52,797 nt of DNA. Origin: a virus (Duplodnaviria > Caudoviricetes). Positions 1 through 52,797 of the stretch are shown piece after piece; within the stretch, counting starts at the first letter, position 1, and each line of letters starts with the position of its first letter. The position numbers were made by a program, and so were the translations under genes. The DNA lies in the IMG/VR virus record IMGVR_UViG_3300023179_000145, positions 1 through 52,797 of that record; one strand, written 5' to 3'. The notes under the pieces were generated by a model. It ran no database searches, had not been told where the DNA came from, and saw only the letters and a program-made list of their open reading frames with translations.

Positions 1-1
1 C

Positions 2-442
2 TGTTAGATCGTTAACTCCGTTAGCACGTAATTCCCAAGGAAACACACCTTGTCCATATCGTGTACGATCACTATTTAAACACTTGCCACGTTCTTTTGC
101 TAATTCAACACTAGACTCAGTTAGATATAATGCCTGATGTTCCATCCAAGACTTGACTTCTGCAAGTGCATCTTTCTCGCCATATTTAAGACCACGTTTA
201 GCATGCCAGTAAGCTAGATTAGTAACACCTATGCCCAGTGGTCTAATCTCGTCGTTACTTAACTTACTTTGAATACTCAAAAAGTCTTGATAATCTAGAA
301 TATTATTAAGACTTCGATGTAGTATCCTAGCTGCTCTACGCATATCTTCAGGATTTCTGAATGCACCCCAATTCATCGACCCCAAGGTGCAGAGGCTTAT
401 GGTTGGTGGTTTTCTAATGGTTTCTTTTTTAATAATTTTCAT
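2..442 (-). CDS. nrdA: Class Ia ribonucleotide reductase alpha, C-terminal fragment (NrdA-b), runs off the window
   Basis: Not in the ORF track. Translated by hand from ATG at 442: MKIIKKETIRKPPT-ISLCTLGSMNWG...RPLGIGVTNLAYWHAK...SVELAKERG. This matches E. coli NrdA from IALCTL (C462) onward. Confidence 0.93.
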   Translation of the reverse strand, partial: MKIIKKETIRKPPTISLCTLGSMNWGAFRNPEDMRRAARILHRSLNNILDYQDFLSIQSKLSNDEIRPLGIGVTNLAYWHAKRGLKYGEKDALAEVKSWMEHQALYLTESSVELAKERGKCLNSDRTRYGQGVFPWELRANGVNDLT

Positions 443-456
443 TTTTCTATCTTTTA

Positions 457-472
457 TATAAATATATTTATA
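457..472. promoter_or_regulatory. Perfect palindrome TATAAATATATTTATA: two back-to-back T4-type late promoters
   Basis: TATAAATA on + (457-464) points to the HNH ATG at 489. TATAAATA on - (472-465) points to the nrdA-b ATG at 442. Confidence 0.75.
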
Positions 473-488
473 CATCATAAAGTACACA

Positions 489-1580
489 ATGTATAAAATT
501 AACATTAATTCTGTTCACTGGTCTAGATATATTCGTTTCATTGAAACTCGTTCTAATAGAGTTATTCCCTCCGATACTGTAGTAGAAATTCATCATATTA
601 TTCCTAGATGTGCGGGAGGGAATGATACTACAGATAATTTGATCAAGCTCACTGTGAGAGAACACTTTGTTGCTCATTGGATGCTTACTAGGGTTGGCCT
701 CGACGAGGTTTGGTATAAACTTCGTTTTGCATTTGGTTTCATGAGTGTTTCTAGTAAATCTAATTCTTACAGAAAACTTCTCACATCTAGGCAATTTGAA
801 AAATCTAAAAAGATTAGGAAAGAAACTATTAAACAATGGAACGACATTAACCCATCCACAATCAAGGGAACTTCTTGGTATGCTGATGAGGAGGGCACTT
901 TGTACAGATGTCACTCATCTTCCCCTAAAATAACAGAATTTAATTTAACCGCAGTATCACCCGGAAAAGGGAAAAAATGGTATACAGATGGGACTAATTT
1001 TTTCATGCTAACTGAATTTGACCCAAAAATTATATCATTAAAATTATATCCTGGTTCACCGAGTCTAGGTAAAAAAAAGAAATATTCACCCGAGTCTGCC
1101 AAAAGACTGTCATCGGATAGAGCAGGAAGATTATGGTTCAATGATGGCACAAGATCATATAAATTAAAACCGGAAGATCCTATAATATCAGAATTAGAGT
1201 TAGTTTTTGGTAGAATAATATCATCAACGGGGTTAGAACGTATTAGAAAAGGTGCCGCTTGGGAGAGAACATCAGAACATAATTTAAATAATTCATCTCG
1301 GCAAAAATCAAAACTACGATACAACGACGGAGTTAATAATTTTACATTATTGCCAGATGATCCGTTGATTTCCCAGTTATCGCTCACTAGGGGAGTGATA
1401 CTTACTGAAGAGGGAAAAATTTCTCTTTCCTCTTCTTCTAAAGTCAAGGATCTTTCGTACATAATTGGCAAAAAATGGTTTAATGACGGCATAAAAAATT
1501 ATAGACTTTTAGAAAAAGAGGGCATGAATCTAGGACTAACTATTGGAAAGTTACATAAGATTAAATCAAAAGATTCTTAA
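489..1580 (+). CDS. HNH homing endonuclease inserted antisense within nrdA
   Basis: EIHHIIPRCAGG...NLIKLTVREHFVAHWML HNH motif, followed by about five W-x-(N/T)-DG repeats. Confidence 0.92.
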   Translation: MYKININSVHWSRYIRFIETRSNRVIPSDTVVEIHHIIPRCAGGNDTTDNLIKLTVREHFVAHWMLTRVGLDEVWYKLRFAFGFMSVSSKSNSYRKLLTSRQFEKSKKIRKETIKQWNDINPSTIKGTSWYADEEGTLYRCHSSSPKITEFNLTAVSPGKGKKWYTDGTNFFMLTEFDPKIISLKLYPGSPSLGKKKKYSPESAKRLSSDRAGRLWFNDGTRSYKLKPEDPIISELELVFGRIISSTGLERIRKGAAWERTSEHNLNNSSRQKSKLRYNDGVNNFTLLPDDPLISQLSLTRGVILTEEGKISLSSSSKVKDLSYIIGKKWFNDGIKNYRLLEKEGMNLGLTIGKLHKIKSKDS

Positions 1581-3084
1581 TATCATCATGTTCAGTTAGA
1601 TCCTTTACCTTTTTTGTGGTATCATCTGATAACAAAACACGATGCTGCCCTGGCAATGTAATTTCTTGACCATCGTCTAAATATAACTTAAATTCTCCTT
1701 CATCATCAATAGATTCAAATGGTGAATTTGGAAGAGTAATTTCGGCGCAAAGGTTGGATTGATACACTGGATTTTCTAATGGATCAAACGGTCCTTGAGC
1801 TTGAACATTGTCTGTGTACATCAAGTAGATACGCCCTGTATCAGTACGTTCTTTAAGAATGCCACCCTTGAACACTTCTTCAGCACTCATTGTGAGTTTT
1901 CTCAAGTCAGAGCGGTTTTCGTACTCAACATACAATTCTTCAAACTTCTTGGTGTCTTTATAGAATGCCTCGTAAAGATCAGGAACCTCGTGGGGATCAA
2001 AAAATGTAATATTACCTTGATCTTTGAATCTTCTCCAGAAAAAAGCATTTAGTACGACTCCATAGTCCAAATGCCTCACACGTGTTTCTTCAGTACCTTG
2101 ATTATTTTTAAGGACAATCATATCTGAGAATTGTAGGTGCCAAATTTGAAACCACACTGTACAACTAGCATTTCTGATGCCACCCTGACTTGTGGCTCGT
2201 AAATCAGCGAACCACTTTTTCAAGAATGGTATCATGCCTGTGTGGGAAATTTCTCCGTTTCTGATTGGTGCTCCTAGCGGTCTAATTTTACCAATTTCAA
2301 GACCAATACCTGCACGTTTAGATGCGTATTTACCCATCATCTCGCCAGTAGCGTATATTGAATTTAAGCTGTCACCCGCAGAAATCAAAACGCAGGAAGA
2401 AAATTGCTTAGTAGGAGTACCAAGCCCGGCAAGAACAGGAGTAGCCAATGTAAAGAGTCCATCACTTGCTGCATTGTAATACTCTTTGATGTAGCGCATT
2501 CTCGCTGAGTTCGGTTCTTCTCGGTGAAATATAGTAGCAGCCGCGACCATGTATCTAATTTGTGGAGTTTCATAAATTTCCTTTGTTGCACGATTTTTTA
2601 CTAGATATTTTTCAATGAGTTGTTCAATGGCTGCATAGCTGTAGAGTTCGTCTTTTGAATGATCAATAAACGATTCCATCTTGCCCCAATCTTCTTCTGT
2701 ATACCAGTCTAGTAATTCTGCGGTATATAGACCAGTAGCTATATTACGTTTTACGATTTCGTATAAGGGCGGAACTGCATAAGTGCCGTATACATCTTTT
2801 CTGAGCATGCTTAGTCGCTGTTTTCCTGCCACATATTGATAATTAGTATGTCCTACTTCGGGATTAGATTCAACGTCGATTAGGTCAACAATGGCTCGTA
2901 GTGTAATGCCGTCAATTTCTTTGGTTGTGATGCCATCATAAAAGTGCATCTGTGCCTTGATCTCTACCATGCTTTGACTTACGTCTGCTGTGCCTGAACA
3001 TACTTTGGCAATTTGGGCCTGCCATTTTTCCAGACTCAATTGTTCTTTTCTTCCGTTACGTTTAATAACTGTGATTTGTGTCAT
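1561..3084 (-). CDS. nrdA: Ribonucleotide reductase alpha, N-terminal fragment (NrdA-a) with a degenerate intein-like tail
   Basis: N-terminal ATP cone (VIKRNG), ATPVLAG, FSSCVLI, SQGGIRNAS, QSNLCAEITLP. Ends in a 43-aa non-NrdA tail. Confidence 0.96.
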   Translation of the reverse strand: MTQITVIKRNGRKEQLSLEKWQAQIAKVCSGTADVSQSMVEIKAQMHFYDGITTKEIDGITLRAIVDLIDVESNPEVGHTNYQYVAGKQRLSMLRKDVYGTYAVPPLYEIVKRNIATGLYTAELLDWYTEEDWGKMESFIDHSKDELYSYAAIEQLIEKYLVKNRATKEIYETPQIRYMVAAATIFHREEPNSARMRYIKEYYNAASDGLFTLATPVLAGLGTPTKQFSSCVLISAGDSLNSIYATGEMMGKYASKRAGIGLEIGKIRPLGAPIRNGEISHTGMIPFLKKWFADLRATSQGGIRNASCTVWFQIWHLQFSDMIVLKNNQGTEETRVRHLDYGVVLNAFFWRRFKDQGNITFFDPHEVPDLYEAFYKDTKKFEELYVEYENRSDLRKLTMSAEEVFKGGILKERTDTGRIYLMYTDNVQAQGPFDPLENPVYQSNLCAEITLPNSPFESIDDEGEFKLYLDDGQEITLPGQHRVLLSDDTTKKVKDLTEHDDIKNLLI

Positions 3085-3088
3085 ATAC

Positions 3089-3511
3089 TCAATATAGTTG
3101 TTTTTTTATATCGCTCTGTGCGATGTGATGTTTGTTTTGCTGTAGGTTGATATTTAACCCTATAGACTGATCCCAATTCAATATATATTTTCCATTCTCT
3201 ACCAGGACTAAATTGCCCTGATCTGAATCAACCAACACAGCGTCCTGGAGATCATCACGATCCAGCACAGTAATAGTATACAGGATCCCTAGCCCTCGAG
3301 CAATATCACAATAGATATTATCGCTCAAAAGTTGCCAGGGATCTGGCCAATCTTGTCGATCATCCCAGTGTAAATGATAAGCCCGCCATGGAGTTTTTTG
3401 CCACCAGGAGTTGATCTCGCCTAGTGCATCGGGCTTGGGTAGCATGCGAACACGATCTCTTAGAGAGTTCCACGCTGCCAGGCGTTGTTCAAAGGTTGAA
3501 CACCACATCAA
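3089..3511 (-). CDS. Hypothetical phage protein
   Basis: Tightly packed in the operon; start overlaps the upstream stop. Confidence 0.75.
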   Translation of the reverse strand: MMWCSTFEQRLAAWNSLRDRVRMLPKPDALGEINSWWQKTPWRAYHLHWDDRQDWPDPWQLLSDNIYCDIARGLGILYTITVLDRDDLQDAVLVDSDQGNLVLVENGKYILNWDQSIGLNINLQQNKHHIAQSDIKKQLY

Positions 3512-5094
3512 GCAAGTTTGGTTATTGAATAGTTAATAGTGGCTGCGATGCCAGTGTTGGTGGTAGTAGCTTTCCAACTCACAATACCAGCAGTTTCGCT
3601 AACAGCAAACGCAACACCAGTGGATGCATTCTGCACACCAGAATCTGATCCTTGTATATTTGTACCCGCTGAGTCGGTGCCAGCCACAATAGTGTACACA
3701 CCAGTTCTGGTGTTAACATCTCGCACTATGGTATAGTTGATCTGAACTGCTCTAATTGCTGTGGCATCAAATGTCAAAATGGTTTGGTTGGCAGTATTGT
3801 TGAGTAATGTTCCAGTAGTACCAGTTTGCCTTACATACGTACCTTGTTGTGTTTGATTAGCAGCATCAAATGCTATGTTAATACCGTTGTTGATGTTGAT
3901 TCGAGGATATGTGCCAGCATACGCTGTGGTACGTTGAAACATGTCGCCAACGCTGACATTGTTTTGTCCTACAAAATTAATTACCGCAGTAGCCGGCGAT
4001 GTAGTTCCGTTAAAATGATTGCCCACGTCATAAAACGTGTTGTATCCACTGGCATTCATTCCTGTATTAGCAGCAATCAAAATACCCTCGGCGTAGATGT
4101 TATCAAACACATTGCCCAAGAATCTAAATCCAGTAGGGCCGCCGCTGATTGGAGCCGGGTCTCCTAGCAACACACCTTGATAGTGTGTGTCAAATGTGCT
4201 TTCAGTGACCAATACGCCTTGTACTTGATTGGGAGTCTCAAATGCCCAAGTGGTGCCACCAAATGTACATCCACGGAACGTGATGTTTTTACAGATTAAA
4301 CTCGCAGTAGACGAAAAATGCACACATGCCACATTGTCAAGTGCGTCTGTTAGATCAAGTTGGGTGCGAGATCCTAAAAAACTCACGTCAGTAAAGGTAC
4401 ATTGTTCAGCATCTTCAACTAAAAATATGTCAGCTAGGCCTGCGGCTTCAAACCCCATATTGGAGATTGAAATATCAACAGGAGGGGTAGCACCATTGTT
4501 ACCAATGTTTACTCCTGTTTGCTGCAAGCTATCACTGTACACAGCCACATACTGGCTGGCACTGGCTGCGTCTAATACAATAACACTAGAGTTGATCCCT
4601 TCGCCATACAACAATGCATAAGGTGGAATTTTGATTGAACTGGTAACCAAATAGCGGCCAGCTGGAAAGAATAATGATCTACGTATTTGTGGATTTGGTT
4701 CTCTACAATACAGTTGAAACAATGCACGATTGATAGCATCGGTGTCATCAGTTACACCATCTCCTGTTGCACCAAAATTCAATACGCTGGCAAATTGATC
4801 TAACCAACTTTGTACACTTATACTAACTGGGCTACCAGATGATGCTCCGGTCTGCGCTATGTATCCAGCAGCAGCACCTTTGTAAGTGTATGCACCCCCT
4901 ACCAGCAATATATCACTGTATTCGGTGAGTATTTCTGTATTGCCTATTACAGGGGCGCCATCTTGCAAGGTTCCATTGCCGATGTAGAGTCGACGTGTGT
5001 CGATGGCCCAGCCCAACTCCGCGCCAGCCAATTGTGGCAGATTTTCTGCTAGACCTTTACGGTTTGTTATTCGTGATACTTGAACTATTGCCAT
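3508..5094 (-). CDS. Virion/tail protein with a pectate-lyase-like beta-helix
   Basis: N-terminal LAGAELGWAIDTRRLYIGNG tail-fibre motif; SVLNFGATGDGVTDDTDAINRA Pectate_lyase_3-type motif; upstream TAAATA. Confidence 0.75.
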   Translation of the reverse strand: MAIVQVSRITNRKGLAENLPQLAGAELGWAIDTRRLYIGNGTLQDGAPVIGNTEILTEYSDILLVGGAYTYKGAAAGYIAQTGASSGSPVSISVQSWLDQFASVLNFGATGDGVTDDTDAINRALFQLYCREPNPQIRRSLFFPAGRYLVTSSIKIPPYALLYGEGINSSVIVLDAASASQYVAVYSDSLQQTGVNIGNNGATPPVDISISNMGFEAAGLADIFLVEDAEQCTFTDVSFLGSRTQLDLTDALDNVACVHFSSTASLICKNITFRGCTFGGTTWAFETPNQVQGVLVTESTFDTHYQGVLLGDPAPISGGPTGFRFLGNVFDNIYAEGILIAANTGMNASGYNTFYDVGNHFNGTTSPATAVINFVGQNNVSVGDMFQRTTAYAGTYPRININNGINIAFDAANQTQQGTYVRQTGTTGTLLNNTANQTILTFDATAIRAVQINYTIVRDVNTRTGVYTIVAGTDSAGTNIQGSDSGVQNASTGVAFAVSETAGIVSWKATTTNTGIAATINYSITKLA

Positions 5095-5140
5095 GTGAGT
5101 CCTAATTCTGTGCTGTATTTAGCCAGAATCCATCAGGCAA

Positions 5141-5857
5141 CTAAATGTGCTGGGTGTAGTATTCTTCTACCTTGCGCCACCATAAGTTGCAATAACGATC
5201 GTACTCAGCACCTTCTAATACAAATTCTTGATATTGAGGCTTGGTAATAAGATTGTGATTCACATCAAGTTCAGGTTTCACACACATGAGAATCACTCCC
5301 TTGCGTATTTTTGTACCATGCAATTCATTATGTGCCTCTGCATAAGCACATAACTGAACAAAGTAATCATCAATCCATTCACGCTTTTTGGGCTTGTTGG
5401 ATTGTTTGTAATCCAGGATGGATTCTTCGTTCAAGTGCATGCCTGCACCATCAGTAGTACCTGCATAGATCTTGGGAAAGTATAGTGGAACTTCAATACC
5501 CCAGAATTCAGAGACATTTTTCAACCCATCACGGATTACAGTTCGGGCCATTTCATGACTTGACCAACTAAACGGGTTAGTACCACGTTCTTTGATTGCG
5601 CCTGTTTTCACATAGTCTTCGAGATATGTGTGCATACGTGTGCCACGGTTGGCAGCTTCTGTGGTGATTTGTTGTGCTTTTTCTGCTCCAACTGCACGCC
5701 GCCAATTATGCAGTGCTGCTTTGCTAGCTTCACTTTTGGTCTTGTCAAGAATGGTAGTCACACTTGGTAACTTGTTTCCATCAGGTGTGGCATAGAAACG
5801 TTTGCCGTCTATTGTGACTCGGGGAATTGGTTGATAATCAAATTTTGGATTGTACAA
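5141..5857 (-). CDS. PD-(D/E)XK exonuclease (MGME1/phage exonuclease-like)
   Basis: PSVTTIL, RGTRMH, YAGTTD, LDYKQS, QLCAYA motifs. Start uncertain; TTG near 5857 chosen to avoid overlap with iscA. Confidence 0.85.
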   Translation of the reverse strand: MYNPKFDYQPIPRVTIDGKRFYATPDGNKLPSVTTILDKTKSEASKAALHNWRRAVGAEKAQQITTEAANRGTRMHTYLEDYVKTGAIKERGTNPFSWSSHEMARTVIRDGLKNVSEFWGIEVPLYFPKIYAGTTDGAGMHLNEESILDYKQSNKPKKREWIDDYFVQLCAYAEAHNELHGTKIRKGVILMCVKPELDVNHNLITKPQYQEFVLEGAEYDRYCNLWWRKVEEYYTQHI

Positions 5858-5858
5858 A

Positions 5859-6179
5859 TTATACTCTAAAACTACTTCCGCAACCGCAGCGGTCACGTTC
5901 ATTGGGGTTGTTGAACTGAAATCCTTCGTTAAGCCCTTGTCTAGTGTAATCTACTTCAAGTCCTTGTAGATATACCCTGCTTTTGGGATCAACAAATAAT
6001 TTACAGTTGTTGCAATCGATACATATATCATCAGACCGCACAGTGTCTACATATTCTAACACATAAGCAAGCCCAGAGCAACCTGTTGTTTTGACTCCCA
6101 CACGGATACCAATTCCGCGACCACGACGTTGAATAGTTTGAGTTATTTTTTGAGCAGCAGTTTCAGTTAACGAGATCAT
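5859..6179 (-). CDS. iscA: A-type Fe-S cluster carrier protein
   Basis: GCSGLAY and FNNPN...CGCGSSF; all three conserved Cys present. Confidence 0.95.
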   Translation of the reverse strand: MISLTETAAQKITQTIQRRGRGIGIRVGVKTTGCSGLAYVLEYVDTVRSDDICIDCNNCKLFVDPKSRVYLQGLEVDYTRQGLNEGFQFNNPNERDRCGCGSSFRV

Positions 6180-6919
6180 ATTGTTTTTATAAATTCTTGC
6201 AATTCACATTCCCAAACAACAGTAATATTATACCCCAAGGATTCTAAATATTTCTGTCTTTCTGAATCTAACTGCCATTTTTCTTTGGCAGTTTTCTTTA
6301 ACTGTGGATGGTAAAAGTCTTCAGCAAACAATTTTGGATTGCAGTGCCAATAATCTCCATATACTTCAACTATGTGTTTAGTGTCTTCGTTAACGTAATC
6401 AGGTTTATATTTTCCTATTTTAACATTTGTTTTATAATCAACTAACAATAGTTCTAATGTTTTTTCTTTTTTACTACGCGGAGAAGTTTTTGCAAGATGT
6501 CCAACATTTTCTGTGCCGTATCTTTCAAGATTAGTTTTTTTAACCTTCTCAAAATAATCAGTTGTATGTTTCTTTCCTTTAAAATTACCAGGTAGCCCTT
6601 TATTCCATGCAGTTTGCAATCCTTGTTTATTTTTGTTCCACGGCGTTCTTCCTTTGCAGGATTCAGATAAATTCTTAACCCATGTATCTCTATTTTGTTC
6701 TCTAGTAGCATACCGATCAGCATTCCATGTCCTGGATTCTGTCATATCTGGATTCCGTTGCCAGTGCAATTTAGCAGAACAAGATTTCGAACAACATTCT
6801 ATACCAGAGCCTTTTACTAATGTTCCGCAGATAGGACACGGTTTATGTCCTTTTTGATAACCATTTTTGTTGTCTTTTCTTAGTGTGATGCCGCAACCGC
6901 ATTTACATAGATTTTTCAT
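6176..6919 (-). CDS. Putative homing endonuclease (Zn-ribbon, PWNK repeats, Vsr/DUF559-like PD-(D/E)XK domain) between iscU and iscA
   Basis: CKCGCG, CPIC, PWNK/AWNKG, KPD...EVYGDYWH, VVWECE. Own TAAATA 5 nt upstream of ATG 6919. Confidence 0.85.
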   Translation of the reverse strand: MKNLCKCGCGITLRKDNKNGYQKGHKPCPICGTLVKGSGIECCSKSCSAKLHWQRNPDMTESRTWNADRYATREQNRDTWVKNLSESCKGRTPWNKNKQGLQTAWNKGLPGNFKGKKHTTDYFEKVKKTNLERYGTENVGHLAKTSPRSKKEKTLELLLVDYKTNVKIGKYKPDYVNEDTKHIVEVYGDYWHCNPKLFAEDFYHPQLKKTAKEKWQLDSERQKYLESLGYNITVVWECELQEFIKTI

Positions 6920-6945
6920 AACTTTATTTATCAAAGTTATTTGCT

Positions 6946-7329
6946 CTATGTTTGGTTATGTTTTTCTTTGTAGTCTTTGACCGCTGCGGCAATGGCATCA
7001 GAAGCAAGGATGCTACAATGGATTTTGACTGGGGGCAGCGCGAGTTCTTGAGCAATCTCTGAATTTTTAAGAGCTGCGGCCTGGACCAGGGTTTTGCCTT
7101 TAACCCACTCGGTAACAAGACTACTCGAGGCAATAGCACTACCGCATCCGTAGGTTTTGAATCTAGCATCTGTGATAACTCCATTTTCTACTTTGATCTG
7201 AAGTTTCATTACATCACCGCAGGCCGGACTTCCGGTGAGTCCAGTCCCTACTCCTTCTTCGTCTTTAGAAAATGAGCCAACATTTCTAGGATTGTCGTAA
7301 TGGTCGAGTAACTTTTCACTATAAGCCAT
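6946..7329 (-). CDS. iscU: Fe-S cluster scaffold protein
   Basis: NPRNVG, PACGD, FKTYGCGSAIASSS, LPPVKIHCS. Confidence 0.96.
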   Translation of the reverse strand: MAYSEKLLDHYDNPRNVGSFSKDEEGVGTGLTGSPACGDVMKLQIKVENGVITDARFKTYGCGSAIASSSLVTEWVKGKTLVQAAALKNSEIAQELALPPVKIHCSILASDAIAAAVKDYKEKHNQT

Positions 7330-7920
7330 ATTTGTCTCCAGTTATAGATTCTACTATCTCAATGGGCTGATAACTATCCCATTTCTTTCGATTTTCTTCG
7401 CCTGTGATAAATTGTATATTCTTTTTACTTCCAAGTAAAGAGGGAGCAATACCTAATTCAAATCCTTGTCTATGTGGAATGATATGATCAATTTGCCAAC
7501 TGTCTTTATACTTACCTATTGTTGGCACCCATTCACCGTTTGCTCTCATTTCTTTGATTGTTCTATATGTAAAATATCGCACTTGTTGCCGATATAATTT
7601 TAGAGGTTCTGTAATTGGATTTTTTGGCCTGAGATTGTTAAGCCGTCCATTCCAGTTAGGATTGTTTTCACCTAACATTCGCATTCTTGCTACTTCGTTG
7701 GTGCCACCTTTGTTCCACCCCAACCTTTTTCCAACCCGATTCTATTTTGTTTTGCTTTTTGTTCTTCGGTAAGTTTGATTCCTTTGTTCCACGGATCAAA
7801 CTCACCTCTGTTTAATGGATTCTTACATTTCTGTGAACAAAAATCCAAGAAGCGTGGTTTAGTTTCAAATTCATTACCACAATACTGACAACACTTGGTA
7901 ATCCCATACTTGTTTTTCAT
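7319..7920 (-). pseudogene. HNH homing endonuclease interrupted by a single frameshift near 7715-7725
   Basis: ORF 7690-7920 (CQYC...FCSQKC, PWNKG) continues in another frame as GWNKG...GENNPNW...QIDHIIP...NIQFITGEENRKK. One G appears missing in TGGGGT. Could be a sequencing error. Confidence 0.75.
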
Positions 7921-7957
7921 ACAAGTATTTATCATCTAGGCGCGCCCGCCGTTTGGA

Positions 7958-8305
7958 TTAAACTCCGCGGTCTTTCTTCATGGCTGACTGTGCAGCTTGT
8001 GCCACAATGTCCTGTGCTTGATTAACAGGCATGGTAACTGGACCAGGCTTATTGCCACCTTTGAACGTTAATTCAGTGGCGTTGGGATCCATGGGCTCAA
8101 TCAGGCCATTTAGTGGTGGTTGTCCAACTAGAGTTTGCAAAGTGTCTGGGGTGATATCTATACCTATGCTTTGTGCTCGATTGATAAATGCCTGCACTGG
8201 CATTTGCATTTTGGCAGAAGTGTCCTGTGCTCTACCCACAGCAAACTTGGCCAAGGCCATGAGTTTGTCTGCTGTGGCATCTACTTCTACTTCGTTGATT
8301 TTCAT
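7958..8305 (-). CDS. Hypothetical protein, probably virion-associated
   Basis: Operon packing; N-terminus MKINEVE. Confidence 0.7.
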   Translation of the reverse strand: MKINEVEVDATADKLMALAKFAVGRAQDTSAKMQMPVQAFINRAQSIGIDITPDTLQTLVGQPPLNGLIEPMDPNATELTFKGGNKPGPVTMPVNQAQDIVAQAAQSAMKKDRGV

Positions 8306-9189
8306 TATCTGCGCTCACGACCTAGAGCTGCTGCTGGTCCACCAATTGCTGGTTCTTCTGGAGGCAGTTCACCGCCAAGTTCAGGACCTGGCGCAGGTCC
8401 GGCTAGTCCTTGGTCACCACCTGGTGGCATCATACCCATGTCAGCGCCTGGAACGGGTGCTTGTCCAGTAACTACACCAAGAGCTTGCTCTAACTGTTGC
8501 TTGCTACCTTGTAAGTTCTGTACCAAGCCGCTGAGTGCTGCTTGTGCATCATTGTTAAATTGTGCTGCTTGCTCTTGACCAATTTGATTCTTGATTGAAT
8601 CAACCAAGGCTGGCAGTTCTTTGAACTGCATTTCGGTGCTGTCTTCGATCATGCTTTGCATTTTGTCCACCATGTCTTGTGCAGCCAACACCACTTGAGC
8701 TTGTTGTACTTCGCCTTCGCTGAGGTAGTAACCATTGGAACTAGCACGACGACGCCACTCTGCCACTGTGGTTGTTGTCTTGGCAGCATTGAGTTGATTT
8801 TGAAGATCAGTAACTTCTTTTTTCTTTGCTTCAAGATCCGTTTCGAGCTTTTTAACAGTATCTACTTTTTGTTTAGCAGCCATAGCAGCAGCTTGTTGAG
8901 GATTTATACCAGAAGTTGCACCATTGGCGGCTGCCATTTCATCTTCATAGATCTTTTCAGCTAATGCTTGTTCCATCATCATGAGCTTGAGATAAGCTGG
9001 ATTCTTTTCGCTGGTATGGCGAGCAGGACTAGACCGTACTTCACCCAGCATGCCGCGCACCTGGCGATACATGTTGTGCAGTTGTGTACGATTCAAAGCG
9101 TCAAATTTAACCGATTGGTTGAAATGACCTTCGAATACTTTAGCGATTTGTCGGGTAGGGCGTGTTACGGCCAGTTCGTTTAGTTTCAT
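8305..9189 (-). CDS. Hypothetical coiled-coil protein, possibly internal head/core
   Basis: MKLNE start, internal IYE/VAE/LSE sites, acidic Pro/Gly tail. Confidence 0.7.
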   Translation of the reverse strand: MKLNELAVTRPTRQIAKVFEGHFNQSVKFDALNRTQLHNMYRQVRGMLGEVRSSPARHTSEKNPAYLKLMMMEQALAEKIYEDEMAAANGATSGINPQQAAAMAAKQKVDTVKKLETDLEAKKKEVTDLQNQLNAAKTTTTVAEWRRRASSNGYYLSEGEVQQAQVVLAAQDMVDKMQSMIEDSTEMQFKELPALVDSIKNQIGQEQAAQFNNDAQAALSGLVQNLQGSKQQLEQALGVVTGQAPVPGADMGMMPPGGDQGLAGPAPGPELGGELPPEEPAIGGPAAALGRERR

Positions 9190-9631
9190 CTGAGTTTCCT
9201 CGTAGTTGCCAGTATTTAGCCAAATTTATACATTTCGCTAGTTCTTTCTCTAGGACCTGAGTGTGATCTTGCCTAGCACTTGTTTTATTAATCAAGTTTT
9301 CCCACGTATGCCCTGCTGTGCGATCAGCCAATGCACGACGCACATATATGTCATTGCGCAATCTTGTAATGGATTGATCTAATTCTTTTATTTGTCTAGC
9401 CAAGTTAAGATGGTTTAGATTATCTGCCACACACCAAGCCAGAGCAGGCTTGGTACCTGAAAAAGTACCAATCTCATCATCACGCAGGCGAACTTGAAAT
9501 CCTTCAGATACCGGCTGAATTGTGTACTTTCCAAATACTCGGTATTTCTTGCCATCTTCAATAATCACTTTGTTTAGCAGCAACGGTAATTCTTTTGCTG
9601 CCAATGCAGCTAATTTACGACTGGCTTTCAT
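9140..9631 (-). CDS. Hypothetical protein
   Basis: Likely start MKASRK overlaps the upstream stop. Confidence 0.7.
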   Translation of the reverse strand: MKASRKLAALAAKELPLLLNKVIIEDGKKYRVFGKYTIQPVSEGFQVRLRDDEIGTFSGTKPALAWCVADNLNHLNLARQIKELDQSITRLRNDIYVRRALADRTAGHTWENLINKTSARQDHTQVLEKELAKCINLAKYWQLRGNSDETKRTGRNTPYPTNR

Positions 9632-9888
9632 TTGAATACATAGTGTGTTAGCATCCAACCTATGCTAGCTACAAGAAGTCCAATCACAGCAACACCCCAA
9701 CTGATCAACTGATCATTGCGTTTAGCCGACATGGTATGCACCATGCCATGTACTTCTGTTACCATGGATTTTAAAGAATCGACTCCGGACTCAACAGTTT
9801 CAATCTTGAGTTCCAACATTCGATAACGTTCAGCACATAGCTCAACGTGGGCCTCTAAACTTTTCTTTTCAATGTCTGTAGTGTCCAT
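9628..9888 (-). CDS. Small coiled-coil protein with a C-terminal transmembrane helix (holin/XhlA-like architecture)
   Basis: Hydrophobic LISWGVAVIGLLVASIGWML; TAAATA 4 nt upstream. Confidence 0.65.
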   Translation of the reverse strand: MDTTDIEKKSLEAHVELCAERYRMLELKIETVESGVDSLKSMVTEVHGMVHTMSAKRNDQLISWGVAVIGLLVASIGWMLTHYVFK

Positions 9889-9891
9889 GAT

Positions 9892-10302
9892 TTATTTATG
9901 TGTCAAGGGGTCAAACCAGATGTTGACATCTGGACGTAATAGCGTGGTCAACTGCTGTTCAACATAGTTAATAATGGGAACACCATCACAGGCTTGTCGT
10001 AGTCTTCCTACTGGATCATTGTCAAGTGCAAACACATCATCAAATTCTGTGTCAAATTCAAATTGCCAACGTTGATCTTTTGTTCTCACACGAGAAACTC
10101 TAACTGGCTGTGTGTAGAGACTGATCAATTGCATGATAGTTTCCCAGTTGCGTTGTTGGTTGCGACTACGAACCCATGTAGATATGTCGGTTACTTGTTG
10201 TCCTAGCTGATCCGTAAACGGTAATATGTTTTCTCTAAGATGCCCAGTAACTCCCGTGGGTCTGCAATCAAAGTCGGTGGTTATTTGTATACTCAATGTC
10301 AT
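9892..10302 (-). CDS. Hypothetical protein
   Basis: Start moved to MTLSIQ: TAAATA lies 4 nt upstream and the longer ORF crosses a terminator. Confidence 0.7.
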   Translation of the reverse strand: MTLSIQITTDFDCRPTGVTGHLRENILPFTDQLGQQVTDISTWVRSRNQQRNWETIMQLISLYTQPVRVSRVRTKDQRWQFEFDTEFDDVFALDNDPVGRLRQACDGVPIINYVEQQLTTLLRPDVNIWFDPLTHK

Positions 10303-10317
10303 ATGGTATTTAAGACC

Positions 10318-10352
10318 AAAAAAAAAGCCTTGGAAATTAATCCAAGGCTTTT
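10318..10352 (-). terminator. Rho-independent terminator
   Basis: Stem aaaagccttgga / tccaaggctttt with a T-run on the minus strand. Confidence 0.8.
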
Positions 10353-10376
10353 GTTCTTTACTACCACCCAATAATA

Positions 10377-10808
10377 TTAGGTTGGAGCGAAGTTGGTTGC
10401 ACTAGACACAAACACAGCATTACCGGCTGCACTGTTCAACTGTAGGTTCTGACCACCAGAAGCTACTGTAGCACTGGTATTAGCAGTGGCCAACAATGTT
10501 GCAGCGGTGTACGCATCTGTTGGATACAAGGCCAAATTCAACACTGTGGGTGCTGCTGGGCTAACTTGATACATGGCCACAGTGGCTTTGGTCTGAATAG
10601 CTTGTATCAGGTTGTTGATGTAGCCGTTGACATTAGCAGATGTGGTCAAAGAACCATTAGCTACCAAGCTGAAAAAGTCCAGCTTAGGGCCTTGAAAGTT
10701 AACCGAGCCTGTGGCTGCAATGTTGGCTGTACCGGCAATGTTACCATTCGCGGTGTCCATGTGGAATACCGGTTGGGTAGTTCCGTTTGTTTTTGTAAAT
10801 CCTGCCAT
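10377..10808 (-). CDS. Probable virion structural protein
   Basis: A/T/N/G-rich; strong AGGAG RBS; upstream TAAATA and downstream terminator. Confidence 0.7.
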   Translation of the reverse strand: MAGFTKTNGTTQPVFHMDTANGNIAGTANIAATGSVNFQGPKLDFFSLVANGSLTTSANVNGYINNLIQAIQTKATVAMYQVSPAAPTVLNLALYPTDAYTAATLLATANTSATVASGGQNLQLNSAAGNAVFVSSATNFAPT

Positions 10809-10868
10809 TTTAAAATCTCCTAGTTAGTGGGTTTTTGCCCTACACTTATTTATGAATTTGGCAAAAAA

Positions 10869-12845
10869 TCACAAGGTTGGCGGGTTGTTTCTTGCTTTGT
10901 TTCTGGCAGTAAAGTCAAATCTGTTCACTGCTTTGCCATAGCCTGCTGGGGTTGCAAACACCCATCCTTCATTACCAGGCACTTGTGCATCCAGCTGTGA
11001 TAACAAATCTAATTTCAAATCGTGCAACAATTCAAACAACAAGAATGCCGCAGCTAGTGCCTGTTCATTTGAAGTAGGGCTACGCAGGTATTGTGCAATG
11101 TTGTTTACTTTTTGCGGAGTTTGGGTCTGTTGTAACCAAGACAAAAATCCTGGCACCAAATCACTAAAGTCCCCAGTGTACGCAGCATGATTTGGATCCA
11201 CACGCTTGTTGATATAATCAATTGCTAATTTAGCCAAATCAGTTATCTTCATGGCTCGCAATTCTGTGGGATTAAATAATGTATCTAATGCTGCACGATT
11301 TTGACGTAGCAATGTTTTGATTTGTTTAACAATAGCATCATTCTTTGACACAGATTTGGCATAGATTGGTTCAATCAACAACAATCCAGGTACAGGATTG
11401 AACTTGACTCGGCTAAGCGGTTGTTTGGCTGCTCCTGCATCTTCATACATTGTGTGCACCGCTACACCTATATCACTGTTGGCAATTTGTTGACCAAGTT
11501 TGCTGTTGACAGGAATACGATACTGTACTGTATTAGGTTGGAATACTAGATTCCCAGCTTCCACCGGCGGGGTTTGAATGTATAGCAAATCACCTTTGAC
11601 AAATCCACGGAAGTTCTCAGGAGTAGCTGCTTCGAGATAAGGCCATATGGTCTGATACACTGGCAACAATGAGTTGACTCGCGTGGCTGCATTACCTTTG
11701 GCTGCGGCATTGGCATCTCGTCGAGCCATATCGTCAGCAATAGCATCGGGGCTAGTGAATAATCCATCGTATCCTGCTGCTGTGAATCCTGCATCATCGG
11801 TGAGTACAAATTCGCCTGTATCTGGCTTACGGCCAAATACCACAGCTGGTTTACCGTCCCATTTTACTGATCCAGTTTTTGGATTAGTATAGAATGCATC
11901 TGCAATAGACAATGCTCGATCAACGCCGGAGGTTCCGCTACGGAATATGTAATCTTCTAGATGCTCTATGCCTTTGGCCTTACCACCTATAGCAGCAGGC
12001 TCTTGTTCATATAGCTCATATGTTTTTTTAGTTTCAATCAATGGCATCATACCTTGATTTACAATTCTATCTCGCAGTCTTGCCAAGAAGTTTACATCAT
12101 TTTCTTTAACTGTAGTGGCAGGTTCTTGCAATCCTTCACGTGAAAGATATTCACGGAAGTCTGCTAGCTTGGTATCTCGTGCAGGGTCCTGTGCCAATGC
12201 AGCATAGATAGATTCAACATTCTTTAAATTCTCACGGGTGGCTCCTTGCCCTAGCAATACACTGGCCACATAGTCAGGGTCCATACCGCCATCAACCAGC
12301 TGATTTGATGTGCGAGAAAACATGCCATTGGCACCCACTTTGAGACCTAATTGTTTGGCTATACTGCTCATGAGCACATTGCGATTCATACCTTTGTATG
12401 CAGAATCTGCACCACCGGCATAGAAGAACTGTCCCCAATCTAGATTAGGAAAAAACATAAAGTCGGTTTGCACAAAACCTTTGTTGGCATCTCCGCCAAT
12501 GGGTGTACGCAAGTGAACTTCTCCGCCTTTTTTGACCCATTCTCTAGGATCAAGCCCTTGACTCTGAACAAACTGTGTGAGTGTGGTGGCCAATTGTTCT
12601 TTGCTTATTTCATTGAGATCTACTGCTAAATCCAAGTCACCCGATGTGGGTTTTTTGCCGGTGCTGCCTAACCAACGTAATGGTATACCGTCTGAACCTT
12701 TTTCTGTGGTAAAGTCTATGCCGGTGACTTGTTCAATCCAGTCAACTGTGGCAGGCACATCTTGCAGATTGATACGTTGGGTCAATGGATCGCCCGACTT
12801 GGTTTTAAATACGTTGCCACCTTCAAGTAGCTGTTTAATTTGCAT
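10869..12845 (-). CDS. Two-domain protein: Pol-beta-type nucleotidyltransferase plus KxDG ligase-like domain
   Basis: LGSTGKKPTSGDLDLAVD and VQTD in the N-half; IEHLED, SVKWDGKPAVVFG, KGDLL and NEGWV in the C-half. Confidence 0.65.
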   Translation of the reverse strand: MQIKQLLEGGNVFKTKSGDPLTQRINLQDVPATVDWIEQVTGIDFTTEKGSDGIPLRWLGSTGKKPTSGDLDLAVDLNEISKEQLATTLTQFVQSQGLDPREWVKKGGEVHLRTPIGGDANKGFVQTDFMFFPNLDWGQFFYAGGADSAYKGMNRNVLMSSIAKQLGLKVGANGMFSRTSNQLVDGGMDPDYVASVLLGQGATRENLKNVESIYAALAQDPARDTKLADFREYLSREGLQEPATTVKENDVNFLARLRDRIVNQGMMPLIETKKTYELYEQEPAAIGGKAKGIEHLEDYIFRSGTSGVDRALSIADAFYTNPKTGSVKWDGKPAVVFGRKPDTGEFVLTDDAGFTAAGYDGLFTSPDAIADDMARRDANAAAKGNAATRVNSLLPVYQTIWPYLEAATPENFRGFVKGDLLYIQTPPVEAGNLVFQPNTVQYRIPVNSKLGQQIANSDIGVAVHTMYEDAGAAKQPLSRVKFNPVPGLLLIEPIYAKSVSKNDAIVKQIKTLLRQNRAALDTLFNPTELRAMKITDLAKLAIDYINKRVDPNHAAYTGDFSDLVPGFLSWLQQTQTPQKVNNIAQYLRSPTSNEQALAAAFLLFELLHDLKLDLLSQLDAQVPGNEGWVFATPAGYGKAVNRFDFTARNKARNNPPTL

Positions 12846-13080
12846 TACTACGCCTCACTGTTCTGGCAAATCTTCCTGCATCTCTTGTACGGATAGCATT
12901 GAGCAATTTGCGTGTTAGATTATCTGCCTGTTCCTTTGTGTAGGAAGCATCAATCTGTTCTAGTAGATTGATTGCACCGGCGATTATATTTGCGGCCCGG
13001 CTCTCTATCACTAGGTCGCGTTCACGCTCAATGTACATGGAATCTAATTCTTCTAATAAACTACGAGTGCGTTTTTGCAT
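12835..13080 (-). CDS. Hypothetical protein
   Basis: Operon packing; upstream TAAATA. Confidence 0.7.
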   Translation of the reverse strand: MQKRTRSLLEELDSMYIERERDLVIESRAANIIAGAINLLEQIDASYTKEQADNLTRKLLNAIRTRDAGRFARTVRRSNAN

Positions 13081-13112
13081 ATGGATAAAAGCCCTTGAAT
13101 TATTTATTGGTT

Positions 13113-13664
13113 TTAGGTTGTTTTTATCTTTCCTAACAACTGCTTGAGTTTGGTACTTTGCACATCTGCAGAAATTTTTGGAGCAAACGGATCATGCCCA
13201 TCCTTGGGCTTTGCTCGTTCCCACTGTCCAGGTGTTACCACTGGTTCTGCCGGAGTAACCAAGGCTTTTGCCTTGATAGAATCCATCAAGCTGGGTTTAC
13301 GGAATGAGTTTTCACTGTCTTCACCACCGGCATCTGTGATACGCATGGTATCAATATCATATTCTAAATCAATCTTTTGTCCTACACCTGTTGAACTACG
13401 CGATTTCATACATTGAATTTGATACTTTCCGCGCTCTTTCATTTGCCTGCTGGTAAAGATACCAAACACATTGTCTGCTGTGTTGATCTTCGAGATACCA
13501 CCCGAAATATGACTGTGATCAAACTCTACTTCTTCGACGGCGCTGTTATGCGTTAAAATATCATTGGCATAAAATAAACGATTGCCGTTTACATTTATAT
13601 CAATTGTATCTTCTTCACCAATATATTTGATTGATATGATTTCATCTTCAACGTAATTATTCAT
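13113..13664 (-). CDS. Split-intein C-fragment (40 aa, 13545-13664) fused to the gp41/DnaB helicase C-terminal part
   Basis: ...TIDINVNGNRLFYANDILTHN|SAVEEVEFDHSHISGGISKINTAD...MKSR. Confidence 0.95.
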   Translation of the reverse strand: MNNYVEDEIISIKYIGEEDTIDINVNGNRLFYANDILTHNSAVEEVEFDHSHISGGISKINTADNVFGIFTSRQMKERGKYQIQCMKSRSSTGVGQKIDLEYDIDTMRITDAGGEDSENSFRKPSLMDSIKAKALVTPAEPVVTPGQWERAKPKDGHDPFAPKISADVQSTKLKQLLGKIKTT

Positions 13665-15147
13665 CCGATCCTCTCAATATAAAATGTTTGTGTCCACAAT
13701 CATATATGCGTAATGCTCCCATATCTCGCATAATTTCTGATTCAGATTTATCTGGGTCATTTCCCAAACTGATTAATTTTTTCTTAGTCCAGCTTAATCT
13801 ATGATACATAACTCCATTCAAAAAATACCAATAACCTGGCTTAGTAATATGTGATTGTGTAAAATTGTTATTAGTATACACATCACCTGTTCCATATCGC
13901 AAGTCCGCATATGTAGTAATATCCAAATTTGGATGTTCTTGTTGTATTGCTCTAATGAATTTACCTAATGCACCTGGAACATGATACTCGTCAAATGCCA
14001 ATCTGATTATTTCTATATTGGAATTTTTCTTATTGAACCGACTACCCTTCATACAGGTGAGCACTGCTAGTAACGAGTCATTGTGGTATAAACCATAACA
14101 TATAGATGCTCTACTATGTCCATGGATATGATTCTTTTCTAAAAAACTTTTGGCCAATCTATGGTGAATCTTCTTGACCTGACATTTTCTAGCATGAATC
14201 CGTACATCGGTTATACCCAATCGATGTTTTATCATGCGACAAATTAACTCACGTTTTTCTGCCCATTCACAATCTGTGACCATTAATAATTTAATTCCTT
14301 TATCGGCACATTGTTGATATTTTTGTTGATGGTAATTTGGTTCAAGTCTATCCTCACTATGCCAATAAACACCATTTACTTCAATTGCAAAATTCTCTTT
14401 TGGAAAATATAAATCAAGTTCTTTGGGGGATATTATTTTTCTACTATTCTCAATAATTTGACCAGAATAGAACTTACGTATCTCTGATAGTATGTCCTTT
14501 TCTATAGAGCTTTGTCCACCAAAATTCCCAGTGGGGTAACAAGTCTGACATCTGGGAATTTTTCCAAATATATTTGATGCAAAGACTGTCTGGCAACTTA
14601 CGCAGGTCCAGGCCAACTCTTTGTCTCTCACATGGGTATATTCAGTAAATTCAAAATTAGGAGTTGCAAATTCAGATATTGTCGCCAGTAATTGATTGAA
14701 AAATGTCAATTGCTTGTTTCTTCCTCGCTGGGTCTTTAATCTATCAATCTGTCCGGGATTGATTACTCCGTATCTGTCTGAGCATGTTTGTCGAACCCGT
14801 TCTTTATATTCTACAGTAGATGAAAAATGATCAACCCCGTACCGTTGTTTATTGGTATTTTTTTTCTTTTCGGCAACAGTTTTACTATTAGCTGTACATT
14901 TCCTACTACAGAATTTAGCATAGCCTCGGCCAAAATCTAAAAACTTAGTAGAATTTTGACAGTAGCCGCAAACTGAGGGTGTATCATTGACCCAGCGCCA
15001 TGCCTTTTCGGACAAACTGCCACCACTCAATTCATTTATTTTTGCATACAGAAGTGGCTGCCGAGACTTCAATATTATTGACGCTACTCTGGGTTGGTTG
15101 TCCCATAAATTGAGTATATAATTTTTCTCCTGCAGATAATCCATCAT
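13657..15147 (-). CDS. Hef-like homing endonuclease between the split-intein halves of gp41, with an extra C-terminal GNAT/Mom-like domain
   Basis: RYGV repeats; KELDLYFPKENFAIEVNGVYWH nuclease motif; ARKC...NHIHG...TYADLRYGTGDVY. Confidence 0.85.
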   Translation of the reverse strand: MMDYLQEKNYILNLWDNQPRVASIILKSRQPLLYAKINELSGGSLSEKAWRWVNDTPSVCGYCQNSTKFLDFGRGYAKFCSRKCTANSKTVAEKKKNTNKQRYGVDHFSSTVEYKERVRQTCSDRYGVINPGQIDRLKTQRGRNKQLTFFNQLLATISEFATPNFEFTEYTHVRDKELAWTCVSCQTVFASNIFGKIPRCQTCYPTGNFGGQSSIEKDILSEIRKFYSGQIIENSRKIISPKELDLYFPKENFAIEVNGVYWHSEDRLEPNYHQQKYQQCADKGIKLLMVTDCEWAEKRELICRMIKHRLGITDVRIHARKCQVKKIHHRLAKSFLEKNHIHGHSRASICYGLYHNDSLLAVLTCMKGSRFNKKNSNIEIIRLAFDEYHVPGALGKFIRAIQQEHPNLDITTYADLRYGTGDVYTNNNFTQSHITKPGYWYFLNGVMYHRLSWTKKKLISLGNDPDKSESEIMRDMGALRIYDCGHKHFILRGSDE

Positions 15148-16375
15148 TTATTGTCCTTAATCCTTGTGAAGTGGGAAATTTATGATTTGCACTACACATA
15201 ATCGTTTTACCAGTACGAGTGGTTATCTTGTAAACTGACTGCCTGGTGATAGGCAAAATTTCAGTCACTGTGACCGATCCCGAATCAGATTGCAATTGGT
15301 CACCTACCTGCACCTGACTGATGGGTTTGGCTTGCCCATCAACCACAACCACAGTATCTAATGTCAAACACCTGTTCAATTGACTTGCAGTCACCATCAA
15401 GATGCCCAACTCTTTGGCCAAATTTCTTAATTCCTCACTAACATATTTATCTTTCACAAACAAGTCATTAGGACTTACCTTTGCACTCACAGGCATCAAC
15501 AAATCCAAGTAGTCAATCATCACAAAGTCCACACGCTTGCCTGTTTGAATTTGATACTCTTTCAAATAGGCTCGTATGTCATTGATGTTGCTTTGTGCCG
15601 GTAACCCTTTCACTTGATAGTTGCCGGATTTTTTTGCTACCAGTTTGACTTTGAGTTCTGTTGTGTCCATGTCCTTGCGAATATCCTTGGTACTCATGTT
15701 TGTGAGCATGGCATCAGTTCGCAAACTTGTGAGTTCTTCGCTCAACTCCAGTGTGATGTATACTCCGCTCAACCCTGTTTGTACCCAGTTCAATGCTATG
15801 TTCATCATTACCAACGATTTGCCAGATCCTGACCCGCCTGCAAAAATGTTGAGTTCGCCTCGACTGAATCCGCCATACAACAGTCGATCCATTTGTGCCC
15901 ATCCTGTACTGACTTGTCCGCCAGAATTGAAATATTTTTCAAGCCGTGCTTTGGGATCAGCAAAATAATCAGTGCCCATGTCTTTGGTCAATGATATCTG
16001 CACAGCGTCTTTGATTAGTTTTTCAACTGGATCGTAATCACCCTTTTCCAACAAGTCTGCTGCTTTGAGAATTGCACGTTCTAGTTCTTGTCTGCGTGTG
16101 AAAGATTCAAACTCTGTCATGAACCATTCAAAGTGGCCTTCGTTCAGTTCTGGCACTGACTGTAGTTTAATACCAGTGGTGGCTGCTATCTGAGACCGAT
16201 CTGGCAAGGTCTTGTATTTGTCTCCGTGCTCTTTAAGAAACTCAGCTGCTGGTCTCAAACTTCGATCAAAGTTCTCTGGATTATAAATGTTCTGCACACG
16301 CACGTACCCCTGTGCATCCTCCAACATCATTTCCAAGAATAACTTTTGTACTTCAATTCCGTATTCTTTTAACAA
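15032..16375 (-). CDS. Replicative helicase gp41/DnaB N-terminal part plus split-intein N-fragment (15032-15370)
   Basis: GGSGSGKS, ITLE, IDYLD, TASQLNR|CLTLDT...CSANHKFPT. Confidence 0.96.
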   Translation of the reverse strand: MLKEYGIEVQKLFLEMMLEDAQGYVRVQNIYNPENFDRSLRPAAEFLKEHGDKYKTLPDRSQIAATTGIKLQSVPELNEGHFEWFMTEFESFTRRQELERAILKAADLLEKGDYDPVEKLIKDAVQISLTKDMGTDYFADPKARLEKYFNSGGQVSTGWAQMDRLLYGGFSRGELNIFAGGSGSGKSLVMMNIALNWVQTGLSGVYITLELSEELTSLRTDAMLTNMSTKDIRKDMDTTELKVKLVAKKSGNYQVKGLPAQSNINDIRAYLKEYQIQTGKRVDFVMIDYLDLLMPVSAKVSPNDLFVKDKYVSEELRNLAKELGILMVTASQLNRCLTLDTVVVVDGQAKPISQVQVGDQLQSDSGSVTVTEILPITRQSVYKITTRTGKTIMCSANHKFPTSQGLRTINDGLSAGEKLYTQFMGQPTQSSVNNIEVSAATSVCKNK

Positions 16376-17327
16376 TCTGTCTCTTCCTTAGTTCAATTTT
16401 GATCCGACTGGTTTCACGATTTTCAAATATAGTTAGCACAGTTGCCAACCTGCCATAACGAACCACACTGTCGTTCACGTCTTTGACGTCATCGGGCCAT
16501 GGTGGCATACTCACTGCCCATCCCAGTTCCACAGCACGGTCCACAAGTTCCATCCCTGCTAAATCTTGATCAGGCACCACTGTAATTTCTCGACCCAAGC
16601 TGCGAATCAATCGTGCTTGTTTATCTGAAATAGTGTTATGCATTACTGCCAGTCCACCAATACATAGTGCATCAAATACACCTTCTACCACAATTACATT
16701 AGTCCAATCCGCATGTTGCAAGTCTGTACCAAACACATAGCCTGGTTGACTACTGCTGATATATTTGGGTTTTCTATTATCAAGGTATCGCTCAGTGTGC
16801 CCTACCACACGATTGTGATGAGTAAATGGGATAATCACTGCTGTACGATGATTCTGATAATTCTTAAAGATCAACGCAGGGTAATCTTCAGGCACTCGAC
16901 GAGTACGTAGATACTCTCTAAGTTCGTTATCCTCAGTCAACAACTCGCTCAATGGTGGCAACTCTTGTTCTTCAAACGTGATGTTTGCTAACGTATCAAA
17001 TGTACGTTGTCGATCGTCGATGATACCGTATATGCCTCGATGTCTTAGACTTTCTAAGTTTAGCATGTCAATTTCAGCATCAGGCACACCCATCCAGCTC
17101 AAGAGCCTGCGGGCCTTATAACTTAATGTACGACCAAGGATAAAGCTAGCGGTGTAGTTGCAGTTGAAGCAATGATAACTCCACCCTTTTTCAGATGGTT
17201 TAAGACCCCCGCGATTGCGTGTGTCTCGTGTGCTGCTATTATGTTGACAACATACTGCATTGAAACTTATCCAGCCCGATGGGGTTATCTTTCTTTTTGC
17301 TGGCAAGTACGCAAGGATATCTAGCAT
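16353..17327 (-). CDS. DNA primase (gp61-like, Zn finger plus TOPRIM)
   Basis: HCFNC, PKY, VVEGVFDA, PDQDLAG, KDVND; adjacent to the helicase. Confidence 0.9.
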   Translation of the reverse strand: MLDILAYLPAKRKITPSGWISFNAVCCQHNSSTRDTRNRGGLKPSEKGWSYHCFNCNYTASFILGRTLSYKARRLLSWMGVPDAEIDMLNLESLRHRGIYGIIDDRQRTFDTLANITFEEQELPPLSELLTEDNELREYLRTRRVPEDYPALIFKNYQNHRTAVIIPFTHHNRVVGHTERYLDNRKPKYISSSQPGYVFGTDLQHADWTNVIVVEGVFDALCIGGLAVMHNTISDKQARLIRSLGREITVVPDQDLAGMELVDRAVELGWAVSMPPWPDDVKDVNDSVVRYGRLATVLTIFENRETSRIKIELRKRQIVKRIRN

Positions 17328-17329
17328 CC

Positions 17330-18064
17330 TTACATTGTAGCAGAGTCTATGGTCAAAATCAACTTTTCAGCAATCATTTCATGCCCAATCTCGTTGGGAT
17401 GGCCGCCGGGCATGACCAATTCACGTTTTCGATTTCCCGGATGATCTCGAAGCCACACTGTGGTTGCAAATTCAGGCCAAATTATAGTGGGAGTATTTTT
17501 CATTTTGCACTCAGCAGGCATGACATGAAATTGCATTATGGGTATGTTATGTCTTGCAGAGACTCCGTCAAAAAACATCACAGTCTGTTGATAATTTAAT
17601 CGTGAAAGTTCTGCGCAGTTGGTCAATACCAATTGTTGTTTGACCATGGTTCGAAATTCTTCAGGTACTACACTGCTGCCATATTCCACCCATGAAGAAT
17701 GTATGAATTTGTTCCAAGGCGGATCGTTACTGTAACTACGATGATTGGGATTATAAAAACTCAATCTGTCAGAATCAGTGTGTCCAACTAATACTAAACA
17801 TTCGGTAGGGTCAGGTTCATGATCTAGCCACCATTGAAATGTCCAAATTGAACTTTGCATACTGCCGCCCGGAATGCCAAAGTTCTCAACTGGCACACAG
17901 TAATGTTTGCCCAGCAACCCTAAAAAGTTATGATTGGTTCGGTATTCATCATTTTGCGTCCAACATGAGTGTGCGTCTGAATGGTGTTGTGCCAATACCG
18001 GATCCAATAACTCGTCACCATACATCCACGAATCACCAAATCCTACAATTTTTTTATATTTCAT
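17330..18064 (-). CDS. SGNH/GDSL-type hydrolase-like protein
   Basis: FGDSW, NFGIPGGS, GHPNEIGH. Confidence 0.75.
   Translation of the reverse strand: MKYKKIVGFGDSWMYGDELLDPVLAQHHSDAHSCWTQNDEYRTNHNFLGLLGKHYCVPVENFGIPGGSMQSSIWTFQWWLDHEPDPTECLVLVGHTDSDRLSFYNPNHRSYSNDPPWNKFIHSSWVEYGSSVVPEEFRTMVKQQLVLTNCAELSRLNYQQTVMFFDGVSARHNIPIMQFHVMPAECKMKNTPTIIWPEFATTVWLRDHPGNRKRELVMPGGHPNEIGHEMIAEKLILTIDSATM
17334..17362 (-). promoter_or_regulatory. Sigma70-type promoter for the primase
   Basis: TTGATT-17nt-TACAAT with extended TG; ATG 6 nt downstream. Confidence 0.6.
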
Positions 18065-19164
18065 TATCTAACTAGAATGCTTACAATGGCTCCACGATTG
18101 AGACTGACCGCAGCAATCTGATTGCTTTGTTGTGGGTTACTCACGTAACCTTGACCACCATTAATAACATTTATGGCACTTACTGAGGTGCCTTCAATTT
18201 CTGCTTCGGCCACAGCACCTGCACCCAGGCCAATGATGTTTACCCGTGGTGGTGCCAGATATCCATATCCTGACTGAGTCACTGTGATAGATGTGATCAC
18301 TCCATTTGCACCGTATGCTTTGGCCGTTGCCAATTGTACCTGTTCTGTACCCGGCCATTGATCTGCTACCAGTCTCAACAAAGGATGATATCCTAATACG
18401 TTGATATAGTCTGTACCAGTTTTATTATAATAGCTTTGCTGTTCAGTCACATCCACCCATACTGATTCATATGTTTGTGCACCTTGTGCTTTGACATTAC
18501 CAGTGAAATGATCCATTTCCATTTGGAATGTGGTTAGGCTGGTTCCATTGCTGACCACATGGCTACTGAATCTTTGTGGATCGTTATAAACATTCCCATA
18601 TGCACCTGGTGGGTTTAGTGCCCAGTCTGGGTAATTGGAATTGAATACCGGATCTAGGTATGATTCGGGACCGTAGATGTTGGGTATGGTTACCAGGTGA
18701 CTGGGCACAAAAGCAGGCTTTACACTGTCCACAATATCCACATCGCCGCGGCCCTGAGCTTGGGCATCCACAAACACAGCTTCTACCAGGTTGCCGCTGG
18801 CACGTTCTATACTGTAGCTGGACGGCTCTGGTGGAAATTCGGTGGTTTCTGCAGATGTCAATGTGACTTTGGCGCGACCGTATTGTGCATTGATGATGAC
18901 CATTTCTTTTTCAATCAACTGTGCAGTACCTGCTAGATTGATCAATTTGAATCGCAATTCACTTCCAGTGATGTTCACAGGCTTTTGATCTTGATTAACA
19001 AACTCAAACAAGATCACGTTGTCAACACCTTTGTTGATGGTTAATTTTTTAGCATACACTGGGTCCCACCTCCGGTCAAAATAAGCACCGCTGGAATCCA
19101 AGACCAACACTCGTTGGATTTGCTGATAGATATAGATCTGAGTTGAATACATATGGTGCTCCAA
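18064..19164 (-). CDS. Probable virion structural protein
   Basis: C-terminal ITVTQSGYGY...INVINGGQGY repeats typical of T4-like baseplate/tail proteins; upstream TAAATA. Confidence 0.65.
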   Translation of the reverse strand: MEHHMYSTQIYIYQQIQRVLVLDSSGAYFDRRWDPVYAKKLTINKGVDNVILFEFVNQDQKPVNITGSELRFKLINLAGTAQLIEKEMVIINAQYGRAKVTLTSAETTEFPPEPSSYSIERASGNLVEAVFVDAQAQGRGDVDIVDSVKPAFVPSHLVTIPNIYGPESYLDPVFNSNYPDWALNPPGAYGNVYNDPQRFSSHVVSNGTSLTTFQMEMDHFTGNVKAQGAQTYESVWVDVTEQQSYYNKTGTDYINVLGYHPLLRLVADQWPGTEQVQLATAKAYGANGVITSITVTQSGYGYLAPPRVNIIGLGAGAVAEAEIEGTSVSAINVINGGQGYVSNPQQSNQIAAVSLNRGAIVSILVR

Positions 19165-19165
19165 T

Positions 19166-19198
19166 GATATTTATCTGAACTCTCCTGGTATAAATATC
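19166..19198. promoter_or_regulatory. Divergent pair of late-type promoters
   Basis: Inverted GATATTTAT ... ATAAATATC between divergently transcribed genes. Confidence 0.6.
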
Positions 19199-19212
19199 CG
19201 AACTAGTACAAT

Positions 19213-19590
19213 ATGGGCAGAGACTTATTTCAAACACTTGCAGACAAATATCCGTTTATAACGCTATGTGTGTACGCTACCAATGAATATGTGGGTATTG
19301 TACAGAATAGAGATGATATAATCACCACTATCTATGATTTTGGAAACGTTAAGGATCTAGATCAGAAACGTAGATATTTGGACTTGGCCAACACCTGGTG
19401 GTGGGAGTCCAATCGCAGCATACCTATCAATATATTCCTACGTGGTGAATGGGATGAGTTCCGCAGTTGTTTACGAACGTTTGTGAATAAAGATTTGGAA
19501 ATACTGCATGGCCCTGTATGCAGCTTGAACGATATTGCTCGTAGAAAAGGCAAACGCAAATCAATTACCTTGGTCAGGCGAATTGAGTAA
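19213..19590 (+). CDS. Hypothetical phage protein
   Basis: Fills the gap between minus-strand genes; WWWESNR..PINIFL; TATAAATA upstream. Confidence 0.75.
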   Translation: MGRDLFQTLADKYPFITLCVYATNEYVGIVQNRDDIITTIYDFGNVKDLDQKRRYLDLANTWWWESNRSIPINIFLRGEWDEFRSCLRTFVNKDLEILHGPVCSLNDIARRKGKRKSITLVRRIE

Positions 19591-20130
19591 ATTCATATGC
19601 AACGACACCAAGGCTGCATATCCAAGTGAGTGTGCTTTCTTGAATACATAGCCTCTACTGTCATCGCCATCCCAGACTGATCGAAACACATCGGGCCAAG
19701 ATTGGTTCTGCAAGTGTGCTTTTCCCGGACGTATTACCGAGATAAATGCTGCCATTCTAGTAATTGAATCGGGCCGCATACTTTTCAATAACTCAGTATA
19801 GTTGCCAATATGAACTAGTTGTTTGGCCCAGTCTTGGTCTTTCCACAATCTATCCCAAGGCGGTATAGCTGCCAGCATGAGTTCATAATGTGCAGGATCA
19901 CGAATCAAACTATAAACGCTCATATTTAACAAGTCAATCTTGAAGTAACCACGAGATTCAGCTGTTTCATAATCTAAGGCTGCACAACCTAGCACAGGAT
20001 CACGTGGTATGTCAGTGACGTAGATGCCTGAGTTGTGTTTCTTTCCATTACTTTGCCGTGCTGCTGTGTGCTGGATCAACGCCAGCACAGCATCTCTGTT
20101 GGGCACGTCAATGTCAATGTCTGCGCTCAT
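19561..20130 (-). CDS. Minimal DnaE (Pol III alpha, family C) palm-like protein
   Basis: DIDID, HNSGIYV, GYFKIDLL, IRPG and YVFKKAH occur in DnaE order within 189 aa. Confidence 0.8.
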   Translation of the reverse strand: MSADIDIDVPNRDAVLALIQHTAARQSNGKKHNSGIYVTDIPRDPVLGCAALDYETAESRGYFKIDLLNMSVYSLIRDPAHYELMLAAIPPWDRLWKDQDWAKQLVHIGNYTELLKSMRPDSITRMAAFISVIRPGKAHLQNQSWPDVFRSVWDGDDSRGYVFKKAHSLGYAALVSLHMNLLNSPDQGN

Positions 20131-20477
20131 ACTTTTATCAATGCTGCGGTCATGCGCAGTTGTTCTTGTGCTAGTTCCACAGCTTTCACTAGGTCAGCAA
20201 TTGCAGGATGCTGCTGTGCCAATCGATGCATTTCTTGTTCTTCTTGCATTTTCTGAGCTGCCCAGTCTATGGCCGATTGATATTTTGGGATGAGACTCAC
20301 ACTTGCATGACTGGTGGGTATGTGTTTCCATCCAGCATTGTCAAATACTTCCAATAAATTACCATTGACTCTTATCATGCCTTGCATGGGATTTTGTGTG
20401 TTTTGTGTTACATACGGTAAACTGGTGTCAGCACCAGTTACTTGTACATACGCATCGCCCATTAGTCCTTTGATCAT
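20127..20477 (-). CDS. Hypothetical protein
   Basis: Stop overlaps the downstream start. Confidence 0.7.
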   Translation of the reverse strand: MIKGLMGDAYVQVTGADTSLPYVTQNTQNPMQGMIRVNGNLLEVFDNAGWKHIPTSHASVSLIPKYQSAIDWAAQKMQEEQEMHRLAQQHPAIADLVKAVELAQEQLRMTAALIKV

Positions 20478-20651
20478 GATGTGCTCAACTCCAATATAGA
20501 TTGTTCAAATTGTCTAAACCCAGCATCTATAATTCGATTCAAATTTAAAAAATTAGATCTATTTTTTCAATGCAATTAACTTTAATGCAGATCTGATATT
20601 GACTCATAAAATCATCTACAAAATTGATTGGATTAATTTCTAATTTTTTCA

Positions 20652-21344
20652 TCACCATCCTGCTTGTGTTAAAATTTCTTGTGCATACGCCTGATCTGCC
20701 GGGTAATCCACAAACTTCTTTTGCCATATATCTGAATCAATATAAGGCCATATCATAGCCACTTGTTCTGCATTGAGCTCGTTCAGGAACTTCTGTCCAG
20801 ATTCTGAATTGTAAATCACCCAGGCACTTATCCTACCTGTGGTAATTGCATAGCATGTGGCATTTGCACTGCCATATCTCAAACAATCATGTGACGGAGC
20901 ATTTTGCTTTTCGCTCCAGTTTATTCCGTATTCAATAGCACGAGCCAATGCATCATCTACAGCTTCTCTCTGCACATATTCCACAAGATACTCTGTGTAT
21001 AGTCGATCACTGCACCAGTTGTCAATTTTCTTGTTGTTCTTCAACAACCACTCTAGTAAACGCACAGGGTTTATTACCTTGACATCTACGCAATATCTAC
21101 CCCATTTTACAAAAGCACGATAATAAGGTGACGTGGCAAAGTCTTCCCAAGTCTTGACTTTGTCTGATCCTTGTGTGTATTCGTAGAACTTCAAGTAGCC
21201 TTGCAGTCCTAGCTGTACACCACGTTCTGAAGATTCTTGATAGCGTTTTTTCTGTTCGCAAACATGCACACTCAGTGTGGATTCCCGGCTGAATGATCGA
21301 GCACAATACCTGCATGTGAAGTTACTTGTCGTTGCCATGGTCAC
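20652..21344 (-). CDS. Hypothetical protein with an N-terminal Zn finger
   Basis: CRYC...HVC; operon packing. Confidence 0.75.
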   Translation of the reverse strand: MTMATTSNFTCRYCARSFSRESTLSVHVCEQKKRYQESSERGVQLGLQGYLKFYEYTQGSDKVKTWEDFATSPYYRAFVKWGRYCVDVKVINPVRLLEWLLKNNKKIDNWCSDRLYTEYLVEYVQREAVDDALARAIEYGINWSEKQNAPSHDCLRYGSANATCYAITTGRISAWVIYNSESGQKFLNELNAEQVAMIWPYIDSDIWQKKFVDYPADQAYAQEILTQAGW

Positions 21345-21762
21345 GTATGAGTTGTGTGACTTCTTTCTTGGTGGTCATGGTGGCCATCAAATCAATCTCA
21401 TCTTCTCGAAAATGCGGGTACAGTTCCCTCAATTGCTTTTTTAGTGCAGAGTCGCCGCCTTCTTTCTTTTTAAGTGAAATCCAATCATGCCGCATAGCGC
21501 CCAGTCCTGGGCTGGCTGCTGTGGCCATGAGCCATTGCAGTTTGGGATGCCGATGCATGGTAAAAAAGTGCTTGTTGAGATAATGATTCACACTCTGCAC
21601 ATAGTATTCTTGTAGTTCCCGACTGCCGCTCACTGTGCTGCCCCAACGTACCATAAGGAATGTGCTAAACTTCCGGCGTTCTTCTGGTGTGAGTTCATCA
21701 TAGAATGCTCGATTCTTTGCATCCATCTGCTGCATCTCATTGCTGATGTGTAGTTTATCCAT
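21322..21762 (-). CDS. Probable clamp-loader small subunit (gp62-like)
   Basis: FSTFLMVRW...N...HPKLQW...HDWI pattern; start MDKL; sigma70 promoter upstream. Confidence 0.6.
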   Translation of the reverse strand: MDKLHISNEMQQMDAKNRAFYDELTPEERRKFSTFLMVRWGSTVSGSRELQEYYVQSVNHYLNKHFFTMHRHPKLQWLMATAASPGLGAMRHDWISLKKKEGGDSALKKQLRELYPHFREDEIDLMATMTTKKEVTQLIRDHGNDK

Positions 21763-22001
21763 TACGTTGTCTTGGTCAAATGATAGATCATTATAGCATG
21801 GTCTAACACATCTTGTAAAGCAGGATTGGTTTCGGCTGCTCGACGTATGTTGCCCCACAGCTTATGTTCTAAAATATGTTCGTGTAATGGCCGGCCATCC
21901 GATGTGCGTGGATCATAAGTTTTAATTAACTCACGCTGATCTGCACCTGACTCACGAGAGTACACAGTATTACCACCGTCGGGACTTTCAAATATTGGCA
22001 T
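21762..22001 (-). CDS. Hypothetical protein
   Basis: IFESPDGGNTVY; stop overlaps the next start. Confidence 0.7.
   Translation of the reverse strand: MPIFESPDGGNTVYSRESGADQRELIKTYDPRTSDGRPLHEHILEHKLWGNIRRAAETNPALQDVLDHAIMIYHLTKTT
21790..21818 (-). promoter_or_regulatory. Sigma70-type promoter
   Basis: TTACAA-17nt-TATAAT with extended TG. Confidence 0.55.
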
Positions 22002-22005
22002 TGTG

Positions 22006-22812
22006 TTAGTACAACAAAGTCATGGCGTCTTTGAAATCCAAAGTTGCTCCATTGGAGCGCCATTGTTCGGCAATCAACCGATGCGACCAGTACTGTGCAT
22101 CATTTACGTCAACACCTTTGTTTTCAAAAGTAGTGCCAAGATTGGAATTTTCAACTAACATTGGAAAATTATAAATTCCCCCCCACGCACTCCCCGATTG
22201 CAAATACAGCAAATTTTCTACAATAGGCATGAGCACAACTCCGTCTACGTCGATATTATCTAAACGATAGCCGTTATAGCCAAAACACACTTTGTCCAAT
22301 AGAAGTTTAACATAAGAGCGGCGGAGCAACGCATATGATCCCCACCAGCGTCCACGAGCGAGCTGGAGCGTTAATATTGGCTCTCCGGCTGGGTTACAAT
22401 AAGGCATCAGGACTCTGGTCAATTGAACTACATTCCACCCTTCAGGAAGATTGTTTACAAACTCGTCCCAGGTGAAATTCCAATGCTTTATGCTTTCAAA
22501 ACTCACATCATCTTCACAAAAAATTGCATATTCTTCATCGGTGGATACGTACCAATTTCTCAAAAGATTTATGTGAGAGATTATGGTTCCCATCTGTCTG
22601 CAAACATCGGGCGTGAATGATCCTGAACCTGTTACCTGAACATAATTGGAAATTTTATTAAATCGTTCAGTGAGATACACATTTGTTTTTGTAATGCCAT
22701 ACTGATCAAATTGATCTTGCATGAATTTTCTACGATCCGTACTTTCACGTAAACTGGTGTAGTTCACCGAAGGAAAGTTTTTGAGTTTTTCTTCAATGGT
22801 TAATTCTGCCAT
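22006..22812 (-). CDS. Glycosyltransferase family 25-like
   Basis: SL..S.DRR, SHINL, IFCEDD, LPEGWNVVQL. Confidence 0.8.
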   Translation of the reverse strand: MAELTIEEKLKNFPSVNYTSLRESTDRRKFMQDQFDQYGITKTNVYLTERFNKISNYVQVTGSGSFTPDVCRQMGTIISHINLLRNWYVSTDEEYAIFCEDDVSFESIKHWNFTWDEFVNNLPEGWNVVQLTRVLMPYCNPAGEPILTLQLARGRWWGSYALLRRSYVKLLLDKVCFGYNGYRLDNIDVDGVVLMPIVENLLYLQSGSAWGGIYNFPMLVENSNLGTTFENKGVDVNDAQYWSHRLIAEQWRSNGATLDFKDAMTLLY

Positions 22813-22815
22813 AAT

Positions 22816-23316
22816 TTACCAAGCCTTGTTGTAGTCCACAATTTCACAGTTACGACTAACGTCTTTGACAAAATACACACAGTCTGGTTGTGGTGCATCA
22901 TTGATAGGTACGCACAACATCTGCCCATTTTTTAGCTTGGGTGCATACCATGCTACTTCTTGATACACATCCACAATTTCAATAGGAGGAAAACTTGGGC
23001 GGAAACTGCTTAAAGGATTGAATTGAAACAGTTTAAATCCACGATCATTGATACTGGTCAGTGGTAACATTTCTAAGTCACCCACATCAGGTTCTCCTAT
23101 CAACACTTGCCAGTCCATGGGCATTTTGATTCTTGCATCACCTATCTGCAATACCAGTGCAGGTGAATTAAAACTTTCAAGAAAAATCAAAGGTATGTAA
23201 TGATAGTCAGGATTGGCTGGATCTGAATTATCTAATATGGCAAATCTCATGTCATCTACTTCTTCAGGTAAATGTGTGAGATCATAGGGTTTGTTGTCTA
23301 ATGTCAATATACGCAT
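22816..23316 (-). CDS. Hypothetical protein downstream of uvsW
   Basis: Own sigma70 promoter, TTGCAA-17-TACAAT at 23323-23351. Confidence 0.75.
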   Translation of the reverse strand: MRILTLDNKPYDLTHLPEEVDDMRFAILDNSDPANPDYHYIPLIFLESFNSPALVLQIGDARIKMPMDWQVLIGEPDVGDLEMLPLTSINDRGFKLFQFNPLSSFRPSFPPIEIVDVYQEVAWYAPKLKNGQMLCVPINDAPQPDCVYFVKDVSRNCEIVDYNKAW

Positions 23317-23353
23317 GAATTTATTGTACTATATTTTTTACAAAATTGCAACC

Positions 23354-24196
23354 TCATTGCCATTGTAATTTTTCCTGAGTATAAGGATACTCAGCATCAT
23401 TATAGTAGGCCTTGCGTTTGGCCAAATGCCGCTTGCTGAATTTACAAGTGCTGGTGATATCCCAAATCTGCACATGATCTTTGTCCTCAGCTTTTCTAAT
23501 ACCACGCCCGATTGATTGAATTACTCGGGTGAAACTTTTGCCTGACTCAATCATGACCAAGTTAAAGATACGTGGTATGTTGATACCAACTGCTGCCACA
23601 CCATATGTGGCCACAATGATTTTGCCAGTGGCAGTGGCCACTTCGTCGTATTCTTCTTGGCGTTTAGCGCCTTTGGTTGCACCCGATACAAATACTGCTT
23701 GATCTCCCAATCTTGCAACTAGTTCATGCCCGGGTGCTACTCGATCTACCAGCACAAGAGTATTACCAGTTTCATTCACTTGTAAAACCAACTGGGCTAT
23801 GGCATCTAATCTGCCGGGTTCTTCCAGTAGATATTTTAGTTCTTCTTGATAAGTTTTGTGCTCTCGAATGTCTACCAACTGCACCACATTCACGTGACAC
23901 TGTGCCAATACACCACGATCTTGCAATTCACTTGCTGCTAGTTTTGAAATAACTGGTCCCAGACTTACCAACAATGCTTGGCTTTCAAATTCTTCTTTGG
24001 GAATAGTTCCGGTCAATCCCCATCTTAGGGGAATCTGACACATGGCACCCGTCAGCAGGGTCTTGAGTGCGTCGGCCTTGGCCATGTGGCAATTTGCCAC
24101 AACAGCTCCTTCAACAATATAATTATGATCATTTTCTATGTGTAAGTTGTACACTTCTGTTGGTTTGATAATTTCGGTTCGGTCAATTAGTTTCAT
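23354..24196 (-). CDS. uvsW: UvsW piece 3: split-intein C-fragment 2 (35 aa, 24092-24196) plus helicase C-terminal 245 aa
   Basis: VYNLHIENDHNYIVEGAVVAN|CHMAKA...GLTGT...GINIP...QSIGRGIR. Confidence 0.94.
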   Translation of the reverse strand: MKLIDRTEIIKPTEVYNLHIENDHNYIVEGAVVANCHMAKADALKTLLTGAMCQIPLRWGLTGTIPKEEFESQALLVSLGPVISKLAASELQDRGVLAQCHVNVVQLVDIREHKTYQEELKYLLEEPGRLDAIAQLVLQVNETGNTLVLVDRVAPGHELVARLGDQAVFVSGATKGAKRQEEYDEVATATGKIIVATYGVAAVGINIPRIFNLVMIESGKSFTRVIQSIGRGIRKAEDKDHVQIWDITSTCKFSKRHLAKRKAYYNDAEYPYTQEKLQWQ

Positions 24197-25091
24197 ATAA
24201 TGCCTTTATTTTTTTTGCTGTTTTATCGTCAAATCGATTATAATCAATATCCATAATCTGAGCTTGTAACCATTCTTTGTCAACTAATAATACAGTGTAT
24301 CTGTTATTTTTTGCCCATTCATTGAGAGCATGCATTTTTGCAGTAAACTTTTCACCCAAACATAATTCTCTCGGTTTAACTTCTATAACTTGTTTGTTAT
24401 GATGATCCACAAAGTCCACAATATACACATGATTCTCAGAATTCAGTTCATATTTTATTCTCAGTAATTCATATTCTGCAAATTCATTGATATATTGATA
24501 CAATGCCTCCCAACTCGATCTGTAGGCCGTTCCGTCTAATGTTGCATCCCAGTGTGTGTTTCTATTATTACTGTTGGGCGTAAATGTTCCGGCTAATATC
24601 TTGGATTTCATAATTTGCGATCGCATTTCTTTATCAGCATCAGACATTTTAACACCGTACATTCCATTTCCAGGGCCGGAATTTTTTAGACTGATTTTAT
24701 TTTTAACTATTTGAGTCAGATGAGCGCGAGTTCCTATGTTTTGACCCTTTGTTCCGATATTCCACGGTGTACCAGTATTGAGATTTTTTTTAATAGCATT
24801 GCCATGTTTTTTCTGTACAGCCCGGCCGCCAATGGCCGATAGCATTGCTCTAATTTCTTGTTCTGTTACATTACCACATAACAATTTGTCAATATTAGTA
24901 ACCCATAACTCTGTTTTGCTGTTTGTTATTCTCTTGACAAATCTATGTTTTTCGTTGTTGGTCAATGTGATTCCAGTTGATAGTGTTATACTATTACCAG
25001 AATAATTTGTAATACGAATCAATTGCCCGTTCTTTTTCAATATTTCATTTAATATATCTATCATTTGCTGAACAGTCTTTTTCATAAACAC
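24183..25091 (-). CDS. Putative homing endonuclease (TnsA-N-like PD-(D/E)XK) inside the second uvsW split intein
   Basis: YRSSWE...YIVDF...IEVKP; PWN and GNGMYG NUMOD-like motifs. Confidence 0.85.
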   Translation of the reverse strand: MFMKKTVQQMIDILNEILKKNGQLIRITNYSGNSITLSTGITLTNNEKHRFVKRITNSKTELWVTNIDKLLCGNVTEQEIRAMLSAIGGRAVQKKHGNAIKKNLNTGTPWNIGTKGQNIGTRAHLTQIVKNKISLKNSGPGNGMYGVKMSDADKEMRSQIMKSKILAGTFTPNSNNRNTHWDATLDGTAYRSSWEALYQYINEFAEYELLRIKYELNSENHVYIVDFVDHHNKQVIEVKPRELCLGEKFTAKMHALNEWAKNNRYTVLLVDKEWLQAQIMDIDYNRFDDKTAKKIKALYETN

Positions 25092-25112
25092 CTTTGCTTT
25101 AGTTATATGTAT

Positions 25113-26084
25113 TTATGTTTTATTTATGATTTCGTGTGCATTGGTCAATTCATCTGCTCTCACCCATCCAGTATCAGTTAGAAACTTATGATTTCCGGTG
25201 ACTAGTATTTTATTCCCATTGTCAAACTCTAGCTCATACATTTTTTCACTGGAGGATTTAGCTAAATTCACATGCTGTTTAACCACAATATCAATCTTAA
25301 ATTCTTTTGTAGTTTCAGAATAGTTGATAACTTTGTCACCTGATTTAATATCTCTAATAGGCACATATCCAGTTGGAGTTAACACCCTGCTATCTGCCGA
25401 AAAACATTCATCCACAATCACACAAACAACATCTGTCAGGAATTCCTGTATGGTACAATCACCCACACCATTCTTGGTATTCTTCATGAGATTGTTCAGG
25501 CTTTGCCACGTGCATATGGTATGACTACGACCATATTCTTTTCTATCTCCGAAGTACACGCCTACATCCAACTCCATGTTGATATAATCTTTTTCTGTTT
25601 GTGTGACCAAGCTCTTGTTGGGCACAATCACAATACTGCGACCATACTTACTAACTGCGTCACTGAGTGCTGCTGTCATGATGGTGTTGTGGTGAATCAC
25701 CCCATCCATATCATAATAAAGGTGTGGCGAATCTATTCCTATATCATAAAATGTGGTATCAGGTATTTCGTAAATGGCATCTATAGTAACGTCTCCGTTG
25801 ATGGTTTCAATTTTTTCACCCACACATAAATCAAAAGCAAAAACGTCCCTGCCATTCTGTCGCAGAATATGCTTAGTGGCACACTTAATTTCTATTCCCG
25901 TAGACGTAACCAATTTAATTCCAGAAAGATTTTCTTTCTTGATTATATGGTTAATCCGAGACGATCCTGTAGGGGTATCTATATAACAACCCAAATCTGC
26001 TATATCGATCTCTTGATTGTGCTGTAGTTTTATATTTTTATACTCCTCTACTGCCGTTGCCAATTGTCCAATACTAATCTTCAT
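25113..26084 (-). CDS. uvsW: UvsW piece 2: IntC1 (133 aa, 25686-26084), 93-aa extein (25407-25685), IntN2 (97 aa, 25113-25406)
   Basis: ...FYDIGIDSPHLYYDMDGVIHHN|TIMTAAL...VIVPNKSLVTQ...VIVDE|CFSADS...VTGNHKFLT. Confidence 0.94.
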   Translation of the reverse strand: MKISIGQLATAVEEYKNIKLQHNQEIDIADLGCYIDTPTGSSRINHIIKKENLSGIKLVTSTGIEIKCATKHILRQNGRDVFAFDLCVGEKIETINGDVTIDAIYEIPDTTFYDIGIDSPHLYYDMDGVIHHNTIMTAALSDAVSKYGRSIVIVPNKSLVTQTEKDYINMELDVGVYFGDRKEYGRSHTICTWQSLNNLMKNTKNGVGDCTIQEFLTDVVCVIVDECFSADSRVLTPTGYVPIRDIKSGDKVINYSETTKEFKIDIVVKQHVNLAKSSSEKMYELEFDNGNKILVTGNHKFLTDTGWVRADELTNAHEIINKT

Positions 26085-27093
26085 TTAAAAACTTTCTACA
26101 TTTGTTAATGATTTCATCAGGGTTTTCTCTGTAATCCTTTTCTGAGATACGTAATATCGTAAATCCGGCTGCTTCCAAATCCCTCATTTTTCTTTGATCC
26201 TGTTCCCATATTTCAGCAACCGGTCTATTTCGAAGTATATCGGTTGCTTTATACAAAGCAGGATTGGCATGCCAATAATCGCCATCAAATTCAATTATTT
26301 TTCGAGTTTCAGAATCGTAATAATCAATGCGATATGTTTTTGATTTACCACGCACAGTAGTTTCATCGTCTCCGTATCTACCTTTACCGCCAACAGCATT
26401 GAATAATTCAGTTGAGACTTTGCTAATACCCAAAGTTAGCTTCGACATCTTGTTGAGCCATTTTTCTATCCTGGTGTTATACTTCAACGTACCGTCAACT
26501 TCTCCGTACTTCTCTATATACCAACTTAGCCCATTTGTAACTTGCATCTCTGCTACTTTCTGACACGCATTGGCATCTGAATATCCTTTTTTAATCCAAT
26601 ATTCTTTAGTTCTAACAGAAAATCCACGAGCACCTTTTTTTGAAGCCGGGGACTTTGCTGATCGAGTTTGTTGAATTGCTGATACCTTTTTGTTTGCCTC
26701 TTCTTTGGTAAAGCCAGCTGCTAACCAAAATTGCCGATTATTTGTAAATTTTCTTGTTTTGTGCTTTGAAAATGTTGTTAAAATATGATTGGCTTCATCT
26801 TGAGAAAATAATGTAGTTAACTTCTGCACCGTAGCATAGTTCTTACTGTCGGCAGAACATCCACAAGTGTTCACAATAAACTCGTTTTTACGAAACCCGA
26901 CGGGCAATGTCAAATGACATTTTAAGCAGTGTCTAGACTGAACTTCAAACTTGTTAAGTCCACTGTATGGCATATAATATACCTTATCTCCGTTGAATTG
27001 TATCAAATCCCATATGTCTAAATCAAGATTTTTTCTTGAGATCATCGAAGACCACATTTTTCTTTGGTATTTTTTAATAAATTCTTGTAACAT
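26074..27093 (-). CDS. Putative homing endonuclease (Vsr/DUF559-like) inside the first uvsW split intein
   Basis: IDY...IIEFDGDYWHANP...LRISE; YWIKKGY and YIEKYGEVDG repeats. Confidence 0.85.
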   Translation of the reverse strand: MLQEFIKKYQRKMWSSMISRKNLDLDIWDLIQFNGDKVYYMPYSGLNKFEVQSRHCLKCHLTLPVGFRKNEFIVNTCGCSADSKNYATVQKLTTLFSQDEANHILTTFSKHKTRKFTNNRQFWLAAGFTKEEANKKVSAIQQTRSAKSPASKKGARGFSVRTKEYWIKKGYSDANACQKVAEMQVTNGLSWYIEKYGEVDGTLKYNTRIEKWLNKMSKLTLGISKVSTELFNAVGGKGRYGDDETTVRGKSKTYRIDYYDSETRKIIEFDGDYWHANPALYKATDILRNRPVAEIWEQDQRKMRDLEAAGFTILRISEKDYRENPDEIINKCRKFLNED

Positions 27094-27110
27094 AGTTTTT
27101 GCTCCTGTAG

Positions 27111-27641
27111 CTATTTTCTATATTTATTTATTAAAAATCCTCCAAAACTTGAGTTTTCGGATACTGCGATATTAAGCAGGGTGTCAAATGTAACACACTT
27201 ACCCGCTCCAGTGGCCACTTCTTGTAGACACTGTGGGTTGGCTAGAAAATTGTTGATGATTTCTACTTGATAATCACGCAGCTCAATAGGCTTGCCTGCC
27301 AGTGGGTGTTTAACAGGCCAGATCTTGTGGGCATAAGTCTGTTCGTGTACTTGATCAAACTCAAATGTGGTTGTGTATGCGCGTTGATCATCCAGCTCAA
27401 CATCATAATTATGTTTGTCTAGTATGGGCAAGATCTCTGGCAATAGATTCACATAGGTGCTGCCGCTCAGTTGAAAGTATGCTACCTTGCCGTCCCAACG
27501 GCCAAGTCTCACTGCTGGCAGATAACGTGCGTAAGGTACATCGTATTTGAATTTTTTTACCAGATCTCGTCGAGTGTCAAGATCTAGCCCTTCAATTTTG
27601 ATATTGACTTCGTCACTTAGTTTAATTGTGCATTTTTTCAT
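27111..27641 (-). CDS. uvsW: UvsW piece 1: 148-aa N-extein plus a 28-aa split-intein N-fragment (27111-27197)
   Basis: GRWDGK, LRDYQ, ATGAGK|CVTFDTLLNI. Start MKKC placed from the promoter position. Confidence 0.93.
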   Translation of the reverse strand: MKKCTIKLSDEVNIKIEGLDLDTRRDLVKKFKYDVPYARYLPAVRLGRWDGKVAYFQLSGSTYVNLLPEILPILDKHNYDVELDDQRAYTTTFEFDQVHEQTYAHKIWPVKHPLAGKPIELRDYQVEIINNFLANPQCLQEVATGAGKCVTFDTLLNIAVSENSSFGGFLINKYRK

Positions 27642-27648
27642 ACAGTAT

Positions 27649-27677
27649 ATAGTAACACACTTGAATGCCATAGTCAA
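27649..27677 (-). promoter_or_regulatory. Sigma70-type promoter for uvsW
   Basis: TTGACT-17nt-TACTAT. Confidence 0.65.
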
Positions 27678-27707
27678 AAAAACAGGCACCAAAGTGCCTG
27701 TATAAAA
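27676..27707 (-). terminator. Rho-independent terminator
   Basis: Stem acaggcac-caaa-gtgcctgt with a T-run on the minus strand. Confidence 0.75.
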
Positions 27708-27762
27708 GAGTCGTTGGGCTAGAAATCCATTGGCGACTCTGTTTCTGGGAGAGCCAGAAATT

Positions 27763-27870
27763 TTATTTGGATTTGTCTCGAATTTGAAATCCAGCTTCTT
27801 CAGCTTCGTCAGCCTCGTATTTGGTATCTACTGAATACAAAAACAAATCACCGTCCCAAATCTCGTACAT
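27763..27870 (-). CDS. Small acidic hypothetical protein (35 aa)
   Basis: Hand-translated MYEIWDGDLFLYSVDTKYEADEAEEAGFQIRDKSK; AAGGA RBS. Confidence 0.6.
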   Translation of the reverse strand: MYEIWDGDLFLYSVDTKYEADEAEEAGFQIRDKSK

Positions 27871-27879
27871 GTTGTTTCC

Positions 27880-28029
27880 TTAAAAAATAAAAAGTAGCAC
27901 CTTACTCAACGAGCAGGCACTGGCTACCAAACACAACCATCCCAAAAATTTATTACCACCATCAAAACTGATCTTTGAAAGGAATGCATTGCCTAGCATC
28001 CACAAAATTTGTTCAACTGCTTGATTCAT
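27880..28029 (-). CDS. Small membrane protein (49 aa)
   Basis: Hand-translated MNQAVEQILWMLGNAFLSK...FLGWLCLVASACSLSKVLLLFF; abuts its neighbours. Confidence 0.55.
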   Translation of the reverse strand: MNQAVEQILWMLGNAFLSKISFDGGNKFLGWLCLVASACSLSKVLLFIF

Positions 28030-28030
28030 A

Positions 28031-28114
28031 TTACATCACAATCATCAGGACTATAAACGCTGCCAACCATGGGTAGCCGCAACACAATGCTGCAATAGCA
28101 GCTACCCAGGCCAT
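28031..28114 (-). CDS. Small membrane peptide (27 aa)
   Basis: MAWVAAIAALCCGYPWLAAFIVLMIVM; starts 1 nt after the stranded ATPase stop codon. Confidence 0.5.
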   Translation of the reverse strand: MAWVAAIAALCCGYPWLAAFIVLMIVM

Positions 28115-28115
28115 G

Positions 28116-28141
28116 TTAGGCTGCTTTCATGCAAGTGGTTT
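28116..28141 (-). pseudogene. Stranded original 3' end of the AAA ATPase gene
   Basis: AA ACC ACT TGC ATG AAA GCA GCC TAA (TTCMKAA*) parallels the current end ACG ACA TGT ATG CGT GCC AGG GGC TAA (TTCMRARG*). Confidence 0.85.
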
Positions 28142-28163
28142 GATGTCTGTCATAAATAATTTT

Positions 28164-28829
28164 ATGAAATTCCTGGACAACAAATATACAAAAACTTATT
28201 TTAACATTATTGCTTCTGCTAACACAAGAGTTATCGAAGGGTATGTTGAAAAACATCATATCATTCCAAAAAGTTTTGGGGGGACGAACCATGCTAATAA
28301 TCTTGTCAAACTTACTGCAAGGGAACATTTTATTTGTCATTTGTTACTAGTCAGAATGACCCAAGGGAGAAATCAAACAAAGATGCTACGGGCAATTCAA
28401 GCATTTGGTAAGTTGAAAAAAACAAACAGATCTCTCACAGCCCGACAGTACCAATTAGCACGAACTCTTACTGCTGATCTTCCTGCATGGAACAAAGGAA
28501 AAACTCTTGCCGACTATACTCCTGAACAAAAAGAGGCACTCCGTAAATCTGGTATTACCAAGAGAGGCAGAACACAAACTGCCGAAGCTAACGCTAAAAG
28601 ATCTGCAACGCAATCCGGAAGACCTGCTCATAACAAAGGTAAACCTATGCCTTTCAAAGGAAGAGTCAGTCCCACCAAAGGTATCACACACCCCAAGAAA
28701 CCATGTCCTCATTGCAGTAAAGAAGTTGCCGCAAATATTATGGCCAAGTATCATGGGGATAGGTGTCAATTTAGCCCCTGGCACGCATACATGTCGTCTC
28801 TGCCAGGCGTTTCCAGTTGCCTTCGCTGA
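28164..28829 (+). CDS. HNH homing endonuclease with NUMOD3-like motifs, antisense at the 3' end of the ATPase
   Basis: EKHHIIPKSFGG...NLVKLTAREHFICHLLL, AWNKG, CPHC. TAAATA 5 nt upstream of ATG 28164. Confidence 0.92.
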   Translation: MKFLDNKYTKTYFNIIASANTRVIEGYVEKHHIIPKSFGGTNHANNLVKLTAREHFICHLLLVRMTQGRNQTKMLRAIQAFGKLKKTNRSLTARQYQLARTLTADLPAWNKGKTLADYTPEQKEALRKSGITKRGRTQTAEANAKRSATQSGRPAHNKGKPMPFKGRVSPTKGITHPKKPCPHCSKEVAANIMAKYHGDRCQFSPWHAYMSSLPGVSSCLR

Positions 28830-29811
28830 GTTTACGCAGATCAGCAATCTTCAATGCCATACGCAGGCTCATCTCACGCAGACGATTTTGATTCTTGTCC
28901 ATAAACTCAATGATTGCATCTTGAGTTTCGGGCTCAAAGTCGTAGTCTGCAAACAGTACACCGTCCTTGGCAATCTGTTTGATACGCAAGATCTTGTCAC
29001 GCATGGTGTCAAGAGTCAAGTCCAAGTAATGGCAACGACTTTGCAGCGCATCCAAGTGATCACGCAGTTTCTGCGACTTCATTGCGTCAAACTTCAAGTT
29101 GGTAATAAAAATTACCGAGCCTTTGAAGTCAAACTGATCTGGAATGCCTTCGCGGCGCAGAGTAGAACTCTCGCTCAACCAAGAAATCTTACGCTTCTTG
29201 CCTGAGTCCAATGCACCCTTCAGCAAGTTCAATGAAACATCGTCTAGTAGAATGCTGTCGCAGTCATCGAACACCAGCACACAGTTTTCGTCGCTGTATT
29301 TGTAAAGAGTCTGATACAGGCCAATTGGAGTTGCACTGCCTTTGACAACTTCTGCACGAAGACGCTTGCCTGCAATCTTGTCAAACAGTGTGGCTTTTTG
29401 GATTTCTTGCTCAACACCAAAGCTCTTGCCCACACCCGGGGGACCTGACACAATCATTGCGCGGATATCGCCGCCGATACAGGCCTTGGACATTTCTGTA
29501 AGGATTTCAAAACGCTCACGGATACGAGTCATTGCTTCTTCTTCAGACTCTGCCAGATTTGCAGTCTTGGCGCTCAGTGTAGGAGCCAGAGGATTCAGTT
29601 CTACCGTATCGCCGTTCACCATTTCATAGTCAGTGATAGCATCGACCAGCACACGGATGTTTTCCGGAAGGTTCTTGCCCAAACTGCCATTGTTCGCAAT
29701 GGTGACATAGCCGCCTTTGGGCCCGGTCTGAAAGCCTGACACCAGCTTGAAGCATTGATTTTTGATAGTTTTGCCGCGATACACGCCGCGAATGATACGA
29801 ATTGCGCTCAT
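28771..29811 (-). CDS. P-loop (AAA-type) ATPase
   Basis: GPPGVGKS, VFDDCD, IFITN, ALQSR. Confidence 0.88.
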   Translation of the reverse strand: MSAIRIIRGVYRGKTIKNQCFKLVSGFQTGPKGGYVTIANNGSLGKNLPENIRVLVDAITDYEMVNGDTVELNPLAPTLSAKTANLAESEEEAMTRIRERFEILTEMSKACIGGDIRAMIVSGPPGVGKSFGVEQEIQKATLFDKIAGKRLRAEVVKGSATPIGLYQTLYKYSDENCVLVFDDCDSILLDDVSLNLLKGALDSGKKRKISWLSESSTLRREGIPDQFDFKGSVIFITNLKFDAMKSQKLRDHLDALQSRCHYLDLTLDTMRDKILRIKQIAKDGVLFADYDFEPETQDAIIEFMDKNQNRLREMSLRMALKIADLRKLSEGNWKRLAETTCMRARG

Positions 29812-29843
29812 GGTTTCTAGCCCCGTTTTGTTAATATGCCACT

Positions 29844-29872
29844 ATTGTAGCAGTTGTTGCATTACTAGTCAA
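29844..29872 (-). promoter_or_regulatory. Sigma70-type early promoter
   Basis: TTGACT-17nt-TACAAT with extended TG. Confidence 0.75.
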
Positions 29873-29974
29873 CTGCTTTTTACAGGATTTTTCCAACTTT
29901 TTCTGCAAAAACTGTGATTTTTTTGCCACATTGTTCGGCAGTGTTTTTGTTGGTATCTTGGTTGACATGCAGCT

Positions 29975-30003
29975 ATTATAGCCGATCATGCAATATCAGT
30001 CAA
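29975..30003 (-). promoter_or_regulatory. Sigma70-type early promoter, tandem with the one at 29844
   Basis: TTGACT-17nt-TATAAT. Confidence 0.75.
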
Positions 30004-30013
30004 CCAAGATAGT

Positions 30014-30832
30014 TTAGCGCCAGTGTTTTTTTATTACAACATCTGTAGTCTCGTGCGGTTTAGGATCTCCATGGAATACCAACACACTATTGTTGGGTTG
30101 TAATACTGTGCCTCGTCCTGGTCGGTTGTAGGTTCTATTTGTGAAATTCATACCGCCGTCTAGTGCAGTCCACCGCCAACTTACAATTCGATCTGAATCC
30201 ATAAATCGACGTTTTTCTGGAGCAATAACTGTTGTGAGATATTCCTGATCACCGCCGTGGTGATATCTGCTGATTATTTTGCTGGCTCCGTGCTGTTCAA
30301 AATTTGACCACACATGAGACCATTTGGTAGTGTCCCAATACATTACAGATGAGTTCATATTTTGTATATCTGGTTTCCATAGCACTCTGAAATCTCGTAT
30401 GGTCCAAAAATAAAACGGGCTAAGGCCCACAATCCAATCTATGTTGTCAACAATCACTGTGTCTAAGTCAAAGTACAACAATTGCCCAGAATGGTGCACT
30501 GGATTGAACATTTGCATTTTGTACCACCAGCTGCGTTTGCGACCACTTATGCCTGTCCATTCTGTCAAATCATGTTTGATCATATGCGGTGGCACCGGCC
30601 GGCTGGGTTCTGTATACACATGCAATCTCACACCACGAGTCAGATGGCGACTCAACATGCTGTGTAATTTTTCTACATAGACCCAGTCATAACCTGAGCC
30701 ATGAATAACGCAGGCACAATCAACAGGTCCTGTTGGGTCTGACACTGTGGGAGCTATATATCCTGGTAGTTTTTTTGCCCGATGTGCTTGTCTCTCAGCA
30801 CGATGCAGATCTTTTTCACGTTGGGTAGCCAC
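30014..30832 (-). CDS. GT-A fold glycosyltransferase
   Basis: WWYK, YFDLD, NSSVM, GDQ, FHGDPKP. Confidence 0.8.
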   Translation of the reverse strand: MATQREKDLHRAERQAHRAKKLPGYIAPTVSDPTGPVDCACVIHGSGYDWVYVEKLHSMLSRHLTRGVRLHVYTEPSRPVPPHMIKHDLTEWTGISGRKRSWWYKMQMFNPVHHSGQLLYFDLDTVIVDNIDWIVGLSPFYFWTIRDFRVLWKPDIQNMNSSVMYWDTTKWSHVWSNFEQHGASKIISRYHHGGDQEYLTTVIAPEKRRFMDSDRIVSWRWTALDGGMNFTNRTYNRPGRGTVLQPNNSVLVFHGDPKPHETTDVVIKKHWR

Positions 30833-30834
30833 GA

Positions 30835-31620
30835 TTATACCGGTGGATTATTCCAATATTCTGGATATTGTTTCAGTATACGTTGTACTGCTTCGGGATA
30901 AATGATGTTTATAGTGTGTGTGGTACATTTATGATTAATTGCAGATATAGTGTCCAGCTGTTTAAATGCTGACAATATTTGTTCAGGGTCTCTGTGTTGA
31001 CTTTCTATGCAACTTACTACTTTATTACGTATAAGATCATCGGTGCCCATCCAGGTCCAATGCCACCCCACTGGAGTTTTTAGCCCCACGCAATGACTAC
31101 GGTCTTTGCGTTTGATGTTTTTTCCTTTGTACAGTTCGTGCGGGGTATCAAACATCCTACGACGTGCTACTACACTTCCTTGCCATCCACGTTCAGCACG
31201 TTGATCAAACTTATACATAAACATTTCAAATCCACAGCTGACTGGACAATCATGATGATTCATCAATGCAATGATATCTGCCCAGCATTCAGGATTGATT
31301 ATCTCGTCGAGATCGCCGTGAATCACAATGTCTTCTGTTGAATATTCTGCCAGCGCAGGTGCAATAGCCTGACGCATCATTGTTTCGCACACAAGGTTAA
31401 TCTGATGTTCTTGTAATTCTAATGTGACAACTTGAATCCTATCTCCATATAGTTTTTGATAACGATCAAGATTGTTTAACAGATTGTAAGGTTTTGCTAT
31501 GCCACTGAAAGTTCTGCTGGCCTCTAGTACCACCCATCGATCTACATAATGGTCGGTGATTGCTAGATGTATATCCAGCATGTCAAACTCGTTGTTGAAT
31601 AACAGTGTATCAATTACCAT
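30835..31620 (-). CDS. Glycosyltransferase family 17-like
   Basis: FNNEFDML, VDRWVVLEA..TFSG..KP, GDLDEI, GWH. Confidence 0.8.
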   Translation of the reverse strand: MVIDTLLFNNEFDMLDIHLAITDHYVDRWVVLEASRTFSGIAKPYNLLNNLDRYQKLYGDRIQVVTLELQEHQINLVCETMMRQAIAPALAEYSTEDIVIHGDLDEIINPECWADIIALMNHHDCPVSCGFEMFMYKFDQRAERGWQGSVVARRRMFDTPHELYKGKNIKRKDRSHCVGLKTPVGWHWTWMGTDDLIRNKVVSCIESQHRDPEQILSAFKQLDTISAINHKCTTHTINIIYPEAVQRILKQYPEYWNNPPV

Positions 31621-31622
31621 GG

Positions 31623-32258
31623 TTAAAATTTATAAATGATCTGGTAAGCATCATACAAAGGTTTGATTCCTTTTGCGTCTAAGTAGTCTGCTATATAATG
31701 GCCTTTTCCAGTACGAGAGTTGGAGTCTAAAAATCTGCTGTTGTCATCTATTACTACCAGAGCACCTGGTTTAAGATGTGGTTCAATTATTTGAAATTCC
31801 ATTAAATGATGCATAGCACTATCGTGATCATTATGCCATTTTACATCGTAACTGTCAAGGTAAAAAAGATCAACGTTGTTCAAATCTAATTGTGTAGCCA
31901 AATATAATACACTATCCATACATGTAGATTCAAAACTGTCAGAGGTGATTGCGTCGCGAGCAGCAGCCACAGCTTCTGGATCTATATCTACACTACGCAC
32001 ACTACCACCATGATGATCCACAAATTCTGTAAACAATCTAGCACTTTGCCCATCTTTCCAATTACCTGGATTTCTCAGTGTGCCAGTTTCGATGATATGA
32101 TATTCAGACTGATCAAGACTTTCAAGATATGAAAACACAAGATTAAATCCTTCAGCACGTTGATATAGTCCTTCTATCAACCCTCGTTTGGCACCACTCA
32201 CTTGGGGAGTTAACAAGTGATAATAGTTATTGCGATAATGTTCGATCCAGGTAGTCAT
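31623..32258 (-). CDS. Class I SAM-dependent methyltransferase
   Basis: IIETG, SVDID, YLDS, LKPGALVVIDD. Confidence 0.8.
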   Translation of the reverse strand: MTTWIEHYRNNYYHLLTPQVSGAKRGLIEGLYQRAEGFNLVFSYLESLDQSEYHIIETGTLRNPGNWKDGQSARLFTEFVDHHGGSVRSVDIDPEAVAAARDAITSDSFESTCMDSVLYLATQLDLNNVDLFYLDSYDVKWHNDHDSAMHHLMEFQIIEPHLKPGALVVIDDNSRFLDSNSRTGKGHYIADYLDAKGIKPLYDAYQIIYKF

Positions 32259-32265
32259 GTGTTAT

Positions 32266-32847
32266 TTAAATTGAATTACTGTGAGCAAATGGTTTTGTTA
32301 TTATCCAGCAACGCCCTGATCTGCTGACTTTGATATCTTGCGGGCCAAAGAAATCCCACACTGCTTGTTGCACACCCGGATATCCTTTGGTATAATCATC
32401 ACCAGCAAATCTAGATCCAGGTCTCAATTTTGGCCACCAAGCCGCAAGATCACTAGCAACGGCTTCATAACTATGCCCAGCATCTACATAACAAAAATCT
32501 ATAGATTGGTCTTTGAAATTATCAGCAGCCTGCCAACTGATCTCACTCAACATTGTTATCTGTTCCATCACTGGAGTTAGATTTTGGCAGAAAATGTTTT
32601 TGAGGTCTTGTACAACATCAACATCATACGCAATCGACTCTTCCCCTTTCCATGTATCTACACAATAGAATGGGCCTAGCTTGTTACGGTTGATCAGTTC
32701 TACTACACAATATGCAGCACTTCGGCCAGTCCAGGATCCTAATTCGACCCACGTGCCACCTGGCGGAAATTGATCTAATACTATATCAAGCATTATAGTA
32801 TTTTTGTGGCTCATAAATCCTTTGATGTTTTGATAGAAGTGATCCAT
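32266..32847 (-). CDS. Methyltransferase (Methyltransf_24-like)
   Basis: VELGSWTGRS, VDTW, YVDAGHSY, LRPG...GDDY. Confidence 0.85.
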   Translation of the reverse strand: MDHFYQNIKGFMSHKNTIMLDIVLDQFPPGGTWVELGSWTGRSAAYCVVELINRNKLGPFYCVDTWKGEESIAYDVDVVQDLKNIFCQNLTPVMEQITMLSEISWQAADNFKDQSIDFCYVDAGHSYEAVASDLAAWWPKLRPGSRFAGDDYTKGYPGVQQAVWDFFGPQDIKVSRSGRCWIITKPFAHSNSI

Positions 32848-32884
32848 TTTTTATTTACCGTTATATACGCCGATAAATATTTCT

Positions 32885-32935
32885 ATGAAAATTGTAATTG
32901 TAACTGGGGGATTTGACCCCAGATTGTATAAATGA
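32885..32935 (+). pseudogene. Stranded original 5' end of the cytidylyltransferase gene
   Basis: MKIVIVTGGFDP-RLYK* behind a TAAATA promoter (32874-32879); parallels MKIVLCTGGFDP at 33641. Confidence 0.88.
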
Positions 32936-32951
32936 ACATACAGGAGGAAGT

Positions 32952-33644
32952 ATGTTTATAGATAACAAATACTCAAAATGCTACTACAATCTCATTGAGC
33001 ATAGAAAAAATAATCCGTTTGACGGATATGTTGAGCAGCATCACATTGTCCCAAAAAGTCTCGGTGGCAGCAATAAAAAAGAAAATATTGTCGCCTTAAC
33101 TGCAAGAGAACATTTTATCTGCCACAGGCTCTTGGTTAAAATGACCAGCGGAAGAAACAAGATGAAGATGTCTTATGCTGTCAGATGTTTGATCAATCGA
33201 GAAAATGCATACCAACAGCGTTACAAAATCAGTTCTCGAACCTATGCTGCAATAATCTTAACTACAAGAAACAGTATTTCCAAATACCAAACTGGAGAAA
33301 ATAATCCATACTATGGAAAAATCCACTCTGAGGAAGTTAGAGCTAAGATGAGAGCCAAACGGGCATTACAAATTATGCCAACTCGAAAAGGAAAAGTGTA
33401 TTCGGAGGAATCGTTAAAGCTATGGCGAGAAGATAATAAAAAACAATTTGAAGATCCAGCTCAAATTGAGATGCGTAAAACACATACGTTGGAGCAAATG
33501 AAAGATCCTAGCCGCCGTTTTGCGGCTGGCAATGGCAAACGCGGAAAAAAATGGTATTATTGCCCTGTAACAAAAAAATGCTCTACATTTTTTCCAGACA
33601 CAGTTCCGCCAGGATATATAGAAGGAAGGATTATTAAAAAATGA
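32952..33644 (+). CDS. HNH homing endonuclease with NUMOD3
   Basis: EQHHIVPKSLGG...NIVALTAREHFICHRLL, GENNPYYGKIHSEE; AGGAGG RBS. Confidence 0.92.
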   Translation: MFIDNKYSKCYYNLIEHRKNNPFDGYVEQHHIVPKSLGGSNKKENIVALTAREHFICHRLLVKMTSGRNKMKMSYAVRCLINRENAYQQRYKISSRTYAAIILTTRNSISKYQTGENNPYYGKIHSEEVRAKMRAKRALQIMPTRKGKVYSEESLKLWREDNKKQFEDPAQIEMRKTHTLEQMKDPSRRFAAGNGKRGKKWYYCPVTKKCSTFFPDTVPPGYIEGRIIKK

Positions 33645-34399
33645 AAATTGTACTCTGCACCGGGGGATTCGATCCATGCCACTCTGGACATATCTCCTAT
33701 CTAGCAGCAGCCCGCCAACTTGGTGATCGGCTGGTAGTGGGAGTAAATTCTGACGCATGGTTAAGCCGTAAAAAAGGTCGACCGTTTATGCCTGCAGTTG
33801 AGCGTGTGGCAGTGATAGAAAATCTACGCATGGTAGATTGCTGTATCCTGTTCAATGACGATGATGGTTCAGGAATTGAAGCCATTCGTGCTGTACAAAG
33901 CATGTATCCCAATGCAGAAATAATCTTTGCCAATGGTGGTGATCGCACAAAAGAAAACATACCCGAAATGGTGTTTGACGATGTGGAGTTTGTGTTTGGG
34001 GTCGGCGGATCAAACAAGGCCAACAGCTCAAGCTGGATTCTTGAAGAATGGAAGAAACCCAAGACTGAACGCACCTGGGGATATTATCGTGTATTACATG
34101 AAGTTGGCTCACATGTAAAACTCAAAGAACTCACCGTGATGCCTGGGCAACGACTCAGTATGCAACGTCATGAAAAACGTGCTGAGTTTTGGTTTGTGGC
34201 CGAAGGTGAAGCCACAGTGTACACCGTGGATCCACACAGTACCGACCGGGAGTTGCTGGCCAGCCCTGCACGGCATCAACACACTTGGATTCGACTAGGA
34301 GAATGGCATCAGCTATGCAACGAAACTGATCAAATACTTAAACTGATCGAAATTCAGTATGGTGAAGATTGTGTAGAAGAAGACATTGAACGCAAATGA
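33641..34399 (+). CDS. Cytidylyltransferase-like (HxGH) domain fused to a mannose-6-P isomerase type II cupin
   Basis: TGGFDPCHSGH, VVGVNSD, FANGGDR; RTWGYY...LSMQRH..RAEFW...IEIQYG. Confidence 0.9.
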   Translation: MKIVLCTGGFDPCHSGHISYLAAARQLGDRLVVGVNSDAWLSRKKGRPFMPAVERVAVIENLRMVDCCILFNDDDGSGIEAIRAVQSMYPNAEIIFANGGDRTKENIPEMVFDDVEFVFGVGGSNKANSSSWILEEWKKPKTERTWGYYRVLHEVGSHVKLKELTVMPGQRLSMQRHEKRAEFWFVAEGEATVYTVDPHSTDRELLASPARHQHTWIRLGEWHQLCNETDQILKLIEIQYGEDCVEEDIERK

Positions 34400-35088
34400 T
34401 GGACATCATACCAGTGTTTGTAGGGTACGACCCTAGAGAAGCAATAGCATTTCATGTATGCACCAACAGCATAATCAGAAATGCCAGCAGACCTGTTAGT
34501 ATTATTCCATTAGCATTGAATTTGTTCAAAGACTACAAGGAAACACACACCGATGGTAGTAATCAATTTATCTACTCAAGATTCTTAGTACCGCATTTGA
34601 TGAGATATAATGGTCATGCTATCTTTATAGATGGTGACATGATTGTGCGCGGTGACATTGCTGAGTTATGGGATTTACGAAATGCCTGGCAAGATGTGCA
34701 AGTGGTCAAGCACGATTATAAAACACGCATGGCCGAAAAGTATCTCGGCAGCAAAAACGAAAACTATCCACGCAAGAACTGGAGCAGTGTGATGTTGTGG
34801 AACTGTAACAGTTATCCTAATCGCAAGCTCACTCCTGAATTCATTGAAAAATCCACAGGTGCGGAGTTACATAGATTTACCTGGCTCGACGATGAGCGCA
34901 TAGGGGAGTTACCTGCTGAATGGAACTGGTTAGATATAGAATACGATTACAATCCTTTGGCAAAACTTGTTCACTATACATTAGGCACACCTTGTTTTCA
35001 CGAGTTTGCTGCCCAAGGTGACTTCTCAAGCGAATGGCATAAAGAACGCATCTTTACAGAATACTGTCAACAAAGAATGGTTGTCTGA
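34396..35088 (+). CDS. Glycosyltransferase (GT8-like)
   Basis: VGYDPRE, FIYSRFLVP, FIDGD, YPRKNWSS, HYTLGTP. Confidence 0.85.
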   Translation: MMDIIPVFVGYDPREAIAFHVCTNSIIRNASRPVSIIPLALNLFKDYKETHTDGSNQFIYSRFLVPHLMRYNGHAIFIDGDMIVRGDIAELWDLRNAWQDVQVVKHDYKTRMAEKYLGSKNENYPRKNWSSVMLWNCNSYPNRKLTPEFIEKSTGAELHRFTWLDDERIGELPAEWNWLDIEYDYNPLAKLVHYTLGTPCFHEFAAQGDFSSEWHKERIFTEYCQQRMVV

Positions 35089-35762
35089 TGATAGGAAGTA
35101 ACAACTTCAACATAGATTGTTTACATTCGGCACAGATCATCAACTGCAAGAACAAAAGTAAACGTGTGCAGCGTAGTAATCATTTAACTCATGCACTACG
35201 CACTATCAACATAACTGGGCACGTGATGGAATTTGGAGTATATCAGGGCAACACACTGAAAATTATTTCTGATTATTTTTCTAATCAAACTGTGTGGGGG
35301 TTTGATAGTTTTGAAGGATTACCCGAACCTTGGTTTTTGAAATCAAAAGTTGGTTCCCGGCGCTCGCAGCATCCTGTGGGGAAATTTGCTCTAGGCCAAG
35401 AGGAACTACAGGTTGTTGTGAATCAGTTTGCAAAAAGAAAAGTAAAACTTGTGCCTGGATGGTTTAATCAGACTATAGGGCCTTGGATGAATGATAATCC
35501 TGGAGTAGTGTCATTTTTACATATAGATTGTGATCTATACAGCAGCACACTAGATATATTAAATTTGTTAAATGATCGCATTGTTCCTGGCTTTGTGATA
35601 GTGTTTGATGAGATGTATCCTTGGAATGATGTTGAACAATACGATCTTTGGGAGCAAGGCAAATTCCGAGCATTAGGCGAATGGATCAGCAATCATCAAC
35701 GTACTTTTCGTACGTTATATCGCAGCGAACATCAACAATGTAGCATTGAGGTAATGTCATGA
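35088..35762 (+). CDS. TylF/MycF-like methyltransferase
   Basis: EFGVYQG, GFDSFEGLPE, GWF, HIDCDLYSS, IVFDE. Confidence 0.87.
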   Translation: MIGSNNFNIDCLHSAQIINCKNKSKRVQRSNHLTHALRTINITGHVMEFGVYQGNTLKIISDYFSNQTVWGFDSFEGLPEPWFLKSKVGSRRSQHPVGKFALGQEELQVVVNQFAKRKVKLVPGWFNQTIGPWMNDNPGVVSFLHIDCDLYSSTLDILNLLNDRIVPGFVIVFDEMYPWNDVEQYDLWEQGKFRALGEWISNHQRTFRTLYRSEHQQCSIEVMS

Positions 35763-36571
35763 GCGGATGGATTTTTCTTAGCAAAGGCGGCAAGGACGAG
35801 TATGTGAACATGCTGGCCCATAGTGCAAAAATGCAACCAACAGATTCAGATTACTTTGATTATCATTATGATGTTGCAGTAGATCATAATCAGCTGGTGC
35901 TACGTGGCATTCTCAAACACAAGATTATGAAACAATGTCTGGCCGATGGCAACAATTTTTATTACATAGATTCAGGGTATGTTGGAAATAATGTAGGTGA
36001 TTTAAATAGGCAAGGTATTAAACAATATCACAGGATAGTGTTGAATGATTTACAACATCGTGTTATAAAACCCAGACCCAGTGATCGCTGGGATATGCTA
36101 GGTGTCAAAATACATCCAAGACGATCAGGTAATAAGATCATTGTGGCGGCACCAGATGAAAAACCTTGCAAATATTACGGCATTGATCAACAACAATGGA
36201 TAGCCGATACTGTAATGGAGATCAAAAAGCACACTGATCGTCCTGTGATAGTGCGTGAACGTGCTCCTAAAAGAGCAGATAGAGTATTTAAAGAACCATT
36301 AAGTCATGTGCTTACACAAGATGTGCATGCCTTGGTTACATTTAATAGTATAGCAGCGGTAGAAAGTATACTGGCAGGTGTTCCTGCGTTTGTGTTAGCG
36401 CCAAGTCATGTGGCAGAACCTGTGGCCAATCGAGATTTATCCAAGATAGAAGATGTGTTCTATCCAGACAACGACTTGTTAATGGCCTGGTGTCACAGTA
36501 TGGCATACGGGCAATATCATGTACGTGAGTTAAAGAATGGAACAGCATTTCGAATGATGCAAGAACTATGA
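35759..36571 (+). CDS. Capsule-biosynthesis-like (GT-B) protein, paralogue 1
   Basis: HTDRPVIVR...LVTFNSIAAVESILAGVP. Confidence 0.6.
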   Translation: MSGWIFLSKGGKDEYVNMLAHSAKMQPTDSDYFDYHYDVAVDHNQLVLRGILKHKIMKQCLADGNNFYYIDSGYVGNNVGDLNRQGIKQYHRIVLNDLQHRVIKPRPSDRWDMLGVKIHPRRSGNKIIVAAPDEKPCKYYGIDQQQWIADTVMEIKKHTDRPVIVRERAPKRADRVFKEPLSHVLTQDVHALVTFNSIAAVESILAGVPAFVLAPSHVAEPVANRDLSKIEDVFYPDNDLLMAWCHSMAYGQYHVRELKNGTAFRMMQEL

Positions 36572-37533
36572 GAGTAATCAGTTACACCGCCACATTGCCT
36601 AAAAAAGAGCAATACACTCCGGAGAGTTTGAAAAACGCCACAGACAAAGTTAACACATTAACTTATTTTTCGCAAGGGGTAAATGCACAAGGTGACCAGG
36701 GTATTGTTGAAACCAACATGACTTATCAACCCAGCGAAGTAGCTGTGATTCTAGGCTGGGTGCATGAACATGGTAAGACTGCTGCACATCTACAATTCCG
36801 CCAAGAGATCCTGGATGGGCAACGTGCAACCGGCGGCAGAACTGTTATAGCAGACAGTAATCTGTTTTTGTACAAGAACAAAGATAATCCCGGATATTGG
36901 TTGCGTTATAGTTATGATGGCATTTTTGCCAATACTGGTGAATACTGTGATCAGTCACCAGATCCTGCTAGGTGGGCAATGATACAAGCACAATGTGGAG
37001 TTCAACTGCAACCTTGGCGGCATACAGGTAACCATATCTTAATTTGTTTACAACGTGATGGTGGGTGGAGCATGGGTGGATGGAATGTGATAGACTGGGC
37101 ATTAAAAACCATAATTGACATACGTAAGTATAGTGATCGGCCAATACGTATCAGACCTCACCCTGGAGACAAGAAGGCTAGAAAATATTGTGAAAGATTA
37201 ATGAAATTATGCCAAGGCCGAGGATTAAAAGAACTAGGAATCAGTATACAAGGTCATAGTCTGGTGGATGATCTTACCGACTGCTGGGTGGTAGTAAATC
37301 ACAACTCCAGTCCAGGTGTGGCAGCAGTGATTCAGGGCATTCCTGTGATATTAACTGACCCGCTACACAGTCAAGCACATGATGTGGCCACAGTGGGCAT
37401 ACACTGTGTGGAAAATCCACTCATGCCTGACAGAACCAATTGGATACAGCGCATCAGTCAATTTCATTGGAGTCACGAAGAGTTACGCACAGGAGTATGC
37501 TGGGAACACATGCGGAAATGGGCAATAAAATGA
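36568..37533 (+). CDS. Capsule-biosynthesis-like (GT-B) protein, paralogue 2
   Basis: SDRPIRIRPHP...VVNHNSSPGVAAVIQGIP. Confidence 0.6.
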   Translation: MRVISYTATLPKKEQYTPESLKNATDKVNTLTYFSQGVNAQGDQGIVETNMTYQPSEVAVILGWVHEHGKTAAHLQFRQEILDGQRATGGRTVIADSNLFLYKNKDNPGYWLRYSYDGIFANTGEYCDQSPDPARWAMIQAQCGVQLQPWRHTGNHILICLQRDGGWSMGGWNVIDWALKTIIDIRKYSDRPIRIRPHPGDKKARKYCERLMKLCQGRGLKELGISIQGHSLVDDLTDCWVVVNHNSSPGVAAVIQGIPVILTDPLHSQAHDVATVGIHCVENPLMPDRTNWIQRISQFHWSHEELRTGVCWEHMRKWAIK

Positions 37534-38279
37534 TACAAGTAATAACCAGTTTCAATCAACTTTACTACGACCTCATTGGCAAGGATTCAGTAGACAGTTT
37601 CTTAGAGCATTGGCCTAAAGATCTCAAACTGAGTTGTTACGTAGAAGGATTTGAAATGCCCGCACATGAACGCGTCAATCAAATTGATTTTTCACAGTTA
37701 GAGGCAGATTACTTTCAATATCAGTTGGATACAACATTAAATCAAAGCATGAAAAAGTTTGCCAAGAAAGCATATAGTTTTATCCATGCCATGGATAATG
37801 CCAGTGCCAACTGGATAGTATGGTTAGATGCTGATGTTATCACCACACAATCTTTGCCTGTAGAATTATTACAAAGAGTATTACGCCCTGATCATCTAGC
37901 CATGTATATGGGTGTAACATATTTCACAGATAAAAGTGGTAATCCTGGTACTTGGTTAGTTCCTGAAACTGGAATATTTGCTGTGAATACTCAGCATGCG
38001 GATTTTGCCACCTTTAGAGCAGAGTATTGTCGTCGGTATCGAGAACGTGACTATGCAGATCTACGCAGATTTTATGATAATGATGTGTTTGGTGCTGCAT
38101 TATCAGTTGTGCCCACTGCTGCTGCACTGGATCTATGTGCAGGATTTAAAAAAGGATACAAAACCCCATTGCGGCATACTGTGTTAGGTGATCATCTCAT
38201 ACACTACAAAGCCAAGCACTCCAAGGCTGAATATGTGCAAGGCGATGTTGATGGCATCTGCGTAACTGACAACGACTAG
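37530..38279 (+). CDS. GT-A glycosyltransferase-like protein
   Basis: VITSFN, KFAKKAY, WLDAD, ETG, HYK; start MIQV overlaps the upstream stop. Confidence 0.7.
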   Translation: MIQVITSFNQLYYDLIGKDSVDSFLEHWPKDLKLSCYVEGFEMPAHERVNQIDFSQLEADYFQYQLDTTLNQSMKKFAKKAYSFIHAMDNASANWIVWLDADVITTQSLPVELLQRVLRPDHLAMYMGVTYFTDKSGNPGTWLVPETGIFAVNTQHADFATFRAEYCRRYRERDYADLRRFYDNDVFGAALSVVPTAAALDLCAGFKKGYKTPLRHTVLGDHLIHYKAKHSKAEYVQGDVDGICVTDND

Positions 38280-39100
38280 GTGGTCCAATAAGGTTCGCGC
38301 CTAGGACGTACTAGATCTCCGGGCAGGCTACGTCCAGTGGCTTTTCTGTTTCCTTTAAGGTGATCCAAGTATGCACCCCATGCAGTGTTAATCAGTGGAT
38401 GGCCTTCACCTTGAATTAATCCTTGGCTCCAATTTAATACTTTCCATTCAGGATGTGCAGCTTTTACTTCTTTACGGGTTTCGTCAAATACCCAGCAATC
38501 GTTCCACTCGGCCATGGTCATAAGTCGGCCTGAATCATATGCCAGCTGAAACTCAGAAAGCCATAATTTGGTGATAGGATTGTTTAAATTCATGCCATAT
38601 AACCCACATTCGCTAAACTTTTTCTCTCGTCCCAAGTAAGCTAGCCCTACATCTGCAGGCATCTGTAATAGTAAAAATGCTTCATTGATTCTGGTATGAC
38701 ATACCATATCGGCATCCATCCAAAATAGCACATCAGCTTTGCAGTTGGCCGCAGCATGAAATACAGAATAGGCTTTGTGGCTGAATCGTATTGCATCCCA
38801 ACGGAATCCAATACCCGGGGCTTTGCCTTTTTTATCTACAGGACCTGTTGCTACTTGGCCTCGGGCTCTAGGATCAGCCCCCCACCGTTGCTTGAACGCA
38901 ACAATCTCTGGACTTAGTGCATGTAGATCTCTCACATGTAAATTAGAAGCTGATTGTGTAATTTCACAATCTTCAGTATACACATAGAGATCAACTTCTC
39001 TTGGCCAACTTTTTAAAAAAGTATCAATCATCCGGCTAGCATATTTGTCGTACCCTGCCTGATTGAATGTAGTTACTACTGCATATTTTGTCATGATCAT
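38276..39100 (-). CDS. GT-A glycosyltransferase-like protein, paralogue of 37530
   Basis: VVTTFN, RFSHKAY, WMDAD, ECG, HLKG. Confidence 0.7.
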   Translation of the reverse strand: MIMTKYAVVTTFNQAGYDKYASRMIDTFLKSWPREVDLYVYTEDCEITQSASNLHVRDLHALSPEIVAFKQRWGADPRARGQVATGPVDKKGKAPGIGFRWDAIRFSHKAYSVFHAAANCKADVLFWMDADMVCHTRINEAFLLLQMPADVGLAYLGREKKFSECGLYGMNLNNPITKLWLSEFQLAYDSGRLMTMAEWNDCWVFDETRKEVKAAHPEWKVLNWSQGLIQGEGHPLINTAWGAYLDHLKGNRKATGRSLPGDLVRPRREPYWTT

Positions 39101-39131
39101 CCAGTTCTGAATAACTATTTAATACAATATC

Positions 39132-39974
39132 ATGAACATCAGTATTTTTAGTAAATTTGGGGCACTGAACTCTGGGCCAGTATTTGAAGCATTTCGTAAT
39201 GGTTGTAAAAAACATCGTATACGTGTATCTGAACATAACATGTCAGCAGACGTGGCAGTAATCTGGAGTCAACTGTGGGCTGGGCGTATGGCTCCTAATC
39301 GAGCGGTGTGGAACGAGTTCACTGCATCCGGACGTCCAGTGATTGTGCTAGAAGTAGGACAATTGAATCGTGGTGTGACTTGGAAAATGGGTATTAATGG
39401 TGTAAACGCTCGTGGATGGTTTGGTGAAGGAATTGAGCCAGGGCGAGCAAAAAAACTAGCAGTTCAATTATATCCATGGCATCAAGGAGATCATATCCTA
39501 ATAGCTATGCAACGTAGTGACAGTGAGCAATGGAACGGAATGCCACCTGCACAACAATGGTTAGACCAGACCATTGCCCGGATACGTGAGCACACTGATC
39601 GTGCTATTGTGGTTAGACCGCATCCTAGGCAAAAACTACAACCAAAGATGGGTATTAAGTTTCAAACACCATTGGCATTGCGTGGGACGTACGATGAATT
39701 TGATTTTAGATCTAACTTAAACAATGCATGGGCAGTGGTCAATGAAAACTCTGGGCCCGGCAGTCAAGCTATATTAGATGGTGTACCAGCATTTGTAGGT
39801 GTGGACTCAATGGCAGCGCCGGTGGCCAATCAAGACTATGCTCTAATAGAAAAACCACACATGCCTGATAGAGCAGTGTGGTTGAATAATCTATGTCATA
39901 CAGAGTGGACCTTGGGCGAGATCACTACTGGAAGACCAATAGAGAGATTACTTAGTAGATTGCAATCTAGCTAA
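39132..39974 (+). CDS. Capsule-biosynthesis-like (GT-B) protein, paralogue 3
   Basis: HTDRAIVVRPHP...VVNENSGPGSQAILDGVP. Confidence 0.6.
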   Translation: MNISIFSKFGALNSGPVFEAFRNGCKKHRIRVSEHNMSADVAVIWSQLWAGRMAPNRAVWNEFTASGRPVIVLEVGQLNRGVTWKMGINGVNARGWFGEGIEPGRAKKLAVQLYPWHQGDHILIAMQRSDSEQWNGMPPAQQWLDQTIARIREHTDRAIVVRPHPRQKLQPKMGIKFQTPLALRGTYDEFDFRSNLNNAWAVVNENSGPGSQAILDGVPAFVGVDSMAAPVANQDYALIEKPHMPDRAVWLNNLCHTEWTLGEITTGRPIERLLSRLQSS

Positions 39975-40928
39975 ATCAGCATCTACCATACTTCGTATCA
40001 TGGTGGCAAAATCAGTACGTGGTTTCCATCCTAGTATTTCTCTGGCCGAAGTTGAATCTCCGCATAAACTGTAAAGTTCAGCAGGGCGTTTGAATCTAGG
40101 ATCAGATTTGATCATAGCTTGCCAATCAGTGATGCCTGCATGGCGGAATGCAATATCGCATAAATCCCCGATACTGTGTTGTTCACCGGTGGAAATAACA
40201 TAGTCTCTAGCTTCAGGCTGTTGCAACATCAGCCACATGGCTTCTACAAAGTCGCCAGCGAAGCCCCAGTCACGACGTGAATCAAGATTACCTAATGTAA
40301 TAGATTTTTCTAGGCCTAGCTTGATGCGGGCAACTCCGTCAGTTACTTTGCGTGTGACAAACTCACGACCACGCAATGGACTTTCGTGATTGAACAAAAT
40401 ACCCGAACAAGCATATAGACTGTAGCTTTCACGGAAGTTTATAGTCATCCAATGGCTGTACAGTTTACTAACTCCGTACGGACTGCGAGGGCGAAATGGC
40501 GTTAGTTCGCCTTGTTGCCCGGCTTCGGTAGCATTACCAAACATCTCACTTGTGCTGGCTTGATAAAATCGTGTGTTAGGTGCATGACTGCGAATTGCAT
40601 TTAGCAAATTTAACGCACCAAGTGAGTTTACTTCAGTTGTGAGCTTGTTGAGATCCCAACTTGCTCCTACAAAACTCTGTGCTGCAAGATTATATACTTC
40701 TGCAGGTCTAAGAGTTTGCATGAGATGGTTCATGTTGTTTTCATCGGTGATATCGCCGGTGACCAGCTCAATGTCATCCTCTATACCTAACCACTTGATA
40801 TTTTCCAAGTTTGGGTTAGAATAGCGTTTTATCAGGCCATACACATGATAGCCTTTTTCAACCAATAGCTTGGCCAAATATGGGCCGTCTTGGCCGGTCA
40901 TTCCTGTTATAAATGCAGTGCGTTTCAT
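39948..40928 (-). CDS. gmd: GDP-mannose 4,6-dehydratase
   Basis: ITGMTGQDG, YNLAAQSFV, YQASTSE, SPYGVSK, GILFNHES, RDWG. Confidence 0.96.
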   Translation of the reverse strand: MKRTAFITGMTGQDGPYLAKLLVEKGYHVYGLIKRYSNPNLENIKWLGIEDDIELVTGDITDENNMNHLMQTLRPAEVYNLAAQSFVGASWDLNKLTTEVNSLGALNLLNAIRSHAPNTRFYQASTSEMFGNATEAGQQGELTPFRPRSPYGVSKLYSHWMTINFRESYSLYACSGILFNHESPLRGREFVTRKVTDGVARIKLGLEKSITLGNLDSRRDWGFAGDFVEAMWLMLQQPEARDYVISTGEQHSIGDLCDIAFRHAGITDWQAMIKSDPRFKRPAELYSLCGDSTSAREILGWKPRTDFATMIRSMVDADLARLQSTK

Positions 40929-40952
40929 AACATTATGTATCACACAAAACGA

Positions 40953-41405
40953 TCACACTGTAATATCTTCCATACCGGCAGTTCTTAGTCTTACCACATG
41001 GCCCATTTGCCACTGTTTACTATCCAAGCCTTTAAGAATGCCCAGCCAGCGATTGCGTAGCAATGCTACTTCGTTGATGATGGTTTCAAAGTCTACAACT
41101 TCGTCCTCACCGTCGGCATACTTTTCAGCATCACGAGAAGTAAGTGCCCGGGCATAGCCTTCTAGATACTTCTGGAAATGTTTCCTGCGTATCTTGCGTA
41201 GTTGTATGTTGAGATAGTTTAGAATAGCTTCAATCTCTTGTAGTTGATTGAAGCGTTGTTCTGTAATACCAGGCAAGGCCGTGATGTTCTTTTCTAGCAC
41301 ACCTGAAATTTTACAATCTCGTTTGGCTAGATCCAGTTCTGCTTCGTAATGATCAATAAAATCAGGAATAGCCGCTAAGTTGGCCACTACTCTGCTGTAC
41401 CACAT
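40953..41405 (-). CDS. uvsY: Recombination mediator UvsY
   Basis: KYLEGYARALTSRDAEKYADGE; lies near uvsX. Confidence 0.85.
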   Translation of the reverse strand: MWYSRVVANLAAIPDFIDHYEAELDLAKRDCKISGVLEKNITALPGITEQRFNQLQEIEAILNYLNIQLRKIRRKHFQKYLEGYARALTSRDAEKYADGEDEVVDFETIINEVALLRNRWLGILKGLDSKQWQMGHVVRLRTAGMEDITV

Positions 41406-41677
41406 CAGTTTTCCCAGTCGTCTTCGTGATCATCTTCTTCTTCATCGTCCTCAACGTCTTCTTCATCCTCGTAGCTTTTGTCATTGTCAAGATATGCTGT
41501 TAAAGCACGTTTGATATCCAAATCACCTTTGAATGTGTTTTTGATATCATCCACATCACAGTCATTGTCAATCAAGATCGCAACTATAGTTTCTGCTGCT
41601 TCGTCACGATCAACTGTGTTTACATACCTCTTGAGTTCTGACCAAAGTTCGCTGGCCACTGCTACTGCTTCATTCAT
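41405..41677 (-). CDS. Hypothetical acidic protein
   Basis: Operon packing; D/E-rich tail. Confidence 0.7.
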   Translation of the reverse strand: MNEAVAVASELWSELKRYVNTVDRDEAAETIVAILIDNDCDVDDIKNTFKGDLDIKRALTAYLDNDKSYEDEEDVEDDEEEDDHEDDWEN

Positions 41678-42729
41678 TCTACTGTTTCCTCCTGGGTACT
41701 TACCTCTTCCTTATGATTTCCAAAATCTGCAATAGCACGATCCAAACACCCTTCGTCATTGGCTTCCCACTTTTTGCGAAACTTCTTGATAATCTCACCA
41801 TCGCTGGTAACAAAAACTAGGCTGTTGCCTTCTTTTGTCAGCAGGTTGCGTTTTTCCATAAGATCAACCATGCCCGAATATGGACTCATGCCTGTTTCAT
41901 AAGGAATCTTGACCTGCACACCTTCAAAGGGTTTTGCATAGCGTGTTTTCATTACCTTGCAAGCAGCACGGATACCCATGACATCTGTAATCTTGTTGCC
42001 ATCTTCATCTTCTTTGAGTTTGAGCTTCTTCATGGCCACAACAATTGAACTGGCATAGATAAAACCTTGACCTCCGGAGATCTTGTCATCTGGATCAAAC
42101 ATATCCTGACTTGCATAGGTGTGATTGGTACACACAAGTCCTACATTGTAACTACCAAACATGTTTACACAGTTACGTACCAAACTGGTAAGTGCCTTGG
42201 GTTTACGACCCATGTCGCCTTTCATGTCGCCTGATTCAAATTGATTTACATCAGTAGGTGTGAGCAACATGCCTAGTGAATCAATCACAAACATGACTTT
42301 GGGACGATCAGTTTCGGGCAGGGCCTTGTAGTCGCTCATGAATGTGGAGATAGTTTTAGCTACGTCGTCAATCATGGCCATACTTAATTTAAGCAGTTTG
42401 CTATCACTGGTATCCACACCTAGTGCCTTGAGCCAATCTTCATCTAGAGCATTTTCACTATCCACTAGCACCACATAAATGCCTTGTGCTTGTGCATTCT
42501 TAATAATGTTACCGGAACAGATGTAACTTTTGCCTGCGCCCGACTCACCGGCAAACACAGTAACCTTGCCCAGTGGAATTCCTTTATTAAAATCTCCAGA
42601 GATCAAGTAGTTTAGAGCATAGTTGCCAGTTGATACCCAGTCTGTGGGATCGTTAAACCCAATGCTCAATCCTTCGATTGATTTGGTAATTTCCTTGCGG
42701 AATTTACTTACGTCAAATGGTTTACCCAT
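41674..42729 (-). CDS. uvsX: RecA-like recombinase UvsX
   Basis: GESGAGKS, DSENA, IDSLG, TNHTY, SGG. Confidence 0.95.
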   Translation of the reverse strand: MGKPFDVSKFRKEITKSIEGLSIGFNDPTDWVSTGNYALNYLISGDFNKGIPLGKVTVFAGESGAGKSYICSGNIIKNAQAQGIYVVLVDSENALDEDWLKALGVDTSDSKLLKLSMAMIDDVAKTISTFMSDYKALPETDRPKVMFVIDSLGMLLTPTDVNQFESGDMKGDMGRKPKALTSLVRNCVNMFGSYNVGLVCTNHTYASQDMFDPDDKISGGQGFIYASSIVVAMKKLKLKEDEDGNKITDVMGIRAACKVMKTRYAKPFEGVQVKIPYETGMSPYSGMVDLMEKRNLLTKEGNSLVFVTSDGEIIKKFRKKWEANDEGCLDRAIADFGNHKEEVSTQEETVE

Positions 42730-42745
42730 ATATCACCTTAAAATG

Positions 42746-42775
42746 TAAAAAACACAGAGGGGTTCCCCTCTGTGT
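42746..42775 (-). terminator. Rho-independent terminator after gp32
   Basis: Stem acacagaggg / ccctctgtgt with a T-run on the minus strand. Confidence 0.8.
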
Positions 42776-42792
42776 GATGCTGCTGCTGTTGC

Positions 42793-43788
42793 TTATTGCT
42801 TTTGGCGAGCGCGGATCATAGCCAAAATGTCTTCGGCCTTTTTGTTGCCTTCGGCTGGTTTAGATACCGGTGCTGATGCTGTGGATGGTTCATCATCAAA
42901 GTCCGTTGCCACTGGTGCTGTAGATGCTGACGCCTTCACTGCTGGTTTTGCAACTGGGGTATCTTCATCCACATCCGGTGCTGCTGCTGCTCCAACTGGG
43001 GCACTCATTCCAGCCGGGCGGTAGTATTGCCCCCAACGTTCAGCATCAAATGGTTGGCCATCTATGCTGGCTTCGAACATCTCTTTGATCACGTTGAGTT
43101 CTACTGCTGTGGGCTTCTTGGGCAAAAAGGTACTGAGATCAAACAGGCCATATTTTTCAATTGCTGCTTGTTCAGCTTCAGTAAGTGCAGATTCCTTACG
43201 TGCCCACTTAGAAGTGTTGTAATCAGCATAGTTGCCCTTTTGGGTCTTGGCAATACGGAAGTCCAGGCCAGCTGCGTAATCAGTTGGCAAGTTTTCCAAT
43301 TCAGGATCCATCAATGCACCTTTGATAATTGCAAAGATTTGAGGTCCGATCACAAACTTACGGATAGGATTTTCTGGAGTTTTGTCATCTGCAAGAGGAT
43401 TGTCACGCACAAACCCTTGATAGATGTAGCTGCGCTTTTTCCAATACTTACGGCCCATTTCTTCAAGGCTCTTGTCCTTGAACCAAGGACGTACTTCAGT
43501 AAGGATTGGGCAAGTTTCTCCCCACATTTCCATACAAGGTACTTGTACCATAACTTGTTTGGATTCCATTTCTCCTTTAATACCGTTGAAGGGCAGTCGG
43601 ATCATGGCTCGTTCGGCCCAGAAGAATGTGTTTTTGGAGTTACCATCCGGTAAGAATCGGAGATTACAAGATTGTCCTTCTTCAAGATTCCAATGAGGAT
43701 AAATGGAGTTGTCTCCGCCGGAGGATTGCCCTCCTTGTTTGTTTTCTGCTGCCTGTAGTCGTGCTCGAATTTCGCTGAGTGTTGCCAT
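42793..43788 (-). CDS. Single-stranded DNA-binding protein (gp32-like)
   Basis: LRFLPD, CPI, YWKKRSY, GLDFRI.K, ADY..S; Ala/Pro/acidic tail; next to uvsX. Confidence 0.9.
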   Translation of the reverse strand: MATLSEIRARLQAAENKQGGQSSGGDNSIYPHWNLEEGQSCNLRFLPDGNSKNTFFWAERAMIRLPFNGIKGEMESKQVMVQVPCMEMWGETCPILTEVRPWFKDKSLEEMGRKYWKKRSYIYQGFVRDNPLADDKTPENPIRKFVIGPQIFAIIKGALMDPELENLPTDYAAGLDFRIAKTQKGNYADYNTSKWARKESALTEAEQAAIEKYGLFDLSTFLPKKPTAVELNVIKEMFEASIDGQPFDAERWGQYYRPAGMSAPVGAAAAPDVDEDTPVAKPAVKASASTAPVATDFDDEPSTASAPVSKPAEGNKKAEDILAMIRARQKQ

Positions 43789-43842
43789 ATTGTGTTGCCT
43801 TTCTATGTTGCGTTAATATGATTTAAAAATTTAAGTGTGATC

Positions 43843-44529
43843 TTAAATGCTGCCTACAAGGTTATTATACACAGCCTTGTCTGTGTTTCCTACGAGATTG
43901 GTTGAATTGCTTTTACATTTGTTGCCGTGATATCTAGCATAGTTTCTAAAATCAAGTTTCAGATTACAATGCAGACAGATTTTTTGTTCAACATTGATAT
44001 GTTGTTTTCCAAAAAACGGATTGTTCTTACCAACTGGCCTAAAGGCAGTTGGATTTATTGTTGGACAATTATCACCATGCCACCGAGCATAGGTATTAGA
44101 GCCTACTGTGATGTTACAATGTGGACAAGTTATTTGTTTTTGCTTTTTGCCAAACATAGGATTACCTGGACCACTATTATTTAATTTGGCTTTTGCTCGA
44201 TTCTCAGGCTTACGCATGGCAATGTTACCCAGTAGATTGATTGGTGGAGCCATGCTATCATGTTTGTTCAACCACTTGCTATCCTCGACCACGTGCATAC
44301 GTTTGAGCACACGTTCTTCCCAGACTCGTGATTCGGTAATGCTATTGAATGTACGGCGAATTGTTCTCACAGATGGAGCACCGTGCTGTCGCACAAATTG
44401 TTTTACATGATTACTTGAAGTGGTGTAAGGGTTCCAGAGATCTGTGGGATCACACCCTTTTGCGTATCTGACTCCGTAGTACCATTTGTCTTGGTCGGGC
44501 CAGCCAATGAGATATGTATATGGTTTCAT
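43843..44529 (-). CDS. Putative GIY-YIG (Seg-like) homing endonuclease upstream of gp32
   Basis: YTYLI...YYGVR...Y.TSS...WEERVL...WLN; two NP(M/F)FGK + CxHC...HG repeats. Confidence 0.75.
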   Translation of the reverse strand: MKPYTYLIGWPDQDKWYYGVRYAKGCDPTDLWNPYTTSSNHVKQFVRQHGAPSVRTIRRTFNSITESRVWEERVLKRMHVVEDSKWLNKHDSMAPPINLLGNIAMRKPENRAKAKLNNSGPGNPMFGKKQKQITCPHCNITVGSNTYARWHGDNCPTINPTAFRPVGKNNPFFGKQHINVEQKICLHCNLKLDFRNYARYHGNKCKSNSTNLVGNTDKAVYNNLVGSI

Positions 44530-44530
44530 T

Positions 44531-44584
44531 CGTTGCCTATCTTTTTGCCTATCTAGTTGCCTATCTAGTTGCCTATCTAGTTGC
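44531..44584 (-). repeat. 12-bp tandem repeat (GCAACTAGATAG x3 plus one variant)
   Basis: Seen directly between a TAAATA near 44623 and the HEG ATG. Confidence 0.9.
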
Positions 44585-44630
44585 TTACGGAAGGGCATGC
44601 CACTACACACCCTTCTTTGTTTTATTTATG

Positions 44631-46181
44631 TCATTCGAGCAAACTCAATAATTTTATTCTTGCCAATTGTGCTTCGTAGATGCCACCCGAACACTCTGCT
44701 AGGCCATGCACAGGACAGTAGTGATTCTCCATGGTGTAGTTGCATTCAGCCAGTGGTTCTTGTGTTTCAAAAGTGGCTGTGTTATCACCTTCGGCCACTG
44801 GTGCTACTTGATCCGGAGGAGGTGCTTGAGCTGGAACTGGTTCCGCTGCTGGTTCCTCAACTGGTACTGGCTCAGTCACTGGTTCAGATGGTTGTTGTAA
44901 CGCATTAGACAGTTCAGCCAATTCTGGTATATGGTCTTGGTTACGATCAATCCAGGCTTGCACCAGCGGCACAGCATCTGCTGTGGGATCTTCGTCAGCC
45001 ATGGCACTCAGTTGATCAAACAATGCATCGTCACCAATCAAGTCATACAACACATCTATTGCATCCTCGGCATCGGGCCCCAGTGTTTGCGGCTGGCTCA
45101 TCCACATTTTGAGTTCAGATACCTTTTCGGGGGTATCAGGTACAGCCCAAGTTCCTTCTACCAATCTAGCAGCCCACGATTCAAATATCTCTGCTTCTTT
45201 CATGACCTGTGCTTCCTTCTGTATTCGTGCCAACATAGGCAATGCTTGTTCTATTCTAGGATCAATACGTGTTTCGATAAACATTTCACGAAGATCTTCC
45301 ACAACCATATCAGAATCACTGATCTCTGCTGGTTGCCATGATTCAAAATATTTCTGATAGCCGCGACTATTGGCCATATGTTTTAGATTTTGATTGAGAC
45401 GTTGATAGTATTGATCAGTTTCGGTTACTAGTATGGCAGCGGATCCTTCGTACACACGACCTTGTTGTGCTCTGCGGAATTGGCTTAGGGTATTAAGTTG
45501 GCTTACAGTTTCAGAAATATGTTGTCCACGCATGTCGTAAGGATTGCCACCTTGGCGCACATGTTCCACCATGGCCCGACCACCAGCTAGTTTACGAAAT
45601 GGCAAACGGAAACGTTCGCCTTCGGCAGTTTCAATAAACAAACTTTCCACATAGCGATAACGCTTGTCACCTTCTACAATGGGTTTGGAATGCTTGATCA
45701 TGAGTCTAGCATCAGTGGGTTCACCTGAATAACTGACTTTTCGTGTACCGTAAAAACTCTCTGTAAGTGCTGCTTGACCAGCAATGGCATACTTGAGTCT
45801 GCTGATATTGTCCAAACTAAATCCGCCACGTACTTTGCTGGTTCGGATAGCAAAGTTTTTAAGTTGTTCTAAGAATCCTGTTTCACCTGCTTCTGGATCG
45901 CCATACCAGGCTTTTTTATCTTCTGGGTCCATGGTACGACCCAGATTGTCCCCAAAATACACAGTCATGCCGCCGGTTTGATCCAGTAGAATGACCATGG
46001 TTCCGTAGTTCTTGCCAGTGGGTCCTACCCAATCAAAACTAAACATGTCTGCTTCAGACACATCAGGAACTCCGCGTTCGTTTACAGCGGGTTTTCCGGT
46101 CTTGGTACTAAGTGCGTCAACATCAAAATCACGTGTGATTAAGAGATTGTTGAGTTCGTTTGCAATTGAATTTTGTGCCAT
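44631..46181 (-). CDS. Hypothetical late protein, probably head-associated
   Basis: TAAATA 4 nt upstream; LTE/LVE/VAE/LAE/IYE sites; ends LARIKLLS. Confidence 0.7.
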   Translation of the reverse strand: MAQNSIANELNNLLITRDFDVDALSTKTGKPAVNERGVPDVSEADMFSFDWVGPTGKNYGTMVILLDQTGGMTVYFGDNLGRTMDPEDKKAWYGDPEAGETGFLEQLKNFAIRTSKVRGGFSLDNISRLKYAIAGQAALTESFYGTRKVSYSGEPTDARLMIKHSKPIVEGDKRYRYVESLFIETAEGERFRLPFRKLAGGRAMVEHVRQGGNPYDMRGQHISETVSQLNTLSQFRRAQQGRVYEGSAAILVTETDQYYQRLNQNLKHMANSRGYQKYFESWQPAEISDSDMVVEDLREMFIETRIDPRIEQALPMLARIQKEAQVMKEAEIFESWAARLVEGTWAVPDTPEKVSELKMWMSQPQTLGPDAEDAIDVLYDLIGDDALFDQLSAMADEDPTADAVPLVQAWIDRNQDHIPELAELSNALQQPSEPVTEPVPVEEPAAEPVPAQAPPPDQVAPVAEGDNTATFETQEPLAECNYTMENHYCPVHGLAECSGGIYEAQLARIKLLSLLE

Positions 46182-46199
46182 GGTGTATTTAGTAGACTT

Positions 46200-47768
46200 C
46201 TACATCATTACAGAGATGAACGGATAGGGTTCAATAATTTCGGATTCATGGTCCCGCATCTGTGTGTCCAGTTCTGTATAGAAGTTCTGCAAGGTAACCA
46301 ACATACGCACAGCCAGGATCATGGCCATAATCAAATCGTCGGTTTCGCCGGGTTTGGCCGCATAACCGGTGCCATGTGCCACAAAATTCTTGAGTTCGCT
46401 GATCAAACTGGCACTGTTTACTCGCATGCGCCCCGACTCGATCAGGTTCTTTAGTTTGGAACAAGCAGCAAGTTTGTTCTTGTTTGTGGTGTTGTAGCCC
46501 TTGCGGAATCTGCGTGAACTAACACTGGCAGTATCACTGAGGAAGTAGCCCTTGATGTTTTCTTCACCATATTCCTGAATGGAGATCAGGGCAGCTTCAC
46601 CAATGGTGTTGTTTTCTACTGAGTAGTAGATGCTCTTGTCATCGGCTACAGTTTCATATATGTGTTTGATGATGTCGGCCATGATGCGGACTTGTTCAGG
46701 AATAGGCGTTCGGTTATGTCGCCATTCACCTACTTGTCTTGTGGTGTTGGCTTCCAAAATCTGTATAGCAGCAGGGTCGCCACCAGTGCCTAAGCTGGGG
46801 TCCAATGCCACAACATACACTTGATCTCGGCGTATGGGCTCATACCAACGCACTTGTCCTGTTCTATGTATAGGATCCTGGGACGCAAGATCCAACAGCT
46901 TGGCAGGAGCAATAAGTGTTTCATCATTGATAATGAATTCACAATTCATCTCACGGCGGAATCGATCGTCGCCCAACTGTGCTCGCATTGATTCGCCCCA
47001 GGCCGCATCACGGTCTGGATGGTCTTCCCAGTAGCTGCGATAGGCCTTGAATCCGTTTATTCCCAACTTGGTAGGATTGCCGTACTCATCTTCGCACTTG
47101 TTGGCCCCTTTCCACAAGAAAGCAAACTGATCTTCGTCCGAGTTAGGAGTTGATGTGATGATGGCTTTACCACCAGTGGCCAATGTGGGCGATATGGATG
47201 TCCAAAACTCTTTGGCTATGGTAGGACGCACATACGCAAATTCATCTGCGTACAGCAAGGTAATACTCATACCACGACCAGTTGTTTCTGTTGTGGTAGC
47301 TGAAACTATTCGGCTGCCGTTTTCAAAGTCTATGGAACCTTTGTTGTAGTTTGTGGCACCTGCTCTGATGTGATCCGGGCATAGTTCATATGCAAAACGA
47401 ATACGTTGCATGATTTCCTGAGCACCTGTGTATTTGTGTGCTGCAATTAGGATTGTTGAGTCTGGCACAAACATAGCGTACCACAGGATGTAACCAGCAG
47501 CACTGGTTGATTTTCCTGTCTGCCTAGGCATCATGGAGATTGAATATCTATTGTGATGATAGGTATCAATCAGTTTTTTTTGATATTCAAAAGGATGATA
47601 CAGCATCTTGCCTTGAGTAGGATGCTGTATATAGAAGAAGTGGTCCATAAAATAATGCGGACCTGTATCCGGGTCGGCGCATTTTAAGAACTCTTCTAGT
47701 TGTTCTTCTGTGAATTTTTGACGACGATGTGGTGCCTTGACCAGTACCCCTTCAATTGGTTTTGCCAT
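46200..47768 (-). CDS. Terminase large subunit (gp17-like)
   Basis: PRQTGKS, YADEFA, ITSTPN, FRRE, ALDPS, DDLIMA. Confidence 0.96.
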   Translation of the reverse strand: MAKPIEGVLVKAPHRRQKFTEEQLEEFLKCADPDTGPHYFMDHFFYIQHPTQGKMLYHPFEYQKKLIDTYHHNRYSISMMPRQTGKSTSAAGYILWYAMFVPDSTILIAAHKYTGAQEIMQRIRFAYELCPDHIRAGATNYNKGSIDFENGSRIVSATTTETTGRGMSITLLYADEFAYVRPTIAKEFWTSISPTLATGGKAIITSTPNSDEDQFAFLWKGANKCEDEYGNPTKLGINGFKAYRSYWEDHPDRDAAWGESMRAQLGDDRFRREMNCEFIINDETLIAPAKLLDLASQDPIHRTGQVRWYEPIRRDQVYVVALDPSLGTGGDPAAIQILEANTTRQVGEWRHNRTPIPEQVRIMADIIKHIYETVADDKSIYYSVENNTIGEAALISIQEYGEENIKGYFLSDTASVSSRRFRKGYNTTNKNKLAACSKLKNLIESGRMRVNSASLISELKNFVAHGTGYAAKPGETDDLIMAMILAVRMLVTLQNFYTELDTQMRDHESEIIEPYPFISVMM

Positions 47769-47788
47769 AGTCAGTTAGTTATACAAAA

Positions 47789-48598
47789 TCAGTCTGATCG
47801 GCCACATTTGGCTCGTTTGGTTTGGGTGAGTTTGCCAAAATCCACAGGCCATTCTTGTCCTGGATTGAGTTCTTGGGCACTTGGCGGAAATGCAAATTGT
47901 ACACCAGCTGCTTGTTGAATCTGTGAGATAGGCAAGCGGAATCGGGTCAAATCATTGCCCAAATTAGGATAAGGTGCCGTGTGTGGGAATGCCCACCCTG
48001 CTGTTTCATTGGTTTGATTGTTGATCACAATCTTGTAGAACCCATGTGGAACTATTACCCCGGCTCCAATCTTTTTGTCTTGTGCATTGTACACTGCACC
48101 TACATAGATGGTATAACTTTGATTATGTTGTACTGCCCATCCACGCACACTGGTTTCCAGCAATTTCCATATACCTCTGTTTAGGCTACCTGCTTGTGGA
48201 ACCATATTGGTCATCAAGAATGATTCATATTCCACTTGTGGATCCCAGCTTAGGTCACCGTCGGGGCTCATATGGCCTTTATCGTAACCAGTGCCGGCGT
48301 AGTCATCAGGAGTGGCACCATTTTTCACTGATTGGTCAGTGGCGAATGCATTGGTTCTCGCTACACATCCTAATGCATTTGGTGGTGTAAGTTCGTAGGT
48401 CACATAGCGTGGTATTTTGGCAACAGGATCATAGCCCACGAGATATGCTTGTCTACATATAAGTTGTGTACCCGTAGTTAATGGGAACCCATAAGGAGCA
48501 TGCACCTGACATGCTTGTGGCGGATTGGGTGCGCGTTGTGTCCACGCATATGCTGTGGCTACAAGAGAGATTAAAGAGATTACCAAAAGTTTTTTCAT
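47789..48598 (-). CDS. DNA/RNA non-specific endonuclease (NucA/Serratia-type) with a signal peptide
   Basis: MKKLLVISLISLVATAYA signal; YDKGH, FLMTNMVPQ, LNRGIWKLLE, VPHGFYK. Confidence 0.92.
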   Translation of the reverse strand: MKKLLVISLISLVATAYAWTQRAPNPPQACQVHAPYGFPLTTGTQLICRQAYLVGYDPVAKIPRYVTYELTPPNALGCVARTNAFATDQSVKNGATPDDYAGTGYDKGHMSPDGDLSWDPQVEYESFLMTNMVPQAGSLNRGIWKLLETSVRGWAVQHNQSYTIYVGAVYNAQDKKIGAGVIVPHGFYKIVINNQTNETAGWAFPHTAPYPNLGNDLTRFRLPISQIQQAAGVQFAFPPSAQELNPGQEWPVDFGKLTQTKRAKCGRSD

Positions 48599-48607
48599 AT
48601 TATGTGT

Positions 48608-48835
48608 TTATGCAATAAAAGAATGTGCTAAGGAAATACGCACAATATCCACAGCCGCATTTGACTGCCCATACGGAACTAGCACACTGGTAGTTGTGGT
48701 CACAGCAGTGTTAGAAAAAGTAGCCACAATTGCGGGAGTTATGGCCCCGATGGCTGTGGCAAATATCTGCACATTGGTAGCACGACTGGTGTCAGTGAAG
48801 TTTTCAGCAGCCACAATATCAACTCGACCAGTTGA
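48608..48835 (-). pseudogene. Possible tail-fibre gene remnant
   Basis: STGRVDIVAAENFTDTSRATNVQIFAT resembles fibre segments; no proper start; overlaps the upstream ORF out of frame. Confidence 0.35.
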
Positions 48836-49134
48836 TTCATGTCATCCTCGCCATTGGGTTGCGTTATAAAATAATCCTGCTGTGTTTCTGCATCATTGTG
48901 ACCTTGGCTAAGACTTAAATGATGTGCAGGAACATGGCCGTCTTGATCAGGAACATTTAGTGAATAGATATTGTTCACATCTACTGCTTTTTTTAATAAT
49001 TCTAATTTGAGTTGCAATGGTGGTACAAAGCGTTGAGGTGCAAGGTCGCCTTCATTGTTATTGACTTCTGTTGATGATTGACGTTCTAGATCAATTACAT
49101 CGGCTAAGTTTCTTAAAAGTTCGGCGATTTTCAT
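48739..49134 (-). CDS. Hypothetical protein, C-terminus possibly altered by a deletion
   Basis: MKIAELL start; FVPPLQLKLELLKK. Confidence 0.6.
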   Translation of the reverse strand: MKIAELLRNLADVIDLERQSSTEVNNNEGDLAPQRFVPPLQLKLELLKKAVDVNNIYSLNVPDQDGHVPAHHLSLSQGHNDAETQQDYFITQPNGEDDMNQLVELILWLLKTSLTPVVLPMCRYLPQPSGP

Positions 49135-49141
49135 AATATGA

Positions 49142-49534
49142 TTACCTTGGATAGCCGTTGAAAGCCTTTACTGGACTTGTTTTGTCTACATCTGGTGCTT
49201 CTTCACTGGCCATGGTACCAATTTGTACAGCATCACTTGATGGCATATTCATAGAATGTAGTGCATCATCAATGTAATTTTTCACATGCGGATCATAACT
49301 CACGATCATCATATCTTCACCAAACACGCTGCTGGGTCCATCAAATGGTGGAACATCGTCTAGGGCTCGTTGTGCAGCACCTTTGGCACCAGCGATAGCC
49401 ACACCAAATCTGTATTGTAGATATGGATCGTTGTTTTGTAGTTTGGGTATCTTGAATGCACCGGGCAAGGCCAAGCCTACATCACGAGTGATTGTGCCGG
49501 TGCGTCCTTCAGTGACAAATTCACTGGCTCTCAT
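49142..49534 (-). CDS. Hypothetical virion protein, paralogue A
   Basis: MRASEFVTE...YRFGVAIAGA...SPVKAFNGYPR. Confidence 0.75.
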   Translation of the reverse strand: MRASEFVTEGRTGTITRDVGLALPGAFKIPKLQNNDPYLQYRFGVAIAGAKGAAQRALDDVPPFDGPSSVFGEDMMIVSYDPHVKNYIDDALHSMNMPSSDAVQIGTMASEEAPDVDKTSPVKAFNGYPR

Positions 49535-49905
49535 CGCTTGTAGCCTTTGAATGCTTTGACTGGACTGTGTTTGTGAGTGTCCGGCATTTCTGTGCTGTGA
49601 TGATCACTGATCAGTGATTTGCCTTCATGTGGCACAGCACCCATGGCTTGATGAACCATGTTCACTTCTTCTTCAGTATACGGATGCAAGGTATTGTATT
49701 TTTCGTTCCAACTTGCACTGGGACTGTTCACTGCTTTGCGACTCTTGCCGTCGGCCATGGCCACTGCCATGCCAAATCTGTTTAGCCAATAGATGCGATC
49801 ATAACCGCCGGTGTCTCTAGCACGGATAACAGTCTGCATCTGATTCTCGGCATGACCGGGAATAGGTGTTTCTTTAGACTCAGATACAAATTCTTTGGCT
49901 CGCAT
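49531..49905 (-). CDS. Hypothetical virion protein, paralogue B
   Basis: MRAKEFVSE...NRFGMAVAMA...SPVKAFKGYKR. Confidence 0.75.
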   Translation of the reverse strand: MRAKEFVSESKETPIPGHAENQMQTVIRARDTGGYDRIYWLNRFGMAVAMADGKSRKAVNSPSASWNEKYNTLHPYTEEEVNMVHQAMGAVPHEGKSLISDHHSTEMPDTHKHSPVKAFKGYKR

Positions 49906-49906
49906 G

Positions 49907-50230
49907 TTAGATGCCGTTTGAGCCTGCTGTGGCAGATGATGCTGTGCCCAATGCTGTGGCACTGAATCCTGATCCTGACAGGATGTTCAAGTAATTGCCT
50001 GCACCAACATAGTATTGTTGTGTGGTGTTGCTGCCAACCACAATAGCATTTGCATACAAGTTGCCTGTAGATGTAGACATTGTGGCATTTGCAGGGACAC
50101 CATTGGCTTGTACATAGGTCAACTGCACCACTGAAACTTGAAAAGTTACATTAGCAGCAGTAGTAGCAATTTCCACTTTGTCTGTGGTCCAGGCCACATT
50201 GCTTACAGCGTTCACAACTTGAATAGCCAT
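49907..50230 (-). CDS. Probable virion structural protein
   Basis: A/T/N/V-rich beta composition; AAGGA RBS. Confidence 0.65.
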   Translation of the reverse strand: MAIQVVNAVSNVAWTTDKVEIATTAANVTFQVSVVQLTYVQANGVPANATMSTSTGNLYANAIVVGSNTTQQYYVGAGNYLNILSGSGFSATALGTASSATAGSNGI

Positions 50231-50433
50231 TATTTGTTATCCTTATTAAGATCTGTTACATTTACAGGACGAAACAGATTTGTAGTCTGACTCAACACTC
50301 CGGGAATCATAGCAGGTTGATTACGCACCTCTGAGGGTGTAGGTGCTGGCGGATGTCTTTCCGCCAGCCTACTCATGGTTTCTGCGTATGTTTGAAATTG
50401 CTGTGTCATATTATTACTTAGAGAATCCGGCAA
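50230..50433 (-). CDS. Small hypothetical protein
   Basis: Stop overlaps the next start; the true start is probably MTQQF. Confidence 0.55.
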   Translation of the reverse strand: MPDSLSNNMTQQFQTYAETMSRLAERHPPAPTPSEVRNQPAMIPGVLSQTTNLFRPVNVTDLNKDNK

Positions 50434-52797
50434 TTTCCATCATGCGACGCAGTTCGTGATCACCATTATATCCCATACGATCATCTTGTCCAGCAATCAC
50501 AGGAACAGTAGTTTGCCCAGTTGACTTAGGACCATCTAACCCACCTGAGTACATCATGGCATCACCTGAGCCTTCTTGATCTGTGGGCCAATCTGGCTCG
50601 TTGTTGGTGGCAGTTGTATCACCGTATGCTTCATGTACTTCGTCACATTCGCAATCTGTAGACCCACATGCAGAGCATGGCTCGTTACCGTGATCGTGAT
50701 CCATGTCATGTATAGCACTCATATCATGTTCCATGTCATGTATAGCACTCATGTCGTCGTGGTCTTGAGAGCCAAGCCCAGCTGATTTCAACAGCATGGC
50801 CAACTGTAGTGCATCCTCATCAGTGGCAGTAACAGTGAGTGTATTGCTAGGACCGCCGTGTGAGTCGTTGTTCATGCTCATGTTTATGCTCATGGATTCG
50901 GCAATCATTTTTTCAACTTGTAGATCCAAACTGTCGTAGATACCTTTGCCGTAGCTGGTTCCGCCACCCGACTTGGGTGCTGCACTGCTGGCGGCAACTG
51001 AACCAGATGTAGTAGTCTCATCAACTTCTTTTTTCTTTGGTTCAGTCCTGGCTGATCCCGTTTTCTTTGGTTCAGCCTTGACTGGCAATCCTTCACGCTT
51101 GGTACTGGCAAAATCTTTGACATCGCCTTTCTTCATGGTCTTGGCTACTTTCTTCAATTCAGGGCTTGCGCCTTTGATTTTTTCGCCTTTTTGCATGGCA
51201 TGTGCCATACCCATGAACTTTTGCTGTTTCTGACTCACTGCTTTTTCTTCAATTTCTTCGCTGTCGTTATCGCCTTGTTGGTTCTGCATGTAGTCATCCA
51301 CAGCAGTCATCATACCTTCGATCTTGGCCAACTTGGCTTGTACCCATTCAGGCAAGTTGTCGTTATCGCCAAGAATCTTTTCCAATGCCTGTGCGTGACG
51401 CACTACAGTTTTGATATCATCCTTGGCCATTGCACCTTCTTGGTCGTATTCACCTTGATCTGCTGGATCCATGTCATCTTCACGAGTCATCAGCTTGGAT
51501 TTTCCAGTATTGATTTTGGCACCAATCTTTTTGCCCATTCCGGCACCAACTCGACGACGCCCTGCTGCACCACTTGGTGCATCATCTGCACCTGCATCAT
51601 GCCCAGCACCACTGTAACTCTTGCCTGCATGGTGACGTGTTACACCTGCACGGCTGGTATCAATTCTACCACCTGTGCTTGATTTGCGGCTATAGGGATC
51701 GTCATCCATGAATCCTTCTTCCATATCACGATTGCGACCGCGTACAGCTTTCTTCATGGCCATGGCCGCTACATCGCCTAACATCTCATCAACTTCTTTC
51801 TTGGCACCGACAATCTTGTCAGCAAAAGTGATCTTGTCCACAGGGGGTGCTAGTTTAGCAAATTTCTGTTGCTTAGGAGTCATTGGAATGCCACCTTCTT
51901 TCATTGTGGGATTGGTTGGTCCTGGAGTGTTAGGACTCCAACGCTTGCCTTTGTTTGGTCCTGAGGTCACAATGGGATATTGACCGTCTGGGCCTTTTGC
52001 AGGAGGCGCTGTAGAACCGTCTAGATCCATTGGGGGCATAGCATTGGGTGCTTCGCCTACCATTTTGTGACGTGTGGTTGGCAACTTGGTCTTAGGTGAT
52101 ACTTTCTTAGAAAAAGCACTCCAATCAGGCTTGATGACTTCACCTGTGGTGCTGTCTGCGCCTAGGCGAGGGCGACCACGACCACGCTGGGTAGGTGGTG
52201 CTTTGTAGTCATCGTCATAGCTTGTACCATAAGTGCCTTTGTGTATTCTACCAGTGCTGGTTTGAGTTGTTTCACCTTCCGTCACACCTTTGGTAACACT
52301 TTTTCTTTCACTTGCCGCCAATCTTTTATGTTTTTCGTATGCTTGTTTGTAATGATTGGCCATTAGGGAATTTCCACTACGAACCGCTTGAATGTATGCT
52401 TCATGGGCTAGTCTGGCCAGTTCTGAGTGACTCTTTGCGCCTTCCGTCACACCTTGCTCTGTTTGTGTTGGATAAAAATAATTTTTATATTCAGGATTTG
52501 TTGCTATAAATTTATCAACAAGTTTTCCCCATACCTGTTCAACTTGTTTGTCAAATGATTCGTCAAAATCCTTATTTTGCCATTTTCCTAAATTAGCAAC
52601 ATATTCATATGCTTGATTATACAACTTGTTAGAAACTACTTTTGCTTGTTTTTTAAATTTATTTCCACTACCTTCCGTCACACCTTGCTCTGTTTGTGTT
52701 GGATAAAAATAATTTTTATATTCAGGATTTGTTGCTATAAATTTATCAACAAGTTTTCCCCATACCTGTTCAACTTGTTTGTCAAATGATTCGTCAA
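50414..52797 (-). CDS. Large modular low-complexity protein, probable internal-head polyprotein (starts outside the window)
   Basis: Frame is open to the window edge; repeated GVTEG and [VIM]xE motifs; EKAVSQKQQKFMG module; ends ELRRMMEIAG. Confidence 0.8.
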   Translation of the reverse strand, partial: DESFDKQVEQVWGKLVDKFIATNPEYKNYFYPTQTEQGVTEGSGNKFKKQAKVVSNKLYNQAYEYVANLGKWQNKDFDESFDKQVEQVWGKLVDKFIATNPEYKNYFYPTQTEQGVTEGAKSHSELARLAHEAYIQAVRSGNSLMANHYKQAYEKHKRLAASERKSVTKGVTEGETTQTSTGRIHKGTYGTSYDDDYKAPPTQRGRGRPRLGADSTTGEVIKPDWSAFSKKVSPKTKLPTTRHKMVGEAPNAMPPMDLDGSTAPPAKGPDGQYPIVTSGPNKGKRWSPNTPGPTNPTMKEGGIPMTPKQQKFAKLAPPVDKITFADKIVGAKKEVDEMLGDVAAMAMKKAVRGRNRDMEEGFMDDDPYSRKSSTGGRIDTSRAGVTRHHAGKSYSGAGHDAGADDAPSGAAGRRRVGAGMGKKIGAKINTGKSKLMTREDDMDPADQGEYDQEGAMAKDDIKTVVRHAQALEKILGDNDNLPEWVQAKLAKIEGMMTAVDDYMQNQQGDNDSEEIEEKAVSQKQQKFMGMAHAMQKGEKIKGASPELKKVAKTMKKGDVKDFASTKREGLPVKAEPKKTGSARTEPKKKEVDETTTSGSVAASSAAPKSGGGTSYGKGIYDSLDLQVEKMIAESMSINMSMNNDSHGGPSNTLTVTATDEDALQLAMLLKSAGLGSQDHDDMSAIHDMEHDMSAIHDMDHDHGNEPCSACGSTDCECDEVHEAYGDTTATNNEPDWPTDQEGSGDAMMYSGGLDGPKSTGQTTVPVIAGQDDRMGYNGDHELRRMMEIAGFSK
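50701..50752 (-). repeat. 30-bp-period tandem duplication (DMSAIHDMxH twice)
   Basis: ccatgtcatgtatagcactcat at 50701 and 50731. Confidence 0.9.
52275..52686 (-). repeat. Three identical 16-bp direct repeats, AAGGTGTGACGGAAGG on the minus strand
   Basis: CCTTCCGTCACACCTT at 52275-52290, 52440-52455 and 52671-52686; spacings 165 and 231 bp, both in frame. Confidence 0.93.
52440..52797 (-). repeat. Tandem duplication with a 231-bp period, truncated by the window edge
   Basis: 52440-52566 is identical to 52671-52797. Confidence 0.9.

Follow-up and report, generated by a model that had tools for sequence, protein, structure and literature searches.

A three-piece UvsW-type helicase gene carrying two different split inteins in an uncultured freshwater jumbo phage: a candidate for double protein trans-splicing

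Introduction

How could a phage make an intact helicase from a gene that is broken at two catalytic motifs? This question is raised by a minus-strand locus in a 52,797-nt stretch of DNA (hereafter the window; IMG/VR record IMGVR_UViG_3300023179_000145) from an uncultured freshwater (lake-water) jumbo phage, where the parts of a UvsW-type SF2 helicase alternate with endonuclease genes. The original prediction, made from the DNA letters, held that three genes encode the helicase and that two different split inteins rebuild it.

Results and discussion

Anatomy of the locus

The ORF listing gives five minus-strand ORFs at 23354-27692, in the order piece 1, endonuclease A, piece 2, endonuclease B and piece 3. 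Their parts, together with two sites found upstream by a sequence scan, are as follows.

27701-27682, minus strand: terminator-like hairpin, just upstream of piece 1 (sequence scan)
27677-27649, minus strand: promoter-like site after the hairpin, just upstream of piece 1 (sequence scan)
27111-27692, minus strand: piece 1 ORF, 176 aa from the ATG at 27641; stop codon 27111-27113
27198-27641, minus strand: N-extein (UvsW) of piece 1, 148 aa, ending at Walker A ATGAGK
27114-27197, minus strand: IntN1 of piece 1, 28 aa, with Cys1
26074-27093, minus strand: endonuclease gene A, 339 aa
25113-26084, minus strand: piece 2, the central IntC-extein-IntN cassette, 323 aa
25686-26084, minus strand: IntC1 of piece 2, 133 aa, ending HHN, then T
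25407-25685, minus strand: middle extein of piece 2, 93 aa, from the T of GKT to VIVDE
25116-25406, minus strand: IntN2 of piece 2, 97 aa, with Cys1 and block B TGNH
24183-25091, minus strand: endonuclease gene B, 302 aa from GTG, 300 aa from the ATG at 25085
23354-24196, minus strand: piece 3, 280 aa
24092-24196, minus strand: IntC2 of piece 3, 35 aa, ending VVAN, then CH
23357-24091, minus strand: C-extein of piece 3, 245 aa, starting with the CH of DECH, followed by RecA-like domain 2

Measured segment by segment, the exteins amount to 486 aa (148+93+245), and the segment lengths and sum first proposed proved exact to the residue. The start of piece 1 at 27641 agrees with a methionine (M1) invariant in 24/24 aligned homologues. 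Endonuclease A starts 17 nt past the stop codon of piece 1 and has an AGGAG Shine-Dalgarno sequence, the ATG of piece 2 lies within the final 11 nt of endonuclease gene A, that of piece 3 within the final 14 nt of endonuclease gene B, and the ATG of endonuclease B at 25085 is preceded by AAAGG, also a Shine-Dalgarno sequence. Within the block of five genes, the scan gave no minus-strand terminator-like site, which weakly suggests a single transcription unit, a hint at most since promoter-like sites overall were not above the shuffled expectation.

Identity of the helicase

According to Pfam searches, piece 1 carries UvsW_N and ResIII (both weak), piece 2 Intein_splicing (E 3.5e-11), PT-HINT and ResIII, and piece 3 Helicase_C. 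Against T4 UvsW, piece 1 gave a weak match to residues 20-144 and piece 3 a match with an E-value of 2e-16 (PDB 2oca), in which its CH is aligned to the native T4 ECH. On the intact helicase gene of Sinorhizobium phage Phosso, the three exteins line up one after another, leaving neither gap nor overlap (nt 1775-2227, 2228-2512 and 2516-3241, the third extein aligning from its residue 2), and GxGK is invariant in an alignment of 24 piece 1 homologues. The ORFs, the Pfam domains and this colinearity bear out the claim of three pieces and two different split inteins. That their joining would restore GAGKT and DECH also holds, given the extein alignment on Phosso and that of CH on T4 ECH.

The two inteins

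Intein 1 lies in the Walker A motif (GAGK|T). In the PDB sequence search, IntC1 gave the best match of the window to the VidaL intein (6vgv; residues 13-133 against 21-142, E 9.7e-7), which we take to have originated in a T4-like helicase. An IntN1 of 25-42 aa is present in 8 of the 24 aligned piece 1 homologues, while a contiguous intein 1 occurs in 10 of the best 120 database matches and in loci L054 and L055. The AF2 model built for the contiguous relative from L054 reached a pLDDT of 94.4 and a pTM of 0.88, and its sole low-confidence stretch (10-residue block 31-40, mean pLDDT 59) contains the position at which the window's intein is split. All of its top Foldseek matches were inteins, including RadA, CDC21, VidaL and gp41-1, with a target-normalised TM-score of 0.83 to VidaL 6vgv at a structure-based identity of about 17%. 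The terminal residues are canonical (HHN|T); in block B, an Ala invariant among the 51 central pieces compared (A69) replaces the usual Thr. IntN1 has an extra helix (model residues 18-31), absent from some relatives, and the split falls after it. By these comparisons, intein 1 is related to the VidaL intein and split in an atypical way.

Intein 2 interrupts DE|CH. IntN2 matched the NpuDnaB intein in the PDB sequence search (E 2.5e-6), and contiguous mini-intein forms occur in the IMG/VR loci L008, L025 and L078. Since both inteins are contiguous in relatives, each IntN/IntC pair is one HINT domain. Intein 2 is a split intein of the canonical kind, homologous to that of the two-piece uvsW of Salmonella phage S16. 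Its penultimate residue is Ala, not His (relatives have mostly S, some A, T or E), and its block F reads VYNLH, with Asn where Asp is usual. Splicing is known for inteins that lack the penultimate His, the block F Asp or the block B Thr. Intein 2 departs from the class-1 consensus at the first two of these positions; where such residues are missing, activity could be slow or hinge on compensating residues.

The endonucleases

Each split was claimed to hold a distinct free-standing endonuclease, and the two genes indeed differ in type. The C-terminal nuclease domain of endonuclease A scored 23.2 bits for Pfam DUF559 (Vsr-like; cut-off 20.6), and the protein also matched MTES_1575 REase (E 3.4e-6, Pfam search) and PHROG 22677; a PDB sequence search gave no match for it. 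Its homologues occupy the equivalent place in 8/80 IMG/VR loci. Endonuclease B matched PHROG 22417 (E 3e-41) and PHROG 15427, labelled "endonuclease" (E 7e-22), and Pfam TnsA-like N below its cut-off. Its AF2 model (pLDDT 83) gave weak Foldseek matches to TnsA (E 0.09, prob 0.94) and I-Bth0305I, and 25 homologues all share its D224, E235 and K237. Its C-terminal domain is probably a PD-(D/E)xK nuclease, and its N-terminal modules probably bind DNA.

Occurrence and mobility of the cassettes

The three-piece arrangement is common in metagenomes and not unique to this phage. A search for the same architecture, suggested along with the original prediction, recovered the central IntC-extein-IntN form in 54 of the best 120 database matches and the three-piece layout in at least 7/80 IMG/VR loci. 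All intermediate states were found, i.e., without intein 1, with contiguous intein 1, without intein 2 and with contiguous intein 2; intein 2 occurs without intein 1 in 64/80 loci.

Several comparisons are illustrative of independent exchange. Relative to L010, the IntN2-endonuclease B-IntC2 cassette has a dS of about 0.09-0.10 against 0.87-1.37 for the flanking exteins. P0024 is 99% identical over the aligned part (59% of piece 2; exteins and IntN2) and has no intein 1, and in P0002 extein and IntN2 are 99-100% identical, IntC1 just 38%. Besides, contigs from the likely source sample and from two other studies fuse the N-extein directly to the middle extein, with a net deletion of 1512 nt, exactly IntN1 through IntC1; since these joints were matched at 90% likeness with short sides of 28-29 nt, they represent related phages, not necessarily this strain. 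Judging from this mosaic pattern, the cassettes are mobile.

Conservation and selection

Among 51 central pieces sharing 48-74% identity with piece 2 of the window, H72 (block B), D114, H131, H132, N133 and T134 (+1) are invariant on the intein 1 side, and D225, E226, C227 (Cys1), N298 and H299 on the intein 2 side. In piece 3, N35, C36 and H37 are invariant in 29/29 homologues. The +1 residue is Cys in all 29 intein 2 alleles, whereas intein-2-free alleles read DE[V/A/T/C]H (5 V, 2 A, 1 T and 2 C among the 10 inspected). Compared with L003, L004 and L010, dN/dS was 0.03-0.06 for the exteins, 0.06-0.09 for IntN2 and 0.13-0.17 for endonuclease B; for the intein 1 alleles, at 38-63% identity, synonymous sites are saturated and the ratio is uninformative. 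This pattern of sequence conservation indicates that splicing is under selection.

Orthogonality and predicted complex

As originally argued, the two pairs would have to be orthogonal, since piece 2 carries one half of each and would otherwise cyclise or be skipped. This reasonable expectation is strengthened by the fragments of the two inteins, which have no significant similarity (z at most 2.6), and by their different cut positions in the fold: IntN1 with IntC2 would lack most of a HINT domain, and IntN2 with IntC1 would duplicate most of it.

Then, the three chains were predicted together, with the central piece as partner. The ipSAE was 0.67 (runs 0.69, 0.67 and 0.66; best control 0.44), a mark reached by 58/80 solved complexes and 2/110 mismatched pairs, a calibration set that the three chains, run with self-supplied alignments, do not resemble. 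The runs have at least 67% of contacts in common, with a partner pLDDT of at least 68. The confident interface comprises residues 150-174 (IntN1) and N-extein residues 91-142 of chain 1, IntC1 (1-44, 133) and IntN2 (227-322) of chain 2, and residues 1-33 (IntC2) and C-extein residues 43-79 of chain 3. As we read these lists, each IntN touches its own IntC in the predicted complex; the least-error pairs are extein strands paired with each other. Inteins and helicases are already among solved structures, so this pass may just reflect likeness to known complexes.

Proposed mechanism and alternatives

The reading we favor, with a probability of roughly 0.8, is that the UvsW-type helicase is made as three polypeptides and joined by two trans-splicing reactions. 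Two unrelated mobile cassettes, each an intein coding sequence interrupted by a free-standing homing-endonuclease gene, would have inserted into the gene at two of its catalytic motifs, and the gene would therefore be expressed as three polypeptides. At the first junction, IntN1 (28 aa) of piece 1 would dock on the N-terminal IntC1 (133 aa) of piece 2 and splice GAGK to T; at the second, the C-terminal IntN2 (97 aa) of piece 2 would dock on IntC2 (35 aa) of piece 3 and splice VIVDE to CH. The two reactions would yield the 486-aa helicase with Walker A and DECH intact, while mis-pairing, in which the middle piece is skipped or cyclised, would be blocked in the two ways described above, by the unrelated sequences of the inteins and by their different cut positions. 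The endonucleases would presumably cut target sites in intein-free alleles, each cassette spreading independently, and the three-piece state would simply be the allele occupied by both.

It is unlikely that the pieces instead assemble non-covalently, one or both intein pairs being catalytically dead and acting as mere dimerisation modules that hold the helicase fragments. The missing penultimate His and the block F Asn of intein 2 fit such an outcome, as does nrdA in the window, which is split at Pfam profile position 223 and whose N-part tail, with a faint intein signal (E 0.006), has no Cys1, so that this genome may already contain a case of intein-derived assembly without splicing. Split NrdA without intein in Aeromonas phage Aeh1 is a non-covalent precedent, according to the available extracts of PMC3045599 and Dassa 2009 (PMC2677866). 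However, the catalytic residues (Cys1, block B His, terminal Asn and +1 nucleophile) do not vary among 51 + 29 homologues, docking alone would not call for the +1 Cys seen in all 29 intein 2 alleles against V/A/T/C in intein-free ones, and about 160 and 130 foreign residues would still interrupt Walker A and DExH at the ATP site. Less probable again is a mainly two-chain enzyme in which just the intein 1 junction splices, the other being non-covalent or inefficient; the terminal residues are canonical in intein 1 and not in intein 2, but intein 2 exceeds intein 1 in both spread and conservation (IntN2 dN/dS, invariant +1 Cys), and its homologue in S16 belongs to an isolated and viable phage.

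Decay of a dispensable uvsW, broken by selfish endonucleases and with its pieces heading for loss, appears very improbable. Homing endonucleases are dense here, with four further endonuclease-like ORFs and two further split genes in the window, yet purifying selection on each of the three extein pieces is strong, frames are undisrupted in 54 central-piece clusters and the helicase motifs are invariant. A chimeric assembly is conceivable, as the window is a fragment of a viral contig from a metagenome, with completeness put at 15% by CheckV. But other samples yielded independent IMG/VR contigs (L003-L007, L011) with the same part order, an identical central protein occurs on 2 contigs, and the endonuclease A/piece 2 and endonuclease B/piece 3 junctions are each bridged by identical short contigs from an independent study. 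The layout goes far past what chance would give. The artefact, which the original prediction had named as its possible undoing, is refuted for practical purposes.

Comparison with known systems

The literature searched contained no natural three-piece trans-splicing case, in line with the original prediction, and the layout seems undescribed. Taken singly, both halves are elements of known kinds, VidaL-like for intein 1 and as in Salmonella phage S16 for intein 2. S16 (NC_020416; gp114/gp114.1/gp115) is an isolated T4-like phage with a two-piece uvsW interrupted at the same DE|CH site; its IntN is 63% identical to IntN2, its IntC 49% to IntC2 and gp114.1 38% to endonuclease B. Unlike the window, it has one split only, an intact P-loop and the penultimate His (AHN|C). 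In its record, where no intein is mentioned, the genes are labelled "DNA helicase", "hypothetical protein" and "DNA helicase; UvsW".

According to the available extracts of Dassa et al. (2009; PMC2677866), fractured genes, including gp41-1, NrdJ-1, IMPDH-1 and NrdA-2, come from phage-like metagenomic DNA and encode on one strand a DNA-metabolism enzyme as N-part with IntN and, beyond a short gap and a free-standing GIY-YIG or Vsr-like endonuclease gene, IntC with C-part. The locus follows this plan, and endonuclease A is likewise Vsr-like/DUF559. Those enzymes are cut in two, whereas here two cassettes in one gene give three pieces and a central IntC-extein-IntN protein; one of the splits, with its 28-aa IntN, is atypical, endonuclease B represents a different and poorly characterised type, and UvsW is not named among the enzyme types in those extracts. 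Naturally atypically split inteins comprise VidaL (6vgv/6vgw), AceL TerL, GOS TerL and PolB16, with IntN lengths of 15-37 aa in the accessible part of PMC13014065, a range that includes the 28 aa found here. As in the VidaL type, IntN of intein 1 is very short and IntC long; unlike VidaL, to which structure-based identity is low, it has the extra helix and is split after it.

In Mycobacterium smegmatis DnaB, as far as the consulted portion of PMC6195587 describes it, two inteins also sit at catalytic motifs of one helicase, but they are contiguous and cis-splicing, whereas both inteins here are split and each has its own endonuclease gene. Finally, three-fragment ligation by two orthogonal split inteins has been engineered, as seen in excerpts on an orthogonal intein library (PMC7090010) and on triple-vector dystrophin (PMC11271493). 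The logic is shared, with a central fragment between IntC of one pair and IntN of the other; those are designed constructs, while the present arrangement is natural, evolved within one gene and represented by at least 53 further sequence variants.

Organization of the split uvsW locus

The 52.8-kb IMG/VR viral contig is probably part of a jumbo phage genome, since its completeness was estimated by CheckV at 15%. The public run that best matches it carries the label lake water metagenome. Five ORFs follow one another on the minus strand, from position 27641 down to 23354, as listed here in the order of transcription.

Features of the split uvsW block (window 27641 to 23354, minus strand)
Piece 1 (-): 148-aa helicase part (extein) ending in ATGAGK, then the 28-aa IntN1, which starts with Cys; obtained by coordinate slicing
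Endonuclease A (-): 339-aa ORF between piece 1 and piece 2
Piece 2 (-): 133-aa IntC1 ending in HHN, 93-aa helicase part running from the T of GKT to VIVDE, then the 97-aa IntN2, which starts with Cys
Endonuclease B (-): 302-aa ORF between piece 2 and piece 3
Piece 3 (-): 35-aa IntC2 ending in VVAN, then a 245-aa helicase part starting with CH

When the ORFs were sliced by coordinate, the segment lengths and junctions of the original prediction were reproduced exactly, the three exteins adding up to 486 aa. At both splits, the fusions of N-part with IntN and of IntC with C-part are in frame, on the same strand and in order. A group I intron was ruled out as an explanation of the inserts, both of which are flanked by in-frame intein blocks. 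Endonuclease A is preceded by an AGGAG Shine-Dalgarno sequence and lies 17 nt after piece 1; the gap between piece 2 and endonuclease B is 21–27 nt, depending on the start codon chosen. In the available part of Dassa et al. (2009; PMC2677866), the gaps before the free-standing endonuclease of fractured genes are 27–51 nt. The genes of the block are tightly spaced: the ATG of piece 2 lies 11 nt inside the 3′ end of the endonuclease A ORF, and that of piece 3 lies 14 nt inside the endonuclease B ORF. Weak hints on transcription were given by a hairpin and a promoter-like site upstream of piece 1, and by a scan that found no terminator-like site within the five-gene block on the minus strand; the promoter-like sites in the scan (26) were not above the shuffled expectation (21.7 ± 4.4). 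Immediately 3′ of piece 3, a 166-aa ORF (22816–23316, minus strand) was assigned to PHROG 11279, a family of unknown function (E 9e-47), and gave no match in Pfam; a homologue occupies the same position in another scanned locus (L050, 6812–7342).

The joined exteins are, as judged from their sequence, a UvsW-like helicase. They display the features of a UvsW-type SF2 enzyme, namely a UvsW N-terminal domain, two RecA-like domains, Walker A and DExH. According to Pfam, piece 2 contains ResIII besides intein/HINT models and piece 3 contains Helicase_C, while piece 1 gave weak matches to ResIII and to UvsW_N (E 0.0022, below the cut-off of that model). Piece 3 matched T4 UvsW (2oca, E 2e-16), its CH falling on the native ECH of the T4 protein, and piece 1 aligned weakly to T4 UvsW residues 20–144. 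Aligned to the uninterrupted helicase of Sinorhizobium phage Phosso, the exteins abut with neither gap nor overlap. They are colinear with phage helicases annotated in some records as “RNA-DNA + DNA-DNA helicase,” and their nearest cultured relatives are jumbo-phage helicases (Phosso, Atu_ph07, Vibrio 2.275.O, Salicola SCTP-2 and Rak2-like phages). The apparent extension of the tblastn matches in Rak2-like phages into IntN2 and IntC2 was spurious, both alignments overlapping on the same DNA. At the nucleotide level, the 5-kb region had no match in the phage collection.

Two dissimilar split inteins

Among PDB sequences, IntC1 is closest to VidaL, an atypically split intein (6vgv, E 9.7e-7). 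The host gene of VidaL may be a UvsW-like helicase; literature searches on the VidaL intein together with helicase, and on T4Lh, gave nothing relevant. Intein 1 has the residues of a class 1 intein, i.e., Cys at position 1 (in all eight IntN1 sequences), the block B His, blocks F/G ending in His-Asn, and Thr at +1. The block B position usually held by Thr is Ala69, which is invariant in 51 central pieces. IntN1 measures 28 aa in the window and 25–42 aa across the eight loci that have it. These lengths are mostly inside the 15–37 aa given for the short IntN of natural atypical split inteins in the available part of the source (PMC13014065), and intein 1 is of this short-IntN type, being cut close to its N-terminus and not at the site of the endonuclease domain.

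When contiguous and split forms were aligned, the split point of the window fell in a stretch of variable length. This stretch is absent from three protein matches to piece 2 (P0038, P0064 and P0082), and in others the tail of IntN1 continues straight into the start of IntC1. The comparison suggests that a split form may turn into a contiguous one, and the reverse, when the endonuclease gene is precisely lost or gained. In the contiguous intein 1 of P0006, P0027 and the IMG/VR locus L054, the IntN1 tail is followed directly by residues similar to those that open the split IntC1; the P0006 junction includes internal Met residues. The HINT fold was judged on the contiguous L054 relative rather than on the halves of the window, and it was found in the AF2 model of that relative (pLDDT 94.4, pTM 0.88). 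Foldseek returned 65 matches to this model at E ≤ 0.001, those at the top being inteins or intein-like domains: Pho RadA, PhoCDC21-1, VidaL (target-normalised TM-score 0.83), NpuDnaB/E and gp41-1. The model comprises a strand (8–13), a helix (18–31), a loop (32–39) and a strand (40–43), with its lowest confidence in the 10-residue block 31–40 (mean pLDDT 59). The split of the window maps to the loop that follows the first strand and the helix; in this model, helix 18–31 may be the canonical helix alpha-1, which would place the split at site S2, or may have been inserted after strand beta-2, which would place it at site S1.

Intein 2 is a canonical split intein of 97 + 35 aa, with the expected size, Cys1, TxxH, terminal Asn and +1 Cys, and NpuDnaB is the best PDB sequence match of IntN2. 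The class 1 consensus has a penultimate His in block G and an Asp in block F, and intein 2 has neither. It ends in VVAN|C in the window, the penultimate residue being S in most relatives and A, T or E in some, and block F reads VYNLH, with Asn at the usual Asp position. Intein 2 is homologous to a split intein in uvsW of the isolated Salmonella phage S16, in which gp114 ends in NDE|C and IntN, gp114.1 is an endonuclease B homologue, and gp115 begins with an IntC ending in AHN|CH. This two-piece uvsW, split at DE|CH with the endonuclease B homologue between its pieces, was seen in S16 itself (L002, NC_020416, 3662–6388) and in its relatives STP4-a, SEA1, NP4, UTK0003 and CF-SP2. The S16 record labels the three ORFs “DNA helicase,” “hypothetical protein” and “DNA helicase; UvsW,” and carries no intein annotation. 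A cultured phage thus holds an unannotated split intein in uvsW, which makes S16 a possible culturable test bed.

Endonucleases and mobility of the cassettes

Endonuclease A matched Pfam DUF559 over residues 253–336 (23.2 bits, cut-off 20.6), and is on this basis a putative Vsr-like/DUF559 homing endonuclease. Endonuclease B is a candidate PD-(D/E)xK nuclease, a group with a restriction-endonuclease-like fold and the motif D...(D/E)xK; its D224, E235 and K237 are invariant among 25 homologues. Its match to the Pfam TnsA-like N model was below cut-off, and Foldseek gave weak matches to TnsA (the best, E 0.09) and I-Bth0305I, none at E ≤ 0.001. Neither endonuclease had a sequence relative in the PDB.

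Compared with locus L010, the cassette IntN2–endonuclease B–IntC2 (window 24092–25406 versus L010 4720–6034) has a dS of about 0.09–0.10, about ten times less than the N-extein (1.37) and middle extein (0.87); the first 80 codons of the C-extein are intermediate (0.47). This pattern fits a recent transfer of the intein 2 cassette with a co-conversion tract. At site 1, the GK|T of Walker A, repeated invasion or replacement is indicated by three contrasts in identity. The protein match P0024 shares 99% identity with the window in its aligned part (59% of piece 2: exteins and IntN2) and has an uninterrupted GAGKT; P0002 is 99–100% identical over extein and IntN2 with an IntC1 only 38% identical; and L003 has exteins 93–95% identical to those of the window, with only 46% identity for IntN1, 37% for endonuclease A and 39% for IntC1. 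Very different intein 1 alleles (38% identity) have been exchanged on near-identical host genes, and two independent intein/endonuclease cassettes would home into a single gene at both of its ATP-site motifs.

Selfish nucleases are unusually abundant in the window. A second fractured gene, encoding a gp41/DnaB-like replicative helicase, lies at 13113–16375 (minus strand) and is the gp41 pair named in the original prediction. Its N-part is a 447-aa ORF with DnaB_C followed by a Hint-like tail from LNR|C (IntN of about 112 aa), its middle ORF is a 496-aa free-standing homing endonuclease (PHROG 3339), and its 183-aa C-part opens with about 40 aa of IntC, up to THN|S. The nrdA gene (RNR large subunit, 2–3084) is split at position 223 of the Pfam Ribonuc_red_lgC profile. 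Its N part (1561–3084, minus strand) ends in a tail of about 43 aa that lacks Cys1 and gives a faint intein signal (E 0.006), its C part (2–442, minus strand) starts with a 14-aa leader, and an HNH homing-endonuclease ORF lies at the split on the opposite strand (489–1580, plus strand). This split looks like the Aeh1 type, and the parts are possibly held by degenerate intein remnants without being spliced. The same PHROG (655) comprises this HNH-type ORF and another at 28113–28829 (plus strand), likewise opposite to the surrounding genes.

Recurrence of the three-piece layout and its intermediates

A protein search with piece 2 was run, and the best 120 of 8000 scored candidates were sorted by the parts that they contain. 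The combination of IntC1, middle extein and IntN2 was found in 54 of them, the protein of the window included. Another 44 joined the N-extein, middle extein and IntN2 without intein 1, eight had IntC1, middle extein and C-extein without intein 2, ten had a contiguous intein 1 with IntN2, and four were fragments. Nature therefore offers at least 53 more variants of the central IntC-extein-IntN cassette, and all of the evolutionary intermediates can be compared with it.

From the 200 related stretches found in the IMG/VR scan, 80 loci were retained and mapped for all nine parts. Intein 2 is present with the N-extein flush with the middle extein, i.e., without intein 1, in 64 of the 80 loci. The insert of about 1.5 kb made of IntN1, endonuclease A and IntC1 occurs in eight (L003–L008, L011 and L038). 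IntC1 is also present in L009, which is cut at its 5′ end, as is L074. A contiguous mini-intein 1 of 513 nt, without intein 2, was found in L054 and L055, and a site 1 insert of about 1.1 kb in L050, L051, L058 and L077, among which only L050 was inspected. There, a different intein with LAGLIDADG motifs sits in frame at GK|T within a 716-aa ORF (3489–5639) and coexists with intein 2 in its split form and with what is left of endonuclease B (118 aa). Translation of the junctions indicated that intein 2 is split by a stop and a new ATG, the endonuclease being gone, in L003, L006, L007 and L009, and is contiguous in L008, L025 and L078; in L004, L005 and L011 it was judged as split from the position of endonuclease B. 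From these intein 1 inserts and intein 2 junction states, at least seven of the 80 loci have three pieces, L038 being cut too early to be classified.

The same architecture was thus recovered from metagenomes, as the original prediction had proposed to check, and the layout is genuine and occurs repeatedly. The whole region is covered by one 9.9-kb contig, which comes from the probable source sample and is not independent of the window. Identical short contigs from an independent study bridge the junctions between endonuclease A and piece 2 and between endonuclease B and piece 3. In other contigs, positions 25634 and 27199 are linked through 52 diverged letters, and the net deletion (1512 nt) corresponds exactly to IntN1 through IntC1; these contigs were found in the source sample (depth 4.85 versus 23.2) and in a second study, and a near-identical joint (25646 to 27199, 40 other letters between) in a third. 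These contigs, which have short sides and were detected at 90% likeness, are read as related intein-1-free phages of the same habitat.

Predicted splicing, pairing and possible function of the double split

Conservation was assessed on 51 central pieces, i.e., the window and 50 of the 53 other matches (P0009, P0028 and P0043 were excluded for length). H72, D114, H131, H132, N133, T134, D225, E226, C227, N298 and H299 were invariant and T296 was conserved in at least 90%; N35, C36 and H37 were invariant in 29 piece-3 homologues. The ten intein-2-free alleles inspected read DEVH (five), DEAH (two), DETH (one) or DECH (two), from which the +1 Cys is fixed only where the intein needs it. The dN/dS values were 0.03–0.06 for the exteins (window versus L003, L004 and L010), 0.06–0.09 for IntN2 and 0.13–0.17 for endonuclease B; those of the intein 1 alleles are uninformative, with synonymous sites saturated.

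A three-chain structure prediction with piece 2 as partner scored 0.67 (runs 0.69, 0.67 and 0.66), the best control reaching 0.44. In the calibration of the tool, this mark was reached by 58 of the 80 complexes of solved structure and by 2 of the 110 pairs that were mismatched. That set is unlike our three chains, for which our own alignments were supplied and for which solved inteins are possibly remembered by the model. The runs shared at least 67% of contacts, with a partner pLDDT of at least 68. The confident interface involved residues 150–174 (IntN1) and N-extein 91–142 of chain 1, IntC1 (1–44 and 133) and IntN2 (227–322) of chain 2, and residues 1–33 (IntC2) and C-extein 43–79 of chain 3, the listed pairs of least error being extein strands (e.g., 3:55–61 with 2:219–224). 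The prediction supports binding of the three pieces to one another and, in our reading, each IntN contacts its own IntC in the predicted complex.

After translation, IntN1 would complete IntC1 and IntN2 would complete IntC2, and two trans-splicing reactions would restore Walker A and DECH. Mis-pairing of the halves is unlikely on topology alone, because IntN1 with IntC2 (63 aa) would be without most of the fold and IntN2 with IntC1 would duplicate most of it. Fragments of the two inteins show no significant similarity (shuffle z ≤ 2.6 in every cross pair). Overall, the three-piece anatomy is well supported, and the splicing chemistry predicted at both junctions from residues and models is plausible.

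Beyond two selfish elements sharing a gene, the double-split state might have been recruited into the role of a post-translational timing gate, a reading that we consider improbable. In T4, the UvsW helicase brings origin-dependent replication to an end. Since the IntC-bearing ORFs start 11–14 nt inside the endonuclease ORFs, the output of pieces 2 and 3 could be tied to translation of the endonucleases, and the assembly of active UvsW with it. In related systems, this translation is confined to late infection, according to the introduction of Dassa et al. (2009; PMC2677866), the part available. With such late translation and a role like that of the T4 enzyme, assembly from three inputs would act as an AND gate for a late switch. 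If true, this would be the first natural system where one enzyme needs two orthogonal protein trans-splicing reactions.

Comparison with known systems

Split inteins are central tools of protein ligation, and joining three fragments requires two pairs that do not cross-react. The locus appears to be a natural version of this two-pair design. Engineered analogues include orthogonal intein libraries (PMC7090010) and a triple-vector dystrophin (PMC11271493), as far as the available parts of these sources describe them. The natural loci would provide a panel of pairs coexisting in one cell and in one protein, so selected against cross-reaction, cyclisation and skipping.

Full-text literature searches, within the text that they cover, found no report of an intein in uvsW or of two split inteins that divide a natural gene into three, in agreement with the original impression that such a three-piece trans-splicing layout had not been characterised. 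In T4, uvsW is a known target of SegE (available part of PMC2988022). UvsW is not among the enzymes given in the accessible part of Dassa et al. (2009; PMC2677866). In the fractured genes described there, the enzyme is cut in two per locus, whereas here the cut is doubled in a single gene, and one helicase would be built from three polypeptides through two pairs, one canonical and the other VidaL-like with an ultra-short IntN.

What the first reader, a model, noticed from the sequence alone, without database searches (positions are those of the whole stretch)
28116..28829. HEG supplies a recoded replacement C-terminus for the ATPase and strands the original
Seen: the ATPase now ends GAG ACG ACA TGT ATG CGT GCC AGG GGC TAA (ETTCMRARG*). 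Beyond the antisense HNH lies AA ACC ACT TGC ATG AAA GCA GCC TAA ([E]TTCMKAA*), directly followed by the next gene. The peptide is conserved while every changeable codon differs, so this is not a target-site duplication. The replacement is also read antisense as the HNH C-terminus. Inference: an intron- and intein-free way to invade a coding sequence that repairs the gene and destroys the cleavage site at once.
Basis: partly seen in the sequence, partly recalled or inferred. Interest (0 to 1): 0.82.

Follow-up and report, generated by a model that had tools for sequence, protein, structure and literature searches.

The report
Homing endonuclease carrying spare gene tail
A selfish DNA-cutting-enzyme gene sits inside the last codons of a conserved ATPase gene of an uncultured T4-like lake phage, keeps that gene whole by bringing a foreign copy of its nine-codon tail, and leaves the original tail stranded behind it, a trick long known from fungal mitochondria.

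Summary
A 658-nt insertion (window 28141-28798, 1-nt ambiguity) lies in codon E338 of an NrdC.10-type AAA ATPase. It carries a Mob-type HNH homing endonuclease gene on the opposite strand and a replacement tail, TTCMRARG*. The native tail TTCMKAA* (28116-28141) is stranded and still abuts the next gene.

None of 80 related viral loci has the endonuclease, and all 80 keep xTCM at the ATPase end. The relic matches L016 at 26 of 26 bases. Contigs from two other lake studies join 28140 directly to 28799, which is the predicted empty allele.

The "recoding" is an ordinary foreign allele. The replacement tail differs at only 2 of 18 bases from the endonuclease-free locus L019. Differences of 7 of 18 or more occur in 15-28% of natural allele pairs.

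Nine of 120 HNH relatives have C-termini that could encode TCM[KR] on the antisense strand, so the tail probably belongs to the cassette.

The mechanism matches fungal mitochondrial mobile endonuclease ORFs (Allomyces atp6). I found no published phage case. This scan has noted the same layout at least eight times on other DNA. Cleavage specificity is untested.

The parts
28771..29811 (-). Host gene: an AAA ATPase of the T4 NrdC.10 family (phrog_1250, function unknown), 346 aa, complete, ending LAETTCMRARG*.
   Evidence: ORF. Pfam AAA. phrog_1250 E 8e-84, with the profile matched to its last position at residue 343. Phage records annotate the matching gene as nrdC.10 (H171 T4, H146, H140).
28141..28798 (.). 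The inserted cassette, 658 nt, with a 1-nt ambiguity (equally 28142-28799). It contains the replacement tail, the HNH gene on the opposite strand and a 22-nt leader.
   Evidence: Similarity to HEG-free relatives breaks at the junction. Contigs of runs X2 and X3 join 28140 to 28799 and skip 658 nt (table 5).
28771..28798 (-). Foreign replacement tail of the ATPase, (GA)G ACG ACA TGT ATG CGT GCC AGG GGC TAA, giving TTCMRARG*.
   Evidence: Over the 18 bases compared, the nearest natural alleles are L019 (2 differences) and L040/L041 (3 differences). It differs from the relic at 7 of 18 bases.
28164..28829 (+). Free-standing Mob-type HNH homing endonuclease gene, 221 aa from ATG 28164. The frame is also open from 28143 and 28113. 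The last 20 or so residues are read-through, antisense to the ATPase.
   Evidence: phrog_655 'homing endonuclease' E 3e-42. Pfam HNH_5, HNH and HNH_4 match below their cut-offs. Phage records annotate relatives as MobE-like or homing endonuclease. P0002-P0005 start at the residue equivalent to 28164.
28771..28829 (.). The 59-nt stretch coding on both strands: the ATPase end on the minus strand and the HNH C-terminal extension on the plus strand.
   Evidence: The ATPase Thr339 codon is ACG here. An ACT at that place, as in L019, would put a TAG stop in the HNH frame, where P0002-P0005 end (read from the sequence; inference).
28116..28141 (-). Stranded native tail of the ATPase: AA + TTCMKAA*.
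   Evidence: Matches L016 at 26 of 26 bases and L011, L012, L015 and L018 at 25 of 26. Over the 18 bases compared it has 0 differences from L010, L016 and L018.
28031..28114 (-). Next gene, a 27-aa hydrophobic peptide (MAWVAAIAALCCGYPWLAAFIVLMIVM). It starts one base after the relic's stop, just as it follows the ATPase stop in HEG-free relatives.
   Evidence: L016, L018, L004, L020 and L022 have the same gene in the same position.
28152..28158 (+). ATAAATA motif 5 nt before the HNH ATG, a possible late-type promoter inside the cassette. This is a weak hint only.
   Evidence: The pattern ATAAATA-N3-9-ATG gives 5 matches in the window against 2.26 expected, and 7 of 100 shuffles reach 5. One of the five precedes the cytidylyltransferase stub at 32873.

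Best explanation
A free-standing Mob-type HNH homing endonuclease gene lies in a 658-nt cassette inserted into codon Glu338 of a T4-like phage's NrdC.10-family AAA ATPase gene. The cassette is oriented convergently to the ATPase.

Its far end carries a foreign allele of the gene's last nine codons plus the stop. The ATPase is therefore still made full length, with the invariant TCM motif. The phage's own last codons are cut off and lie untranslated between the cassette and the next gene.

The most likely history (inferred) has three steps:
1. The endonuclease cuts or nicks HEG-free ATPase alleles near the insertion point.
2. The break is repaired from an occupied genome. The ATPase body serves as one homology arm, and the relic plus downstream DNA serve as the other.
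3. Because the replacement tail diverges from the native one, it escapes cutting and cannot recombine with the relic to delete the cassette.

The replacement tail is simply another phage lineage's allele (L019-like). It was probably captured as donor flank when the element first entered a KAA-type gene through a one-sided, non-homologous repair event.
For: Shown by tool results:
- Anatomy and frames.
- 0 of 80 related viral loci have an HNH gene near the ATPase, and all 80 have xTCM at the ATPase end.
- The relic matches L016 at 26 of 26 bases and runs on into the same next gene.
- The 60 nt before the junction match L011 at 57 of 60, and the 150 nt before it at 140 of 150. L011 is a KAA-tail allele. 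Similarity then breaks exactly at the junction.
- Contigs of two other studies join 28140 to 28799 (X2 with 41 letters on the shorter side, X3 with 60). Two further joints are the same empty site in more diverged relatives.
- Contigs of three other studies bridge both cassette junctions: records 9, 10, 17, 18, 24 and 25. The arrangement is therefore neither an assembly artefact nor unique to this window.
- P0001 (96% identical HNH) has an ORF running from a relic-like stretch to the tail.
- 9 of 120 HNH relatives, down to 44% identity and in three different registers, end in peptides that can encode TCM[K/R] on the antisense strand. Internal positions do so at 6 of 24,549.
- The HNH is intact and belongs to phrog_655.
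- There is no intron: 0 Rfam matches in 27000-30200.
- A second HNH of the same family, 5 kb away, does the mirror image at the 5' end of a cytidylyltransferase gene.

Precedent: passages of PMC3630166.
Against: - No cleavage data exist. The target site, nick versus double-strand cut, and immunity of the replacement tail are all inferred.
The antisense-tail result therefore shows compatibility only, and the nine proteins are related to one another.
- 0 of 160 loci holding more distant HNH relatives (47% identity or less) have an ATPase homologue nearby. The association is confined to one HNH sub-lineage.
- The ATPase gene is mosaic among all relatives, at 69-80% nucleotide identity overall. 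'Native' and 'foreign' can only be assigned locally.
- L019 carries a similar tail without any endonuclease, so that tail type also exists independently of the cassette.
- The table of differences was truncated (417 rows not shown). My impression that the cassette is about 98% identical between runs while the ATPase flank is about 80-84% identical is not firmly established.
Confidence: 0.85

Rival explanations
1. Frozen accident. A single illegitimate recombination between two phages once placed an endonuclease gene and a piece of the donor's ATPase end here. The element no longer moves and is only inherited vertically.
For: - No cleavage or homing data exist.
- 0 of 80 IMG/VR relatives carry it.
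- The HNH has an unusual read-through extension of about 20 residues that could impair it.
Against: - The cassette is bridged by contigs in runs of three other studies.
- Empty and occupied forms occur in the same runs, X2 and X3.
- HNH relatives from 96% down to 44% identity keep a C-terminus compatible with the antisense ATPase tail.
- The HNH motif and ORF are intact.
Confidence: 0.12
2. Reversed polarity. The RARG tail is this phage's own, and the KAA fragment plus the downstream small genes were imported together with the endonuclease from another phage.
For: - The ATPase is mosaic.
- L019, with a similar tail, is 88% identical over the 150 nt before the junction.
- In one search the contigs that cover the relic junction stop aligning at 28111. 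The relic may therefore travel with the cassette.
Against: - The 60 nt next to the junction fit the KAA-type allele L011 best (57 of 60).
- The relic can only have come to abut the HNH start through an insertion into a KAA-type gene at this codon. This reading therefore moves the primary event to another genome without changing what the element is.
Confidence: 0.08
3. Target-site duplication by a transposon-like insertion, followed by divergence of the two copies.
For: A short stretch of the host gene is present on both sides of the insert.
Against: - The copies differ at 7 of 18 bases and by one codon in length.
- The untranslated copy is identical to living alleles (26 of 26 to L016), while the translated copy is the one that differs. 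This is the opposite of what decay after duplication predicts.
- The cassette has no transposase or terminal repeats. Its only gene is the HNH.
Confidence: 0.02
4. Metagenome assembly chimera that joined two strain variants of the ATPase end.
For: The window is a metagenome-assembled viral fragment.
Against: - Independent contigs from three other studies bridge both junctions (records 9, 10, 17, 18, 24, 25).
- A 9,856-nt contig of X1 covers 27600-28885 with no differences.
- The ORF of P0001 spans the relic, the HNH and the tail.
Confidence: 0.02

Closest known systems
Mobile endonuclease ORFs (mORFs) that make 'gene hybrids' in fungal mitochondria: Allomyces macrogynus atp6; Glomus sp. atp6, atp9, cox2 and nad3; Rhizopus oryzae atp9; Mortierella verticillata cox2. 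I read passages of PMC3630166. That paper cites the original Allomyces report, which I did not read.
   Same: - An endonuclease ORF is inserted near the 3' end of a conserved gene.
- It arrives with a foreign, diverged copy of the C-terminal coding part that completes the gene.
- The native C-terminus is left downstream.
- The native C-terminus is closer to the relatives' sequence than the inserted one is.
   Different: - The host is a T4-like phage, not a mitochondrion.
- The enzyme is a Mob-type HNH. The families of the mitochondrial enzymes were not in the passages I read; I recall them as GIY-YIG or LAGLIDADG.
- The endonuclease lies on the opposite strand and overlaps the replacement tail. 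In several Glomus hybrids it is on the same strand and in phase with the host gene.
- The replaced part is only nine codons.
Intronless homing by free-standing endonucleases of T-even phages (Seg and Mob proteins, for example MobE next to nrdA/nrdB). I read passages of the review PMC2988022 and saw the abstract of PMC2790892 in a search listing.
   Same: - Same enzyme class. Relatives are annotated MobE-like, and T4 itself has 5 matching places.
- The element is a free-standing cassette that is present or absent at a fixed site among related phages.
- Donor flank is expected to be co-converted.
- A promoter-like motif sits inside the cassette.
   Different: According to the review passages, the described T4 elements either sit between genes or split a gene into two working polypeptides (mobE in Aeh1 nrdA, mobA in gene 60). 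The word 'duplicat' does not occur in that review. Here the gene stays in one piece because the cassette supplies the missing end, and a dead copy of the old end remains.
Fractured genes: split inteins with a free-standing endonuclease gene between the halves. Such arrangements are visible in this same window in uvsW.
   Same: A homing endonuclease gene sits inside a conserved phage gene, and the gene's function is preserved.
   Different: Function is rescued there by protein trans-splicing. Here there is no intein. The ATPase ORF is contiguous to its stop, and Pfam finds only AAA domains in it.

Membership tests
Free-standing HNH (Mob-type) homing endonuclease | An HNH (beta-beta-alpha-metal) catalytic motif in an intact ORF | tested here: met
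   - phrog_655 'homing endonuclease' E 3e-42 over residues 3-210.
- Pfam HNH_5, HNH and HNH_4 match residues 22-49, but below their gathering scores.
- The stretch EKHHIIPKSFGG..NLV..EH is visible in the translation.
- No PDB sequence match at E up to 1.
Free-standing HNH (Mob-type) homing endonuclease | Not embedded in an intron or intein | tested here: met
   - 0 Rfam matches at E up to 1 in 27000-30200.
- The ATPase ORF is contiguous.
- The HNH gene lies on the other strand.
- Pfam finds no Hint or intein domain in the ATPase.
Free-standing HNH (Mob-type) homing endonuclease | Presence or absence at one precise site among otherwise homologous genomes | tested here: met
   - 0 of 80 related loci carry it.
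- Empty-site joints 28140 to 28799 occur in X2 and X3.
- Occupied contigs occur in X2, X3 and X5.
Free-standing HNH (Mob-type) homing endonuclease | Site-specific nicking or cleavage of the empty allele, and super-Mendelian inheritance in mixed infection | not testable with these tools
   This needs enzyme assays or phage crosses. The host is unknown and the phage is uncultured.
mORF-type gene hybrid (endonuclease cassette with replacement C-terminus) | The inserted C-terminal coding piece completes the host gene in frame | tested here: met
   The ATPase is 346 aa, against stop positions equivalent to 343-351 in the relatives. It keeps TTCM plus a basic residue. The phrog_1250 profile is matched to its last position.
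mORF-type gene hybrid (endonuclease cassette with replacement C-terminus) | The native C-terminus is retained downstream and is closer to the relatives than the inserted one is | tested here: met
   The relic has 0 of 18 differences from L010, L016 and L018, and matches L016 at 26 of 26. Against those same alleles the inserted tail has 7 of 18 differences.
mORF-type gene hybrid (endonuclease cassette with replacement C-terminus) | The inserted C-terminus is of foreign origin and travels with the endonuclease | tested here: inconclusive
   Foreign origin is supported: the nearest allele is L019 at 2 of 18 differences, and similarity breaks abruptly at the junction. Co-travel is supported only indirectly, by 9 of 120 HNH relatives with antisense-compatible C-termini and by contigs of other runs that bridge the junction. 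The DNA of the close relatives was not obtainable.
mORF-type gene hybrid (endonuclease cassette with replacement C-terminus) | The endonuclease ORF is on the same strand as the host gene, often in phase with it (as in Glomus atp6 and nad3) | tested here: not met
   The HNH is on the opposite strand, convergent with the ATPase and overlapping it by 59 nt. I treat this as a variable feature of the mitochondrial cases, not a defining one.
Transposon with target-site duplication | Identical direct repeats of target DNA flanking the insert, together with a transposase | tested here: not met
   The copies differ at 7 of 18 bases and in length. The only ORF family found in the insert is the HNH.

The most novel reading that the evidence does not exclude
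This HNH lineage is a specialist in replacing gene termini, and the lake phage population preserves its whole life cycle.

The same family occupies two genes in this phage. At the NrdC.10 ATPase it carries a spare 3' end on the antisense strand. At a cytidylyltransferase it carries a spare 5' end.

Endonuclease-free genomes that nevertheless carry the cassette's diverged patch would be 'vaccinated' alleles left by loss of the element or by short-tract conversion from it. Two candidates exist:
- L250, identical to the window over the first 122 nt of the cytidylyltransferase, and differing from its sibling L252 only by a 9-base patch within the first 114 nt.
- L019, for the ATPase tail.

On this reading the stranded relic is not junk. 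It is the homology arm that lets the cassette home into a coding sequence. The antisense overlap ties the endonuclease's stop codon to a Thr codon of the host gene.
Probability: 0.35. Interest if true: 0.65.

Novelty: new variant of a known kind. Interest (0 to 1): 0.5.

Why it matters
Free-standing homing endonucleases of phages are usually described as sitting between genes or as splitting genes into pieces. This case shows a third outcome in a T4-like phage: the cassette enters the coding sequence and supplies the missing end itself.

Until now that outcome was documented for fungal mitochondria. The strategy therefore appears to be general to homing endonucleases rather than an organelle curiosity.

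The case also has practical value:
- It comes with natural empty alleles, occupied alleles and possibly resistant empty alleles in public lake metagenomes.
- It gives a short (about 30 bp) candidate recognition site with natural sensitive and resistant versions. An HNH nickase's specificity could be tested directly on these.
- For annotation, short duplicated gene ends next to endonuclease genes should be read as scars of such events. Trees of the host gene should exclude the foreign tail.

Tried and rejected
**Searches that led nowhere**
- DNA search of the phage collection with 27700-29900 gave only a 112-nt HNH-core match to Lak phages. No close cultured relative exists.
- The search for related loci with the HNH gave only relatives of 47% identity or less, in viral contigs and in metagenome contigs.
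- A degenerate pattern for the HNH zinc-finger end found 0 viral contigs.
- 0 of 160 loci with those distant HNH relatives hold an ATPase homologue, so they say nothing about this site.
- The PDB sequence search with the HNH gave 0 matches.
- The sigma-70 promoter and terminator scan of 27650-29000 was not above shuffles: 4 against 2.7 promoters and 3 against 1.3 terminators.
- The exact motif TATAAATA is not enriched in the window: 3 against 3.13 expected.
- ATAAATA-N3-9-ATG is only weakly enriched.
- The sliding-window mosaic analysis of the ATPase showed a gene that is mosaic against all 21 relatives compared. It revealed no clean long co-conversion tract.
- I could not show that L019's tail is a local patch, because L019 has no near-identical sibling (best is L021 at 90%).

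**Read laying**
- Depth cannot rank abundance, so I make no claim about how rare the cassette is.
- The difference table was truncated, so cassette-versus-flank identity between runs is only an impression.
- Run X1 is probably the window's own sample and is not independent.

**Literature**
- Searches turned up no phage case of a homing-endonuclease-borne replacement gene end.
- Passages of PMC2988022, PMC10448857 and PMC12724721 also gave none.
- The SegF paper was not held.
- Supplements are closed. Figures S1-S4 and Tables S1-S4 of PMC3630166 were not seen.

**Readings rejected**
Target-site duplication, assembly chimera, and intron or intein were considered and rejected, as set out under the rival explanations and membership tests.
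Full report
**What is there**

The window is a 52.8-kb fragment of an uncultured virus. Its genes are T4-like. On the minus strand, ORF 28771..29811 encodes a 346-aa AAA ATPase that ends LAETTCMRARG*.
- It matches Pfam AAA.
- It matches phrog_1250 at E 8e-84, and the profile is matched to its very last position at residue 343.
- Phage records annotate the matching gene as nrdC.10, including a T4 record (H171, H146, H140).

On the plus strand, an ORF open from 28113 to 28829 encodes an HNH protein.
- It matches phrog_655 'homing endonuclease' at E 3e-42.
- Pfam HNH models match below their cut-offs.
- Phage annotations of its relatives read 'MobE-like' or 'homing endonuclease', and T4 itself has five matching places.
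- The likely start is ATG 28164, where the nearest relatives P0002-P0005 begin.

Between the HNH start and the next minus-strand gene lies 28116..28141, AAACCACTTGCATGAAAGCAGCCTAA, which reads TTCMKAA*. One base later comes the ATG of a 27-aa hydrophobic peptide gene, 28114..28031. Rfam finds nothing in 27000-30200. No intein domain is present in the ATPase.

**Is it more than chance?**

A scan of viral contigs returned 80 loci encoding relatives of the ATPase at 48-87% identity.
- None of the 80 has an HNH relative anywhere in the fetched flanks.
- All 80 have x-T-C-M at the position of the tail.
- Nine close relatives end ETTCMKAA*.
- The relic is identical to the last 26 bases of L016 and matches L011, L012, L015 and L018 at 25 of 26. 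In L016, L018 and L021 the same small gene follows.
- The 60 bases of the window's ATPase just before the junction match L011 at 57 of 60, and the 150 bases before it at 140 of 150. L011 is a KAA-tail allele. Similarity then collapses exactly at the Glu338 codon.

The stranded piece is therefore the native end of this gene. The insertion is 658 nt, 28141-28798, with one ambiguous base.

**Independent confirmation of the empty and occupied alleles**

I laid Logan contigs of four lake or freshwater runs from four studies on 27600-29400 at 80% likeness.
- Contigs in X2 (41 letters on the shorter side) and X3 (60 letters) join 28140 directly to 28799.
- Two further joints are the same empty site in more diverged relatives: 28139 to 28825 with 27 diverged letters between (X2, X3), and 28125 to 28829 (X2).
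- In the same call, contigs of X2, X3 and X5 bridge both cassette junctions (records 9, 10, 17, 18, 24, 25). They carry a TGG>CAA variant at 28779-28781, which changes the ATPase tail from ..RARG to ..RVGG.

The arrangement is therefore not an assembly artefact. It occurs in other lakes, and empty and occupied forms coexist in X2 and X3. X1 is probably the window's own sample.

**The 'recoding'**

This is ordinary allelic divergence for this gene.
- Among endonuclease-free alleles, 15% of pairs in the close clade (17 distinct tails from 28 loci) differ at 7 or more bases.
- Among all 45 distinct tails, 28% of pairs do.
- The replacement tail is 2 of 18 from the endonuclease-free locus L019 (ETTCMRVGD*) and 3 of 18 from L040/L041.

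The tail is thus a foreign natural allele, not a purpose-made recoding. The untranslated copy is the one identical to living alleles. That rules out a target-site duplication followed by drift.

**Does the tail belong to the cassette?**

The conserved part of the HNH family ends at the HGDRC zinc-finger residues, at about 28766. Most relatives align only to residues 209-213 of the 228-residue query.

The protein database holds closer relatives.
- P0001 (96% identity) has an ORF that runs from a relic-like stretch through to a tail like the window's.
- P0002-P0005 (78-83%) and P0011 end ..[H/N/R]AYM*.
- P0008 ends ..YACK*.
- P0020, P0024 and P0045 (44-52%) end ..DAYKS*.

An exhaustive back-translation test showed that 9 of 120 relatives can encode T-C-M-[K/R] on the antisense strand within their last 12 positions. 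Internal positions do so at 6 of 24,549. The nine fall into three registers, so this is not a single inherited peptide. I read this as the host-gene tail constraining the endonuclease's C-terminus across a long-lived association.

One detail follows directly from the sequence. Opposite the ATPase Thr339 codon, ACT (as in L019) gives TAG in the HNH frame, which is where P0002-P0005 stop. The window has ACG there, so its HNH reads on for 12 more codons into the ATPase body. The 'antisense HNH C-terminus' is therefore mainly read-through.

**A second case in the same window**

I checked it.
- A stub, MKIVIVTGGFDP followed by RLYK*, sits behind its native upstream region.
- Next comes a second HNH (32952-33644), 57% identical to the first over its N-terminal 79 residues.
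- Then the cytidylyltransferase restarts with MKIVLCTGGFDPCH, overlapping the HNH stop.
- The 31 relatives' starts that I inspected, of the 80 loci fetched, read straight through. Only one of the 80 loci, L310, has a weak HNH match.
- The endonuclease-free locus L250 carries the cassette's version exactly. It is identical to the window over the first 122 nt. It differs from its sibling L252 (92.6% identical overall) only by a 9-base patch at positions 15-39 within the first 114 nt.

L250 looks like an empty allele that kept, or received, the cassette's patch. L019 may be the equivalent for the ATPase, but it has no near-identical sibling to prove it.

**How it most likely works**

Shown:
- the anatomy;
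- the native and foreign assignment of the two tails;
- the presence/absence polymorphism;
- an intact Mob-type HNH gene.

Inferred from established knowledge of homing (review passages):
- The enzyme nicks or cuts empty alleles near the Glu338/Thr339 codons.
- Repair copies the cassette from an occupied genome, using the ATPase body and the relic plus downstream DNA as homology arms.
- The diverged tail protects the occupied allele from cutting.
- Because the tail shares little identity with the relic, the two copies cannot recombine to delete the cassette.
- The primary event was probably a break in a KAA-type gene repaired from a donor with an L019-like tail. It would have been homologous on the ATPase side and non-homologous at the endonuclease's far end, which would place the relic's first base near the original break.

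**Comparison with what is known**

The same design is documented for fungal mitochondrial mobile endonuclease ORFs. I read passages of PMC3630166, which describe:
- an inserted foreign C-terminus;
- an endonuclease ORF;
- a native C*-terminus left downstream that is closer to the relatives' sequence than the inserted one;
- Allomyces macrogynus atp6 cited as the first case.

The differences here are the host (a phage), the enzyme family (Mob-type HNH), the opposite-strand overlapping arrangement, and the very short replaced part.

In phages, passages of the T4 mobile-element review describe intergenic insertion or gene splitting (mobE in Aeh1 nrdA, mobA in gene 60). The word 'duplicat' is absent from that text. 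Four full-text searches and passages of two recent phage endonuclease surveys gave no phage example. That is not proof that none exists.

This scan itself has flagged the same layout at least eight times on other DNA, in phages, archaea and a bacterium. I did not test those notes.

**Verdict**

I class it as a new variant of a known kind, of moderate interest. It is a clean, population-sampled phage example with a directly testable target site.

Noticed in passing
window 32886-33700: Mirror-image case. A native 5' stub of a cytidylyltransferase gene (MKIVIVTGGFDP then RLYK*) is followed by a second HNH of the same family (32952-33644). The gene then restarts with a diverged MKIVLCTGGFDPCH that overlaps the HNH stop. 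HEG-free relatives read straight through. HEG-free locus L250 carries the diverged patch exactly: it is identical to the window for the first 122 nt and differs from its sibling L252 only by a 9-base patch within the first 114 nt.
   Followed up: partly
window 23354-27692 (minus strand): The UvsW-type helicase is encoded in three pieces. Piece 1 ends at the Walker A motif followed by Cys and a short intein-like N-fragment. Piece 2 has ResIII and Hint/intein-splicing domains. Piece 3 begins with an intein-like C-fragment before Helicase_C. Two endonuclease-like genes lie between the pieces: 26074-27093 (DUF559/MTES_1575) and 24183-25091 (TnsA-like, phrog_15427 endonuclease). This looks like split-intein 'fractured genes'.
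   Followed up: no
window 28116-28340 (minus strand): A 74-aa ORF antisense to the 5' part of the HNH gene ends in the stranded tail (..HQTTCMKAA*). It is probably a chance ORF. If translated, it could preserve translational coupling to the small peptide gene that starts one base after its stop.
   Followed up: no
locus L019, about 4990-5023: This HEG-free relative has an ATPase body that groups with KAA-tail alleles (90% to L021). Its tail, however, is of the cassette type (ETTCMRVGD*, 2 of 18 differences from the window's replacement tail), and a different gene follows. It may be a former occupied allele or the donor type.
   Followed up: partly
phage records H167 and H174: In some T-even phage records the nrdC.10 homologue is annotated next to a 'DNA endonuclease' or 'homing endonuclease'. 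This neighbourhood may be a recurrent landing zone for such elements in cultured phages too.
   Followed up: no

Follow-up and report, generated by a model that had tools for sequence, protein, structure and literature searches.

The window analysed here, a stretch of viral DNA of 52,797 nucleotides, carries three consecutive plus-strand reading frames in which the start of one gene appears twice. A short stub ORF is followed by a gene for an HNH endonuclease and then by a complete gene for a cytidylyltransferase-like enzyme with a cupin domain; a divergent methyltransferase gene lies on the other side of the stub (Table 1). This gene order and the ATGA overlap between the HNH stop and the enzyme start had been read from the sequence in a first-pass annotation, and both are as described there. 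Its start coordinate for the feature, 32874, falls in the upstream spacer, and the stub begins at the ATG at 32885. The stub ORF reads ATG AAA ATT GTA ATT GTA ACT GGG GGA TTT GAC CCC AGA TTG TAT AAA TGA. Its stop codon is separated from the HNH ATG by 16 nt, and the stub and the enzyme gene share the same frame, 756 nt apart.

Table 1 Features of the stub–HNH–enzyme locus and of the second HNH gene in the window
Feature	Position	Strand	Details
Second HNH gene	28164–28829		Adjoins the 3' end of the ATPase gene
Divergent methyltransferase gene (context)	32266–32847	−	Pfam Methyltransf_24, E 9.6e-20
Native promoter-like motif	32872–32879	+	GATAAATA; 5 nt 5' of the stub ATG
Stub ORF	32885–32935	+	MKIVIVTGGFDPRLYK, then TGA; 17 codons with the stop, 16 coding
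Stub, native enzyme codons 1–12	32885–32920	+	MKIVIVTGGFDP
Cassette left end	32921–32951	+	RLYK and stop (4 codons + stop) closes the stub; TATAAATG at 32927–32934; AGGAGG at 32942–32947
MobE-like HNH–NUMOD3 homing endonuclease gene (predicted)	32952–33644	+	230 aa; ATG at 32952, TGA at 33642–33644
Replacement enzyme codons 1–12	33641–33676	+	MKIVLCTGGFDP; ATG overlaps the HNH stop (ATGA)
Changed patch	33655–33679	+	Codons 5–13; base for base the same as the patch of HNH-less L008
Right-hand co-conversion tract	33641–33850	+	Foreign to the window background
Cytidylyltransferase-like + cupin (mannose-6-phosphate isomerase C-terminal) gene	33641–34399	+	252 aa; Pfam CTP_transf_like, MannoseP_isomer

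The first 36 bases of the stub and of the enzyme gene agree at 27 positions, and 10 of the 12 encoded residues are the same. Four of the six codons of the TGGFDP motif (7, 10, 11 and 12, encoding T, F, D and P) differ synonymously, as had been claimed, and the two Gly codons are identical; codons 5–6 encode IV in the stub and LC in the replacement. A search of both strands of the whole window found no third N-terminal copy at a threshold of at least 25/36 bases or at least 7/12 residues. The stub and its upstream spacer are similar in sequence to the alleles of L017, L026 and L052 (related loci are designated L with a number).

The enzyme scores 54.6 bits against NCBIfam cyt_tran_rel (cutoff 27.7), and the PDB matches of its residues 1–110 are cytidylyltransferases. 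The HNH protein contains NUMOD3, a DNA-binding module of phage homing endonucleases (Pfam, 38.5 bits; cutoff 20.4). Its Pfam HNH score, 19.9 bits, is just under the cutoff of 21.4, and the HH...N...H nuclease motif is kept in all 17 aligned HNH sequences. The protein matches phrog_655 'homing endonuclease' (E 1.4e-40) and is 29–34% identical, over 85–97% of the query, to annotated mobE products of RB3, T-even phages and Sinorhizobium phage phiN3. Judged by these matches, the gene is a predicted free-standing homing endonuclease gene of the T4 Mob kind (MobE-like HNH). Like Mob genes, it is present or absent at one and the same site, and a recombination boundary coincides with it. A DNA search of named phages returned a single 99-nt match, to the homing endonuclease gene of a Rhizobium phage, and protein searches of named phages returned distant relatives only; the named-phage collection thus holds no cultured phage with the stub–HNH–enzyme arrangement.

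The native form of the enzyme gene was defined by a protein scan of viral contigs, from which the best 80 loci of at least 599 matches were listed. The first-pass annotation had called for a comparison with empty alleles, and these proved to be common: 79 of these best 80 relatives have no HNH match, the sole exception being L068, which retains a C-terminal remnant of an HNH gene. A homologue of the methyltransferase gene starts 40 nt from the enzyme ATG in L001–L006, and the window methyltransferase gene starts 37 nt from the stub ATG. Because the stub ATG thus holds the native, methyltransferase-adjacent position, the stub is the original start of the enzyme gene in its original place. The stub also retains an upstream motif, TAAATA, that is conserved: in 75 of the 78 HNH-less relatives drawn from the best 80 of at least 599, it stops 5 nt (72 loci) or 4 nt (3 loci) short of the ATG. 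What had been annotated as a promoter is therefore a conserved motif, GATAAATA, and only as a motif does the earlier label hold. It resembles the T4 late promoter sequence, TATAAATA. A scan for sigma-70 promoters and terminators found 12 promoter-like sites against 7.5 ± 3.3 in shuffled sequences, and nothing decisive.

Residue tallies in the same 78 HNH-less relatives (from the best 80 of at least 599) are V 75, C 2 and L 1 at residue 6, F 77 and Y 1 at residue 10, and L 55, I 16, V 4, M 2 and C 1 at residue 13, which precedes HSGH. By the tallies at residues 6 and 13, the Leu-Cys...Cys version found in the window is unusual; the Cys before HSGH, singled out in the first-pass annotation, occurs in just one of these relatives. 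Many HNH-less lineages whose upstream sequence is native also have the Leu-Cys N-terminus as an ordinary allele: a Leu-Cys start was found in 57 contigs, about 22 of which have a full HNH gene upstream. Some of the HNH-less Leu-Cys alleles may be products of hit-and-run.

The arrangement recurs well beyond the window. A scan with the HNH protein returned 27 loci, 18 of them close (L081–L098). The enzyme gene lies directly downstream of the HNH gene in 17 of these 18, and the remaining one, L096, ends at the contig end. None of the 27 loci qualifies as a donor at an HNH identity of 90% or more; the locus nearest to the window, L081, reaches 80% at the amino-acid level. Altogether, 181 loci pooled from four targeted queries were reduced by deduplication to 102 distinct 5' regions, whose counts do not represent population frequencies because the queries were targeted: 68 in frame and HNH-less, with upstream sequence of 800 nt or more, 7 HNH-less with short upstream sequence only, 20 HNH-bearing, 4 HNH-less but frameshifted, and 3 with HNH remnants.

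In 19 of the 20 distinct HNH-bearing loci, a remnant of the enzyme N-terminus that ends near GAYCCN lies just upstream of the HNH ATG, so that the search for stubs beside homologous HNH genes, proposed with the first-pass annotation, bore out its prediction. The left end, with ATAAATA (within one mismatch) and a Shine-Dalgarno sequence, likewise follows the stub in 19 of the 20. The one locus without a stub, L098, lacks the 5' end of its HNH gene. The position of the junction is constant: it follows the Pro codon of TGGFDP (GAYCCN) and lies within the conserved motif where the break had been placed, and the fresh enzyme start overlaps the HNH stop. The stubs are host-specific in both sequence and length (for example, MLNKVVLVTGGFDP and MKSIKKVVLVTGGFDS) and therefore vary from locus to locus as expected from different host alleles. 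The ATG has been lost from the stubs of L081–L089 and L094/L095 while the enzyme gene is intact, as expected of relics. Two classes of cassette can be told apart. In the class of the window, here the first class (the window and L081–L090), the HNH protein ends in GYIEGRIIKK and the ATGA overlap is followed by MKIVLCTGG[FY]DP; the second, sister class is described below.

Several loci retain the boundaries of past exchange. Sliding BLAST showed that the window background is 76–89% identical to L017, L019, L054 and L026 on both sides of the tract. From the enzyme ATG, the best matches of the window become L008, L010 and L014 (99/97%), and they return to L019 by about position 33926. Within the enzyme gene, nucleotides 1–120 have no mismatch to L008 and nucleotides 120–210 have six. 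The window is thus a mosaic. L008 itself carries the changed patch of the window without the HNH gene; compared with its near-twins L010 and L014 (96% overall), it has nine differences, all packed into nucleotides 14–38, and none in the flanking intervals −60 to +13 and 39 to 113. Such a patch is the trace that would be expected of break repair from a replacement copy, or of recombination between the N-terminal repeats that removed the HNH gene.

A left-hand boundary is seen between L129 and L130, which are about 10% different over 3 kb upstream; six of the differences fall in the stub, where the Phe codon holds the final one. The segment that begins with GACCCT and takes in the entire HNH gene and 700 nt of enzyme sequence has at most one difference per 100 bases. 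Because near-identity begins at GACCCT, the left edge of the exchanged segment is formed by the last two codons of the stub. Footprints of deleted HNH genes were found as well, with the last 8–45 codons remaining before Leu-Cys alleles in L167, L149 and L169/L179. L097 has three tandem N-terminal copies: copy 1 is fused to a first-class HNH tail (…GYIKGRIIKK), copy 2 is a first-class replacement N-terminus now reduced to a stub, and an intact second-class HNH gene and the working copy follow. The order of these sequences points to serial invasion.

Taken together, we consider it highly likely that the HNH gene is a mobile cassette that carries a replacement gene start and leaves the old start behind as a stub. 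The first-pass annotation had proposed that the endonuclease gene supplies a recoded N-terminus. The replacement is borne out by the 19 of 20 HNH-bearing loci, but 'recoded' overstates design, given that HNH-less lineages can have the same Leu-Cys N-terminus as an ordinary allele. In view of these alleles, the cassette is better described as carrying a foreign and probably resistant N-terminal allele than a purpose-made recoding.

From left to right, such a cassette would consist of the late-promoter-like ATAAATA, the Shine-Dalgarno sequence, the HNH ORF, and the opening ~12 codons of the target, with a new ATG. During co-infection, the endonuclease would cut or nick HNH-less alleles inside the TGGFDP..HSGH motif, and repair would copy the cassette from the co-infecting donor. 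The homology for repair on the right side would lie inside the enzyme gene. On the left side it would be limited to the few codons before the break, because the upstream neighbours vary by phage lineage (the minus-strand methyltransferase gene in the window, other plus-strand genes elsewhere), and each homing event would therefore turn the start of the recipient's gene into a new stub. The recipient's promoter and codons 1–12 would stay upstream as the 16-codon stub, closed by the stop codon in the cassette left end, and the enzyme gene would be rebuilt whole behind the HNH gene. Lying 756 nt from the native promoter motif, the rebuilt gene would be transcribed by read-through or from TATAAATG in the cassette, and its translation is probably coupled at ATGA to termination of the HNH reading frame.

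The changes in codons 5–13 probably protect the cassette-bearing genome from its own endonuclease. The same cassette could instead carry the N-terminal changes as neutral baggage of the donor, with immunity provided by the changed sequence upstream of the ATG, a protein factor, or the like. Leu-Cys alleles do occur in HNH-less lineages whose enzyme is only 49–75% identical to that of the window, and the matching positions of human ethanolamine-phosphate cytidylyltransferase are occupied by C and Y, so that these residues are in the natural range of the family. However, the nine changed bases of L008 are confined to nucleotides 14–38 of an otherwise L010-like allele, and the region of the Phe codon is altered in both classes, from TTT to TAC or TTC in one and to TTTT in the other. 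Moreover, because the motif is restored in full downstream of the HNH gene, it would be open to attack if left unchanged. We therefore regard neutral baggage as unlikely and protection by the changed codons as the better reading.

HNH enzymes are often encoded in introns (PMC2988022), and the shared frame of the stub and the enzyme gene would suit a self-splicing group I intron with the HNH gene inside it and the stub as an exon 1 spliced to the downstream gene. Yet no intron family was present among Rfam matches up to E 10 in positions 31500–35500, a ribozyme core would not fit into the 16-nt gap or the overlap of the HNH stop with the next ATG, and the downstream gene encodes a full N-terminus by itself. 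In L081–L089 and L094/L095, the enzyme gene is also intact beside persisting stubs that have no ATG. Splicing is thus neither needed nor supported by the absence of an intron model, the 16-nt gap and the downstream gene's own start, and we consider an intron very improbable. An intein was rejected, since a stop codon and a change of frame separate the stub from the HNH gene and the Pfam scan contained no Hint family. A chimeric metagenome assembly or a one-off illegitimate duplication is scarcely credible: the window is an assembled virus record of an estimated 15% completeness, but the same architecture is found in 19 further distinct loci from many samples.

The first-pass annotation described the locus as the mirror case of a second HNH gene in the window, and this idea fits. 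Relatives of the neighbouring ATPase end in ...AETTCMKSA, with the ATG of the next gene close after the stop. The window ATPase ends in AETTCMRARG, and a relic, TTCMKAA and a stop, lies beyond the second HNH gene, just before the next gene; the TTCM codons on the two sides of the second HNH gene thus form a 4-codon duplication whose copies differ by three synonymous changes. No close homologues of this HNH protein were found, the best being 31–46% identical. The N-termini of the two HNH proteins are indeed alike (57% identical over residues 2–80; 54–57% over the nuclease domain). This likeness had been taken to suggest a family specialised in replacing gene termini, on which it says little, because it falls within the nuclease domain common to all Mob-like enzymes.

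Outside the window, the sister class has a different replacement N-terminus, ATG ... GGN GGN TTT TGA YCC, found in L091–L094, L097, L098 and L068. One extra T (TTTTGA) creates a stop after the Phe codon, and the frame of the enzyme continues in +1 with DP.HSGH; the window's own class has no such recoding element. The HNH proteins of the sister class are homologous to those of the first class throughout but have 14 residues fewer and a different C-terminal portion of ~45 residues. A pattern scan for the frameshift returned 27 viral and 23 metagenome contigs. Two metagenome matches, L275 and L277, proved to be in frame and were rejected. The remaining loci represent 17 distinct N-terminal contexts, in all of which Thr precedes Gly-Gly in the 0-frame, encoded by ACA (9), ACT (4), ACC (2) and ACG (2). 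Among 34 distinct downstream coding sequences, 25 are full length (236–250 codons), three (L112, L280 and L124) are truncated, and six run off their contigs. An HNH gene, full, remnant or cut by the contig end, is directly upstream in 19 of the 27 viral contigs and absent in eight; the bases that precede the ATG in L113/L114 and L120/L124 resemble the very end of the HNH gene.

Programmed +1 frameshifting of this kind is known from prfB. We tentatively suggest, with slightly less than even confidence, that the sister cytidylyltransferase can be made only by programmed +1 frameshifting at UUU_UGA and that the extra T is an endonuclease immunity that travels with the cassette; in the DNA itself, the extra T would disrupt the endonuclease target. 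Alternatively, the selfish element may have freshly killed these enzyme genes. An analysis of dN/dS on the frameshifted genes, aimed at purifying selection acting after the shift, had three close pairs only, and these reflect recombination, not gradual divergence: the differences in L126/L279 and in L276/L287 cluster in one ~100-nt patch (18 and 4 mismatches, respectively), and L129/L130 have two differing sites, with near-identity around the frameshift. The 50-nt bypass protects T4 from MobA (bioRxiv 10.1101/2022.08.31.505936), and such cases were termed 'savior' indels with compensatory frameshifting by Atkins et al. 2016 (PMC5009743). The literature searched, which leaves most subscription journals outside its coverage, contained no example of a frameshift linked to a homing endonuclease. 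By analogy, the sister-class frameshift may be the second natural case of recoding as immunity, after the bypass of T4 mobA/gene 60. If this reading of the sister class is true, the class of the window would be a recoding-free solution to the same immunity problem.

A spare gene start provides a third way for a homing endonuclease to reside inside an essential motif, which requires no intron, intein or split protein. Natural sequences preserve the stages of the proposed life cycle, from fresh invasion (the window) through decaying stubs and endonuclease loss that leaves putatively resistant alleles to re-invasion by the second class, and the cassette family offers a simple model in which target choice, co-conversion and immunity can be measured. 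Should the sister +1 frameshift be decoded, T4 would no longer be the only example on which the idea that recoding elements arise as endonuclease immunity can be tested. In annotation, a short 'orphan' ORF that duplicates the beginning of a neighbouring gene next to an HNH gene is a scar and not a gene, and an enzyme gene beside such an HNH gene may, despite an apparent frameshift, not be a pseudogene.

The systems closest to this cassette are compared below as far as the accessible portions of the cited sources describe them. The T4 MobA element is said to have been described by Bonocora et al. in 2011 as a cassette of mobA and the gene 60 bypass. The MobA insert carries a 'HomR' copy of the deleted target segment and splits its host gene (Manning & Atkins, bioRxiv 10.1101/2022.08.31.505936). 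As in that element, a Mob-family HNH gene is here inserted inside a conserved motif of a host gene and accompanied by a diverged homologous copy of the target (replacement codons 1–12). Also shared are ORFs that overlap the endonuclease gene, progressive endonuclease decay, and 'hit and run'. The sister class, but not that of the window, has a candidate translational recoding site in the target. In the MobA case, 55–75 nt are lost and the topoisomerase gene comes to encode two separate polypeptides that bear extra tails. In contrast, the target here is 12 codons into the gene, which is restored in full because a new ATG comes with the insert; there is no initial deletion, and what is displaced amounts to a dispensable 16-codon stub that decays in relatives.

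MobE of T-even phages is the closest characterised protein family to the window HNH protein (29–34% identity). The window gene is, like mobE, free-standing, and in both an overlap of start and stop codons suggests translational coupling (PMC2988022). The mobE gene is intergenic in T4, and in Aeromonas phage Aeh1 it splits nrdA into two working subunits (PMC2988022). A duplicated terminus is not described for mobE of T4 or Aeh1 in the accessible text of that source, in which the words 'duplication' and 'duplicated' have no occurrences.

A further parallel is the replacement of C-termini by mobile endonuclease ORFs in fungal mitochondria. Allomyces atp6 is reportedly one such case. In Glomus atp6, atp9, cox2 and nad3, the ORFs replace the C-termini and the native terminus remains as an unexpressed duplicate (PMC3630166). 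All three components, namely the endonuclease ORF, the foreign copy of the terminus and the native terminal relic, are present in the window, and in both settings it is the native copy that agrees with close relatives, the inserted one being divergent (PMC3630166). The fungal cases are organellar, involve LAGLIDADG or GIY-YIG enzymes and the C-terminus, and are often in frame with the ORF (PMC3630166), whereas the present case concerns a phage, an HNH enzyme and an N-terminus, with a new start codon and predicted translational coupling. The literature searched, with most subscription journals outside its coverage, contained no phage case of N-terminal replacement borne by an endonuclease. The present case is a combination of the principles of MobA, MobE and the fungal ORFs at the N-terminus of a phage gene, with a new start codon and predicted coupling.

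A sister class of cassettes carries the target motif, the coding sequence of TGGFDP in the cytidylyltransferase-cupin (enzyme) gene, with one T added. The pattern scan gave 50 hits, 48 of which were real sister-class loci. Judging from the sequence, the enzyme gene behind this motif would need a +1 shift. Of 34 distinct downstream ORFs in this class, 25 are full length.

At locus L097, copies 1 and 2 of the enzyme N-terminus are separated by a remnant of one HNH class, whereas the HNH gene between copies 2 and 3 belongs to the other class and is intact; we interpret this tandem array as a record of serial invasion. At loci L143, L166 and L175, an N-terminus of the Leu-Cys type (Leu-Cys at codons 5–6) lies in frame behind the tail of a second-class (sister) HNH gene, and its initial ~30 bases are the same as in the window. 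Thus, parts of the two classes occur in mixed combinations.

Coordinates of the features discussed (window positions unless a locus is named)
Feature	Location	Strand	Remarks
TAAATA-type motif	32872-32879		5 nt upstream of the stub ATG; similarly placed in most of L001-L080
Second Mob-like HNH	28164-28829 (region 28031-28829)	+	
ATPase-like gene	28771-29811	-	
Relic TTCMKAA + stop	~28114-28140	-	precedes next small membrane-protein gene
Variable patch	~33940-34040 (enzyme gene nt ~300-400)		pairs L126/L279, L276/L287
Sister cassette class	L091-L098, L068, L108-L134, L273-L295 (outside window)		GGN GGN TTT TGA YCC
Third HNH paralogue, same family, 363 aa	489-1580	+	phrog_655, E 9.6e-32
Possible mobile nuclease gene	13657-15147	-	PHROGs 'homing endonuclease' and 'HNH endonuclease' families, E 1.2e-98
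Possible mobile nuclease gene	26074-27093	-	
Triple tandem enzyme N-terminus	L097:2380-3200		3 copies, HNH sequence between each

Two pairs of otherwise identical loci differ only within one ~100-nt patch of the enzyme gene (18 mismatches in L126/L279 and 4 in L276/L287), and the window diverges most from its 5' relatives in the same part of the gene. This stretch is a possible second hotspot of recombination or variability.

Upstream of the enzyme gene, TAAATA lies 4–5 nt before the ATG in 75 of 78 loci among its best relatives (L001-L080). With the motif this close to the start codon, a Shine-Dalgarno site cannot be accommodated, which hints at leaderless late transcripts or at a different role of the motif.

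Elsewhere in the window, the second HNH gene overlaps the 3' end of the oppositely oriented ATPase-like gene, whose product ends in ...TTCMRARG versus ...TTCMKSA in its relatives. The four codons duplicated between this tail and the relic differ at three synonymous sites.

The third HNH paralogue, which shares 33% identity with the MobE-like HNH of the enzyme locus over residues 9–98, lies on the strand opposite to its neighbours. Of the two further candidate mobile nucleases, the product of 26074-27093 has a C-terminus that may resemble a Vsr/DUF559-type endonuclease domain.
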